A stretch of DNA of 64,000 nucleotides, from contig NC_057751.1 in NCBI RefSeq assembly GCF_004010195.1, positions 4,301,137-4,365,136 of the forward strand, read 5' to 3'. A program made the translations under genes and the position numbers. Of this stretch, positions 1 to 64,000 are shown piece after piece. The notes beneath the pieces were generated by a model. That model was not told where the DNA came from. It searched no databases and was given only the letters and a program-made list of their open reading frames with translations. Source of the stretch: Chiloscyllium plagiosum (taxonomy: Eukaryota). The first letter of the stretch is position 1. Every line of letters starts with the position of its first letter.

Positions 1-79
1 CACTGATCAGTGACTGTCTGTAATCCCTCCTCGCTCCCCATGCTTCGGGCATCGCTAATTGTTGTCTTTTCCCATGCAG

Positions 80-143
80 CTGCCTCCCTGGGTCTGGTTC
101 TAAATGGAGTGATCACAAACACTTTGAAACTTGTGATTGGAAG
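80..143 (+). CDS. PLPP5: PLPP5 internal exon ([22 protein letters not shown])
   Basis: tgcag| acceptor and |gtaagt donor; first part of the C1 motif. Confidence 0.9.
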
Positions 144-3100
144 GTAAGTCAGGACACACGTGACATTTTCCTGCAGCGATAGTGCAGGGGGTTATGTCCC
201 ACTGGACGGCCTGAGCATCCGAGCAGGGTCTGGACCTGAAAGCTGAAGATGTAATTCATCGTCTGGGGATTTCAAAACCCTGTGTGTTGCATCTCGGCTC
301 ACCCCCAGTGATAGCTCTGAAACCGTTCACCCTTAACGTGGTGATTCAGCACCTCAACTTGAACAAGTCATCAGCACATGGGCTTTGGAGTTGTCCAGGG
401 GTTGGACCTTGACACACATTGGGTTATCTCCAGAAAGGCACATTGGGGACTAACTGTGTTCTGGTACAGAATGGCTGACCACAGTGCTGTGACAGAGCAT
501 CATTCGACGCCTGGTCATGCCAGTTATTCTCTGAATGACTCCCAGCACCTTATCCTCAGCAGCGACCAGGTCATGGCTAATCTCCCCAACCTTTAAAGAG
601 CAGTAGACATCCACCAAAACACTTGGATCCCTTTGTCCCACAGGGCTGTGCAGTGTTTACTCAGACTGACAGGGACAAAGTTGCACTTGTTACTAGTTGC
701 ATTTATGACAACATTTAAAAGGCATCTGAATGGGTATATGAATAGGAAGGGTTTGGAGGGATGTGGGCCGGATGCCGGCAGGTGGGACTAGATTGGGTTG
801 GGATATCTGTCGGCATGGGCCGAAGGGTCTGTTTCCGTGCTGTACATCTCTCTGACCAGTGTTGATGCTGGCTTTGATTTCCTTCTGTTGCAACTTTGGG
901 AATGTATCTGTGGTGTTTGGTTCTCTGTGTATTTTGGACAGTGAGGGAGACTGTTGTGACTACTCTCTGGCAAATGCGGTTTGACCAGAATTGCTGCTGG
1001 GATTGTCAGTGGGTGCCTCCCATTTGTCTTGGATCTCTCACCGTCGAAATGATTTGACAGAGAAGGTGGTAGCTGGGCAGGGCTGACACATGGGCCATGC
1101 GCTGTGAAAGTTCAAGCTGGTGACTGTGTCCTCTGCTCTGCAGGCCACGTCCGGATTATTTTTACCGCTGCTTCCCGGATGGAGTGGTAACGGAGGACAT
1201 GCAATGTACCGGTGACCCCGGCTCCATCATGGAGGGCCGGAAGAGCTTTCCCAGTGGTCACTCCTCCTGTAAGTACAACTGACCACACGTCCATTAGGTA
1301 ACCGCGGAGACACATCCACGATATCCCCGCCCGCCTGGATCCTTCATTGTCCTCCTTCATGGGATGTGGGGTTTGCTGGTTACCTGTCCCTAATTGCCCT
1401 GGAGAAGGTGGTGGGGGAGCGCTGACTCCTTAAATCACTTCAGTCCTTCGGGTGGAAGTTGAGCCAGAATGCTATTTGGGAGGGTTTTTGAGGATTTACA
1501 CTCAACAGGATCAAAACAATGCTGATAGCCAGCTCAGGTCTCTCTGCTACTCTTGTCCCTCGAAATCCTCAAAATTGTGGGTTTGGAAGGTGCTGTCTGA
1601 GGATCTTTGGTGAATTAATGCAGTGCATCATGTAGATGGTACACACTGCTGCTACTGAGGGTCGGTGATGTATGGAGTGAACACTTGTGGATGTGGTGCC
1701 ACTCAAGCGGGGGCTGCTTTGTTCTGGATGGTGTTAAGCTGCTTGCGTGTTATTGGAGCTGCCCCCATCCAGGCAAGTGGGGAGTATTCCATCCCACTCC
1801 TGCCTTGTGGATGATGGACAGGCTTTGGGGAGTACTCACTGCAGTATTCTTACCCTCTCACCTGCTCTTAAAGCCACAATATCGAACTTGGAACATGACA
1901 GCGCAGCACAGGCCCTTGGCCCTCGACGTTGTGCCGACCTGTGGAACCAATCTGAAGACCATCTAACCTACACTATTCCATTCTCGTACATATGTTTATT
2001 CAATGAACCATTTAAATGCCCTTAAAGTTGGCGAGCCTACGACTGATGCAGACAGTCCATTCCACGCTCCTACTACTCTCTGATTAAACAGACTACCTCT
2101 GACATCTGTCCTCTATCTATCACCCTCAATTTAAAGCTGTGTCCCCTCGTGCTAGCCATCGCCATCCGAGGAAAAAGGCTCTCCCTGTCCACCCTATCTA
2201 ACCCTCTGATTATCTTATATGAATCAATTAAGTCACCTCTCAACCTTCTTCTCTCCAACGAGAACAGCCTCAAGGCCCTCAGCCTTTCCTCAGAAGACCT
2301 TCCCTCCCAACCAGGCAACATCCCAGTAAATGTCCTCTGAACCCTTTCCAAACCTTCCACATCCATCCAATAATGTGGTGACGAGAACAGTACACAATGC
2401 ACGCAAGTGCGGCCACACCCGAGTTTTGTACTGTTGCAGCATGACTTTGTGGCTCCGAAACTCAATCTCTCTACCAATAAAAGCTAACACACCACACGCC
2501 GCCTTAACCACCTTATCAACCTTGGTGGCACCTGTCAGGATCTATGCACATGGACGCTGAGATCTCTCTGCTCAGCTACACTACCAAGAATCTTATCATT
2601 AGCCCAGTATTCTTTATTCCTGTTACTCCTTCCAAAGTGAATCACTTCACACTTATCCACATTAAACTCCATCTGCTTCCTCTCGGCCCAGCTCTATGCA
2701 GCTTATCTATGTCTCTCTGTAACCTGCAACATCCTTCAGCATTATCCGCAACTCCACCGACCTTCGTGTCATCTGCATATTTATTTCAATGCCCTCATGC
2801 AGGTCACTTATTAAAAATGACAAACAGCAGTGGCCACAAAACAGATCCTTGTGGTGCAGCACTTGTAACTGAGCTCCAGGATAAACATTTCCCATCAACC
2901 ACCACCCTCTGTCTTCTTTCAGCTAGCCAATTTCTGATTCATACCATGAAATCACCCTCAATCCCATGCCTCCGTATTTTGTGCAGTAGCCTACCATGGG
3001 GAACCTTATCAAATGCCTTACTGAAATCCATATACACCACATTTACTGCTTTACCCTCATCCACTTTTTGATCCATCTTAAAGAACTCAATAAGGTTTGT

Positions 3101-6100
3101 GAGGCACGACCTACCCTTCACAAAACCATGTTGACAATCCCTAATCAACTTATTCCTCTCTGAATGATTATAAATCCTATCTCTGACAACCTTTTCCAAC
3201 ACGATACCCACAACCAAAGTAAGGCTCTCTGGTCTGTGATTACCAGGGTTGTCTCTACACCCCTTCTTGAACAAGGGAACAACATTTGCTATCCTCCAGT
3301 CTTCTGGGGCTATTCCTGTCAACAATGATGACACAAATATCAAAGACAAAGGCTCTGCAATCTCCTTCCTGGCTTCCCAGAGCGTCCTAGGATAAATCCC
3401 ATCTGGCCCAGGGGACTTATCTATTTTCACTCTTTCCAGAATTGCGAACACGTCCTCATTGTGAACCTCAATCACACCTAGTCTAGTAGCCTGTATCTCC
3501 GTATTCTCCTTGACAACATTGTCTTTTTCCAGTGTGAGTACTGGCAAAAAATATTCATTTAGCGCTTCCCCATCTCCTCTGACTCCACGCATAACTTCTC
3601 ACTACTATCCTTAATTGGCAGTAATCTTATCTAGTCATTCTTTTATTCTGATATATCTGTAAAATGCTTTAGGGTTTTCCTTGATCCTATCTGCCAATGA
3701 CTTCGCCTGTCCTCTCCTGGCTCTTCTTAGATCTCTCTTTTGGTCTTTCCTGGCTAACGTGTAACTCTCAAGCACCAGAACTGAGCCTTCACGTCTCATC
3801 CAAACATAAACCTCCTTCTTCCTCTTGACAAGAGATTCAACTTCCTTAGTAAACCACGGCTCCCTCACTCGACCACTTCCTCCCTGCCTGGCTGGTACAT
3901 AGTTATCAAGGACCTGCAGTAGCTGTGCCCATCCCCTGCAGTTTCCTTCCCCATCCTATGCATCCTAAATCTTGCCTGAATGCATCATAATTCTCTTTTC
4001 TCCACTTATAACTCTTGCCCTACGGTATACCTTTCCATTGCTAAAGTAAACATTGTGGTCACGATCATCAAAGTGCTCACCCACCTCCAAATCTAACACC
4101 TGGCCTGGTTCTTTCCCCAATACCAAATCCAATGTGGCCTCACCCCTTGTTGGCCTGTCTATATACTGTGTCAAAAAACCCTCCTCCACACATGGGACAA
4201 AAACTGACCCATCTAAAGTACTTGAACTATAGTATTCCCAGTCAATATTTGGAAAGTTAAAGCCCCCACATTAACTAGTCTGTTACTCTCATTTTTATCC
4301 AGAATCATCTTTGCTATCCTTTCCTCAACACCTCTGGAACTATTCAGATGCCGATAGAAAATTACCAACAGGGTGGCCTCTCCTTTCTTGTTTCTAAACT
4401 CAGCTATGCTACCTCAGTAGACGAATCCTCAAACATCCTTTCTGCCACCGTAATACTGTCCTTGACTAACAATGCCACACCTCCCCCACTTTTACCATTT
4501 TCTCTGTCTTTACTGAATCATCTAAACCCCAGAACCTGCAACAACCATTCCTGTCCCTGCTCCATCCATGTCTCCAAAATGAACACAGCATTCGAAGATC
4601 CAGGTACCAACTTATGCTGCAAGTTTATCCACCTTATTCCAGACGTTACAGACACTCTTTAACCCACCTTCCTGCTTGCCAGTGCATTCTTGCAACCTTG
4701 AAACCATATTTCTGACCTCACTGCTCTCAATCTCTTGGACACTGGAACTGCAATTTAGATTCCCAATCCCCTGCTGAATTAGTTTAAACCCTCCCGAACA
4801 GCATTAGCAAATTTCCTCACCTCACAGGATCTTGGTACCCCTCTGGTTCATGTGTAGACCATCCTGCTTGTAGAGGTCTCACCTACCCCAGAATGAGCCC
4901 CAATTATCCAGGTATCGGATACCCTCCCACCTGCACCATCCATGTAGCCACGTGTTCAACTCCTCTCTCTCCCAATTCCTCACCTCGTTAGCACGTGGCA
5001 CGGGCATCAAACCAGAGAGGACAGCTCTGTTTGTTCTAGCTCTAAGCTTCAACCCAACTCCCTGAATTTCTGCCTGAAATCCCCATCCCTTTTCCTACCT
5101 ATGTCGTTAGTGCCGATGTGGACCATGACTTGGGGCTGCTGCCCCTCTCCCGCAAGGATCCCAAAAACACGATCCGAGACATCACGGACCCTGGCACCTG
5201 GTTACGCAACACGCCAACTGTGAGTCTCTCTTGTTCCTACAGAACCTCCTATCTGTCCCCCTAACTATGGTGTCCCCAATGACGAATGCACTGCTCCTCT
5301 CTCCCTTTCCCTTCTGAGCAACAGGGACAGACTCTGTGCCAGAGACCATGGCTTACCCCAGTAAGCCATTCCCCCGCCCCCAACAGTATGCAAAACGGTG
5401 TACTTGTTATTAAGAGGAATGGCCACAGGGATTCCCTGCACTGTCTGCCGGTTCCCTTCCTGTCCCCTGACAGTAACCCATCTGCCTTTTTCTTGCACAT
5501 GAGGTGTGACTGCCTGCCTGTAACTCCTCTCAATAACCCCCTCCACCTCCCGAGTGATCTGAAGTGCATCCAGCTCCAGTTCCCTCATGCAGTTTCCGAG
5601 GAGCTGGATATGGGTTCATGTCCCGCAGGTGAGGTCACCAGGGACACTATGGTGACCCTTAGCTCCCACATTGTACAGGAGGAATATTCAACTGACCAAA
5701 CCTCCATCCCCACTGTTGTAAATTCCCAAAGAGACTGGAGAAAAATAAAGAACCAAAAAAAAGCTAATTACCTTACCAATCTGGTGAATAGAACCTTTTT
5801 TTTATTAGAGCAGGAGGAGGATGGGTGAGAGACACTACTGAAGTAGTGTTTCGGGTAACTGCCCAAATATATCTTGACTTACTCAGTAGTCCCGTGTCCG
5901 CTCCTGCTCAGCGTGCGCTCTGCCTATTCACAAGGGAAGCTTTGAAATCAGTGCTTCTCTTTCCCATCACCCCCTGGTTGATGCTCCTGCTCTTCCTGCT
6001 GCTGAAACAAGATAGTTAGAATGCCAGCGCAGTTCAGATTCTGTCCTGATGAGCCATGAATTGATGATTGGTTTCAATAACAGACCCCAGGACGCAGATA

Positions 6101-9100
6101 TGATTGAGGGAAGGAAATGCCAATGAACAGTGAGGGGAGATGGTCAGACATCTCACTTGTGGAAGTTATTTGCTCACTCCCTCCCCCAGCTGATGGATGG
6201 TCGAGTGTACTGACCTGAAGTTCACTGTGTATCGGTTGGTGAAGGTCACCTTGTGTCAGTCTGTGGCACCAATGGAAGATGGAATGCATTATTCAGCTCG
6301 AGCTCAGGCTGTTTGTCACTCACTCTCCCGAGATGCTGACCACACTGGGCAGTTCCTGTAACCCAGGCACTTGCAGTGATGATGCAGATGAGCAGCCTCT
6401 CACTGAGCATGGTGTCTGACACCAGAGCAGAAAAGGCAGGAACAGGCCCTTCAACCCCTCCAGCCCTGCTCTGCCATTCCGTATGGTCATGGCTGATCAG
6501 ATAGTCACCTTGAATCCCTAGCCCCTCTCTTCCTCCCGATAAGCTTTCAGCTGTCAGTTTGGTCAGAGGTGGCTGACACTGGGGTGGTGTGGATTTGGCT
6601 GTGTTGAACTGCTCGCTGAGGAAGCTGTCGCAGTCAGTGTTGTTTGCAGAGGGGTAGTGTTGTTATGCTCTCCACCTGTCCCCTCCTTCCCCCTCCCTCC
6701 CAAGCTGAACCCCCATGAGAGTGAAGGAGGGAGTTTGGCTGTTGAGTCGAGCCTGTGTTTGAGCCGTATCACCCGGTTATTATCGTGGTTCTTGTTCTTG
6801 TTGTTCCCACACAGTTGCGTTTGCCGGGCTGGGCTTCACCACCTTCTACCTGGGAGGGAAGCTGCACTGTTTTTCATCGAGGGGCCGTGGCAAAGGCTGG
6901 AGGCTGTGTGCAACACTGCTGCCCGTCTACATCGCGGCCATGATCGCACTGTCCCGCGCCTGTGATTACAGACACCACTGGCAAGGTAAGAGCCCCGCAC
7001 TGACAGTCCCACCCCTCACTGCACCGTCCCCCAGCCCACTGCGAAGTAGCCATGCTCACACTCTGTCTCTCACATTATTTCTCTCTCTCTTTCACACTCT
7101 GTCCTCTATTGCACACTCTCCCTCTCACGCAATCTTACACTCTCGCTCTCTCTCTCTCTCTCTCTGTCACAGTGTGTTTGGTGCATGCTGTGTCTGGCAT
7201 ATGCTCTCGCCCACGCTTTCTTTCGCGCTTCCCCATACACACTTATGCTCGTGCTCTTGCGTGCTTCCCCCATGCTCTTTCGCAATCGCATACCCCTGTG
7301 CTCTCTTGCTCGAGCTTGCCCACTCTCTCTTGTGCTCCCATGCATGCTCTTGCGCTCCCTCGCATTCCCCCGCGCTCTCTCGCGCTCGCACTTCCTGGCA
7401 CTCTCTCGCGCCCGTGCTGTCTTGCGCTTACGCTCCCCCGCTCTCGCGCTCCCCTGCGGTCCCTTGCTCTCTATCTGTCCCCCGCGCGCTCGCTCTCCCC
7501 CTCCCCGTGCTATCACACTCTCACTCCACACACTCTATCACTCTTTCTCTCCGCTGTCTGACACCCTCTCTCTCCTGCAGTGTCCCTTTGCCGGCTGCGT
7601 ATTCCCAGCTGACAATCCCTCAGCTGCTGCGTTGGGAAAATTCTGACTGGAGCTTGCAGTGGGCAGGAAAGACCTCACGTCCCTTGGAGCTGTTGGTTTC
7701 CTTGTCTGTCTCTACTGGTTGTTGCAGTGACCTGAGCTTGATGAGCACCATTGACCTGCTCAGGCCCTGCTTTCTGAGCAGGATGTCTTGTGGAAATGAG
7801 CTGTTGGAATTCTCCAGTCCATTTTCCCCATCTGTACGCTGACTGAGTGACTGACTGACAGATGGACGCTGGCTGCCACACCCACACAGCTTCCATTTTC
7901 CCTTCCCTCGTTTTTTTATATGTATCTTCTCATGGTGTCTCTCCCAAATCTGACATCGGCTCAACCCTGCAATCCTCTCTGCTCCCCAACTTCCTCCAAC
8001 TCTGGTCTTGTGCACATTCCTGATTTTGAACATAACCCCCTCCTGTGCCGTAAACTGTTTCAGCGCCAGTCTCCTTCCTCGCACACTGCCTCGGTCTCCT
8101 CCTCAAAGATGCAACTGAATACCTCCTCCTGGGACTGGACTTGTTGTCACCCAGTCTCCACACCCTGTGTGGGGCTCGGGGCTGAAATGAGTTTGGATGC
8201 GTACTGGGATGTACGATGATTCTGTCGTCCCAATCTGTGATGAAATTATAGCAGGTGTAGACAGGCAGCAACTGCTCGGTGAAGCTGTGTTTCAGGGAAT
8301 GCTCAGTAGGAGGAAGTGTAACCCAGTGATGGCCCATTGGACTGCGGATCACAAGATCCCTGGTTCCAATCCGTGAGTACCCTTGGACAGGGAATTGTCA
8401 TTCTGGGAATGTGAACCGTGTGTTCTGTCTGACCATGGTTTTTTGGAATTGTACGTGAGGTTTGAAGGTGAGGAAGTGCACTCCAAAGCAAGCAAGGGTG
8501 CTCAATTTGAAGATGGAAAATTCGGAAGGCATTAGGTACAAATTGGACGAGATGGATTGGGGAAATGGATGAAAAGGCATGACCAGACCTCGGCAACTCA
8601 GAGCTACGATCCTTTGAGGAGGTCACCAGGAATGTTGATGAGGATCAGGAATTTGATGTGGCCACTGTGAACATTAGCAAGGCTTGAGAGAAGCTTCCTG
8701 GGTGCAGTCTGGGCAAGACGTGAAAAGGCCATGGGTTCCTTGGCACAGTGAGACCCAGGGAGCAAGGTGACTATCTGTGGAGGATTTTTGTGTGGCTGCA
8801 GTTCCAGCACATGGCTTGCTGCTGGAGTCCCTGCTGTTGGTGGTCTACATTGCTAACTTGGACATAAGCATAGGGAGTGGGCAGAGTGGTAAATAGAGAG
8901 GAGATGGCCGTGTAGGAGGCTATCACACACCAGTCATCTGGACAGACCACAGTGGCAAATGGAATCTAATCCAGGAAAACTGTGAGATGGTTCACTTGGG
9001 CAAGGCAAGGGGTTACAGTGTGAAAGGTAGGAGCCTGGGATCCAGTGAAATCAGAGGGACATTCCAGTGCATAGCCTCAAGGTAGCAGGGCTGGTCCATG

Positions 9101-10676
9101 TGCTGGTGGACAGCATGTAAGATACTTCACTTTTGTTAGCCAAGGTACAGAACACACAAGCACAGCAATGTTACTGCAACTGTATGAAATGCTGGCCAGG
9201 TCCCAGGTAGAGCTGCAAATGTGTTGCTGGAAAAGCGCAGCAGGTCAGGCAGCATCCAAGGAGCAGGAGAATCGACATTTCGGGCATGAGCCCTTCTTCA
9301 GGAACATCCTGAAGAAGGGCTCATGCCCGAACCGTCGATTCTCCTGCTCCTTGGATGCTGCCTGACCTGCTGCGCTTTTCCAGTAACACATTTTCAGCTC
9401 TGATCTCCAGCATCTGCAGTCCTCACTTTCTCCTCAGTCCCAGAGAGAGCACTGAGTGCACTTCTGATTATCATATGACAGGAAGGAGGTGGTTACATGA
9501 GAGAAGCTGTGTGGAGGGGACTTAGCCAGATGCTGCTTGGTTTGGCGGGGAGGCTGTTGTCTGCGGAAGATTGGGAGGAGACCTGATGGACATGTCATTG
9601 GAAGTGAAGACGGGCACCAGTCGGGTGGAGAGGAAGGCACTTTTCACAGTGATGAAGCACTGGGGGTGTCCTTCTCAGGGAAGAGGTGGAAGGCTCAGAC
9701 TGGAGTTGAGGAAGAACCTTTTCAGAGAGAGGCTGGGGGAAGGGTAGATCTCCCAGCCTGAGACCTTGCTGTTGTTCCATGAGGCAACTTCTGGGCAGTC
9801 CGTTGGGACGCCAGAACCTCCAGGACAATGTGTGAAAGGCTGCAAACCTAGCCAGAGGGTAGTGTGGGCATGATGGGCTGAATGGTCTCTTGTTAGGGTC
9901 TGTACTTGTAACCATATATACTGTCAAAAAATGATCAGTTCGCTGTGGCTGACAAACAAATGGAAGGGGATGACATCTGATTTTTCAAAGAAGTTAATAA
10001 AGTCGCAAACCCGAGGATTTAAGGACTCAGTCAAGGAGGTCGGAGGATCTGTGAAGGAAAGGGAGAATATTATTTGAAAGCACTCTGGTAAGAAAGATAA
10101 AACTAGAGTGCGAAAGCTTCTATTCCACGGAGTGTTACAGACAGAGTCCACAGGATTCATTGTGAGGAAAAGAAGAGAAGGCAAGTTGGAATGATGAAAG
10201 CACATGGGATTGAAGATCAGATGCTGGTCTAGATTAGTGATTGGTTCACAGACAGTCAGAATAAATGGGGCATTCCCCCTTTGGCAGGCCATGACGAGTA
10301 CGGTGCTTGGGTCTCAGTTGGTACTGCTATTTGTCAATGATCTGGAGATGGGGACCAAATGTTCATCTCCAAATGTCCGGATGGTCCAGATGGAAGTGGG
10401 AATGTGTCCCATGCACTCATGATGGTATTAAAGAGCGGGTAGGACCGACGGGCTGAATGGCCTCCTCCTGCTTGTCCCCCGGGAATAACGTGCGATCCTT
10501 GTCTTGCAGATGTAGTGGCTGGTTCCCTGATTGGATTGACGGTGGCATACACCAGTTACCGGCAGCACTACCCATCCCTGTCTGACCAGGACTGTCACAA
10601 ACCCTATCCGAAGACCAAGCTGTCTACAACTCAGGAGCGGAAACTCTCCAACCCTGCTTTCAAACTGGACGTATAG
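80..10676 (+). CDS. PLPP5: Phospholipid phosphatase 5 (PAP2 family), 3' part of gene. Coding exons 80-143, 1144-1268, 6815-6985, 10510-10676; the 5' exons lie before the window
   Basis: All four exons have AG/GT boundaries and compatible phases. They splice to [35 protein letters not shown]...[18 protein letters not shown]...[23 protein letters not shown]...KLDV*. PAP2 motifs C1 (KxxxxxxRP), C2 (PSGH) and C3 (SRxxxxxHxxxD) are intact. The short C-terminus and linkage to DDHD2 favour PLPP5 over PLPP4. Confidence 0.92.
693..852 (+). mobile_element. CR1-type LINE 3' end fragment
   Basis: acatttaaaaggcatctgaatgggtatatgaataggaaggg... matches the 3' ends at 30690-30945 and 49237-49450. Confidence 0.75.
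1144..1268 (+). CDS. PLPP5: PLPP5 internal exon ([13 protein letters not shown]...SFPSGHSS)
   Basis: ctgcag| acceptor and |gtaagt donor; PSGH motif. Confidence 0.92.
1338..1850 (-). mobile_element. Non-LTR retrotransposon (CR1/L2 superfamily) 3' fragment
   Basis: Reverse-complement homologue of 53930-54460. Confidence 0.6.
1885..6000 (-). mobile_element. Near full-length degenerate CR1-type LINE in a PLPP5 intron, with SGNH-esterase ORF1 and endonuclease/RT ORF2 (ends approximate)
   Basis: RT fragments ([39 protein letters not shown]) at 2939-3592; endonuclease tail ([12 protein letters not shown]) at 3965-4189; ORF1 remnants at about 5150-5590 ([27 protein letters not shown]). Many stops and frameshifts. 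Confidence 0.9.
6815..6985 (+). CDS. PLPP5: PLPP5 internal exon (FAFAGLGF...[11 protein letters not shown])
   Basis: cacag| acceptor and |gtaaga donor; C3 motif. Confidence 0.92.
7050..7575. repeat. Low-complexity (CT/CG/CA)n microsatellite-like tract
   Basis: Degenerate ctctct/cgcgct repeats, which generate the spurious long ORFs here. Confidence 0.85.
8330..9905 (+). mobile_element. Old, highly diverged CR1-type LINE remnant (approximate)
   Basis: Degenerate ORF2 traces (e.g. tggcaaatggaatctaatcc; [10 protein letters not shown]), interrupted by the palindromic element at 9209-9433. Confidence 0.55.
9209..9433 (+). mobile_element. Palindromic Penelope-derived element (inverted pLTR dimer) with two hammerhead-like cores
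   Basis: Arms of about 95 bp (9209-9303 / 9307-9401) plus a ~32-nt extension. Cores CTGAAGA-A-GGGC-tcat-GCCC-GAA(A/C)-(C/T)GTC on both strands. Confidence 0.8.
10510..10676 (+). CDS. PLPP5: PLPP5 last coding exon (DVVAGSLIG...FKLDV*)
   Basis: ttgcag| acceptor; TAG stop at 10674-10676. Confidence 0.9.
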
Positions 10677-10844
10677 AGAGCCAGCGCTTCAGGGATGTGG
10701 ACCAGGAAACATCCAGCCTCTCCTCGCCGTGTAAACTCGCTTCTCCTTTTATTTTTGGGACAGGGTTTGTGGGCGGGGGGGGGGGCAACATTTGCACATA
10801 TTTATAATGGGACCTTGTGCAGCACTGTAACAAGTGCACATATG

Positions 10845-10920
10845 ACTGACACACGCACTTACATGTACACACACGTACACCCGCACGCACACACATACAC
10901 ACATACACGTACACACAATA
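10845..10920. repeat. Imperfect (CA)n microsatellite in the PLPP5 3' UTR
   Basis: acacacgcac...acacacatacac. Confidence 0.7.
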
Positions 10921-11081
10921 TGTGTGCAAAGAAAGGGAATTAAATGGACCAGCAAGACACCAGAGCATTCAGATTTAATTAGTTCATGAAGTTAATGCGA
11001 CTGATTTCCCCCCACCTTTTTTAAAATTTATCAACGCAAATCTTTTATTGTTCAAATTATGCTCGCATCTAAAACTTCACA

Positions 11082-11087
11082 AATAAA
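11082..11087 (+). terminator. Candidate PLPP5 polyadenylation signal (a distal alternative AATAAA lies at 13203-13208)
   Basis: AATAAA about 400 nt after the stop, in AT-rich UTR-like sequence. Confidence 0.45.
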
Positions 11088-14000
11088 ATCCAGATCATTC
11101 CAAGGCAATGCTACATCATGGTTGTAAGAAATAAGTGCATTTCTGAAGGTGCTGAGGGTTTGAGTGCAGGAATGTGCTGAACCGGCATGTTCTGGAGAGT
11201 TAACATCAGTGCCCCATCTGAACATTACACCGTACTGTATTCACTGAGACCAGTGCCTGGTGTTCACTCCCCAGAATAAGAGTGGAGGGATATCCTGTGA
11301 CCACGGGTTCAGGTCTGTGGGTTTAGTCAGAGTTTGTGTCATTCCAGCCTCAGATCCCCATGAGGTGACCCAGTGCATGCCCTGTTCTGCTGAGTCACCC
11401 ACAGACCATGCTGGGAAAGCTGAGCAATTTTCCTCACTGACCCCCACCCTGATCACTCCCTCGTCACTTTGACTGGTGCCCGGAGTTCACTTCCAAGTCA
11501 GTCCAGACAGAAATGCAGTCAGAAACCTTTTTCCAATTTCCCCAAATGAGGTTCACGCAAACATTAAAGCTAGGAGCAGGCCATTAAAACCCTTGAGCAT
11601 GCTCTGCTATTCAACACCATCATGACTGATCTCACCGCTGCCTCAACGTCACATTCCTGACCTTTCAACCCGTTTCAGACTGAAAATCAGTCCGTGTGCT
11701 CCTCCTATTTATTCAGTGTCTTGTTATCCCCCGCCCACTGGGGAAGTGAACTCGGCGGATCGACGGGATATGTAATTTCATCTCATTTCTGCCACCTCTC
11801 ATCCCAAAACTGTGCCCTTTTAGAGGTACAGCTCTCGTGTGAGCCAAACTCACGCACCTACAGCGCCTCACAACGGGTCTGTGCAGCCAATTTTCAAAAG
11901 AATCTGTGCCTGTCACCTGTGGCACTCATTTTCGTGAGACACTTGCTCACCCCGTCACCAAGACATGACATGGGTTATGGAGGTGGGGACAAAACACACT
12001 GCAGTACTGGCTGTGTGACCGTATCAGTGTTGAGACGGTTCTGTCAGGGAGATGGGTGGCAGGCTGCTCCTCAGTTCTGCCAGGCACTTCTCATGCTGCT
12101 TCCTGGGGTAAACCCCAGCTGAAGCTGTCTCCCTCAAGGAACCTGAGGGTTGTTTCTGGGGCTGAACCCAACCATTGCAGCCTTGCTAACCAGAGATGGG
12201 ACCATGCATGCAGAGCCCCTCCCTGGGCTTTCCTTCCTGACCTGGCCACACTGCTGCGTCTGTGGAATTAGCATGGCATTGTGTATTTTGTATAGTGTTT
12301 TGGGGAGTGGGGGGTGGGGGAACAGTTCTTCCTGTGGATGGGGGTGTAGTGTGGTTCCAATGGCCAGAAAGTAGCCTGTTGACATTCGGTGCGCTGCAGG
12401 TCAGTGTGTCTCTGCTGTGCTGTGTCCAGGGAAGGAGTGCCCAATGTACAGCGCAATTTGGGAGGGGGGGATGCTTGGATATGACAGCAAGGTCCAGATG
12501 TATCCAAGCTGAGGACTTGGTTCAGTGCAGTGACCAACAGTCACACAGACATGCACACATCTCTTTCGCAACCCCCCCATCTCCAGTACCCCACAAAGCT
12601 GCAACATTGCACAGAAGGTAACCGCCCAGTATGGGGGGACCTGTTCCTGACCCTCCTGTTGACGGTAGGAGCACGGGTCTTATCAGAGTTGCAGCCTCGT
12701 TTCTCTCCGGCAGATAGGCTACTGCCTACACTATGCACTGAAATTGTTCCCCTCCTCTTTCACCACCTTCATCTCTGGCTACCCATCTGGAAGGTCTCAA
12801 ATAGAGGTCCTGTCCAGCTGCAGGGTACATACTAGGGAGAGCTGTACCATCTTCAGACCTGCTTTGCACAGCAGCTTCTGGTCCCCGTCTCACCTACCCA
12901 GAGAATTTGACACACCACCAACCTTGCTGCTACTTTGAGATTCCAATGGGGTGCAGTCCCACAGGCAGAGGAAGGCTGAAGCAGCACATTGTTGTGCTGT
13001 TGGTGTTTACCTCCCGCCAGCCTCTGCGCTGGGTGGGCTGCAGGAACCAAATATTGTGTTTGTCAGTGATGTCTTGTAGTGTAAATATCCAGGGGCAGAC
13101 TGTAATGTGGTCCAGATCTGTATTATGTCCCACACACCACCTGCAGCAAATAATGTCAAGTCAAGCCTGTGTATTCATGGAAAGTATTCTGTTTTGTGGT
13201 GAAATAAAACAAAGACTGAAGAAGACTAAGGTTCTCTGCGATTTATCAATGAAGGCATTGCACAGTGACACTGGCAACTGTTGATGAGTTACTGTCTGAG
13301 CCCCATGTCCCTCTGACCCTTGAGATGCAGGGCCCTGCATATGTACAGCTCGGATTTATTTCAGTATAGATACTATTCCCTCAGACATGCTCCAGGTTCA
13401 CAGTCCGGGGTGGGTGACAGAGAGAGATCTGTAAGGTCTGAGTGTCGCTGTGGAGACCACAGCAGGCCTTGTGTGTTTTTTTTGTGAGGCACCTTGTTTG
13501 TTGAGTACCACCTGAGACGTTTAAGCAGGTCAGCCTGCGGTGATGCTCCTACTGCAGTACCGGGGGTGTGCTGCACTGTCACCTTGCAGTTCAGACACCG
13601 TACTGAGGCTCCGTTTGTCCAACACTTCACCGGCTCTAAATAAAAACCGAAAGAACTGTGGATGCTGGGAATCAGAAACCCAAAACAGACTCAACAGGTC
13701 GATGGAGAGAAATCTGAATTAACGTTTCACATTCGGTGACCCTTGCACAGTCTGGTGAAGGAGGACTGGTGGAATTGATGTGACGTTCAACAAGTGTTAG
13801 ACAATGGCCTGCCTGTTAATAAGTTAGTGGGAGCTTGATGTGTGGAAATTAGCAGCTGCAAGCCCATTAACTTAGGCTGCACTCCTGAAGAAATCACCAA
13901 GGTGATGCAAGGTGCTCAGTGAATGCAAGTCTTCCTTCCGGATGGTCTTCAGTCTGATTAGCATTCTGTGATGGAATCCCCCGGGGGGGGACAGGGACTG

Positions 14001-14394
14001 TGTATCTGGGAGATTGTTGAGTGTTCTTCAGATCTGTAACATGTTCTGTGAAGGTCATCATGGCAAGAATGTTGGACAGGAAATTCCGCGCGAGCAAGTT
14101 ATGAATAAGATAGATCTCTCAAGATAGAGCAGCAGTCAACCATTGAACATCCAATCGAGGGACAATTGGCCAAATGGTCTCTTGATTTGTCAAGCTGGGA
14201 AGTTTCAAATAAAATGGGAAAGGAATGTGAAGTAATTGGCTTGGAAATACTTCTTTGCAATTTGAGCAGTTGTTCCTGCTCACCAGTTGAACAATGTTTT
14301 TTCAAAGGTTTGTCGTAACTCTTTGTTTTTGTACTTTCTGCTTGTTTCTGAAGCCAACAATCTCTGATGCCCTTTCGGCAGTCTGAAATGGTTA

Positions 14395-15260
14395 CTTGCC
14401 ATGTTTGGATGAGGAAGTGGAAGGGTGGGTTAGTAAGTTTGCCGATGACACCAAAATCAGTGGAGTTGTGGATCATGAGGGGGGCTGTTGTCGGTTGCAA
14501 TGGGACATTGACAGGATGCAGAGCTGTGCTGAGTAATGCAGATGGAGTTCAAACTAGAAAAGTGTGATTCATTTTGTAAGGTCGAATTTGAAGATTACAG
14601 GGTGAAAGGCAGGATTCTTGGCAGTGTGGAGGAACAAACGGATCTTGGGTTCCACGTCGACAGATCCCTTCAAGTTGATATAGATGTTACGAAGGCATAT
14701 GATGTATTGGCTTTCAGTAGCAGAGGGATTTAATTTAAGAGCCACAAGGTTATGCTGCAGCTCTAAAAAGCTTGGGATATGGTGTTCAGTTCTGGATGTG
14801 GAAGCTTTAGAGAGGGTGCAGAGGAGATTTAACAGAATGCTGCCTGGACTGAGGGCATGTCTTATGAAGAAAAGTTGAGAGAGTTAGGACTTTTCTTATT
14901 GGAGTGAAGGAGGATGAGAGGTGACTTGATAGAAGTGTACAAGGTGATGAGGCATAAATAAAGTGGATAGCCAAAGACTTTTTCTCAGTGGAAATGGCTA
15001 TCACGAAGGGGCATCATTTTAAGGTAATTGGACGAAAGTTTGGGGGAGATGTTAGAGGTAGGTTCTTCACACAGAGTGGTGGATGCATGGAATGCACTGC
15101 CAGCATTGTTAGGAGACATTAGGGACATTTAAGCGACTCTTGGATAGGTACATGGATAAGAGTAAAATGGAGGGGTATGGAGGTTGATCTGATGTTCGAG
15201 TAGGATAAAAGGTTAGCACAACGTCGAGGGCTGAAGGGCCTGTACTGTTGTCTGTTCTAT
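14395..15260 (+). mobile_element. CR1-type LINE 3' fragment
   Basis: KFADDT-like and MEF..EKC remnants, ERVQRRFNRMLPGL, and a CR1 3' UTR. Confidence 0.8.
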
Positions 15261-15269
15261 GCCCCTTGA

Positions 15270-17435
15270 GAAGGAGTAGATGAGGTGCGATTAGGCAAGA
15301 ATTAGGATGCATAGAATGGGGTAGCAAAATGCAGGGGATGCAGACAATGGAAATGTGGAGCTGGTTTAAGGAACAGATATTGCGTGTCCTTGATAGGTAT
15401 GTCCCTGTCAGGCAGGGAGGAAGTGATAAGGTAAGGGAACTGAGGTTTACTTGAGAAATTGCATCTGTTGTTAAGCAGAAGAAGGAGGCTTATGTGTTGA
15501 TGAGGCAAGATGGTTCAGATGAGGCGATGGAGAGTTACAGATCAGCAAGGAAGGATTTAAAGAGAGAGTTAAGAAGAGCAAAGAGAGGACACGAGCAGTC
15601 TTTAGCAAATAGAATAAAGGAGAACCCTAAAGCTTTCTATAGGTATGTGAGGAATAAAAGGATAACTATGATAGGAACAGGGCCAGTCAAAGACAGAAGT
15701 GGAAGTTGAGTGTGGACCCTGTGGAGATCGGAAAGGTGCTAAATGAACATTTCTCACAGTTTTCACTCAGGAAAAGGAGAACATTGTACAGGAGAAGAAT
15801 GAGGTACGAGATATTAGACAAGAAAGGATCGAGGTTAGTTACGAACAGGTATTATTAATTCAAGAAGGAGGGAAGGTAGACAAGTCCTCTGGGCCGGATG
15901 GTATTCTGTGTGAAGCTAGGGAAGGAAACAGCAGAGCTTTTGGCTTTGATATTTGAGCCGTCATTGTCTACAAATTTAGCGCCAGAGGACTGGAGGATTG
16001 CAACTGTTGTGCCCTTGTTCGAGAAGGGCAGTAGAGATGACCCAGATCATAATAGACCAATAAGCCTTACTTCTGTTGTAGGAAAGGTTTTGGAAAGGAT
16101 TATAAGAGATAAGATTTATAATCATCGAGCAAGCAACAATTTGATTTCAGATCGTCAACATGCATTCGTCAGGTCATGTCTCTCAAACCTCATTGAGTTT
16201 TTTGAGAAGGTGACCAAGCAAGTAGATGAGGGTAGGGCAGTTGACGTGCTATACATGGTCTTCAGTAAAGCCTTTGATAAGGTTCCACATGGTAGGCTTT
16301 TGGAGAAAATGCAGTGGCATGGAATTGAGGGTGACTTAGCAGTTTGGATTAGAAACTGGCTTTCTGAAAGAAGGCAGCGAGTGGTGGTTGATGGAAAATA
16401 TTCAGCCGGGAGTCCAGTTACTAGTGGTGTGCCACAAGGATCTGTTTTGGTACCACTGCTGATTGTCAGTTTTATAAATGACTTAGACGCAGACAAAGGT
16501 GGATGGATTAGTAAATTTGCAGACAGCACTAAAGTCGATGGAGTAGTAGGCAGTGTGGAAGAATGTTACAGGCTGCGGGGGGACTTGGATAAACTGCAAA
16601 ATTGGGCTGAGAGGTGGCAAATGGAGTTCAATGCAGCTAAATGTGAGGTGATGCACTTTGGGAAGAATAACAGGAAGGCAGAGTACTGGGTCAATGGAAA
16701 GATTCTTGGTAGTGTGGATGTGCAGAGGATCTTGGAGTCTATGTGCACAGATCCCTGAAAGTTGCTACCCAGGTGGACAGTGCTGTGAAGAAGGCATACG
16801 GTGTGTTAGGTTTCATTGAGGGATTGAGTTCCGGAGCCGCAATATCATGCTGCAATTATACAAAACGCGAGTGCGGCCACACTTGGAATATTGTGTACAG
16901 TTCTGGTCTCCATATTTCGGTAAGGATGTGGAAGCATTGGAAAAGGTGCAGAGAAGATTTACCAGGATGTTGTCTGGTCTGGAGGGAAGGTCTTATGAGG
17001 AAAGGCTGAGAGACTTGAACCTGTTCTCATTGGAATGAAGATGGCTAAGAGGGGATTTGATAGAGACATATAAGGATGTTCAGAGGTTTAGGTTGGGTAG
17101 ACAGTGAAAATATTTTTCCAAGGATGATTATGTCAGCTTGTACGAAGGGGTATAACTGTAAATTGAGGGGTGATAGATTTAAGACAGATGTCAGAGGCAG
17201 GTCCTTTACATAGAGAGTGGTGAGGACGTGGAATGCACGACCTGCTAATGTAGTCAACTCTGCCACATTAGGGAGATTTAAACAATCCCTGGATAAACAC
17301 ATAGATGATGAAGGGCTAGTATAGGGGGATGAGCTGAGAATAGTTCACCAGGTCGGCGCAACATCGAGGGCCGAATGAGCCTGCTCTGTGTTGTTTTGTT
17401 TTATAGTTCCATGTTGTTCTATATTGTTCTATTCT
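15270..17435 (+). mobile_element. 5'-truncated CR1-type LINE (ORF2 reverse transcriptase)
   Basis: ORF 15898-16758 has [19 protein letters not shown] and KFADSTK; it continues through frameshifts and ends in a (ttcta)n-like tail. Confidence 0.92.
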
Positions 17436-19423
17436 ACAAACAATGCTGAATTTGCAATAAATACATGTATGTGACAATAAACCATACCAAATCTACCCCT
17501 CCTACCCCTTGCTGCCCATGTCGGTAGATACTAGCGTCTCACTTTCTGATGGCAAGCAGCAATAGGACAATCACTTGGACACCCTGGCATCGAACACACT
17601 TGAAGGCCAAGGTGCAACCACGAGGTTCAACTGAGTGAGGAACCCAAGAACCCTGAGGTTGCCCCTTCAAGGTCTGGACTTGAGGAGCAAACCTTCAGTC
17701 CACAGGATGCTAATTTTGGTCAGGGCTGATTTTTCCCCCATGTTCAACTGACCAGTCTTTATCCTGGGGATCATAACCTGATCTCAGTGCAAAGAGTGAC
17801 ACAGTATTTACAAGGATTATACAAAGTTCACCAGGATGTTGCCAGGATTGAAGCTACAGGGAGAAGCTGAACGGACTGGGGCTGTTTTCTCTGGAGNNNN
17901 NNNNNNNNNNNNNNNNNNNNNNNNNNNNNNNNGCTGCCAGAGGAAGTGGTGGAGGCTGCTACAATTACAGCACTTAATAGGCATCTTGATGGGTATATGA
18001 ATAGGAAGTGTTGAGAGGGATATGGGACTGGCAAGTGGGATGAGATTGATTCCAGATATCTGTCCAGAAGTGTCAAGGCCAGTACTCTGTCTCTGTTCAA
18101 TGAACCCAAGAAGGAAAATGGGAACTCTGTTTCTCTCTCCCGAGATGTTGCGAGAGTTATAGAATATCTCCAGCATTTTCTGTTTTTATTTCAGACTTAA
18201 ACAGTGTTGTATTTTAATCAGAAGAAACAATGATTTGGTTTAATGTTCACTCTGCTGCTGGTGCTGCTTGTGGTGTTCCTGCAGGAAGAGCTGCTGTCAC
18301 ACTCTGGCACACTCACGTGCCCTGTGCCACCTTCACACATCCACCAACCGGCTGTGATATCCGTCCTCCAACAGTGTGTGTGGGTCTGGCCTCACTGCTG
18401 CTTCCCAACCTGCCCATGAAAGGAGCGCTGTAGCTTTTCAGCTGGAGCCAGATGGCTGAAATAATAACATTTTCTCTGTAAATGCAATCTTTTACATTCA
18501 TTTTGACCTATCAATTTCAAGTATTTCTACATTTATCCAATGATCTGTGATTGAAATTTTAACACGTTTTTGCACTTATATTTCAAAGGCTTCTATTTTC
18601 TTCCATTAGGTCACTCTCAATCTTTTTCATGAATTACTTCCCTCTTTCTGAATAAACAGGGTCTGCAGATGGGATTGACATCCATTGTTCTCCCCTCTGG
18701 TCCTTTTAAAAATCAAGATAAACTCGACCGTCGTCAATGAGCCTAAATGAACAGTCAGCTCGAGCTTGGAGATGATAATGTTGGATATAAATTAGGAAGT
18801 TACACTGACTGACTTTCCACTTCCAGTCTTCTCATTGGCCAGGCTGGCATCATTGGTCACCTGATGTGTCCATCCGCATGATACATTGCCCTCTTTCATC
18901 AGTGGGAAAGCTAACAAACTCTTCTGTGTGTGACTGGATAACTCTCATCTGTCTGGGCAAAAGAAATCTCTCACACCTCCAACACATTTGTGATTTATAC
19001 ACAAACATATTCAAAAGCAAATGTGTTTTTTAAAAATGCCTCACATTCTTTCATCCAGGTTGCTCAGAATTCAGTGAATGAACAAGAATGTGGGTTTAAA
19101 CCTGAAGTGTAGGTCAAGGCCCCATTGTGCACATCAATGAGGCTCAGGAGATCTCAACTGGACATCTTCCCTCTTAAGAGTTGTCCTCATCCAAAACCAT
19201 TCTGTTTACCCATCTATCTGCATTTTGTGGCTTTTTATCTATATCAAAGCATACAGATGCTTTCCAATGCTGTGTCATACATCTCCAACCCTTTCTGCTT
19301 TTACATTTCCATTATGAATTTTCATTGTATCCTTATTGGTAAGGACATTGATTGGGTTTTCATGAGCTTCATAGAAAGAAAGATTTGTGTTTATAATAGA
19401 CACTTTCCAGACCTCAAAACCAG

Positions 19424-20146
19424 TGTTATGAAGATGTAAGGGGCACCTTTTAAAAGAGTGTAAAAGCTTGCAAGGACTTAGAGAAGCACACAGAGTACTG
19501 GAAAATTTAAAATCTAACATTAGGTCGAACAGGTAGATTAGCTGGGTTGCCTGGATACAAAAACAATTTCAAATTTGGCCAATCAGTTTACATTGTGCCC
19601 CAAGATACCAAACTCCAATCAAGTTTGAATTTAGTATTTTGACAACATTAACACCAGTGAAACGATCCGATGCTTTGGGGCATAAAACCCCCAAAATGGG
19701 AAAAATTGAACAGTTGAGGGAGAACTGTCAAGCCACCAACATTTACAGACTGCCCACAAAATAACTCTCTTAAAGGTACCTTTGTCTATCAGTGACCTGT
19801 GAAACATAATCCCTAAGAAGAAAAGAAGACAGAGGAAGATGCAAAGCGATGATTCAACAAATGGATGGTTTGAACTTTAGATTTTTTGGTAAATCTTAAT
19901 TTGTGGTTTTATTGGACCAGTATTGTATAAGGGAAAGTAAAAGATAGATGAGAGAAAGGAGTTGTAAACAGTTGTGAGTTAATTATTCTCTGTAAGACTT
20001 TAACAACTGTATTTGTTTTTACTTTAAATAGTGACTTTTGGGATAGTTCCTTGCCTCTCGAATTTTCACAGATTACCGCATGGGGTAAATCTGTTCTGTG
20101 TTGCTGGTTTAAATTAGCAGGGAGGTGTTTACCTTGTGTCGTAACA
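19424..20146 (+). mobile_element. Solo LTR (family A)
   Basis: Termini TGTTATGA...TCGTAACA with a 4-bp TSD CCAG (19420-19423 / 20147-20150). Homologous copies at 21218-22122 and 48332-49032. Confidence 0.8.
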
Positions 20147-20794
20147 CCAGTGAAGTACTTCTGAAGTGTAGTCCACTGTCGTAAGGTAGGAAACATTGGT
20201 AGGGCCAGGGAAGAGTCACGAGAATGGTTTGAAGTTATGACAAAAGGCTTACAGAACTTGTCTTATTTCTTTAAAGCCAAGGAAATAGAGAAATGACTTG
20301 ATCCAGTTCTTTCAAAATCCAGAGAGGCAAAGGTGACACTAACTGAGTGACTCTATTTAATTTATAACATGAAGAGAAGATTAAAGTCACCCATCCCGAA
20401 ATCGAACTGAAGATGAGAAGCACCTTCTTTAGCGTAGTTAGTCAATAAAATGGAAACAAAACAAAAAAGGAACAACCATTTTCACCCTCCGTCCAAGTGG
20501 GTGTCATTGGCTCTTGAAATTTGCCTTGAAATGTCAGTGAAATTTGAACACTCTTTTCACCCCGTCTCAACCCATTCACTCGAAACCCTTCAAAATTGGA
20601 ACACTTCAATCAAATTGCCTTATCGTTCACTGCTCTGAGGAAAATTATCTCATTTCTTCATTCTCTCCGTGTAACTGAACTCCCTTCAATCTGTTACCAT
20701 TCCAGCTTTTCTATTTATTAAATAAGCTCGTTGAGTCCTGGGATTTGCTGTCTCCTGTTATCATAATTGTCCATTACCAGCCTGGGTCCAGTTT

Positions 20795-21110
20795 CTGTAA
20801 AAGGTTTGCACCATAGCGAGAGGTTGAATAGGCGAGGGCTATTTTCCCCGGAGTGTCGGAGGCTGAGCGGTGACTTTAGAGGAGGTTTATGAAATCATGA
20901 GGGGTCTGGATAAGGTGAATAGATAAGGTCTTTTCCCAGGGAGGGGAGTCCAAAATCAGAAGATATAGTCTAAGGTGAGAGGGGAAAGATTTAGTCGGAC
21001 CTAAGGGGCAACATTTTCACCCGGAGAGTAATGTGTGGATGGAATGAGCTGCCAGAGGAAGTAGTGGAGGCTGGTACAATTACAACATTTAAAAGGCATC
21101 TGGATAATTG
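20795..21110 (+). mobile_element. CR1-type LINE fragment
   Basis: gaggttgaatagg...ggaggctggtacaattacaacatttaaaaggcatctgga. Confidence 0.75.
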
Positions 21111-21217
21111 ACAAAATGTAACTGAAGAAGCTGTACTGAGGCACCTTTGGATCTAAGATAGATCTGTAAGTGACAACTAATAAACTTTTCAATGGACTCA
21201 TTTGCGTACGTGACAAC

Positions 21218-22122
21218 TGTTACAACACTGGGTAAATCCCTTGCTAATTTAAATACGACACACAGAGAAGCTCACCTCATGCCATAATCTGTTAATTTTC
21301 GATGGGCAAAGAACTATCCCAGAGGTCACTATTTGAAGTAAAAATTAACAATTTTATTCTTTAAGTCCAACAGAGACCATTAAACCATAACTATTTACAA
21401 CTCCTTCCTCTTAAACCTATCTTTTACTTCCCACTCAACAATACTGCTCCGATTAAAAAAAAAACCCAGAAGAAGATTTACAAAAAAATCACATTTCAAA
21501 ACCAGTCAGCTTTGTTGGTTCTCCTTTGGAGACCTTTCTCTGGCTCGGTGTTCTGCTGCACAAATTTCTTATGGACAGGTAGCTTTCAGAGAGCTCTGTG
21601 GCTAACAGTCTATACTTGTTGGTGTTCTTGGCAGCTCTCCACCTAACTGTTCAAAATGTCTGTTTTATACCCAAAAACAGTGGGTCATTTAATTGGTTTT
21701 ATGTCATCAAATCAAATTTGATTAAAACTTGTTGTCTTTGGTTTCCTCTGGGTGCTCTGGTTTCCTCCCACAGTGCAAAGATGTGCAGGTTAGGCGAATT
21801 GGCCGTGCTAAATTGGCCTTACTGTTGAGGGATGTGTAGGTGAGGCATATTAGGAGAAATGTTGAGCAACAGGGTTAGGGGATTGGGTTATTCTTCGGAG
21901 GGTCGGTGTGGACTTGTTGGGTCGAATGGCCTGTTTCCACACTGTAGGGATTCTCTGATTCTATGAACTGATTGGCCAAATTCGAATTTGTTGTGTACCA
22001 CGGCAACTCAGCTGCACCTTTGGGTTCGCAGTCAAATATTACACTTTAGATTCTTTCAACCCACTCTATTTCAGCTTTCAGTCTCTCTTACAGGTACATT
22101 ACACACCTCTACCTTTGTAACA
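21218..22122 (-). mobile_element. Solo LTR (family A), inverted relative to 19424-20146, containing a SINE at about 21737-21965
   Basis: TGTTACA...TGTAACA termini, flanks CAAC/CAAT, and reverse-complement similarity to 19424-20146. Confidence 0.72.
21737..21965 (+). mobile_element. 5'-truncated HE1-like V-SINE
   Basis: ggtttcctctgggtgctctggtttcctcccacagtgcaaagatgtgcagg V-domain plus a LINE-like tail. Confidence 0.75.
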
Positions 22123-22409
22123 CAATAAAGCGAATTCAATTCATTTCAATTCAATAAATAGGAAGGGTGGAGAGGGATATGGGTCAAATGCTGGCATATG
22201 GGACTAGAGTAGGTGAGAATATCTGGTGGCCATGGGCAAGTTGGATCGAAGGATCTGTCTCTGTGCTGTACATTTCTACGATTCCCATGTCTTTTGCCCA
22301 ACTTCACAAACACAAGGCTTTATATTCCCATGGTCTGCCATTACACATTGGAGAAAGTGCCAAAGTCAAGGGTGTGATGCTGGAAAAGCACAGCCAGGTC
22401 AGGCAGCAT

Positions 22410-22900
22410 CCTGCCAATCAGCATGCAGCAATTAGCCCCGCCCATCGACGCCAGGCCCCTCCACATCGCCTTTGGACACGCCCCTGTCCCAAGATCCATG
22501 GTCTTGGCAGTGGTCCCGCCCCGCGGGGTGACGGGCAGCCGGTCGGACCAACCAACGAGCGATGGTGGCGTGGTCACGCGGACGGGGTGACGTCACGGAT
22601 GAGGAGACGGTTGTGGGAAGGGGCGGGGTTCCCTGGTGAAGGGGGCGGGCCCGCGGCGTCGTCAAGGCGACGCGGCCTAGTCGGCCTGGCGCTGGCCAGG
22701 ATGGTCAGTGAGGGTGAGGGAGGTGTAGCAGGGACACTGCTCTGGGTTGGGGGGGCGGTGGATTATAACCTGTGGAGGGTTTCCCGGGGAGGGTCTGTGC
22801 TGGTCCTGGTCCTGGTCCTGGTCCTGGTCCTGTCACTGCGCTCAAACCCATCACCATCAGGAAGACAGGGGCAGGCGGAGGCCGTTCAGCCCATCGAGTT
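22410..22900 (+). promoter_or_regulatory. CpG-island promoter, probably for the NUDT18 locus
   Basis: The most clearly CpG-dense island in the window. CCAAT at about 22414, perfect CRE TGACGTCA at 22588-22595, GC boxes at about 22620 and 22641, candidate first-exon donor ATG|GTCAGT at 22703/22704. Confidence 0.7.
22800..22832. repeat. (TGGTCC)5 hexamer repeat
   Basis: tggtcctggtcctggtcctggtcctggtcc. Confidence 0.85.
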
Positions 22901-23062
22901 CCAGAGCTGATCACCCTCCACTCCCAGCCTTTGCTCTGGATCCACTTTCCTGATTATAAATCTCTCTCTCTCAGCCTTCTGTATAGCAGTAGTCAGCCAT
23001 CTGCAGGAAGCAATCCCACTGATTCACCACCCTCTGACAGAAAGAAATTCCTCCTCATGGAT

Positions 23063-23392
23063 ATTAGATTAGGTTAGGTTAGATTCCCTACAGTGTTGGA
23101 AACAGGCCCTTCGGCCCAACAAATCCACACCGACCCAACAAATCCACACCGACCCTCCGAAGAGCAACCCACCCAGACCCATTCCCCTACATTTATCCCT
23201 TCATCTAACACTAAGCAATTTAGCATGGCCAATTCACCTGACCTGCACACCTTTGGACTGTGGGAGGAAACCCACGCAGACACGGGGAGAATGTGCAAAC
23301 TCCACACAGACAGTCGCCCGAGGCTGGGATCAAACCCGGGTCCCTGGCGCTGTGAGGCAACAGTGCTAACCACTGAGACACCGTGCCGCCCC
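23063..23392 (-). mobile_element. Full-length HE1-like tRNA-derived V-SINE
   Basis: Minus strand reads ggggcggcacggtgtctcagtggttagc (A box)...gggtttgatcc (B box)...tgtgtggagtttgcacattctcccc (V domain), with a (ctaa)n-like tail. Confidence 0.88.
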
Positions 23393-23685
23393 ATATCTTG
23401 AATGTGTGACCCTCCATTCACCCCTCCATCCCTTTGCTCTGAGGTGACGGCCCTCTGGTCCAAGACTCTTCCACAAGGGGAAGGGGCGTCCGTCGGAATT
23501 CGCCTCATCCGACCTCCATGTGACTGCAGACTGACAGCCATGTGCTTGACCCGGAACGCCTGGAGAAAGCAACGAAAGAGGAGTTATGGAGCATACAGTG
23601 TGGAAACAGACCAGCCTGTCCATGCCAACCAGACGTCCCAATCTGATCTAGTCCCACTTGCCAGCACTTGGCCCATACCCCTTGA

Positions 23686-24210
23686 AGTGGAGAGTGTGGC
23701 GCTGGAAAAGCATAGCAGGCCGCAGCATCCGAGGAGCAGGAGAATGGATGTATCGGGGCAAAAGCCCTTCATCAGGAATGAGGCTGGAAGCTTGATGGAT
23801 GGAGAGATAAATGGGAGGGGGTTGGGGTTGGGGTTAAGGTAGCTGAGAGTGCAAGAGGTGAATGGAGATTGGGGTAATGGTGATAGGTCGGAGGGGAGGG
23901 TGGAGCGGATAGGTGGAAAGGAAGACGGACAGATAGGACAGGTCCTGAGTACGGTGCTGAGATGGAAGGTTGGAATTGAGATAAGGTGGAGGGAGGGGAA
24001 ATGAGGAAACTGGTGAAGTCCACATTGATGCCATGGGGGTTGGAGAGTCCCGAGGTGGAAGATAAGGCGTTCTTCATCCAGGCGTCAGGTGGTTAGGGTT
24101 TGGCAAAGAAGGAGTCCCAGGACCTGCGGAGTGGGGGGTGGGGTTGTGGGGATGGTGTTGAAGTGTTTGGCCACAGGACAGTGGGGTTGGTAGTTGCAGG
24201 TGTCCCAGAG
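23686..24210 (-). mobile_element. Penelope-like element 3' end (GIY-YIG C-terminus, pyrimidine-rich UTR, pLTR with mutated hammerhead core)
   Basis: The minus strand encodes RLDEERLIFHLGTLQPHGINVDFTSF across a frameshift, typical of Neptune-type PLE endonuclease ends, followed by cctgatgaagggcttttgcccc... Confidence 0.78.
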
Positions 24211-24221
24211 CTGTTCTCTGA

Positions 24222-24930
24222 TGCCCATATCCCTTGAAACCCTTCCTGTTCATTTACCCATCCAGATGCCTTTTAAGTGTTGTCATTGTACCAACCTCCA
24301 CCACGTCCTCTGGCAGTTTGTTCCATGCGTGCATCACCATCTTCATGAAAAATGTTCTTCCTTTGGTCCCTTTTAACTTTTTCCCCTCTCATCTTAAACC
24401 TATTTCCTCTAGTTTTGGACTCCCATAACCTGGGGAAAAGACCTTGGCGATTCACCCTATCTGTGCCCCTCATGATTTTGTTAACCCCTATAAAGTCAGC
24501 CCTCAGCCTCCAACACTCCAGGGAAAACAGCCCCAGCCTATTCAGCCTCTTCCCAAAGCTCAAACGTCAAAGGCGGCCAACATCCTTGTAGATTTTTCCT
24601 GTTTAGCTACATCTTTCCTATATCAGGGAGACCAACATTGAACACAGTACGCTACAAGTGGCTGAAGCAATGTCCTGTCCAGCTGCAACATGACATCCCA
24701 AGTTGCATACTTAATGTACTGACCAATGAAGGCAAGTCTGCCAAATGCCTTCTTCACCACCCTGTCTACCTGTGACTCCACTTTCAACGAACGCTGCGCC
24801 TACTCCCCTTGGTTTCTTTGTTTGGCAACACTCCCAGAGACGTGCCATGCCTTGATTTGCCTTACCAAAATGTAATACCTCATATTTATCGAAATTAAAC
24901 TCCATCATCCACTCCTTGGCCCATTGGCCT
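24222..24930 (-). mobile_element. CR1-type LINE 3' fragment
   Basis: ORFs MEFNFDKYEVLHFG and RLNRLGLFSLE. Confidence 0.85.
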
Positions 24931-25750
24931 CCATGTCCCTTGGGTAGATGCCTATGTATTACTCATTCTATGTATTATTCCTTCTGCACTATAACACTTC
25001 TGTGATATCCTGTGTGGTATTGCTTGAAGTGGTGGTGATAGTTTCCCTGCTACACCTCAAACTTGATGTGAGACTCAGTCAGGGTCTCTCTGTATTAATG
25101 TCTCTTCAGAGTGACAGTGCAACTGACAGTGTCATGTTCCAACTCAAGGTCTCAGTTCAACTTCGGTGCGATGGAATTGTTTGACCTGCTCGCAGTTGCT
25201 GGGCTGGGCTGGGCCATTGCAGGCTTGGCTTTAGTGTTGATGCTGGTACGGAGCCTTTGAGCAGTTAGCAGTGAAGCAGGAGTGTCTCTCTGGCACTTGG
25301 GTTGTGAGTATTAATTAGTGTTTGGGCCAATTAAGCTGTTGATTGTTCACTGGGTGTGTGATGTCTCTTCCTCTGATTGACCTGAATTCTCTCCTCTTAA
25401 AGACACGAACTGTTATGGGACAGCCATTGGCAGCAGGAGTCCTGGTGGACCCTTCACTTTGTGGAACAGAGGTGCTATGTCGGATTGTCTCAGCATGCCA
25501 GGCCGATGCCCTGGTTGAGATCAGGTAATCTGGTTCCTTCTGACTCTGTCTGGCTTTGTGGAGGCTCACTGGGGGATGAGGGTGGTTCTGGATGTGACAG
25601 GCTCATGTGTTTTTTACAGGCCTTTTCTGTGTTTCCATTCCAATTAGTTCGTTAAAACTCGCAGCATGACTGTTCATATGTTTTTGGGTGGTGAGCTGCT
25701 GCTTCTCAAGGGTGACTTTATTGAAGAATGCCCTTTTTCCTCCCGGAGAC

Positions 25751-25900
25751 ATGGACTCGCTTGAAGATCAGCTGGAGCTGCTTCTGAAGGGAGAGGGCAT
25801 TGGAGTGCAGGGCTACATCTCTCCCCTGGAAGAAGTGGGGCTGCTAACTGTGCAGAAGACAGTCTGCTACATCGTCGCTGCAGTCATACTGAATGAGCAG
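25751..25900 (+). pseudogene. NUDT18: NUDT18 coding exon 1, copy A
   Basis: ATG...GAGCAG|gtaaga, 50 codons MDSLEDQLELLLKGEG...VILNEQ; upstream acceptor tttttacag| at 25619. Confidence 0.8.
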
Positions 25901-27189
25901 GTAAGAGGAGAGTTCCTCACTGACCTGCAGCCCTGTTAGCATTGGGCCTGTCAGGAACACAGTCCCGATCTGTGTGTGCCATAGTATCCCACTGCTGGCA
26001 CTGTGGCTGCTCTCCCTGAAACTTCGACACAGTGTGCCTGGACTTGTGTGCACAGGGCACAATGTCAGTATTTGTCAGCAACACAAGATGTATTGAGGAC
26101 AGGAGGACAGTGATACATTTTGAGAGGTTGGAGAAGTGGGCAGACTGGTGGCAGATACAGGTGAATGCAGAGAAGTGTGAGGTGGTCCTGCTGCCTTTCA
26201 CTCTTCCAAATGCAAAGCTCCACTCGTAAATGGGCGATACTGGAGCAGAGTGGATAGAAAGTTGACAGGGCACATTGAGAAGGCAGTGACTGAGGCATAC
26301 AGGACAGTAGATGCCTATGTACAAATCATTCTATGTATTATTCCTTCTGCACCATAACACTTCTGTGATATCCTGTGTGGTATTGCTTGAAGTGGTGGTG
26401 ACAGTTCCCTTGCAACACTTCAAACTTGATGCAAGACTCAGTCAGGGTCTATCTGTGTTAATGTCTTTTCAGGGTGACAGTGCATCTGACAATGTCATGT
26501 TCCCTCACTCCTGCACTGGAGTCAGTGTTGCCTGGGTGTTTGGGCTCAACCTCTGTTGTGTACGACTTCAATCCATAGAATTCTGCTTCAGGCAAGAGAG
26601 TACATTCAGAAACCGCCATGTTGGAACAAATGGAAAATAAATTACAGTTTGTGTGGATTTGTTAAAAGGTATGTGATAAACTTGAGAGTTCTTGCATCAA
26701 TTGGTGGGCAGATTGAGGGTGCTGCAAATACATATGGACTTTCTAAAGATACAGGGCCCGGGTAATTTCACACTCAGGATGAATGACCTCTTCTGAACTG
26801 CATTAATAATCTTGGAATTTATCAACAGTAAGTACAAAAACATGGTTGCTCTGTTTCGAGACAGTGTTGGCTAAATTCTCGACACCATATGTTTGCAAAG
26901 ATATGGGGGTTTTGGACAGGCATCAGAAGAGACTGATGAGTCCAGTAAATGGAGAGACTGGTGATTTCAGTCATGATGTTGCAAAACATGAAGGGTTATT
27001 TTGGATGAAATGAGATAGATTTCTGCCGTGCTGGTAACTGAGCATAAGAGTTGGTACTGATGCGCAGTAACTTGAAAGAACTGTGGAGTGGAATTAGATT
27101 CAATAGCAACAATTGAAACAGAATTGGAGCAAATATTGTACAATTAAAAGGAGGACCTTGGGTAGGGGTTCAGTTACATAATTGTTTGA

Positions 27190-27815
27190 AGTTTGCGTTA
27201 CAATTGGACAGGGTGGTTGAGAAGCTGTTTAGCATGCTTGCCTTCATTGCTGAGACCTATGGTGGAACATCATGTTGAGATTGTACAGGATATTGCTGAG
27301 ACCTCTTCTGGAGTACTGTGTTCAGTAATAGGAAGGGCACTTTTAAGTTCAAGAGGCTTTAGATGAGATTTACCAGGATGTGGCCAGGTGTGGAAGCTTT
27401 GAGTTACAAGGAGAGGCTGGATAGACTGGGACTGTTTTCACTGGACTATAGGAAGTTGAGGGGTGACCTTATAGAGGTTTATAAAATGGTGAGGGGTATA
27501 GATAAAGTGAAGGGCAGGTGTCTTTTCCCTATGGTGGGGGATGTCAAGACTGGGGGTCTTTTGTTTTAGGTGGGAAGAGAAATATTTCAAAGATATGAGG
27601 GGCAACTTTTGTATACAGAGAGTGCTTCATTGGTGGAATGAACTTCTGGCAGATACGAGAACAGTTCCAACATCTAAAAGATATTTGAATAAGTAAACGA
27701 ACAGGAAAGATTTGGAGGGATGTGGGCTCATTGCAGGCAAATGGGACAAGTTTAGTTTTGGAGGATGGTCAGTGTGGACTAGTTGGACTGAGGGGTCTGT
27801 TGCTGTGCTGTATGA
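27190..27815 (+). mobile_element. CR1-type LINE 3' fragment
   Basis: ORF RFTRMWPGVEALSYKERLDRLGLFSL. Confidence 0.82.
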
Positions 27816-29041
27816 CTTGAAGGGAAAATGTTTGCAAGGCTGTATGGATCAATTCACTAAAATGCCAGCACAGGGTTGATGGGCCAAATAGCCGCCCCTT
27901 TTGTTGTATTATGCTGTACAATATGCAAAGAAACTTTGCAGCTTGCTGATTCGTTTCCCTTGTCCTGCAGGCATTACCTGTTGATGTCCTTGCCCTCGTC
28001 AAGAGTTCAAGAAACCTGGGCTTGATGTACTGGAGCACCAAGCTCTGGTTCTTCAATGGTCGATCCCACTTTGTCAATGACACTGTCCTTTTTTTCAATG
28101 GTATTCCCTGAATGTAGCAATGTCTCTTCTGTCACCTGCCCATGAGAAGTTCGAGAAAATTGCATTCTCTCTCATGTTTTGTTCTGAAATGGTGGAACAG
28201 TGATCTGTGTTCACAAGAGCATGAAGTGTGTCCTCTGGAGGTGTTGCTGGTCCCGCGATGTTGTTGCTTGTTTTCTTTCTGGCAGTGGCTGCACTTTGTC
28301 CGAAAGACCATTCTCTCTCCAAGGATAGGAGCTCTCCATGGAGTCCAACACAAGGGGTGCCCACTATGAGATCATGAGCAGTAGGAGCCCAATCTCGCCC
28401 TTCAGCACCTCGAGTGTGCTGCACCGTTCAGTAAAATTCTGGCTGTTCCTCACCCTCAGTTCTCCCTCAGTGCAATGGAATTGTTCAGCTTGCTGGGACA
28501 GGGCCATCGCAGGCTTGGCTTTAGCATTGACACTGGTCTCAAGAACCTTTGAGCAGTTAGCAGTGAAGCAGGAGTGTCTCTCTGGCACTTGGGTTGTGAG
28601 TATTAATTAGTATTTGGGCCAATTAAGCTGTTGATTTTCACTGGGTGTGTGATGTCTCTTCCTCTGATTGACCTGAATTCTCTTCTCTTAAAGACACTAA
28701 CTGTTATGGGACAGCCATTGGCAGCAGGAGTCCTGGTGGATCCTTCACTTTGTGGAACAGAGGTGCTGTGTCGGATTGTCTCAGCATGCCAGGCCGATGC
28801 CCTGGTTGAGATCAGGTAATCTGGTTCCTTCTGACTCTGTCTGGCTTTGTGGAGGCTCACTGGGGGATGAGGGTGGTTCTGGATGTGACAGGCTCATGTG
28901 TTTTGTACAGGCCTTTTCTGTGTTTCCATTCCATTTAGTTCGCTAAAGCTCGCAGCATGACTGTTCATATGTTTTCGGGCGGTGAGCTGCTGCTTCTCAA
29001 GGGTGACTTTATTGAAGAATGCCCTTTTTCCTCCCGGAGAC

Positions 29042-29191
29042 ATGGACTCGCTTGAAGATCAGCTGGAGCTGCTTCTGAAGGGAGAGGGCATTGGAGTGCA
29101 GGGCTACATCTCTCCCCTGGAAGAAGTGGGGCTGCTAACTGTGCAGAAGACAGTCTGCTACATCGTCGCTGCAGTCATACTGAATGAGCAG
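29042..29191 (+). pseudogene. NUDT18: NUDT18 coding exon 1, copy B
   Basis: Appears identical to copy A, with the same |gtaaga donor. Confidence 0.8.
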
Positions 29192-30165
29192 GTAAGAGGA
29201 GAGTTCCTCACTGACCTGCAGCCCTGTTAGCATTGGGCCTGTCAGGAACACAGTCCCGATCTGTGTGTGCCATAGTATCCCACTGCTGGCACTGTGGCTG
29301 CTCTCCCTGAAACTTCGACACAGTGTGCCTGGACTTGTGTGCACAGGGCACAATGTCAGTATTTGTCAGCAACACAAGATGTATTGAGGACAGGAGGACA
29401 GTGATACATTTTGAGAGGTTGGAGAAGTGGGCAGACTGGTGGCAGATACAGGTGAATGCAGAGAAGTGTGAGGTGGTCCTGCTGCCTTTCACTCTTCCAA
29501 ATGCAAAGCTCCACTCGTAAATGGGCGATACTGGAGCAGAGTGGATAGAAAGTTGACAGGGCACATTGAGAAGGCAGTGACTGAGGCATACAGGACCTTT
29601 GTCTGGATTAGAGTGGTACTGGAAAAGCACAGCAGGTCAGGCAGCATCCAAGGAGCAGGAAAATCGATGTTTCGGGCAAAACGCCTCCATTTTCATGCTC
29701 GTTGAATGCTGCCTGTCCTGATGTGCTTTTCCAGTACCACTCTAATCCAGACAAAGGTCCTGTATGCCTCAGTCACTGCCTTCTCAATGTGCCCTGTCAA
29801 CTTTCTATCCACTCTGCTCCAGTATCGCCCATTTACGAGTGGAGCTTTGCATTTGGAAGAGTGAAAGGCAGCAGGACCACCTCACACTTCTCTGCATTCA
29901 CCTGTATCTGCCACCAGTCTGTCCACTTCTCCAACCTCTCAAAATGTATCACTGTCCTCCTGTCCTCAATACATCTTGTGTTGCTGACAAATACTGACAT
30001 TGTGCCCTGTGCACACAAGTCCAGGCACACTGTGTCGAAGTTTCAGGGAGAGCAGCCACAGTGCCAGCAGTGGGATACTATGGCACACACAGATCGGGAC
30101 TGTGTTCCTGACAGGCCCAATGCTAACAGGGCTGCAGGTCAGTGAGGAACTCTCCTCTTACCTGC
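29188..30165. repeat. Inverted repeat with arms of about 470 bp, centred on a Penelope-derived palindrome (about 29596-29757) and running into an N gap
   Basis: Position 29188 pairs with 30165 and 29602 with 29751; the mirrored ORFs in the track are near-identical. Confidence 0.9.
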
Positions 30166-30689
30166 NNNNNNNNNNNNNNNNNNNNNNNNNNNNNNNNNNN
30201 NNNNNNNNNNNNNNNNNNNNNNNNNNNNNNNNNNNNNNNNNNNNNNNNNNNNNNNNNNNNNNNNNNNNNNNNNNNNNNNNNNNNNNNNNNNNNNNNNNNN
30301 NNNNNNNNNNNNNNNNNNNNNNNNNNNNNNNNNNNNNNNNNNNNNNNNNNNNNNNNNNNNNNNNNNNNNNNNNNNNNNNNNNNNNNNNNNNNNNNNNNNN
30401 NNNNNNNNNNNNNNNNNNNNNNNNNNNNNNNNNNNNNNNNNNNNNNNNNNNNNNNNNNNNNNNNNNNNNNNNNNNNNNNNNNNNNNNNNNNNNNNNNNNN
30501 NNNNNNNNNNNNNNNNNNNNNNNNNNNNNNNNNNNNNNNNNNNNNNNNNNNNNNNNNNNNNNNNNNNNNNNNNNNNNNNNNNNNNNNNNNNNNNNNNNNN
30601 NNNNNNNNNNNNNNNNNNNNNNNNNNNNNNNNNNNNNNNNNNNNNNNNNNNNNNNNNNNNNNNNNNNNNNNNNNNNNNNNNNNNNNNNN
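30166..30689. other. Assembly gap (other gaps at 17897-17932, 38247-38745 and 47691-47750)
   Basis: Runs of N. Confidence 1.
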
Positions 30690-30946
30690 AAAAGAGACGT
30701 AAGGGGCAACTTTTTCATGCAGAGGGTCGTACGTGTATGGAATGAGCTTCCAGAGGATGTGGTGGAGGCTGGTACAATTGCAACATTTAAGAGGCATTTG
30801 GATGGGTATATGAATAGGAAGGGTTTGGAGGGATATGGGCCGGGTGCTGGCAGGTGGGACTAGATTGGGTTGGGATATCTGGTCGGCATGGATGGGTTGG
30901 ACCGAAGGGTCTGTTTCCATGCTGGACATCTCTATGACTCTATGAC
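30690..30946 (+). mobile_element. Young CR1-type LINE 3' end with (ctctatga)n tail
   Basis: KRDVRGNFFMQRVVRVWNELP...GRWD*, near-identical to 49237-49500. Confidence 0.88.
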
Positions 30947-30964
30947 TGACCTTTCTTGTCTGAG

Positions 30965-31178
30965 AAAGAGATGGTGATTATGCAAGAGGTGAAGCCGGAA
31001 TGCTACAGCAAGTGGTATCTACCAGCAGGAAGGATGGAACAAAATGAACCCATTGTCCAGGCCATCGAGAGAGAGGTCCCGGAGGAAACCGGCCTTGTTT
31101 GGGACCTGGAAACCCTGCTGAGTGTGGAGGAGAGGGCTCCCCACTGGGCCCGCGTTGTCTTCATGGTCAGAGTCACAG
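30965..31178 (+). pseudogene. NUDT18: NUDT18 exon 2 (Nudix box)
   Basis: 214 nt, phase 0 to phase 1, |gtttgc donor; the acceptor is an unusual tgag|. Confidence 0.85.
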
Positions 31179-31184
31179 GTTTGC

Positions 31185-32025
31185 ATCTCTCCGTCAGTGT
31201 CGAGGGATTGGGAAAGCTGGTGCTGGGTGATACTGAGTGCAAGTCACTGTCAGGTGATCAATGTGACAAGGTGGCAGACTGGGTGGATGAGGTTCAGTGA
31301 GTGTGAGCTGCTGCATTTTGATCAGAAAGATAATGAAATAGGGGCGTACAATTCAAAAGTTGCTCCAGGAGCAGGGGCACCTGGATGTGTATGTGCACAG
31401 ATCACTGAAGGTGGTAGGAGAGGTGAAGACAGCAGTTAATAAACACACAGTGTCCTCAGCTTTATTAATAGGGGCATAGAGTACAAGGTGATGTTGAACT
31501 TGTACAAGACCCTTATTCAACACCAGCTGAGGTCGTCTGTCCAGTTGTGTTCAGAAAGATGTGAACACGTTGGAGCGAGAGGACAGAAGAGATTAACAAG
31601 GCCAGTTGCAGGGATGAGAAACTTCAGTTGTGAGGATGGGTTGATGAAGTTGGGTCAGTTCGCCCTGGAGGGAAGATGGCTGAGAGGGAGATCTGAGTGA
31701 GGTTTCCAACATCATGGGTGGGCTGGAGATAGAGAGAGAGGGAGGGGTTGTTCCTGTTTGTAAAAGAAGCAGGAACGAGCGGGGAAAAGGTTTAAAGAGA
31801 GGTGCAAAGGGTGATGGGAGGGAATTGTTTTCACCCAGAGAGTGGTTAGGGTGTAGAATATACTGCCTGGAAATGTGCAGGAGGCAGGGTCAATTGGGGC
31901 ATTGCATGGTTATTGTGATAGAAATGCTGAGCAGGGATATGGAGAAAAGGTACAAGATTGACATGAGATAGTATAGACACAATGGGCCTAATGGCCTTCT
32001 CCTATGCCATACCCATTCTGTGATT
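31185..32025 (+). mobile_element. Old CR1-type LINE remnant
   Basis: MLNLYKTLIQHQL and other degenerate ORF2 traces. Confidence 0.6.
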
Positions 32026-32689
32026 CTGAGCAGTGGTGAGGTGGGGTTGGTGCTTTGAGCGTCAAACAGTATAGCACAGGAAAAGGCCCTTCGGCCCATG
32101 ATGTGTCAAATTAAACTGATCCCTTCTGCCTGCCCTTGGTCCATATCCCTCCATCTCTTGCCTGTTCATGTGCCAATCCAAAAGTCTCTTAAATGCCCCT
32201 GCCAGTCTGCACTCCCACCCCTGGCAGCAGGTTCCCCACTCCTACCACTCTCTGTGTAACAAACTCACCCCCTCACATCTCCTTTGAACACTTCCCCCCC
32301 TCACCTTATATGCATGCCCCTCTCTGATTAGACATTTCAACTCTCGGAAAATGATTCTGACCGTCAACCCTGTCAATGCATCTCATAAATTTATAGACTT
32401 CTAACAAGTCTCCCCTCGGCCTCTGCCACTCCAGAGAAAACAACCTGAGTTTTTCTAGCCTCTCCTTATATCTCCAACCCTCTAATCCAGGCAGCATCCT
32501 GGTCAACCTCTTCTGCACTCTCTCCAAAGCTTCCACATCTTTCCTGTAATGTGGTGACCAGCCTTATAAAGCAGCAGGATGTACTCATGTGGTCTTATAC
32601 TCAGTTCCCTGACCAATCAAGGCAAGCAAGCCATACTCCATCTTTATCACCCTGTCTACTTTCATGGACACTTACATGGAGTTATGTAC

Positions 32690-33020
32690 TTATTAGAATC
32701 CCTACCGTGTGGCAACAGGCCCTTCAGCCCAACAAGTCCACACCGACCCTCTGAAGAGTAACCCACCCAGACCCATTCCCCTACCATATATTTGCCCTTG
32801 AGCTACACATCCCTGAACACTATGGGCAATGTCGTATCGCCAGTTCACCGAACCTGCACATCTTTGGATTGTGGAAGGAAGCTGGAGCACCCAGAAGAAA
32901 ACCACGCGGACACGGGGAGAATGTGAAAACTCCCACACAGTCAGTCGTCCAAGGCTGGGATCGAACCTGGGTCCCTGACGTTGTGGGGCAGCAGTACTAA
33001 ACACTGAGCTACTATGCCAC
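32690..33020 (-). mobile_element. HE1-like V-SINE inserted in a CR1
   Basis: Homologous to 23063-23392; splits the CR1 ORF2 remnant. Confidence 0.82.
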
Positions 33021-33841
33021 ATAACTTGAACCCCAAGATCCCTCTGTACATTAGTGCTATTCAGAGTCCTGCTCTTAACTGTATATATTGCCTTAACATT
33101 TGATCTCCCAAAGTGCAGCACCTTACACTTGGACAAATTAAACTCCATTTGCCATTTCTCTCCTCATGTCTGCAACTGATCTGTATCCTGCTGCACTATC
33201 CCCAACTTCACCGATCTTTGTGCCGTCTGCAAACTTACGAACCCACCCATCTATCTTTTCATCCAAGTCATTTATGTTTCACAAACAGCAGATGTCCCAG
33301 TATAGATCCCTGCTGAACATCACTAGTCACGGACCTCCAGCCTGAAAAACACCCTTTCACCACTACCTTCTCTGGGCAAACCAGTTCTGAATCCATGTGG
33401 CCACAACACCGTGGATCCCATGCCTCTTAATCTTCACAATGAGCTTATCATGAAGGACCTTGTTGAAAGCCTTAACAAAACCCATGTAAACAACATCACC
33501 TTTGTCACCTCCTCAAAAAATTCAATCAAGTTAGTGAGACCTGACCTGCCCTGTACAAAGCCATGCTGACTGTCCCTAATTAGGCCACCCTTTTCCAAAT
33601 GTACAGACGTCCTATCCCGAAGAATTCTTCCCAATGGTTTCCCAATGACTGATGTGAGAATCACCGGTCTCTCGTTTCCTGGATTACCCCTCGTTCCCTC
33701 CTTGAACAGAGGAACAACATCAGTTACTCACCAGTCCTCCGGGACCTCTCCAGTGACTAGTGAGGACTCAAAAATTTTGATCAAGGCCCCAGTGATCACC
33801 TCTGTTGCCTGTCTCAGTAACCTGGGGGAGATACCATTGGG

Positions 33842-34024
33842 GATGGAAATGTGTTGCTGGAGAAGCGCAGCAGGTCAGGCAGCATCTAGGGAACAGGAGA
33901 ATCGACGTTTCGGGCATTCAACGTCGATTCTCCTGTTCCCTAGATGCTGCCTGACCTGCTGCGCTTCTCCAGAACACATTTCCATCTCTGATCTCCAGCA
34001 TCTGCAGACCTCATTTTCTCTTCA
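33842..34024 (+). mobile_element. Palindromic Penelope-derived element with a centrally deleted hammerhead core
   Basis: Inverted arms and an exact 14-bp TSD GAGATACCATTGGG (33828-33841 / 34025-34038). Confidence 0.85.
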
Positions 34025-34494
34025 GAGATACCATTGGGCCCTGTGGACTTTCCATCTTTATGTTCTTCAAGAGACCCGACATCACTGCTTTCGAGATCTC
34101 AAAATGCTGTAGGATATTAGGATGCTCCACGCTGATCTCACTAACTTCCATATCCTTTGAGGTGACTACTGAAGCAAAGTACTTATTTTGGGTCACACCC
34201 ACATCATCTGCCTCCAAGCACAGGTTCCCTCCTTTATCCTTGAGTGGTCCCACCTTTATCCTTGAGTGGTCCCACCTTTACCCGCACTATCCTCTTGTTT
34301 TTAATGTCTGTACAGAATGCCTTGGCTTTTGTGCTTTCGCTTATTGACTTGAAACGGAGACAGTTTTCATACGTCATCATTCAGCTTACTTTGGAGATAA
34401 GCATCATTCACAATGAGAATTTTTAGCTGTTAAACGGGGTGGGGTGCAATTGTCATGTCTGAGTGTGAAATTACTGACGCGATTCTGTTTGCAG

Positions 34495-35069
34495 GAGGAA
34501 CTCTGAAGAGCATGTCAGAGAGTGATGTCAAATCCTTGCAGGTGAAGTGGTGGGATAGAGTGTCGCCCACTCCCCTCTGAGCCAGGGACATCTTAAATCT
34601 CATCTCCATTGCTGTGAACTACAAGGAGAAGTGACTGTGCTCATTGAGATGTCCTGCTCCCTTGTCTGTCACAGGGTCTTGGTGGCCTTTCTCAACAACA
34701 GCAATGACCTCTGGAAGCTGGCTAACAACCAGGAGTGGCCTTACTTCACCGTGACGGCTTGCGGCTTGTCCTCTGCCGAGCTCTCGTGCGGCGTCGATGT
34801 GGAGCAGGGAATGCCTGAGGGAATCGCAGCTCAGGCTGCAAATACACAGCATTCTGAGTTTGCAGCACACTCGTGCGGTCTCTGGGAAGACCGACAGGGT
34901 CTGCTTCAATGTCCTGGTCACCATCGCCCCACTGGAAGGCACGTACAGCCAGTTCCCTCTCGATATCAGCAGTGTGACATATGCCTGGCACCGAGTCCAC
35001 AATGACAATTTCAAACTTCAGTTGCTGGAGAGGTTGTCCTTCTGTTTTGTTGTGCCTTTCTTGAATTAA
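34495..35069 (+). pseudogene. NUDT18: NUDT18 exon 3 with a premature stop and two frameshifts
   Basis: ttgcag| acceptor. Homology runs through three reading segments and ends ...LLERLSFCFVVPFLN*. Confidence 0.85.
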
Positions 35070-36712
35070 AATCTGGTGGGAAATGATGGAGGAGCGACCA
35101 CTTTCATTGTGTCGATAGACTTCCATCAAGCAACTGGATGCTCTGAACAGGAATATTGATGCTGGGGTGGTGTCATTCCCTTGACCGAAAACACTGAGAC
35201 GAGAGCACAAAATGCAGCCCAAGTGTTGGTTGCAGGGATGTCAGCATCATCTTTCGATTGGCTGCAACGCAAGGCCACACACTCTTTAACCAAATCGATT
35301 TAAATGGATGCATTGGCTGGCTCATAACTCCATCTGAGGGCAGGCAAAAGCTTGCCAGAGCAAATGAGTGAATGTGTGTGTGTGAGGGGAGTGAGTGAAC
35401 AGGTCCTGGCTGAACAGATGCAACGCCAACGTGGAGTTTGAATGTACTGGTGCAGTGTGTGGTTTGTTGTGGACAGACTTGAGAAATTTGTGTCAGGTCT
35501 CTCCCCCTCTTCACTACCTGACCTGAAGCAGATTGTTCTTTAATTCCCTCCTTATTTTTTAGTCAAAGATAAAAACACCAGATAAATTTGTCCCCTCCCC
35601 TGTATTAATGGACCCCTGCCTTCACAAGGACTACAGTACCAGTGCAGTGAAGTTCATCAGTCAGTTCAGACTTAAAGATTCAACTGAGGGACACCAGATG
35701 ACTATGGCCTGGGTGTAAAAGGCCCATGATGTGTTAAATCAGCCATGTCCACATTGAATAGGGGGGGTTAGGCTCGACAGGCTGAACGGCCTACTCCTGT
35801 CCCTCTGTTTAACCATGTCCTTGTTCTCTGTGGAGATGGCAGCCTGGAATTGCAAAGCTAACCAGTAGTTGGGAGTTGGAGGCAGTTTCTTGTCTTTAGA
35901 CATCCTTGTGAAAGGTTTTTCAGGAAGTTAGACTGAATTGTGACTTGTGCTTCCCTGTGTTGACGAAGGGAGAGCTGTTTCTGTTTGAAACTTGCTGGGA
36001 GAACAAATATCGGGTTGACAGCTGTTTTTTCTAATTTATGTACCAGAGGATTTTCTGTTGTTGCCTGGATGATGAGTTTTGTCAGTGAATGTGGTGTAGA
36101 GCAGCATTGATCCCTTTTACTTCATCCCCCCTGCTGTTTCAGAATTACACAGAGGCAGCCTCGCTTGGATAAGTCGATTTGGACGCAAGTGGGAACACAG
36201 TACACTGGAGGATAAAATAACTGTAAGTGTGAGTGAATGTTCACATATTAGCTCTTTGGTATTAAAATGGGATCTTGTTTGCAAGTTGAACGTTCAGAAA
36301 TTGAGTACTGCCTGTAGTTACCATTGAGTCATTTTGGTCCATTGCAGAGGTAAACTCAAAAGCGATTTACACATGGTCTTCTAAGGTTGGTCGAGCCAGC
36401 AATTTGGTTGCATTGGGTTTTCTGTTCTTGGATATAATCACTTCTATCAGAGCTTAGAGTACAATAATTAGTATTCCAGTCTCATCAGGAGATATAGGAG
36501 CATTGACAGTGTCAGATAATCATCCAGTTACAAATAGACACCACACACAGATCGTGTGAAATTGATGAATACTGGTTTATATCTCACAACATGGAGGAAG
36601 AGAAATTGACAGGGACTGGTACCGAACGGACACTCTGCACAGTAAGTCAAGGGTTCTCCTCCCTGAGCTGCAGGTACAGATAGTTGTGTAGTGTTAATTA
36701 CAAGCCAATATA

Positions 36713-37898
36713 AATTGCATTACATTCCATGGAAAACAATCAGTTATCTGGTAGTATCAATCAGGTAATAATTGTAACTGGAGGTTCTGTTCCTCTGCCA
36801 GAGCAGGGGCCCCTAGCCCCACTCCCTCCCATTTATCTCTCCAACCCGAGGCTCCCAGCCTCATTCCTGATGAAGGGCTTTTGCCCGCAATGTTGACTTT
36901 CCTGCTCCTCGGGTCCTGCCTGACTTGCTGTGCTTTTCCAGCACCACACACTTGACGCTAATCTCCAGTATTCTGGTTTCAATGGGTCTGCAGGGTAGTG
37001 TGGATTCTTGTCAGATATCTAGGTGCTACTCAGTCGAGGTAGGCTTTGTGGGGTTTCAGTACCTGAGGAGGCTGGGGATGCCCTCAGGGCTGCTGGAGTG
37101 GTGATGCTGTTGAGGAAGGAAGTCTGTTATCAGATCATCTGAGGAGTGTATTCCTTCAGTCTGGAAGCCGTTTAGGTAATGTCTTGTTTTGCTTTTTAGT
37201 TCCTGAGCTGGTTGTCGTGAAGTTGAGGGATTATAGAACAAAGAAAGAAAATTTACAACCCAGGAACAGGCCCTTCGGCCCTCCAAGCCTGAGCCAATCC
37301 AAATGTACTCTCTAAACCTGTCGATCAATTCCTAAGCATCTGTACCCCTCTGCTCCCCACTCATTCAAGCATTTGTCCAGAATTACATTACATTCCATGG
37401 AAAACAATCAGTTATCTGGTAGTATCAATCAGGTAATAATTCTAACAGGAGGTTCTGTTCCTCTGCTAGAGCAGGGGCCCCTAGCCCCACTCCCTCCCAT
37501 TTATCTCTCCAACCCGAGGCTCCCAGCCTCATTCCTGATGAAGGGCTTTTGCCCGCAATGTTACTCTCCTGCTCCTCGGATGCTGCCTGACTTGCTGTGC
37601 TTTTCCAGCACCACACACTTGACGCTAATCTCCAGTATTCTGGTTTCAATGGGTCTGCAGGGTAGTGTGGATTCTTGTCAGATAGCTAGGTACTCAGTCG
37701 AGGTAGGCTTTGTGGGGTTTCAGTACCTGAGGAGGCTGGGGATGCCCTCAGGGCTGCTGGAGTGGTGATGCTGTTGAGGAAGGAAGTCTGTTATCAGATC
37801 ATCGAAGGAGTGTACTCCTTTCGTCTGGAAGCTGTTTAGGTAATGTCTTGTTTTGCTGTTTAGTTCCTGAGCTGATTGTGGTCAAGTTGAGGAATTAT
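36713..37898. repeat. Direct duplication of about 520 bp (36713-37234 / 37381-37898) flanking a short minus-strand CR1 3' stub; each copy contains a PLE pLTR
   Basis: Direct comparison of the two copies, which differ by scattered substitutions. Confidence 0.88.
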
Positions 37899-39824
37899 GG
37901 GTATGCTCTGTTTAGCTAAGAACAGACATGGTTTCTGTGAACAAGTAGTGGGCAGGCAGAGTAGTTTATTTTTCTCCCACAGACAGTCTGACTGATGTTG
38001 ACATCTGAGAAACTTCGGGAGGGCTAGAATCCAGTCCACGTAATGATTTAATGTGCCTTCAAAATAGTTAATGAACCCATGTATCTGTGCCTTGAATCGG
38101 TTTTTACTCCACTTGTGAGAATGCATGTGTCCCCAGCAGTGAACAGGTCAGTTTTTAAACTTTATCTCTCATTCCCATAACCGTGAGGTGATGCTGGGAA
38201 AGCTGATTAGCAAGATTATGAATGTTCCTTCTGTGATCTTGACCTTNNNNNNNNNNNNNNNNNNNNNNNNNNNNNNNNNNNNNNNNNNNNNNNNNNNNNN
38301 NNNNNNNNNNNNNNNNNNNNNNNNNNNNNNNNNNNNNNNNNNNNNNNNNNNNNNNNNNNNNNNNNNNNNNNNNNNNNNNNNNNNNNNNNNNNNNNNNNNN
38401 NNNNNNNNNNNNNNNNNNNNNNNNNNNNNNNNNNNNNNNNNNNNNNNNNNNNNNNNNNNNNNNNNNNNNNNNNNNNNNNNNNNNNNNNNNNNNNNNNNNN
38501 NNNNNNNNNNNNNNNNNNNNNNNNNNNNNNNNNNNNNNNNNNNNNNNNNNNNNNNNNNNNNNNNNNNNNNNNNNNNNNNNNNNNNNNNNNNNNNNNNNNN
38601 NNNNNNNNNNNNNNNNNNNNNNNNNNNNNNNNNNNNNNNNNNNNNNNNNNNNNNNNNNNNNNNNNNNNNNNNNNNNNNNNNNNNNNNNNNNNNNNNNNNN
38701 NNNNNNNNNNNNNNNNNNNNNNNNNNNNNNNNNNNNNNNNNNNNNNTAGCTGTAATTTAATTCAGGGTGATAGTGAACTGATTGCTGAGTAAGATCAAGT
38801 GCAAACTCCGTGATAACTGTAGGGAGTGCCACCAGAGGCTGCTGGGTTTTACAGCTTGAAACAAAACAAAACCCCAAAAATACAAACAACCTTATACATC
38901 TGTGGTGGGATTTGAACCCAAACTCTGTCTCTTCACAAGTCCATTACTTTTCCTCTGTGCTACCAGTACTTTCACACTCACTAAGCTTTGGAGAGTAAAC
39001 TTATCATTTGATTAAGTAACACAGCTCTCTACAGCAGATATATAAATTCAGAGACATCCCCAAACCTCCAGGGTACACATGGACACACCTGGTAAGAGTA
39101 AGGTCCTTGGCGGAGGACATGCTGAGAGACACTGGTTCAAAACTGGACTACACTTTTTACAATTTAGTTGTTTACAACAACCAGAATTAATCCGAGAATA
39201 AAGCAGTTTGCAAGTTCACCATCTTCAGTCTTCGTCCATTGACAACCCTCCTGCCAGAGTAATCCTATCACACAGAGTGTCATTCCTCAGTACCCGTCTC
39301 ACCCAATGCAACAACTGGGAAGGGGCTTCTCATTTCTTGGGTACTGTCCACTGCAACATCTGTCTCTCTCTCACCGGTCCAATTCAGGATCATTTTGAAT
39401 TTCCAAGTGCTGAGCAGCCTCTCATTGGGTTCTACAAGCCTCTCCATGATAGATGGAGTGAAGCACCATCCTGTGTTTGCTGTGTATATCCACTTAACTA
39501 ATTCCACCCCCACCGACCCTCATGTCACATTACATCTTCTGTGCCCCCTGCTTGTTACACTTTGCAAATTGAGACATTTGACAAAAATTGCTTCATACAA
39601 TTTTCTAAATGGCCAGCTTCTCCCTCCTCAACAATCAATTCCAGTGTTTTCCTGTGGCTTCACATCTCCTGCTTTCTTGAACAGAGAAAGTGTCACATTA
39701 GACTTGTCAGAATCTGGGGAGTTCTGGAAGCTGATTACTCATGCAGCCAATCTCCAGAGCCACTTCTGCCCATTCTGGGGGGAGCTGCAGATGAAGGAGG
39801 GGGATGGGGTGGAATGATCAGCTC

Positions 39825-42010
39825 GTGATCGGTGAATACAGATACTGGGTCCAACCTGATTGGTCAATGGGAGGGATGAATCAGTAGCTACCCCCACCCC
39901 CAGTCCTGAAGAAGGGTGACTTCTGAAATGTTGACTTCTCCAGCTCCTGCTGCTGCCTGGCTTGCTGTGTTCTTCCAGCCTCCTGCCTGTCTACTCTTTA
40001 TGTTAGATCCTCTGCTTTCATCCTGAAACTCTCCCACATGCAAACATGATCTCCCTTAGTCTCTTGGAGGTTCAGTCTGGAACCTACACTAACAATCTGG
40101 TCAGCAGACTCTACTCAGTTGAAGTGAATTATATTTTGATGGGACATGACAGAGTAGGTGCAGGAAGGCTGTTTTCCCCTGGCAGATCACAGTCTGGGAC
40201 CAGGGTCACTATCTCGCAACAAGCCGTTTGGCAAGGAGAGAGGGAGAAACTCTTCACTCAGACAGCTGAATCATGGGAATGGTCTATCCCAGAGAGTTGT
40301 GGGAGCTCAGCCATTGACAGAATGTTCAACAGGAAACAACACCGGTCAACCCTTGTAAAAACACCAAGGACTAAAGGAGAGAGTACAGGAAACTGCACTG
40401 AGGGAGAAGATCAGCCAAGTGTTGGGAGAGCAGAATGGTAGAGGGTGCGAATGGTCTTCACCTTTCCAAACCTTCCTGTAAAACAGCTGATGGGTCATAT
40501 TCCCTTCTCCTTCCACAGACCTCTCTGGGAAATAGGGCTGGTCACGAGAGAACCAAAATACTGTCTTTCTCTCTCTCTTCCCACTCAAACCTGAAGCTCA
40601 GCTATCAGTGGCTGTCTTCCTTTCTGAACACAAAATCTGCCCAGAAGTGATATCGCCCAGGGGTCAGGAAAAGAAGAAACAAATCGAAGAAACAAATCCA
40701 AGTTATTCTGAAGCCTGTGACATCTCGCGAGACAAGGGAAGTCAGTGCACGGAACATACGACCTTGTCCCCTCCAAGCCGTTAACCATCCTGATGAAAAA
40801 ATACAATTGTCATTGTTTCACTGTCACTGAGTCAAAAACTACATCACTAACTGCATAGTTTGTCCACCTCCAGTATGTAGACTGTGCTGGTTCAAGAAGG
40901 CAGCTCACCCCCCACCTTCTCAAGGTGATAGGTGTATACAGATACTGGGTCCGACCTGATTGGTCAATGGGAGGGATGAATCAGTAGCTACCCCCACCCC
41001 CAGTCCTGAAGAAGGGTGACTTCTGAAATGTTGACTTCTCCAGCTCCTGCTGCTGCCTGGCTTGCTGTGTTCTTCCAGCCTCCTGCCTGTCTACTCTTTA
41101 TGTTAGATCCTCTGCTTTCATCCTGAAACTCTCCCACATGCAAACATGATCTCCCTTAGTCTCTTGGAGGTTCAGTCTGGTCAGCAGAGTCTACTCAGTT
41201 GAAGTGAATTATATTTTGATGGGACATGACAGAGTAGGTGCAGGAAGGCTGTTTTCCTCTGGCAGATCACAGTCTGGGACCAGGGTCACTTTCTCCCAAA
41301 TAGCAACAAGCCGTTTGGCAAGGAGAGAGGGAGAAACTCTTCACTCAGACAGCTGAATCATGGGAATGGTCTATCCCAGAGAGTTGTGGGAGCTCAGCCA
41401 TTGACAGAATGTTCAACAGGAAACAACACCGGTCAACCCTTGTAAAAACACCAAGGACTAAAGGAGAGAGTACAGGAAACTGCACTGAGGGAGAAGATCA
41501 GCCAAGTGTTGGGAGAGCAGAATGGTAGAGGGTGCGAATGGTCTTCACCTTTCCAAACCTTCCTGTAAAACAGCTGATGGGTCATATTCCCTTCTCCTTC
41601 CACAGACCTCTCTGGGAAATAGGGCTGGTCACGAGAGAACCAAAATACTGTCTTTCTCTCTCTTCCCACTCAAACCTGAAGCTCAGCTATCAGTGGCTGT
41701 CTTCCTTTCTGAACACAAAGCCTGCCCAGAAGTGATATCGCCCAGGGGTCAGGAAAAGAAGAAACAAATCCAAGTTATTCTGAAGCCTGTGACATCTCGC
41801 GAGACAAGGGAAGTCAGTGCACGGACCATACTACCTTGTCAGATGACAAGTTCCCCTCCAAGCCGTTAACCATCCTGATGAAAAAATACAATTGTCATTG
41901 TTTCACTGTCACTGAGTCAAAACTACATTCCTAACTGCATAGTTTGTCCGCCTCCAGTATGTAGACTGTGCTGGTTCAAGAAGGCAGCTCACCCCCCCAC
42001 CTTCTCAAGG
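39825..42010. repeat. Head-to-tail tandem duplication of about 1.1 kb (39825-40924 / 40925-42010)
   Basis: Duplicate ORFs in the track; the copies differ by small indels. Confidence 0.9.
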
Positions 42011-44471
42011 GGCAACTAGGGACGGGCAATAAGTGCTGGGCCCAGCCAGCAGTGCACAAGTCCCATGAGGGATTTTATTTAAAAAGGTCTCGTCTTGAAG
42101 GATTTAGACTTCCTCTCATTCTTTTGTGGTTCCAAACCAACAAGTCCCTCCCCTGGAGCACTGTGGGCATCAGAACATCAACCGTGCTAACAGCTTGTCG
42201 AATGAAATATTGCTGCTGCTTTTCACATCCTTGTTCTAAGCTGGGTGTGAACAAGTTGGTCTGTGTGCAGTGCAGGGACTCGGTAATCTGGTTACAAAAC
42301 TGGAGACAAATTGATGCTCAAAATCACAAAACTGTACCAAGGACTGGGCAGTTTCACATTTCAGTCTCACTCCAACACACAGCAAATGAAAACACCAAGG
42401 CAGCACATTTGTTAGACTCGGTTTAATTCCATCTTTCTTTTTAAAAAATAGCTGAGATGTTTTAAAACTATCCGAATGTATGTTAGGTCATGAAATATTG
42501 CGACAGAAAAATATATCTATTTCTTACAGTCTGCTTCAAGTTCGGGTTGAACACTGATGGGAAGGCGATGCTGTGTCCTGGGAAGCAGGGTGGTGCTCAC
42601 AAAAGGGGATTTGCCGGGCGTTAGGAAGAAAGGGATCAAGCACCTGGGAACTGTGGGCATCTTGCAGAAACCTTGTCAGGATGGGTAAGGAGTCAGGGTG
42701 TGGAGTGTGTGGGGGATGCACACTTCCTTGGGCCAGCTGACCTGTGATGCTGAGTCTGTTGGCAGACTGCCTGGAGCTTTGACTCCACAACCTCAGGGAA
42801 TAAGTTAATACACCACAGCACCCCCACCTTTCCCGCTGAACAACAGGATCCTGGCTGATCTGACAGACCGATCGAGAATCTCTCTACCCAGTCTTAAATA
42901 TACACCACAAGCCAAATTTTCATCAAATCAGAAATATCAACAATTGAAAGGAGAACACAGCAAAAAAAAACCTTTTTTTGTACTCAAGTTGAGGTCATTT
43001 TTTGATTACACGGCATTCACTGAGAAACACAGAAGCAGATATGGGCCATTCGGCCCTTTGGACCAGAGACGGCCAAATGGGTGGAATTTTGGAGCAATTG
43101 GGTCTGACTGACTGGGAATACGGAGTGCAGTCAGCCATTGTGGAGAATGGGAGTTATCCCTAACCTATTCCAAACCTCCTCCATGGAATTCCATCACATG
43201 AACAGATGCTTCCTGAATGACAGCACTGTTCTGGCCCTATGCGGTCTCCCTTCCAGATCACCAGCTCAGCTCCCAACTACACAGAGACTGCCTTCAGTTA
43301 CAACATCCTGTCCCTGAGGCTCAACATGGTCAGTCAGGTGAGGGGACCAATGGGACACTGCAAAAACTGCACCTCAGTCATGTGCAGGATTCCCTCTGTT
43401 CATTAATGTTACTCTCACACACCTCCCCCACTGCCTCCGTCCACTTCACCCCAGCCTACACAGGGAGGAGGGGCGCTCAGTTGGCTGGATGGCTGGTTCA
43501 CGATGCAGAGTGACACCAACAGCTAGTTCGATTCCCACCTCGGCTGAAGTTATCATGGAGGTCTCTGATTCTTAATCTACACCTTCCTCCCTGAGGCATC
43601 GTGATCCCCAGGTTAAACCTCCACCAGTCTCCCCTCTCTCTGACAGCATGCTAACAGGATGGAGACTTCACCTTGTTTCGAGTGTAGCATCGCTTCTGTG
43701 CTGTGACTGAAGAGGATTCTTCCCCCTGCCCCATATCAGGATCACTACCACCACGTACACTTTCACTCCTTGTGTGTCAGGGTTTGAGTATGACATTAGG
43801 CATCTGTGAGTGGAGATGTGTTAGAATATTCCGGGACTCCCATTCCCAGTCTGCTCCAGTTCACCGATCCGGCAAAAATGGGAGAGCTCGACAATAGGAG
43901 GTGCCAACATGGAGGCAAGAGGAGGAGGAATTCTGCTCTCCTGAACCTCAACCTTGACTGGGAAATGCCGAGGGGGGTGGGGACGAACCTGCCAGGGCCC
44001 ATTAGTGCGGACTGGTCATTTGTGGACAGGACCAACAGGCTGAGAGGGAACAGTGCAAAGCTGGTCTAGCCTCTATGTGACTCCAGGCATCAGGTTCCTG
44101 GTTCAACTAGCCTCCCCCCCTACTCCAACCTCTGCAAATGTTCACAGGACAGAACAAAGGGCTGTGGGGTGGATGGGAGAAGAGGAGGATTTGGTTCATC
44201 TCCCAACCACATTGGATGGATTTATTGGGAGTGTTTCTGAAGATAAAGCATCCCTTCCCAAAGAGTACAGGACAACCCCCATTTAGGAACCTCCACACCC
44301 ACCCACCCACCTCCCAGCTCCTGACAGCTGACAGCTTGGGAGGTGCCAAGGTCCCACTCCACAGGAGCTCGACAAGTGCATAGTCATGGCATTGTCACCC
44401 AATACCAACATCCGAAAGAGTGCCCACATCTAAATGTCTTGTGCCATTTGTTCTACCCGCTGTGCCAGGCC

Positions 44472-44541
44472 TCAAATCTGTGCCCAGGACTCTGTTAACT
44501 CTTGTACTCGCGTCTCCAGAACAGCACGCATGACTGAATAC
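44472..44541 (-). CDS. RASSF2: RASSF2-like terminal coding exon
   Basis: (K)[25 protein letters not shown] at 44474-44472. Confidence 0.78.
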
Positions 44542-45117
44542 CTGCAGAGACAAACACCATCATGTCTCATTGTCCATCCTCAATGACAGTGTGGCACTCC
44601 CTCAGTACCACCCCAGGGAAGGGGGGGTTCAGCAGTGGGATATAATAGTTATCAGCGTCAGGGACAGTGTGGCACTCCCTCAGTACCACCCAAGAAAAGG
44701 GGGCTTCAGCAGTGGGATATAATAGTTATCAGGGTCAGGGACAGTGTGGCACTCCCTCAGTACTGCATTACAATTTCCTATGTAAACGAGTCATGCTGCT
44801 GTTACAAACACATTCAAAGAGGTAACGTCAGGGAGATGTATTACAAATTACTGAGTAATTCTCTCAATTAACCCAATGGCCAGAGCTCTGACCAAAGTTC
44901 AAGTCGTCGTGGTTCAGGTGTTAGTTCTCTGACCTGGACTCCCTTCGTGTCCCACTCTTCCCTCGGCCCAACAATTGAAACTCACAAAAAATGTGAAACA
45001 GACCGGGACAAGAACTCACTTGCGTATTAATTTCTTCACCTCTCGATCTTCCTCTTCCTTCAGTTTGACAACGAAACTCTGCAGCACTGGCATTTCAAAC
45101 TTGATATACTGGGCAAC
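44472..45117 (-). CDS. RASSF2: RASSF2-like C-terminal SARAH domain: two exons (45117-45020 and 44541-44472); upstream exons not found
   Basis: Spliced translation is [55 protein letters not shown]. Splice sites ggccag|, |gtgagt and ctgcag| are canonical and the frame is intact. Confidence 0.82.
44585..44765. repeat. Tandem repeat with a unit of about 77 bp (2.3 copies) in the SARAH intron
   Basis: gacagtgtggcactccctcagtac occurs three times. Confidence 0.85.
45020..45117 (-). CDS. RASSF2: RASSF2-like SARAH exon (98 nt)
   Basis: [12 protein letters not shown]...DREVKKLIR, phase 0 to phase 2. Confidence 0.85.
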
Positions 45118-45784
45118 CTGGCCAAAGGAGAGAGAGAAATACCTGAAGCATCAGTTGTCCTGAAGCAAGCCAGTGATTTCACTCTGAAAACACTGGGGAC
45201 AGAAGCAAGGGAGAGCCATTAGAAACAACTGTTTGGCCCTGCACGAGACACACCTATTCCCCTCCTTACATCCGGCACTTCCAGCTCGGATCCAATAGGG
45301 AAGATGGATCCTGTTTTCATCAATCTTAGATGTGTTGGTGTACGCATTTCTGATTAGAATGGAAAATTCCCATATAAACATGTCACATTGTAATGATACC
45401 CTCCTGCCTGTGGTGGCATTGCAGCACCTTAGCTATGCCTTTCCTTGCCCATTCTCCTGCCTCCAATTCTCCACTTGATGTCAGTTATTCCCAGTTAACT
45501 ATAGTATGGTTACAACACCAAAGGAAAGGCTTCAACCCTGAATCCCCAGAACATGACCTGTGTTTAAGGATTAATAGTCTAGCGATAATATTACACAGCC
45601 ATCATCTCTTATTGGGTCTTAGACATGTCTTGTTTCCTTCATCCATCATGAGTCTCCTACAGCCCCTGTCAATTGGTTAAACCTATGAAACTGCAGAGGA
45701 TTCCTAATTGCAAGCAGACTCACCTAGAACCCTTGACAGGCACTGAGATCACTGAGCCAACACCCAACATGAAACAGCAACTTT

Positions 45785-46400
45785 TGGAAAGATTTGTAAC
45801 TCAGGTTGAGGTTCTGGATGTAAGTTTGCTCCCTGAGCTGGAGGTTTGTTTTAGACGTGTCGTCACTATACGAGGGAACATCATCTGTGAGCCTCTGATG
45901 AAGTGCTGGTGGTATGGCTCACTTTCTATTTACATGTCTTGGTCTCTTAAGGTGGGTGACATCATTTCCTGTTCCATTTCTCAGAGGGTGGTAAATGGGG
46001 TCCAGATCAATGTGTTTATTGATGGAATTCCCATTATAATGCCAAGCTTCTAGGAATTCCCATCTCTGTCTAGCCTGTCCCAAGATGGATGTGTCGTCCC
46101 AGTCAAAGTGGTGTCCTTCCTCATCTGTCTGTAAGGATACTAGTGAGAGAGGGTCATGTCGTTTTGTGGCTTGTTGATGCTCATGTATCCTGGGGGCCAG
46201 TTTTCTGCCTGTTTGTCCAATGTAGTGTTTGTTATAGTCCTTGCATGGTATTTTGTCAATGACATTAGTTTTGCTTGCTTTTCCGACTTGCTTGTATTGA
46301 GAGAACTGTGAAAGATGATCATTCGGGGATCTACAAGATGCCACTTGTTTGAACATTCTTAGACAGAAACCATTCACCTATCGTTGTGACTGAAGTTTCT
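45785..46400 (-). mobile_element. Penelope-like element (second family): GIY-YIG endonuclease end plus pLTR
   Basis: ORF KIPCKDYNKHYIGQTGRKLAPRIHEH...EFLEAWHYNGNSINKH; decayed hammerhead-like core at 45854-45887. Confidence 0.88.
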
Positions 46401-46777
46401 CAACCTTGCAACCATTCTCATTGACCGCTTCTGCACAGAATCCCCATTTTCCTCAACAATGTGGCGCCCACACTTGTACACAATCCCCCAGCGGAGTTGA
46501 TTGGCAACTTAACTTGCAACTGAAAACAATGCTCCTTTACTGGTCTGTTGACTCCCATGTGCTCTTTCCTCCATGTAGCTATTTCACACAAATGCACAAC
46601 TCTTTGGCACAATTAATTGACGGCACATGGCTATCACTGGCTGGACTTGCCTTTATTGTCCACTCTGAGTTGCCCTTAAGCAGAACCTATTTGAGAGGGA
46701 TGGACAAGAGGCTGCAGTTTCCACATCCAAAACAACACTACTCAGAGACTCCAAGAAGAGTGAGAGAGAGTGAGTTG

Positions 46778-46783
46778 TTTATT
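46778..46783 (-). terminator. Candidate DDHD2 polyadenylation signal
   Basis: Minus-strand AATAAA about 620 nt after the stop. Confidence 0.45.
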
Positions 46784-47399
46784 GCTGGTACAAAAGGTAA
46801 CATTGCATTAGGTTCCCCTGATAGTCCGCCCTTCCTCCCCTCCCCCAGAGTCAGTGCTGCATTTCTCTTTGGTGTGAGCGCACAGCAGTTAGACAACACA
46901 GCCTGACAGCAGTCCAACTTGGGAACCTTGTTCGTCGGTCGCTTCACTGGGAGTTTCATTTTCTGAATCTCAAGAGGAAACTCATTCATCAAATGAGACA
47001 TGGTTCTCCTCAAACCTGCTCATCACCCAAATGGAATTTTAACGTGAAAATAAATAAGCCTGTGTAGATTGGTCCATGTAGAGTCACCTTGCGTTGTCCA
47101 TACAGCCCCCTCATCAGCAGACAGGATCCAGTTGTGAGTTTGTGGGTGAGTCATTTCCCTTTGTCTCCCCCATGGATGGGTCTCTCTGGGAACATGCCTG
47201 CCATTAGCTGTTCAGACAGGTTGGCCATCAGACCTGAGCTCCAGGTCCTGTGGAAGATACACACAGACAAAGTTGGGATCAGTTCAGTGTTCTTGCAGCG
47301 CCTGGAGAAGCGGAGCTCGATAAGGAATGACAGGCAATGTGCTCTGGCTCCTGTTAATGTCAATCTGATGGGTGGTGGGGGCTCTCTGGTCGAAAGCCA

Positions 47400-47481
47400 T
47401 CAGTGCTGCACTTGTTCCAAGGTGACTCCCAGCATTTGGTAGATTTCCTTCAGAATTAACAGTGCCGTGTCTTCAGACTCC
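47400..47481 (-). CDS. DDHD2: DDHD2 last coding exon ([27 protein letters not shown])
   Basis: ttgcag| acceptor; TGA at 47402-47400. Confidence 0.9.
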
Positions 47482-50400
47482 CTGCAATGACCAGACAACA
47501 GGATTAGCTCAGTTCCGGAAAGGATGAGGACCGCGTTTTAAACAGCAGAGGGAAACAACAGGGACAAGGATTTTAAACTGTTCAATGGTCTGACAAGATC
47601 TAAGAGTGCATCACAACACAGGGCTGCTGAATGGAAATAGTGATCAGACAGGCAATGGGACAGGGGGAATCAGACAGACATGGGTGGGGGNNNNNNNNNN
47701 NNNNNNNNNNNNNNNNNNNNNNNNNNNNNNNNNNNNNNNNNNNNNNNNNNGGATGGGGGACTGGGGGGGTCAGACAGACGGGGGGGACTGGGGGGGGGAA
47801 TCAGACAGATGGGGGACTGGGGGATCAGACAATCTGAGCGGTGCAGAGGGAGGTCAGTCCCTTGACCCTGTAGCCCACCCCTTACACACACTGCCCTTAC
47901 CAATAACAGAGGTGACTCTGCAGAGCAAACAGGTACTCGTTAAAACTCTCGATGGGTTTCTCCTGTAGCACGTAGTCAATCCGATCTCCTCCATTCAACA
48001 TTCCTATCTTTACCTGTTCCTTCTCCTCCTCCTGCACTGGGCAGCTGCTGTCTGTCTCCTCACCAGCTTCAAGACAAACACAGCAATACCTCAGACAACA
48101 ACCAACTGTGTGTTTGTGTATGTGTGTCACTCACTCACTCGCTCGCTGGGTCTGTCTGTCTCACTCAGACCCTCATCCTCTCCAACCCATGCATAGGAAT
48201 TTTCCTGCTCTGCTCCTCTCACATGGGAGGGGCTGACTGACCAGGATTCTCCCCCATCTCCCCCCCCCAAATCAGCCTACCTTTCACAGGTTGATGTGTT
48301 AGAGCAACTCAGGGAGGACACACACACACACAGTTACAAAGTTGTAGGCATGTATTGTACCTTTGAGAGAGAGTGAAAGCTGCTCAGGACTGACTGCAAG
48401 CACAGAGTGTGCTGAAAAATGTGAAACAAATAGCTGAAACAGAGTTGCTATGTTCCACAACAATTCAAATTGAGCCATTTAAATTATGCCCCAAGATACT
48501 AAAATCCAATCGCATTTGATTTTTACTGTTTTACTGTTTTGACGACATCAAACCAATCAATGACGATCCTCTGTTTTGGGGTATAAAAATCAGACATTTT
48601 GAACATTTAGCCAGAGCAGCAAAGAGCACCAACAGACTGCGCCCGCAGAGATGCCCTCGGAAAGGACCTGTTCATATGAAATCTGTGCAGAAGACTGAAG
48701 AAAAGACCCAGGAAAATCGACACAGGAAAATAGACGGCTGGTTTTGAAAAGTGATTTTTTTGTTAACTTAATCGGAGGGATTTTATCAGCTCAGTATACT
48801 GTCGGAGACTGGGAGGTAGATAAATCACTGGGACAAAGGAGGTTTGCAGAATAGATAGTTGTTGGTTAATGTTCTCTTCTTTCTTGGAGTTAATGAATAA
48901 ATTGTTAATTTTTTCTTTAAGTAGTGGGATTTGGTAGGTCTTTGTCATTCACACTTTAACAGATAAGGGCATGGGGTGAGGTTTTCTGTGGTGTCTAATT
49001 TAAATTAGCAGAAGGGTTTATATGTCGTAACAGACCCACTGCACCCTCCTACCCCTAATCCACGGTCACCAAATCCTGAGCGAGGACTCAAACCCAGAGC
49101 TTCTGACCCACGGGAAGGGGCACTGCCCACTCCCTGAGATGTGCATTCACATCGCACCCATAAGATAATGAGCTGTCACAAGGAGCTCTGTGGGAGTACT
49201 GTAAACCTTAGAAACCATACCAAGCCACATGGGGCCATAGAGTCATAGAGATGTACAGCATGGAAACAGACCCTTCGGTCCAACCCATCCATGCCGACAA
49301 GATATCCCAACCCAATCTAGTCCCACCTGCCAGCACCCGGCCCATATCCCTCCAAACCTTTCCTTTTCAAATACCCATCCAAATGCCTCTTAAATGTTGC
49401 AATTGTACCAGCCTCCACCACTTCCCCTGGCAGCTCATTCCATACACACACCACCCTCTGTGTGAAAAAGTTGCCCCTTGGGTCTCTTTTATATCTTTCC
49501 CCTCTCACCCTAAACCTATGCTCTCTAATTCTGGACTCACCCACCCCAGGGAAAAGACTTTGCCTATTTATCCTGTCCATGCCCCTCATAATTTTGTAAA
49601 CCTCTATAAAGTCACCCCTCAGGCTCAGACGCTCCAGGGAAAACAGCCCCAGCATGTTCAGCCTCTCCCTGTAGCTCAAATCCTCCAAACCTGGCAACAT
49701 CCTTGTAAATCTTTTCTGAACCCTTTCAAGTTTCACAACATCTTTCCGATAGGAAGGAGACCAGAATTGCATGAAATATTCCAACAGTGGCCTAACCAAT
49801 GTCCTGTACATCCGCAACATGACCTCCCAACTCCTGTACTCAGTACTCTGACCAATAAAAGAAAGCATACCAAACGCCTTCTTCATTATCCTATCTACCT
49901 GGGACTCCACTTTCAAGGAGCTGTGAACCTGCACTCCAAGGTCTCTTTGTTCAGCAACACTCCCTAGGTCCTTACCATTAAATGTATAAGTCTTGCTAAG
50001 ATTGGCTTTCCCAAAATGCAGCACCTTGCATTTATCTGAATTGAACTCCCATCTGCCACTTCTCAGCCCATTGGCCCATCTGGTCCAGATCCTGTTGAAA
50101 TCTAAGGTAACCCTCTTTGCTGTCCACTACACCTCCAATTTTGGTGTCATCTGCAAACTTACTAACTTTACCTCTTATGCTTGCATCCAAATCATTTGTG
50201 TCAATGACAAAAAGTAGTGTACCCATACCGATCCTTGTGGCACTCCACCGGTCACAGGCCTCCAGTTTGAAAAACAACCCTCCACCACCACCCTCTGTCT
50301 TCAACCTTTGAGCCAGCTCTGTATCCAAATGGCTAGTTCTCCCTGTATTCCATGAGATCTAACCTTGCTAATCAGTCTCCCATGGGGAACCTTGTCGAAC

Positions 50401-53400
50401 ACCTTACTGAAGTCCATATCGATCACATCTACTGCTCTGACCTCATGAATCCTCTTTATTACTTCTTCAAAAAACTCAATGAAGTTTGTGAGACATGATT
50501 TCCCATGCACAAAGATATGCTGACTATCCCTAATCAGTCCTTGCCTTTCCAAATACATGTACATCCTGTCGCTCAGAATTCCCTCCAACAACTTGCCCAC
50601 CACGGAGGTCAGGCTCACCGGTCTATAGTTAGTATTTAGTGAAAACAGCTTGGTCAAGGAAGGTTGTTTTAGGAGTATCCCAGAGGGAGGAAAGAGAAGG
50701 AGTTTGGGTGGGGTCCTGTCCTCAGGGGATTCCACACCTAGGAGGGGCTCAAGCACACAAAGACTCCAATGAGACAGCGGTTAGGAATGAGGATGGCTGT
50801 GACACTCTAATTAATACAGCACAGAGATCGGAGGGGTGGGTTTAAGGTCAGATGGCAAAGATTTAAAAGGGACCTAAGGTGCAATGTTTTCACGCACAAG
50901 GTGGTACGTGTACGGAATGAGCTGCAAGAGGAAGTGGTGGAGGCTGGTACAATTACAACATTTAAAAGGCATCTGGATGGGTATGTGAATGGAAAGAGTT
51001 CAGAGGGATGTGTCCCAAATGCTGGCAAATGGGACTGGGTTAATTGAGGATATCTGGCCAGCATGGACAAGTTGAGCCAAAGGGTCTGTTTGCGTGCTGT
51101 ACATCTCTATGACTCTGTGAGTTAGTCAGTTGGGGTAAACGAGGGATTTGCGTCAGTTCAGTTATATTTTTTGTGTGTATAGGTGTGTGTGTGTGTTTGT
51201 GTGAGAGACAGACGGAGAGACAGTCACAGGAGCTGGCTACAGACGGGTTAATGCTCCATCACACTGCTCCAGTGAGGCGTGGCAATGCGCAGACACAGGG
51301 ACGCTCTGTTTCGAAGGAAGCATGCTGTAAAAAGCAGACGGGCAGTGTGAGAGAGGGCAGGGAGAGGGAAAGCAAGCACTACCTTGAATCTCCTTGGCTG
51401 CTGGTTCATTGGTTTGATATCCCATAGTCGATGTATCAGTTGGCAGCAGCTGGGGCATGGGGGACTGGATGCGGGTAAACGATTGCCAGGCATTCCTCAG
51501 AGAACAGAACAGACCATGCTTCAAATCAGAGCCCATCCGTGTCAGACTATCTTTCAGTTCTGTTTGGGGAGAGGAAATAAAACTGATAATGTATACATCC
51601 AGGAGAGAGACTAGCTGATGTGTAAACTTCTGCTCAAAGACTGCTCTCAAGAAACCAGAATGGCAAATAGTTTCACAAAAGAGAGAACTCTTCTGCTCTG
51701 CAACTCAGCATCTGTTTTCACTTGGAAGCAGCGCTTGTTTCTAATGAACAGCTATCTGCTCAGACTATACCTCAATGTCCAGGGCAGATGTTCACACACA
51801 CAGGCACAGAGACAGGGACACCACCCTAACACACTGTTAGGGACCAGGCTAGAGCCCCTCAAAGTATTTTCAGAAGGTAGCTCAGACTCTAATGTTTTCT
51901 GAGTTTAAAAGTCGGCGTGAAGTGGATAGTCCAGGAGTGATACAGCAGGTCAGACCACTCGGCTTTAAGCAAAACAGCATTTATTTACCCACTACAGTTG
52001 AATCACAAACAAAAGAATACGGAATTTAGAATAACTTAATTATTGGAAAACTCGGCAGGCTTGATAGTTAAAAATTGAGGAGCTGTTCCAATTCCCGTAA
52101 CATCCCACAAACACATCCCTTGGCAAAAGGTACATTCAATCACTGGTTCCTCCAGGCAGGAGAGATTTCAGAGACAGAGGCCTGAACCTGTTTGCAGTGA
52201 AGCAGCTTCTGACTTCCTGCTCCCAGCACCTTCTCTACTACAGCTAAACCAAACCAGAAAAAACCTCAACCGGGAGAACTAGCCAGCGCTGCAGTCGGCT
52301 CTTTGCAGACATTTTGACACCTCTGCCTTTACAACCTCTCTTTTTAAAAAAAAACAAGGACAAAATACCCTTTTTAAAGTGATGGCACCATCACAACACA
52401 CAAACACACAGGGACATAACACCAGAGACAGGGATTGATGCATGCACAGATAGGGACATGTTGACACACTGAGACAGAGCCCCATAATAGATCCAGCCAT
52501 TCACCCAGCCACCCAAACAAGGCGACAGAGTTGGGTTGAGAGTTGGCCGCAGAGACCCAGCCTTGCTGTAGGACTTGGCCTCCAATTCGGACAGTGGAGT
52601 TGAGAGGAGTACAGGCTGGAAGGAGCAGTGAGTGGGGATTTCAGGGAAGGTCTGACATAGTCATGCAGGGGTGTGACAGAGAGCCTGTGCTCAGTGCTGA
52701 CCACATCAGGCCACAGCCACCACCCATTGCCAAAAGCATGGGACAACCTCACCCACATGGACAGAGGTCTCCCTCACCCAACGTACAGGAGAAGGAAGCT
52801 GGGATATTGGAATAACATGCTTGTGTGGGTGGCGGAGAATGGGACAACAGCTAAATCTTCCTCCCATCTCCCCCACCTCCAGTTCTGGTCAACTGGACAT
52901 CCTCAGAGCAATAAGGTGGACCTTATTACATCTGAACACCGTGCTGAGGCCAGGGAGATTCTTGTTGATGGTCAGGTGGACACCGAGTGGAGAAAGACTG
53001 GGGACCTGCCTCAGGTTTTTGGGTGAGACCACCCCCGCCTCTCTGCCCCAGAGTGTGGTGCCCTTACCCAGGTGCATTCTCTTCCTGCCCTTGTGGTGAG
53101 GGATCAGCATAGGTTCCAGTTCTAAATCCGGCACAATCATTGGCTCGATCCTGTAGGCTACTGGGTCAAACTGCAGGAGTAAAGACAGACAGACAGACAC
53201 AAGGTCAAAGGGTGTATAAGTTAAACTCATCGTCTGATTGGCTCCTAACACCCAGCCACCCTGCCCCCAGGGAGGAGGCCATCACTAACACAGCATCACT
53301 CGCTGGTAAAACAATCTCCTCCTCATCAGCAATATCCTGGGAGTGACCACTGACCAAAGACTCAGCAGGACTCACCACCATCGAAACACTGTGGCTGCAG

Positions 53401-56400
53401 GAGCAAGTCAGAGGCTTGGACGGTTATCATTTCCCAGGAGGCCAGCAGTTATAGGAGAAAGTGAGGACTGCAGATGCTGGAGATCAGAGCTGAAAATGTG
53501 TTGCTCGAAAAGCACAGCAGGTCAGACAGCATCCAAGGAGCAGGAGAATTGACATTTCGGGCATGAGCCCTTCTTCAGGAATTCCTGAAGAAGGGCTCAT
53601 GCCCGAAATGTCAATTGTCCTGCTCCTTGGATGCTGCCTGACCTGCTGCGCTTTTCGAGCAACACATTTTCAGGCCAGCATTTATAACCCATTCCAGGGA
53701 GCAGTGAACAGTCAACCTCAATACTACAGGTCTGGAGTCACATGTTGGCCAGATCACTTCCTAAACCAAAGACAATCGACACTGGACACAGTCTAAATTC
53801 CAGATTTTCACTGAATTCAAATTCCTGGTGGGATTCAAATCTGAGCCTTCTGATCATTAGCTCAGCCTGTGGATTAAACATCCTGTGATAATACCACGCG
53901 GCCATCGCCTCCCCTCGATATTCCCAGTTCAGAATTCTGAGGCAACTTTCTCACCTCCTGACTCCCTGAAGCCTGTCCACCATCTATGAGACACAAGTCA
54001 GGAGTGGGATGGAATACTCCCCACTTGCCCTGCATGGGGGCAGCTCCAACAACACTCAAGAAGCTCAACACCACCCAGGACAAAGCCCCCACAAACATCC
54101 ACTCCCTCCCCCACCGGCGCTCAGTAGCAGCAGTGTGTACTATCTCCAAGATGCACAGCAGAAATTCACCAAAGATCCTCAGGCAGCACCTTCCAAACCC
54201 ACAACCACTTCCATCTAGAAGTACAAGGGGCAGCAGATACATGGGAACACCGCCCCCTGCAAGTTCCCCTCCGAACCTCTCACCATCCTGACTTGGAAAT
54301 ATATCACCGTTCCTTCAGTCACTGGGTCAAAATCCTGGAATTCCCTCCCTCAGGGCATTGGGGCTCAACCCATAGCACATGGACTGCAGCGGTTCAACAA
54401 GGCAGCTCACTCCCACCTTCACAAGGGGCATGCGGGGATGGGCAGAAAATGCCACACCACTGCCCAGAGCATTCCTCTCCTGCCCTGGATGGGAAACGGG
54501 ACCAAGTCTCATCCTGTGCGTTATGGATGCTGCCAAACAGTGTCTCCCTTTCTCACTCAGAAACTCCTGATGGGTGACTGTGGGAGTCTCCCGCTGACCC
54601 AATTCTCTACGTCATTCAAATGGCTCCAAGTCCCCGTGAAACCGACAGACAGGGAGGGAACGGAACAGGGTCGGAAGTGTTGGCACTCTCCTTGCCATCC
54701 CCCATAATGACTGTTTGGATGCTGTGACCAGACCAGGAATCACTGAAACAGCTACTCACAGGGTGATAAATGTTGAAGAATCTCTTGCACGTTGGGAAGG
54801 TGTAGTTGGGGTCAATCCTCTTCAACCCTCGGACAGTCAGAAACATTCCAATTGGTGAACCAAATGTGAAGAAGATCTCTGGTTGAAAGCTGATGGGTGG
54901 GTAGTTGACCGAAACCTGCAGGGTGGTGGGTGGGGAGCAGGAGAGAAAGAGCACAAGGGCAATCTTTGCACCATTCGGCCCATCTGGGTAGGGGGAGCTG
55001 CAGCTGGAGCTCCCCCTTGGGTCCCCAGGTTGAGGGGGACAATGAGAAAGCGCTGACCCAAAGGAGGAAGGGGACGCAATCTCATTGCACGGTGGACTAT
55101 CTGTGGCAAGGGGCTACACCGATCGTCATCGCCAACCCCACCCCGTCAACCCTGTCGCTGAAGGTGGCGGTTAAAGAGACGTTTCTTCACTCAGATGGTA
55201 GTGACCTCGGGAATTCTCCCCCACCCCTCTGCCCAGGAGAGGGGTGGATCCTCAGTTGCAAAGGTGCCTGCTCTGGGAGGCTAGATTTCTTTATCAATGC
55301 TGTCAAGCGACCAACAGCACAGGCGCTGAAGACAGCTCACCATCAACTTCCCTAGAGCGGCTCGGGGTGGGCAATAAATGCAGGGCCCACTAAGAGACAT
55401 CCACGTCCCCGATTCAACTAAAATAAAGCACAGCACGTGCAGCTGTTTGTACACCTGTATCTGTGACCAATAACAGCTAACCTGAACAACATAACCCGAC
55501 AAGTCAAAGCCAAGTCAGCACTAACCGGGAATTGGACAAGTTGGATGTGGGGACAGAAAATAATCTCATGACATCGGGGAAGACCCTAAAAGAACTGGGA
55601 AGGAAGTTGCAATGAAGAAACAAAGAAATTCACAAACAGACAGGGATAGGATCAAGGTTTGACAGATGGATTTTAATGTGGATAAGTGCGAAGTTGTCCA
55701 TTTCATTAATAGGATTGGAAAGGCAACTTATTATCCAGATGGACAGAACCTTCGGTGTGCCGCAGTGCAGAGGGATCGGGGTGACTTCCAACATTCACAG
55801 AAAGATCCTTTACAATTACACCAGGTAAGGAGGAGGTCAGACAGAATTACAGCATTCATTGCAAAACAAATGGAACATTACAGTAGCAGAGTATTAGTGA
55901 CACTTCACCTGGGTATTACAGAGTTTTGGTCTCTTTGCTGGAGGAGGGATGTTGTTGTACTGGGTCAGTTTGGAGGAGGGTCACTGGATCGATTCCAGAG
56001 GTGACAGGTTTGTCTTCTGAAGAGAGATTGAGCAGTTTCAACTGCAACTATGCTGCTTCTTCAACAACGTTAGGTTGTCCTTGGATTTTTATTTTCCAGA
56101 GGGGTTGTAAAGACAGGTCTTTATCTACTCGACAAGGCTTTCAAGTTTAAAAAAAAAATCAATGGAAGGGGAGTGGCCAGTTCTCCCAGCTCAGCATTGC
56201 TTTGGTCTGGTTTTAGCAGGGAGTTAGCTGTGAAGGTGCTGAACCCTAGGAAGCAGGTCCATGCTGATCCTCCCCCTCTCTCTGACATCTCTCGTGTAAG
56301 ACCCTGTGTTTGACGTTCCCTTTTGTGCCAAGGGCTGTTTATGGGCATTGTTGCAGGATCTTGGACCAGCATCATTAAGGTGGGATAGTCTGTTGGTTTT

Positions 56401-59400
56401 TGGATGGGTCAAGTTATTCTGTATTCTGTTCTCTCGTTTGTGGTTCATTCAGTACTCTGTAAATAAATTCTGTTTTGTTTAAAATCCAAGGGATTTTCAC
56501 CAGCTGCATCCCTCCTGGAATATCCACTTTACACTTGCTTGAAACAACTGGAGAACTTAGGGTCTGGGTTATTTCTTGAAATGTTTTGACAGGTCCGCCC
56601 TGGTCCATAAGAAAACCAATAATCTCTGGAGTTTAGGAGAACGAGAGGGGATCTCATTGAGGGATGGAGGCTGTGAAAGGCAGATGACAAACCAGATGTG
56701 GAGCAGATGCTTCCAAATGTGTGGTCAACACTTCAGGAGAAGGGGTAGCAGGTTTAAAACAGGTAGAGTTACTTCCCTCAAAAGTGTCATGAATCTGGAA
56801 TGCAGCCCCAGGGTGGTTGCTGCAAGGACACTGAACCATACAAAGGAGGTGACAGAGAGATTTTTACATAATAATGGGCTGAAGGGGAATGGGGAGAGGG
56901 AAGGAAGCTGAGTTGAAGCTGAGATGTTACTGAATGACGGAGCGGGCGCGAGAGGGGCTCCTTGTTATTCTGAGCTTATCCAAAACCAGGGACACAGAGA
57001 GGGAGCTTACCTGACCAATGCCAACATCGAACTGCTCGTAGCTGACCGAGGTGATGCTGCTGGTGGACAGCGGGCGCTGGGGGTCCTCCCCACTGCCTGC
57101 CTGCTCTCTGGCCTGGCTGCTTTTCTCTGGGAGAGGCCTCACTGCCGGCTCACCCATCTGGTCCTGCTTCTCCTGTCGCACACGGGGAGGAGACCAGTCA
57201 GTGAGGGAACTCATGGAGAGCTTGACAGATCAAGAGGGCCACAGCGCTCCCCCTTCAGTTGGGGTGGGGAGGGGCACACTGCATTCTTCCACCCCGCCCA
57301 CTGCTCCCCCGGCTTCGCCAGCCCCCACACAATCCAGTCGGATTGCATGACCATTTGCCAGTGAACCCTAGCCCAGACCGGTACCTACCAGTTCCCCTCT
57401 CCCCTCCCCCGCCTCAATCCCAGTACTGAGGCAAGCCCCCTGGTGATGCAGCAGATCCTGGTGTACCTGCACTCCGACCAGCTCCTTCGCCAGGCTCAAC
57501 AACTTCTTCCTGGGTCCCAGGGGGATCCCCAACTCCTTCAGCTCAGCGTCTGAGCAGATCACCTGGGGAGAACAACACGAGTGAGACTGAGGGGCTGCAC
57601 TCTGGATCAGTGGGGCTGGAAGAGCACAGCAGTTCAGGCAGCATCCAAGGAGCTTCGAAATCGACGTTTCGGGCAAAAGCCCTTCATCAGGAATAAAGGC
57701 AGTGAGCCTGGAGCGTGGAGAGATAAGCTAGAGGAGGGTGGGGGTGGGGAGAAAGTAGCATAGAGTACAATGGGTGAGTGGGGGAGGGGATGAAGGTGAT
57801 AGGTCAGGGAGGAGAGGGTGGAGTGGATAGGTGGAAAAGGAGATAGGCAGGTAGGACAAGTCCGGACAAGTCATGGGGACAGTGCTGAGCTGGAAGTTTA
57901 GAACTAGGGTGAGGTGGGGGAAGGCTGGTCCACTTGTGGGAATTCCTCCCTCCAGAGCCACCTGCCAGGCAATCTTCACATCGTCTCTTTCTGAAGGGAG
58001 AGGTGGGGAAATTGACAAAGACCGAGGAGGGGATGGAGGAAGCAGGGGTGGGGGAGGAGAGTGGGAGACTGATCCCAAAAGCAGTGGGACTGACACAAAT
58101 GGAGGGAAAGGGGACAAGAAAAGAAATGGGTGGAGATATGCAGTTGGTCCTCACCAGTGACTCCAGATCCAGTTTCTCCTTTTCCAAAACACCCAAAAAT
58201 TCCGAGAGTCCATGTGCCTTCAGAACCTGTTCCAGACTGACATCCTGGGGGAAGGAATGAGAAAATGCTTCAGTATCGTGCTCCAGTCTGGGCAAGATCC
58301 CCAGACACACACGATACTGAGGTCAAGTAACAGCAGGGTCATCAATACCAAGCAAGAGGCAAGCATCCGAACAGATTCAGGGAAGCAATGTGCAGCTGAA
58401 GGATGTGGGGGAGAAGCAGGAACAGGGCACAGAATTGGACGATCAGTCAGGATCCCGCTGGATGGCTCAGCGGTCTGAAGGAGGGTCAAAGGGCATCCTC
58501 ACCTCTCTCCTACATTTCGGTGACTTGAGTAGCAATACTTAACTGTGACGGAGGTTCAAGGTCAACTTTTCAAACTGCAGGTCGATAAAACGTGCACCAA
58601 GAGGTGGCCCTTCAGCCCCTCGCAGCTGTCCCGTCCCTGCTAGAATCCGTCACACAACCTCTGGCCCACTTCCCACAGCAGCCTCCCCTATCAGGTCACC
58701 ATCACCCCTCTCCCAGCTCCCCGTCATAGGTGACCGTGCAGGTTTCAGGGAAAGAATGCTCTGTCCCCTTGGCATGGGGAACCCTTTCAGCTCGACAAGG
58801 TCCTGACTTAATGCGGGAGCTGCCACACTCCCCCACCTGGCCCAGGAAATGGCTGTCTTCACCTTCACCCAGCTCTAAAGGCTGGTCCCACAGCAGGGTC
58901 ACCTCCACCACAGGCAGGCACAGAGATAGCCAGCACCACAATCCACTGCACACCAACCGGGGAGCAGACCCTGTGCTGTTGGTGCCTGACTGCTCCCCAT
59001 GGGAGACAGCCCACAGCCACTCCCACCCCCATCCCCGTGCCAGACTGGAGCTGTGGATAGCATTGGAGCGGAGACTCCGGCATTGTTTCACTTCCAGTGG
59101 CACAGGGATGACCAGCGGTCTCTGTCTCTCACGTCACCCTGCCATCAGTGCGTTGGGGATTTCCAGGTCGATTCTCAGCCCATACCTTCCTGTGATGGTC
59201 ACAGGTGAGGCACTCGACCCTGGAGTCCCCAGCTCAGAAGCAGGGACACTTCCCAGTGCACACCAAAGACTCCCGGGACAGTGTGGTGACCTCCCATGCC
59301 TGCTCCACGTTAATGCTACAGCTTGTCCACCATGCTTGTGCTGTGAATGCGGGGAGGTGCCTCCCAACAGGAGGTGACATCTCACTTCCACAAGGAGGCG

Positions 59401-62400
59401 ATCAATTCCATTTGGATTGGAGTAAGTTCATTGTCGCGTGTGCATGAGTACAGGGAAAAGCTTTGTATGTGAGTAAACCACAGTAAGGACATACTTGGAC
59501 GGACAAAGGCATACAAGTTTTACTGGGCTAGATCAACACGAACAAGAACAACAATATTCGAAGGGCGCCCCACAAAGGTGCCGAGATGAAAGAAAGAAAC
59601 GTGGAAAATAGAGGCAGGGGGAGGCCATTCGGCCCTTCAAGCCTGCTCTGCCATTCAATATGGTCATGGGTAAACATCCAACTCAGTCCCCTGTTCCTGC
59701 TCTCTCCCCACGATCCTTTGCTCTTTTTAGCCCTGAGGAATATACCTCATCCCTTCCTGAAAAAATATGCAATGGTTTGGCCTCAGTTCCTTTCTGTGGG
59801 TGAGGACTCCACAGGGTCCCCACTCTCTGGGTGGGGACATTCCTCCCCATCCCAGTCCGCAATGGCCCACTCTGACCCCTTCAGACTTGTGGACTCCCTG
59901 GATGTGGGGAACATCCTTCCTGTGTTTACCCTGTCAGAGGTTTTGATGTTTCTATGAGACTCCTCCCCGACGCCTACTACCCCCCACCCGCCGACATTCT
60001 ACTGAATTCACAAGACTCTGGTTCCCAGAACGTGTGCCAATCCCAGTGAAGACCCTTCTCGCAAACCTCACATCTCGTCCCAAGAGCGGGGGAGGGAGAG
60101 ACCGCGTTCAGCGCCTCCTGGCTCGCCCACTCGGGATTACCTTGATGCAGGAGCGACAGTCCTCTCTCGCTGCGTGCCGACCCGTGCTCTGCCCCTTGTG
60201 GTTGGAGGTGCTCTGGTTTGTCAGAATGTCAAAAAGGATCAAGGATCCTGTAAAAAAAAAAAAACGACGAGGCAGTGAGAGCCACGTCCACATGTGTCAC
60301 GACTCTCCGTGTGGAGAGAATCGACCCGATTTCCCAGAAGGATTGGAGAGAGTGGCCTTGGCAGTGAATCTTGATGAGGTTACCCCAAGGCAGCTCCACC
60401 CACACCCCCACCCCAATCGGCATAGCAACTCTCAAAACAAACAATCACAGGGCAATCTCAACCAATCACATGGCGTGGCCAACCATTCAGCGTTGCCCGG
60501 AGAGTCAATGGTTGGGTTGGTTTGGGAACATAGCATTCTTGCCTTGTGTCCTGACGAGTGCCAACCGCGATGTTCAGCACCATCATCCCTGACAGGAATT
60601 TAGGAACAGCTTCTTCATGCTGCTCACTTAGCCCTGACCAGCGCACAGAGGTCAAAGCACAATCCAGAGACTGAGTGCACTGCCTTGCCCCAACTCCCGT
60701 GTCTTACCTCCATGTTGAACCTTGAAAGTGGTCATGACACCCCCCTCGGTGAACCAAAGGAGGGGGAGGAGATTCGACACAGCAAGGAAAGTGATGTTGC
60801 CCATCGCTGTTTTGGTACATGTGTCGCCCCCCCGCCCCCCTACATTTCAGCTCCTGAGTCCACTCGGGAAGATATGATTCAAGGGAAAGTTACAAACGTG
60901 GGAGTAAAACGAGTTGAACAAAACGCTGAGATGAGTCTGGAAGCCAGGTGGCACGGTGGCTCAGTGGTTAGCAGTGCTGCCTCACAGCACCAGGGACCCG
61001 GGTTCGATTCCTGCCTCGGGCAACTGTCTGTGTGGAGTTTACACATTCTCCCCATGTCTGTATGGGTTCCTTCCCACAGTCCGAAGATGTGCAGGTTAGG
61101 GTGGATTGGCCATGCTAACCTGCCCCATTGTGTCCAGGGATGTGCAGGCGAGATTGGTGAGCCATGGGAAAGGCAGGATTACAGGGATAGAATAGGTGTA
61201 GGCTCAGTGGACCGAATGGTAGGGATTCCGTTCTATCCTATAAGCAGAGAGATTGAGCAGACGGGCTGAAGAGCCTTTTTCTGTGCTCTGCAGTACCTTA
61301 TGGTGTGGAGTGTGGGTGAGGCCAAGGTGGGTGGACAGGTAACCATGGGCATCCGGTCAGTCTCTGGGAGAAGAAAAAAGAGCCAGTAGGTGAGGAAGGG
61401 CTCAGCCCCTGACTATGATGGATGAGGCATCACTGGACACAACTGCAGGGGCTGTACTATCTATCAACCTGCAGTCCCACTCCCCCAGAACCAAACACTA
61501 GCACAGGAGTCCAATCAATGCACTGACCGCAGTGATCCCACCCGGTGGGAGGGGCGGGGAGTTGGTGAAGAGAGCCAGCAGTGCGCCTCAGCGTTACCAC
61601 GACCGTGACCAGGCACCAGCCTGGGTCTTACCGAGACTATGACCAGCCACCGAGACCCCTCCGTTGAAGTCTGGGTTGCGTTGCTGGAAGATGGTGAGCA
61701 GGCGGTTCATCTCATTGGCTACCGTGTCGACGATGGTCTGGCAGTAGGTGGGACTGTTGTAGAAGAAGAGATCCAGCAATGTCTGGTTGGTGAAATGGCG
61801 CAGACGGCTGATACTGGGCAGTGTAATTTTCCGAATGTCCCTGGAGTAAGGTGGGGGGGGAAAAGGAAAGCAAGAGGGAGACATACCAATCTATGAAAGT
61901 TTACCCATGGCTGTGGGGGCACTGACCGCAGGACACGCAACATGCCAGGGACACAGTTTCCAGCATGTCCCAAGGGAGCAAGACTCCAGGACAGGTCAAG
62001 GAGAGCCCAGAGGGTACAAGTGACCAACAGCAGGAAGGAGGTGCCCACACCAGGGAGCTCCGACTGAGCTGCTGTCTGTCCAGAAACCACCCATGACAGC
62101 ACCCCAATGTCATTTGGGGTGACATTTCACTCAAACCTCACTAAATACCCAACCGCTTCCTCAACAGGGCAGGGAGACCTGGATGCACATGTCACCACGG
62201 GGGGATTAACATGGATTCCAAAAGCCCTGAGATGAACCAGCAGCAATCTCCCACAGTATTCCTGCCTGGGAGCTGCTGGGTTCTCTCTCTCCCGAGGCCT
62301 GGTGGAGAGGGGAGCTTTTGAGGTGACCTCTCCCATGATCCCCATGCGCACGTGGTGGGACCTGCCGTTGTCATCGCAGCGCCCGACCCTTCCTCGGAAA

Positions 62401-63266
62401 TGCACAACGATGCTTCGATGCCCAGCTCCCAGTGAAGCCCTCTCACCCGCCCACCCACCAGTCAGCCCCAGGCTTGGCAAGCTCTGAGGTAACCTGAGGT
62501 GGGGTGGGATTGGGGTTGGGTGGGGGGGGGGGGGGAGAAATGGCTCCAGGAACACAACGCAGAGGGTCGGAGGGGGATGGTGATTGGTGGATGCAGGGAG
62601 GCAGTTATTATGATTGGTCAGCAGGAACAGAGGAGGAAGATGGACAGGTCAGGGTGGAGGGGAAGGGAAGGGCTAGACATGGGATCAGGCAGGGGGAAGG
62701 GGTGGAGGGAATTTGAAGCTGGGGTCAACTCTGTGTTAAGACCATAAGACAAAGGAGTGGAAGTAAGGCCATTGGCCCATCGAGTCTGATGGCTGATGGG
62801 TATTTCAACTCCGCTTACCCGCACTCTCCCAGTATGCCTTAATTCCTTGCAGATTAAGAGACGTCCCTGCAGGGAGTGGGAATTAAAACGGATGCCTTCT
62901 GCAAGGTGGGGTAGATCACTGAGTGCAGAGCACAAATGCTCTGTGAACTGGTGCCTGAGTCTGCATTTGGTCTCCACCCCACTCCACTCCACCCCACCAC
63001 AGACGAAGCTCAGACAGACCTCGCAAATCGCAGTGGGTGCTCAGCCCGCAGCATGTTTCCCCCTCCCCAGGGGCAATGCCACGTGTGATGGAGGGGTGAG
63101 AGTGGGGCAGTCTCAGATACTCACTCATCCACTCCAGTGGCGTCTCCGTGCAGCGTGCAGTACCAGTTCACGGGCAGAAACTCCACCCGGCCAATCTTCT
63201 GCTCCTCAGCCGCCCTCCTGAAGTGAGTCTGAAGCAGGCTGAGAGAGGCGTTGCGGAAATCGTTGA
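47400..63266 (-). CDS. DDHD2: Phospholipase DDHD2 (intracellular PLA1/TAG lipase), 3' part with 11 exons; the 5' exons lie beyond the window
   Basis: Phase-compatible AG/GT exons encode the lipase motif AGHSLG, a SAM domain ([11 protein letters not shown]) and the DDHD domain ([41 protein letters not shown]). Residues such as [10 protein letters not shown] and RMHL, plus linkage to PLPP5, favour DDHD2 over SEC23IP. Confidence 0.92.
47660..47832. repeat. G-rich minisatellite (gggggactggggg..tcagacaga) spanning an N gap
   Basis: Repeated unit of about 22 nt on both sides of the gap. Confidence 0.75.
47901..48066 (-). CDS. DDHD2: DDHD2 exon (...[15 protein letters not shown]...SHLCY)
   Basis: ttgaag| and |gtaagg. 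Confidence 0.88.
48332..49032 (+). mobile_element. Solo LTR (family A)
   Basis: Homologous to 19424-20146; ends ...gtcgtaaca. Confidence 0.72.
49237..50630 (-). mobile_element. Young 5'-truncated CR1-type LINE
   Basis: 235-aa open C-terminal ORF2 segment (49317-50024), KFADDTK and [10 protein letters not shown] motifs, (ctctatga)n tail. Confidence 0.92.
50820..51120 (+). mobile_element. CR1-type LINE 3' end
   Basis: Same 3' end family as 30690-30946. Confidence 0.8.
51383..51559 (-). CDS. DDHD2: DDHD2 exon ([14 protein letters not shown]...KEIQ)
   Basis: aaacag| and |gtagtg. Confidence 0.85.
51835..52395 (-). mobile_element. Solo LTR (family B)
   Basis: TG...CA termini and 4-bp TSD ACAC (51831-51834 / 52396-52399); homologue at about 56043-56611. 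Confidence 0.72.
53068..53170 (-). CDS. DDHD2: DDHD2 exon ([10 protein letters not shown]...RMHL)
   Basis: ctgcag| and |gtaagg. Confidence 0.92.
53454..53672 (-). mobile_element. Palindromic Penelope-derived element with two hammerhead-like cores
   Basis: Palindrome centred on ggaattcc (53578-53585); 15-bp TSD AGGCCAGCA(G/T)TTATA at 53439-53453 / 53672-53686. Confidence 0.87.
53930..54460 (+). mobile_element. Non-LTR retrotransposon (CR1/L2 superfamily) 3' end
   Basis: [12 protein letters not shown] / [13 protein letters not shown] / [17 protein letters not shown]2 C-terminal remnants. Confidence 0.7.
54760..54915 (-). CDS. DDHD2: DDHD2 exon (VSVNYP...FNIYHP)
   Basis: ctgcag| and |gtgagt. 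Confidence 0.92.
55540..56970 (+). mobile_element. Old CR1 remnant interrupted by a family B solo LTR (about 56043-56611)
   Basis: [16 protein letters not shown]; the inserted segment is similar to the reverse complement of 51835-52395. Confidence 0.65.
57011..57172 (-). CDS. DDHD2: DDHD2 exon (linker...FDVGIGQ)
   Basis: gacag| and |gtaagc; the 5' boundary is less certain. Confidence 0.78.
57467..57562 (-). CDS. DDHD2: DDHD2 exon (SAM domain, part 2)
   Basis: [22 protein letters not shown]; ccccag| and |gtacac. Confidence 0.88.
57601..57925 (-). mobile_element. Penelope-like 3' UTR/pLTR fragment
   Basis: Homologous to 23686-24000. Confidence 0.8.
57663..57690 (-). ncRNA. Minimal hammerhead ribozyme core (PLE type); activity unproven
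   Basis: Minus strand reads CUGAUGA-A-GGGC-uuuu-GCCC-GAAA-C-GUC. Confidence 0.6.
58155..58244 (-). CDS. DDHD2: DDHD2 exon (SAM domain, part 1)
   Basis: [30 protein letters not shown]; ccccag| and |gtgagg. Confidence 0.88.
60141..60247 (-). CDS. DDHD2: DDHD2 exon ([12 protein letters not shown]...SCIK)
   Basis: tttacag| and |gtaatc. Confidence 0.82.
60947..61215 (+). mobile_element. HE1-like V-SINE
   Basis: A box tggctcagtgg, B box ggttcgattcc (61001-61011), V domain. Confidence 0.85.
61632..61840 (-). CDS. DDHD2: DDHD2 exon (DIRKITLPS...AGHSL)
   Basis: ctccag| and |gtaaga; contains the catalytic Ser. Confidence 0.92.
63125..63266 (-). CDS. DDHD2: DDHD2 exon (VNDFRNAS...GDATGVD)
   Basis: cacag| and |gtgagt. 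Confidence 0.9.
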
Positions 63267-63964
63267 CTGTGACGAGCAGAGAGAGCGAGTTAGGCAGCAG
63301 CTTGAGTGGGCAGCTGCCCTCCATCCACGCCCTCGGACAGGGCAACGTTGCCTCTGGGAAGTAGGTGGGGGTGAGGCCAACGTTGCCTCTGGTCATCGTG
63401 CCACAGACCAGAGGACAGCAGAACTCCTTTCCCCTCCCCCTGCCTGTCAGATCTGCTGCCAATCCCCGGGAACACTGCCCTGACACAGTGACCACTCAAA
63501 GCAGCTGAGTCCCTCCAAGGTGTCCACAGGGAAAGCTGCAAGGACAGCAGGAGGCGGTAGACTGACCCCAGGGCATCTCTGGGACAAGGGAAAACCACCT
63601 GCAGCAATGTCCAACACATTCCCAAACGAAACTGAGTGGTCCACCCCAAATCCCGGCACTCAACTTAAGTTTCCACTCTGTGCATTCATTTGACAAACTC
63701 CCACCCCCCCGCTTTTTGCTTCCTTTTCCAGTGAAGGAACTTGAACAGAAGCTGGGAAACTTTGGCTGTCTGTGGCTTGACATATTTCTGAGAGGCAAAA
63801 AAGAACTCCCCGGTGTGAATTTCTGCGCAGAGTGTGGCAGCACTGTGCACAGTCTTAGCAACTGGCACAAATACAGTGACACAGCTCACAATAACCCCGA
63901 ACTGGTCACCAAACAGCAGGAATGTGCCTCACACCCTGGTCATGTGTGTGGGGATGTGGGATGG

Positions 63965-64000
63965 CATGGTGGCTCAGTCATTAGTACTGCTACCTCTCAG
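63965..64000 (+). mobile_element. 5' start of an HE1-like SINE (runs off the window)
   Basis: ggcatggtggctcagtcattagtactgctacctctcag resembles the 5' end of the SINE at 60947. Confidence 0.55.

Follow-up and report, generated by a model that had tools for sequence, protein, structure and literature searches.

A near-identical second version of the RASSF2 3' end next to DDHD2 in Chiloscyllium plagiosum, probably a recent partial duplicate

Two small exons encoding a SARAH helix lie behind DDHD2, on the same strand, in a stretch of 64,000 nucleotides of the Chiloscyllium plagiosum genome (hereafter the window, G000:C42:4301137-4365136, where C42 is the scaffold carrying it), which raises the question of which gene they come from and whether they are used at all. 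The initial annotation offered four answers, namely that DDHD2 is nested within an intron of RASSF2, that DDHD2 and the SARAH exons form a chimeric transcript, that the exons give a SARAH-only micropeptide, or that they are a partial duplicate or a misassembly. The last of these was borne out, as a near-identical second copy of the RASSF2 3' end was found, which is read either as a second locus or as an assembly double.

The two exons, described initially as having canonical splice sites and an open frame of 55 residues with a stop, were recovered at exact coordinates (Table 1). They are separated by a phase 2 intron, and their 168 nt encode 55 residues followed by TGA. [quoted passage not shown] The named relatives of this exon among the 120 listed of its 197 matches are RASSF2 proteins; it is identical to the shark RASSF2 P0015 at 31 of 33 residues, and exon B matches the C-terminus of the same protein. 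The paralogous loci on scaffolds C38 and C2, which we take to be RASSF4 and RASSF6, are far less similar to the exons than RASSF2 is. The earlier view that the exons are closest to RASSF2 is upheld by these named matches and by the alignment with shark RASSF2. A PDB sequence search with exon A gave a chance match only (E 0.54). Polyadenylation signals are present in the copied UTR at 44226 (AATAAA), 42427 (ATTAAA) and 42079 (AATAAA), the latter two having been placed at about 42422 and 42074 before.

An essentially complete RASSF2 gene is located on the same scaffold and strand, 610 kb away, at C42:4,955,000-4,975,000. A profile search for SARAH returned seven matches, three of which represent the same exon (in the window, at C42:4955739 and on the small contig C23979), and tblastn of P0015 against 200 kb around the second site on C42 revealed nine ordered minus-strand exons spanning 4974990-4955189. 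RASSF2 exon 2 was found on contig C56275, and there is a 6.6-kb gap at its expected place in C42. Upstream of the full gene, at C42 5.08-5.095 Mb, there are exons which, judging by their motifs, we take to be SLC23A2-like, the human gene order being assumed. Presumed synteny of RASSF2 and PRNP prompted a prion-family search, which gave no match but did not recover its control either.

The search with full-length RASSF2 that had been proposed initially thus located both the upstream exons and a second SARAH copy at C42:4.955-4.975 Mb, and one half of a refuting outcome named in that annotation, a complete RASSF2 elsewhere, was observed. Ras-association exons were absent from the window, where the P0015 tblastn matches are the two SARAH exons only, in agreement with the previous inspection by eye around DDHD2; just one set of them exists, and it lies at a distance of 610 kb with SARAH exons of its own below it. 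In consequence, the idea that DDHD2 sits within a same-strand RASSF2 intron is refuted. Orientation is all that speaks for it. In a nested arrangement, exons of the host flank the guest and the host has no other 3' end, but 3' exons belong to the full RASSF2 itself, and the only upstream exons that exist stand in normal order directly above them. At both positions where the window copy differs, the full-gene SARAH exons encode exactly the residues of the shark RASSF2 proteins.

Table 1. Features of the window and of the complete RASSF2 gene on the same scaffold; positions without a scaffold name refer to the window.
Feature	Position	Strand	Remarks
NUDT18-like pseudogene, later exons and 3' flank	30915-38246	plus	inside the block present in two versions, the other one being on C91465
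500-N scaffold gap at which one version is joined to the other	38247-38746		left side continues via C73625 to the full RASSF2; right side continues C91465
Block matching the full RASSF2 3' end and flank	38747-46277 vs C42:4950249-4957281		94-96% BLAST identity outside Penelope
Copy of the RASSF2 3' UTR region	42074-44471	minus	45 mismatches in 2361 columns and 10 indel events vs the full gene
Exon B, second version of the final RASSF2 coding exon, stop included	44541-44472 (70 nt)	minus	AG acceptor; 70/70 bases as in the full gene
Exon A, second version of the penultimate RASSF2 exon, where SARAH begins	45117-45020 (98 nt)	minus	AG acceptor and GT donor
Penelope fragment common to the RASSF2 intron	~45780-46277	minus	GIY-YIG match E 0.035, below cut-off; repeat copies genome-wide
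DDHD2 last exon, stop (47402-47400), 3' UTR and flank	46278-47481	minus	own AATAAA at 46783 and 46657
Full RASSF2 exons	C42:4974990, 4965909, 4965258, 4964203, 4963028, 4960603, 4959653, 4955837, 4955257	minus	tblastn with P0015

Within 42000-45682 the window and the full gene differ by 69 substitutions (1.9%). Apart from the UTR (Table 1), the differences amount to 0/70 in exon B, 17/475 in the intron between the exons, 2/99 columns in exon A, 19/659 in the upstream intron and 38/490 in Penelope, and the divergence across the whole two-version block is steady at 1.9-2.6%. Within 7.5 kb, the full-gene copy carries two private insertions of about 290 bp each which the window block lacks; in the region C42:4951344-4952729, a 286-bp insertion private to the full gene consists of two head-to-head repeat halves and has a 12-bp target-site duplication. 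Segmental duplications are defined by a length of at least 1 kb at an identity of at least 90%, and the block extends over 7.5 kb of the window at 94-96% outside Penelope, reaching about 18 kb, NUDT18 pseudogene included, when the unplaced contigs C91465 and C73625 are added. By contrast with this two-version state, a single match was obtained for each upstream RASSF2 exon, including the nearest one, which lies 2.3 kb beyond the junction.

At three places, three versions of the sequence were found: window, C23979 and full gene at the first; the tandem units 39825-40924 and 40925-42010 and the full gene at the second; and the tandem units 36713-37234 and 37381-37898 and C91465 at the third. The pairwise distances in unique sequence are 11/913 between window and C23979, 10/911 between window and full gene, and 15/911 between C23979 and full gene; both the window and C23979 are without the SINE. 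Tandem or inverted near-duplicates of 94-99.8% identity lie near gaps in the window at 39825-42010, 36713-37898 and 25203-30165, and they are either under-collapsed alleles or real local repeats.

In the coding part, the window copy differs from the full gene by two substitutions in 168 bases, both in exon A, both non-synonymous and none synonymous: Ile to Val at 45072 and Thr to Ile at 45026 (plus-strand C and A in the window, T and G in the full gene). All 11 chondrichthyan RASSF2 proteins compared have Ile and Thr at these sites, and the full gene keeps both. Among 120 proteins compared, 114 have Ile and six have Val at the first site, while Ile occurs at the second in none, although this site is variable across vertebrates. 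By this comparison the window copy is in the derived state at both sites; contig C23979 carries the same Thr-to-Ile change and not the Ile-to-Val one. Two non-synonymous changes and no synonymous one in 168 nt are too small a sample for a test of selection. If each lineage has gained substitutions at about 1% and indel events at about 0.25% of positions, a neutral 168-nt copy usually stays open, and in about half of such cases a pair of changes would both be non-synonymous, so that the intactness of the exons indicates youth and not selection. The exons are therefore "intact", as annotated initially, in the sense of an open frame, but no more so than chance would leave a copy diverged by about 2%.

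On its other side the block meets DDHD2. The distance from the DDHD2 stop to the exon A acceptor is 2.28 kb without any N, as compared with the 2.3 kb of gap-free sequence given before, and it holds Penelope and the DDHD2 3' UTR, as had been stated; gaps lie at 38247-38746 and 47691-47750. Overlooked in the initial annotation, the two AATAAA signals of DDHD2 itself precede the copied block. The DDHD2 protein P0121 maps exon by exon across 63282-47403, the penultimate exon is 100% identical to that of a Hemiscyllium DDHD2, and a DDHD family search found one such gene on C42; from these identities a shark of hemiscylliid type is deduced. A second copy of 46278-47420 was absent among the 40 scored of 319 candidates.

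The match to the full gene stops at 46277, inside Penelope, which continues in the full gene, while in the window the DDHD2 3' flank begins there. Identity of the window Penelope is 89% to the full-gene copy and does not exceed 85% for any other copy scored, dozens of copies at 81-84% being spread genome-wide; no near-identical second copy was present among 40 scored of 7174 candidates. Given its 38/490 differences versus 19/659 in the adjoining intron, this Penelope fragment may combine parts of two copies as a mosaic. Changes common to the window and full-gene Penelope run to 46033 and then stop (11/19 vs 0/14, Fisher p 0.0005), but we do not count this test as evidence: its outgroup was the inverted arm, which in the right half is a close sister (three private changes versus 15 in the left). 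As a separate observation, the Penelope insertion in the RASSF2 intron (C42:4956785-4959514; L021:6785-9514) has inverted arms and starts a few bases past a splice donor, and its proximal arm bears many private changes.

A 500-N gap immediately precedes each version of the block. Aligned to window 30915-38246, contig C91465 shows 144 mismatches in 7146 columns; it continues for 3.2 kb more and ends on the base just before window 38747. Contig C73625, of exactly 3000 bases, differs from this 3.2-kb extension at 78 of 2998 positions, starts one base after window 38246 and ends one base before C42:4950167. From these base-to-base abutments two underlying paths follow: path B runs from a PLPP5-like gene through the NUDT18 pseudogene and C73625 to the full RASSF2, and path A from C91465 through the SARAH exons and the Penelope junction to DDHD2. 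In the window, the left half of path B is joined to the right half of path A. Since C91465 and C73625 abut the gaps with zero overlap, scaffolding cut the two versions and cross-joined them. Beside the full RASSF2, exons of a LOXL-family (lysyl-oxidase-like) gene lie at C42:4939397-4949567 on the plus strand and at 4824319-4824432 on the minus strand, so that the 500-N gap at 4949667 splits the gene and its two parts are in opposite orientation, which indicates that this scaffold join is wrong too. The C42 region, cross-joined at two 500-N gaps, should be annotated with caution; base-exact repair paths would be the window up to 38246 followed by C73625 and C42:4950167 onward, and C91465 followed by window 38747 onward.

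As regards the neighbouring genes, the NUDT18-like pseudogene extends over about 22400-35100 on the plus strand, with a CpG-island promoter near 22400-22800 and a NUDIX exon near 30950-31180; the NUDIX domain match was computed, and NUDT18 is the name that we presume. Its last exon in the window has a stop and frameshifts, as against an open last exon at C42:14.86 Mb with 75-80% identity, and the C91465 version has an extra stop in the NUDIX exon. There are also older second copies, as window 18000-20122 corresponds to C97830:19223-21358 at 90% and 22213-22985 to C32887 at 86%, the latter of which may be the promoter of an intact NUDT18-like gene. PAP2-family exons at about 6800-10673 on the plus strand, with a weak profile match, probably belong to PLPP5, a name we assume from human synteny (PMC7598661).

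Taken together, the block is, with moderate probability, a recent real segmental duplicate with dead pseudo-exons, partial gene duplicates of this kind being generally known from recent segmental duplications. A duplication of at least about 18 kb would have copied the RASSF2 3' end (part of an intron, the SARAH exons, the UTR and flank) and the NUDT18 pseudogene, and would have set the copy beside the DDHD2 3' flank. One breakpoint would fall within the older Penelope of the RASSF2 intron, produced by recombination with a second Penelope copy or by a non-homologous break. The copy lacks a promoter and Ras-association exons and is located behind the DDHD2 stop and polyadenylation signals, and for these reasons the exons are most likely pseudo-exons making no protein; at most they would be read through as an extended DDHD2 3' UTR, and they would look intact because the copy is young. 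The full gene, block, breakpoint position, substitutions and contig abutments are observations; we infer that the copy is silent and forms a second locus instead of an allele, as well as the origin of the break.

The principal alternative is that there is one RASSF2 locus, the window block being the other haplotype (a false heterotype duplication) after the assembler jumped from the intronic Penelope to a second Penelope copy behind DDHD2 or, in a variant, a real deletion allele generated by Penelope-Penelope recombination; we regard it as less likely. One diploid animal gives at most two versions per locus, so that three versions at three places require two loci or else more than one animal. 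Near-equal distances among the versions are what alleles drawn from several animals would show. The derived Thr-to-Ile change is common to the window and C23979, and both lack the SINE, which favours a second locus. The setting points the other way: the cut falls at one spot in both versions, 500-N gaps cross-join them, the block runs up to scaffold gaps, its junction lies in a repeat with excess Penelope divergence, the LOXL-family misjoin is nearby, and the tandem near-duplicates beside gaps resemble under-collapsed alleles. False duplications are described as common at contig boundaries, with gaps and repeats as their usual setting (PMC8081667), and the block is located at such boundaries and gaps. 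The same paper gives a heterozygosity of 0.1-1.6% for VGP genomes, which are of other species (PMC8081667), and the block divergence of 1.9-2.6% exceeds it. Moreover, the two-version state ends at a junction lying in gap-free sequence, no upstream RASSF2 exon has a second version, and the two insertions of about 290 bp are private to the full-gene copy; for the deletion-allele variant, more than 140 kb would have to be lost, including the RASSF2 5' exons and the SLC23A2-like exons. Public sequencing runs fit either reading, and no RNA run was among those listed as containing this sequence. Of the words sampled from 44000-47600, shares of 0.56-0.63 were present in 12 runs of organism A, 0.46 in one and 0.20 in another. 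The ceiling for an animal with just the full gene and the DDHD2 flank is 0.62, which would suit the absence of a second copy, but an allelic divergence of 1-2% lowers the share equally (C23979 has 716/1173 words), and we therefore give these shares no weight in either direction.

Two further explanations assume that the duplicate is used. In one, it serves as an alternative DDHD2 3' end, a phase 0 donor (54760 or further up) being spliced to 45117, so that the DDHD tail of the lipase/SAM protein would be replaced by a SARAH helix. This chimera is quite improbable and gained no positive support, even though the exons lie on the same strand 2.28 kb from the DDHD2 stop, have the same splice sites as the full gene and polyadenylation signals downstream, and the five upstream donors listed initially (60141, 58155, 57467, 57011 and 54760) were all verified as GT and phase 0, i.e., frame-compatible. 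The three nearest donors are not (53068 and 51383 are phase 1, 47900 is phase 2), and they would read exon A out of frame, with a stop after 6 or 18 codons; use of the phase 0 donors would skip four exons (residues 649-823 of P0121) and read through the AATAAA signals at 46783 and 46657. Both coding changes are non-synonymous. No protein with both DDHD and SARAH motifs occurred among 250 proteins compared. By Pfam annotation, a DDHD domain was seen in 0 of the 120 listed SARAH matches (of 197) and SARAH in 0 of the 120 listed DDHD matches (of 814), and none of the nine members of the hemiscylliid DDHD2 cluster, drawn from three species, ends in SARAH (seven have normal ends, one has a short different tail and one is an N-terminal fragment). 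Such absence from annotated proteins speaks weakly against the chimera. As a side observation, isoform X3 of Chiloscyllium punctatum DDHD2 (P0246, 749 residues) leaves the usual path after the exon equivalent to 51560-51383 and has a short non-SARAH tail. In the other explanation, a SARAH-only peptide of 47 residues would start at the internal Met at 45093 and act as a decoy of MST1/2. This is very improbable and likewise lacks positive support. This in-frame Met has a purine at -3, but it is also present in the full gene and in orthologues and thus is not a feature of the copy; no promoter-like CpG island is found above exon A (CpG observed/expected 0.17 and 0.29 versus 0.75 at the promoter-like island 22400-22800), and within a DDHD2 transcript the peptide would lie behind the stop.

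Human RASSF2 binds MST1/2 through SARAH (PMC2956732), and by analogy with human RASSF2 and RASSF1/5 (PMC2956732; PMC5361201), a hypothetical SARAH product of the window would be expected to bind these kinases. Were the chimera true, the helix could tether the lipase to MST1/2, and a lineage-specific lipase-SARAH chimera linking a membrane lipase to Hippo kinases would be a new gene at birth. Only a proven DDHD2-SARAH splice would have such wider interest, as a recent exon acquisition touching Hippo signalling; if it is a partial duplicate without function, or a double made in assembly, the block is of little importance beyond annotation. A literature search by title and abstract found nothing on this locus.

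Compared with known systems, the PAP2-family gene of the window converges on DDHD2 like the human pair at 8p11.23, where DDHD2 is forward and PLPP5 reverse with overlapping coordinates (PMC7598661). Unlike in the human pair, about 37 kb separate the two genes here, and their adjacency spans the gap joining two versions, so it is not established by sequence. The exons share splice sites and the UTR region with the full RASSF2 gene, whose proteins (P0015, P0249 and P0250) combine RA and SARAH; unlike these, the window locus is without a promoter, start exon and RA exons and has two residues changed that are fixed in chondrichthyans. With false heterotype duplications (PMC8081667), the block shares a diverged second version at contig boundaries and gaps, and it departs from them in having three versions at three places and a two-version state that ends at a gap-free junction. 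As a putative second locus, in its length of about 18 kb, its substitution identity of about 98%, its location on the same chromosome, its transposon breakpoint and its cut through an intron it resembles the partial gene duplicates found in recent segmental duplications.
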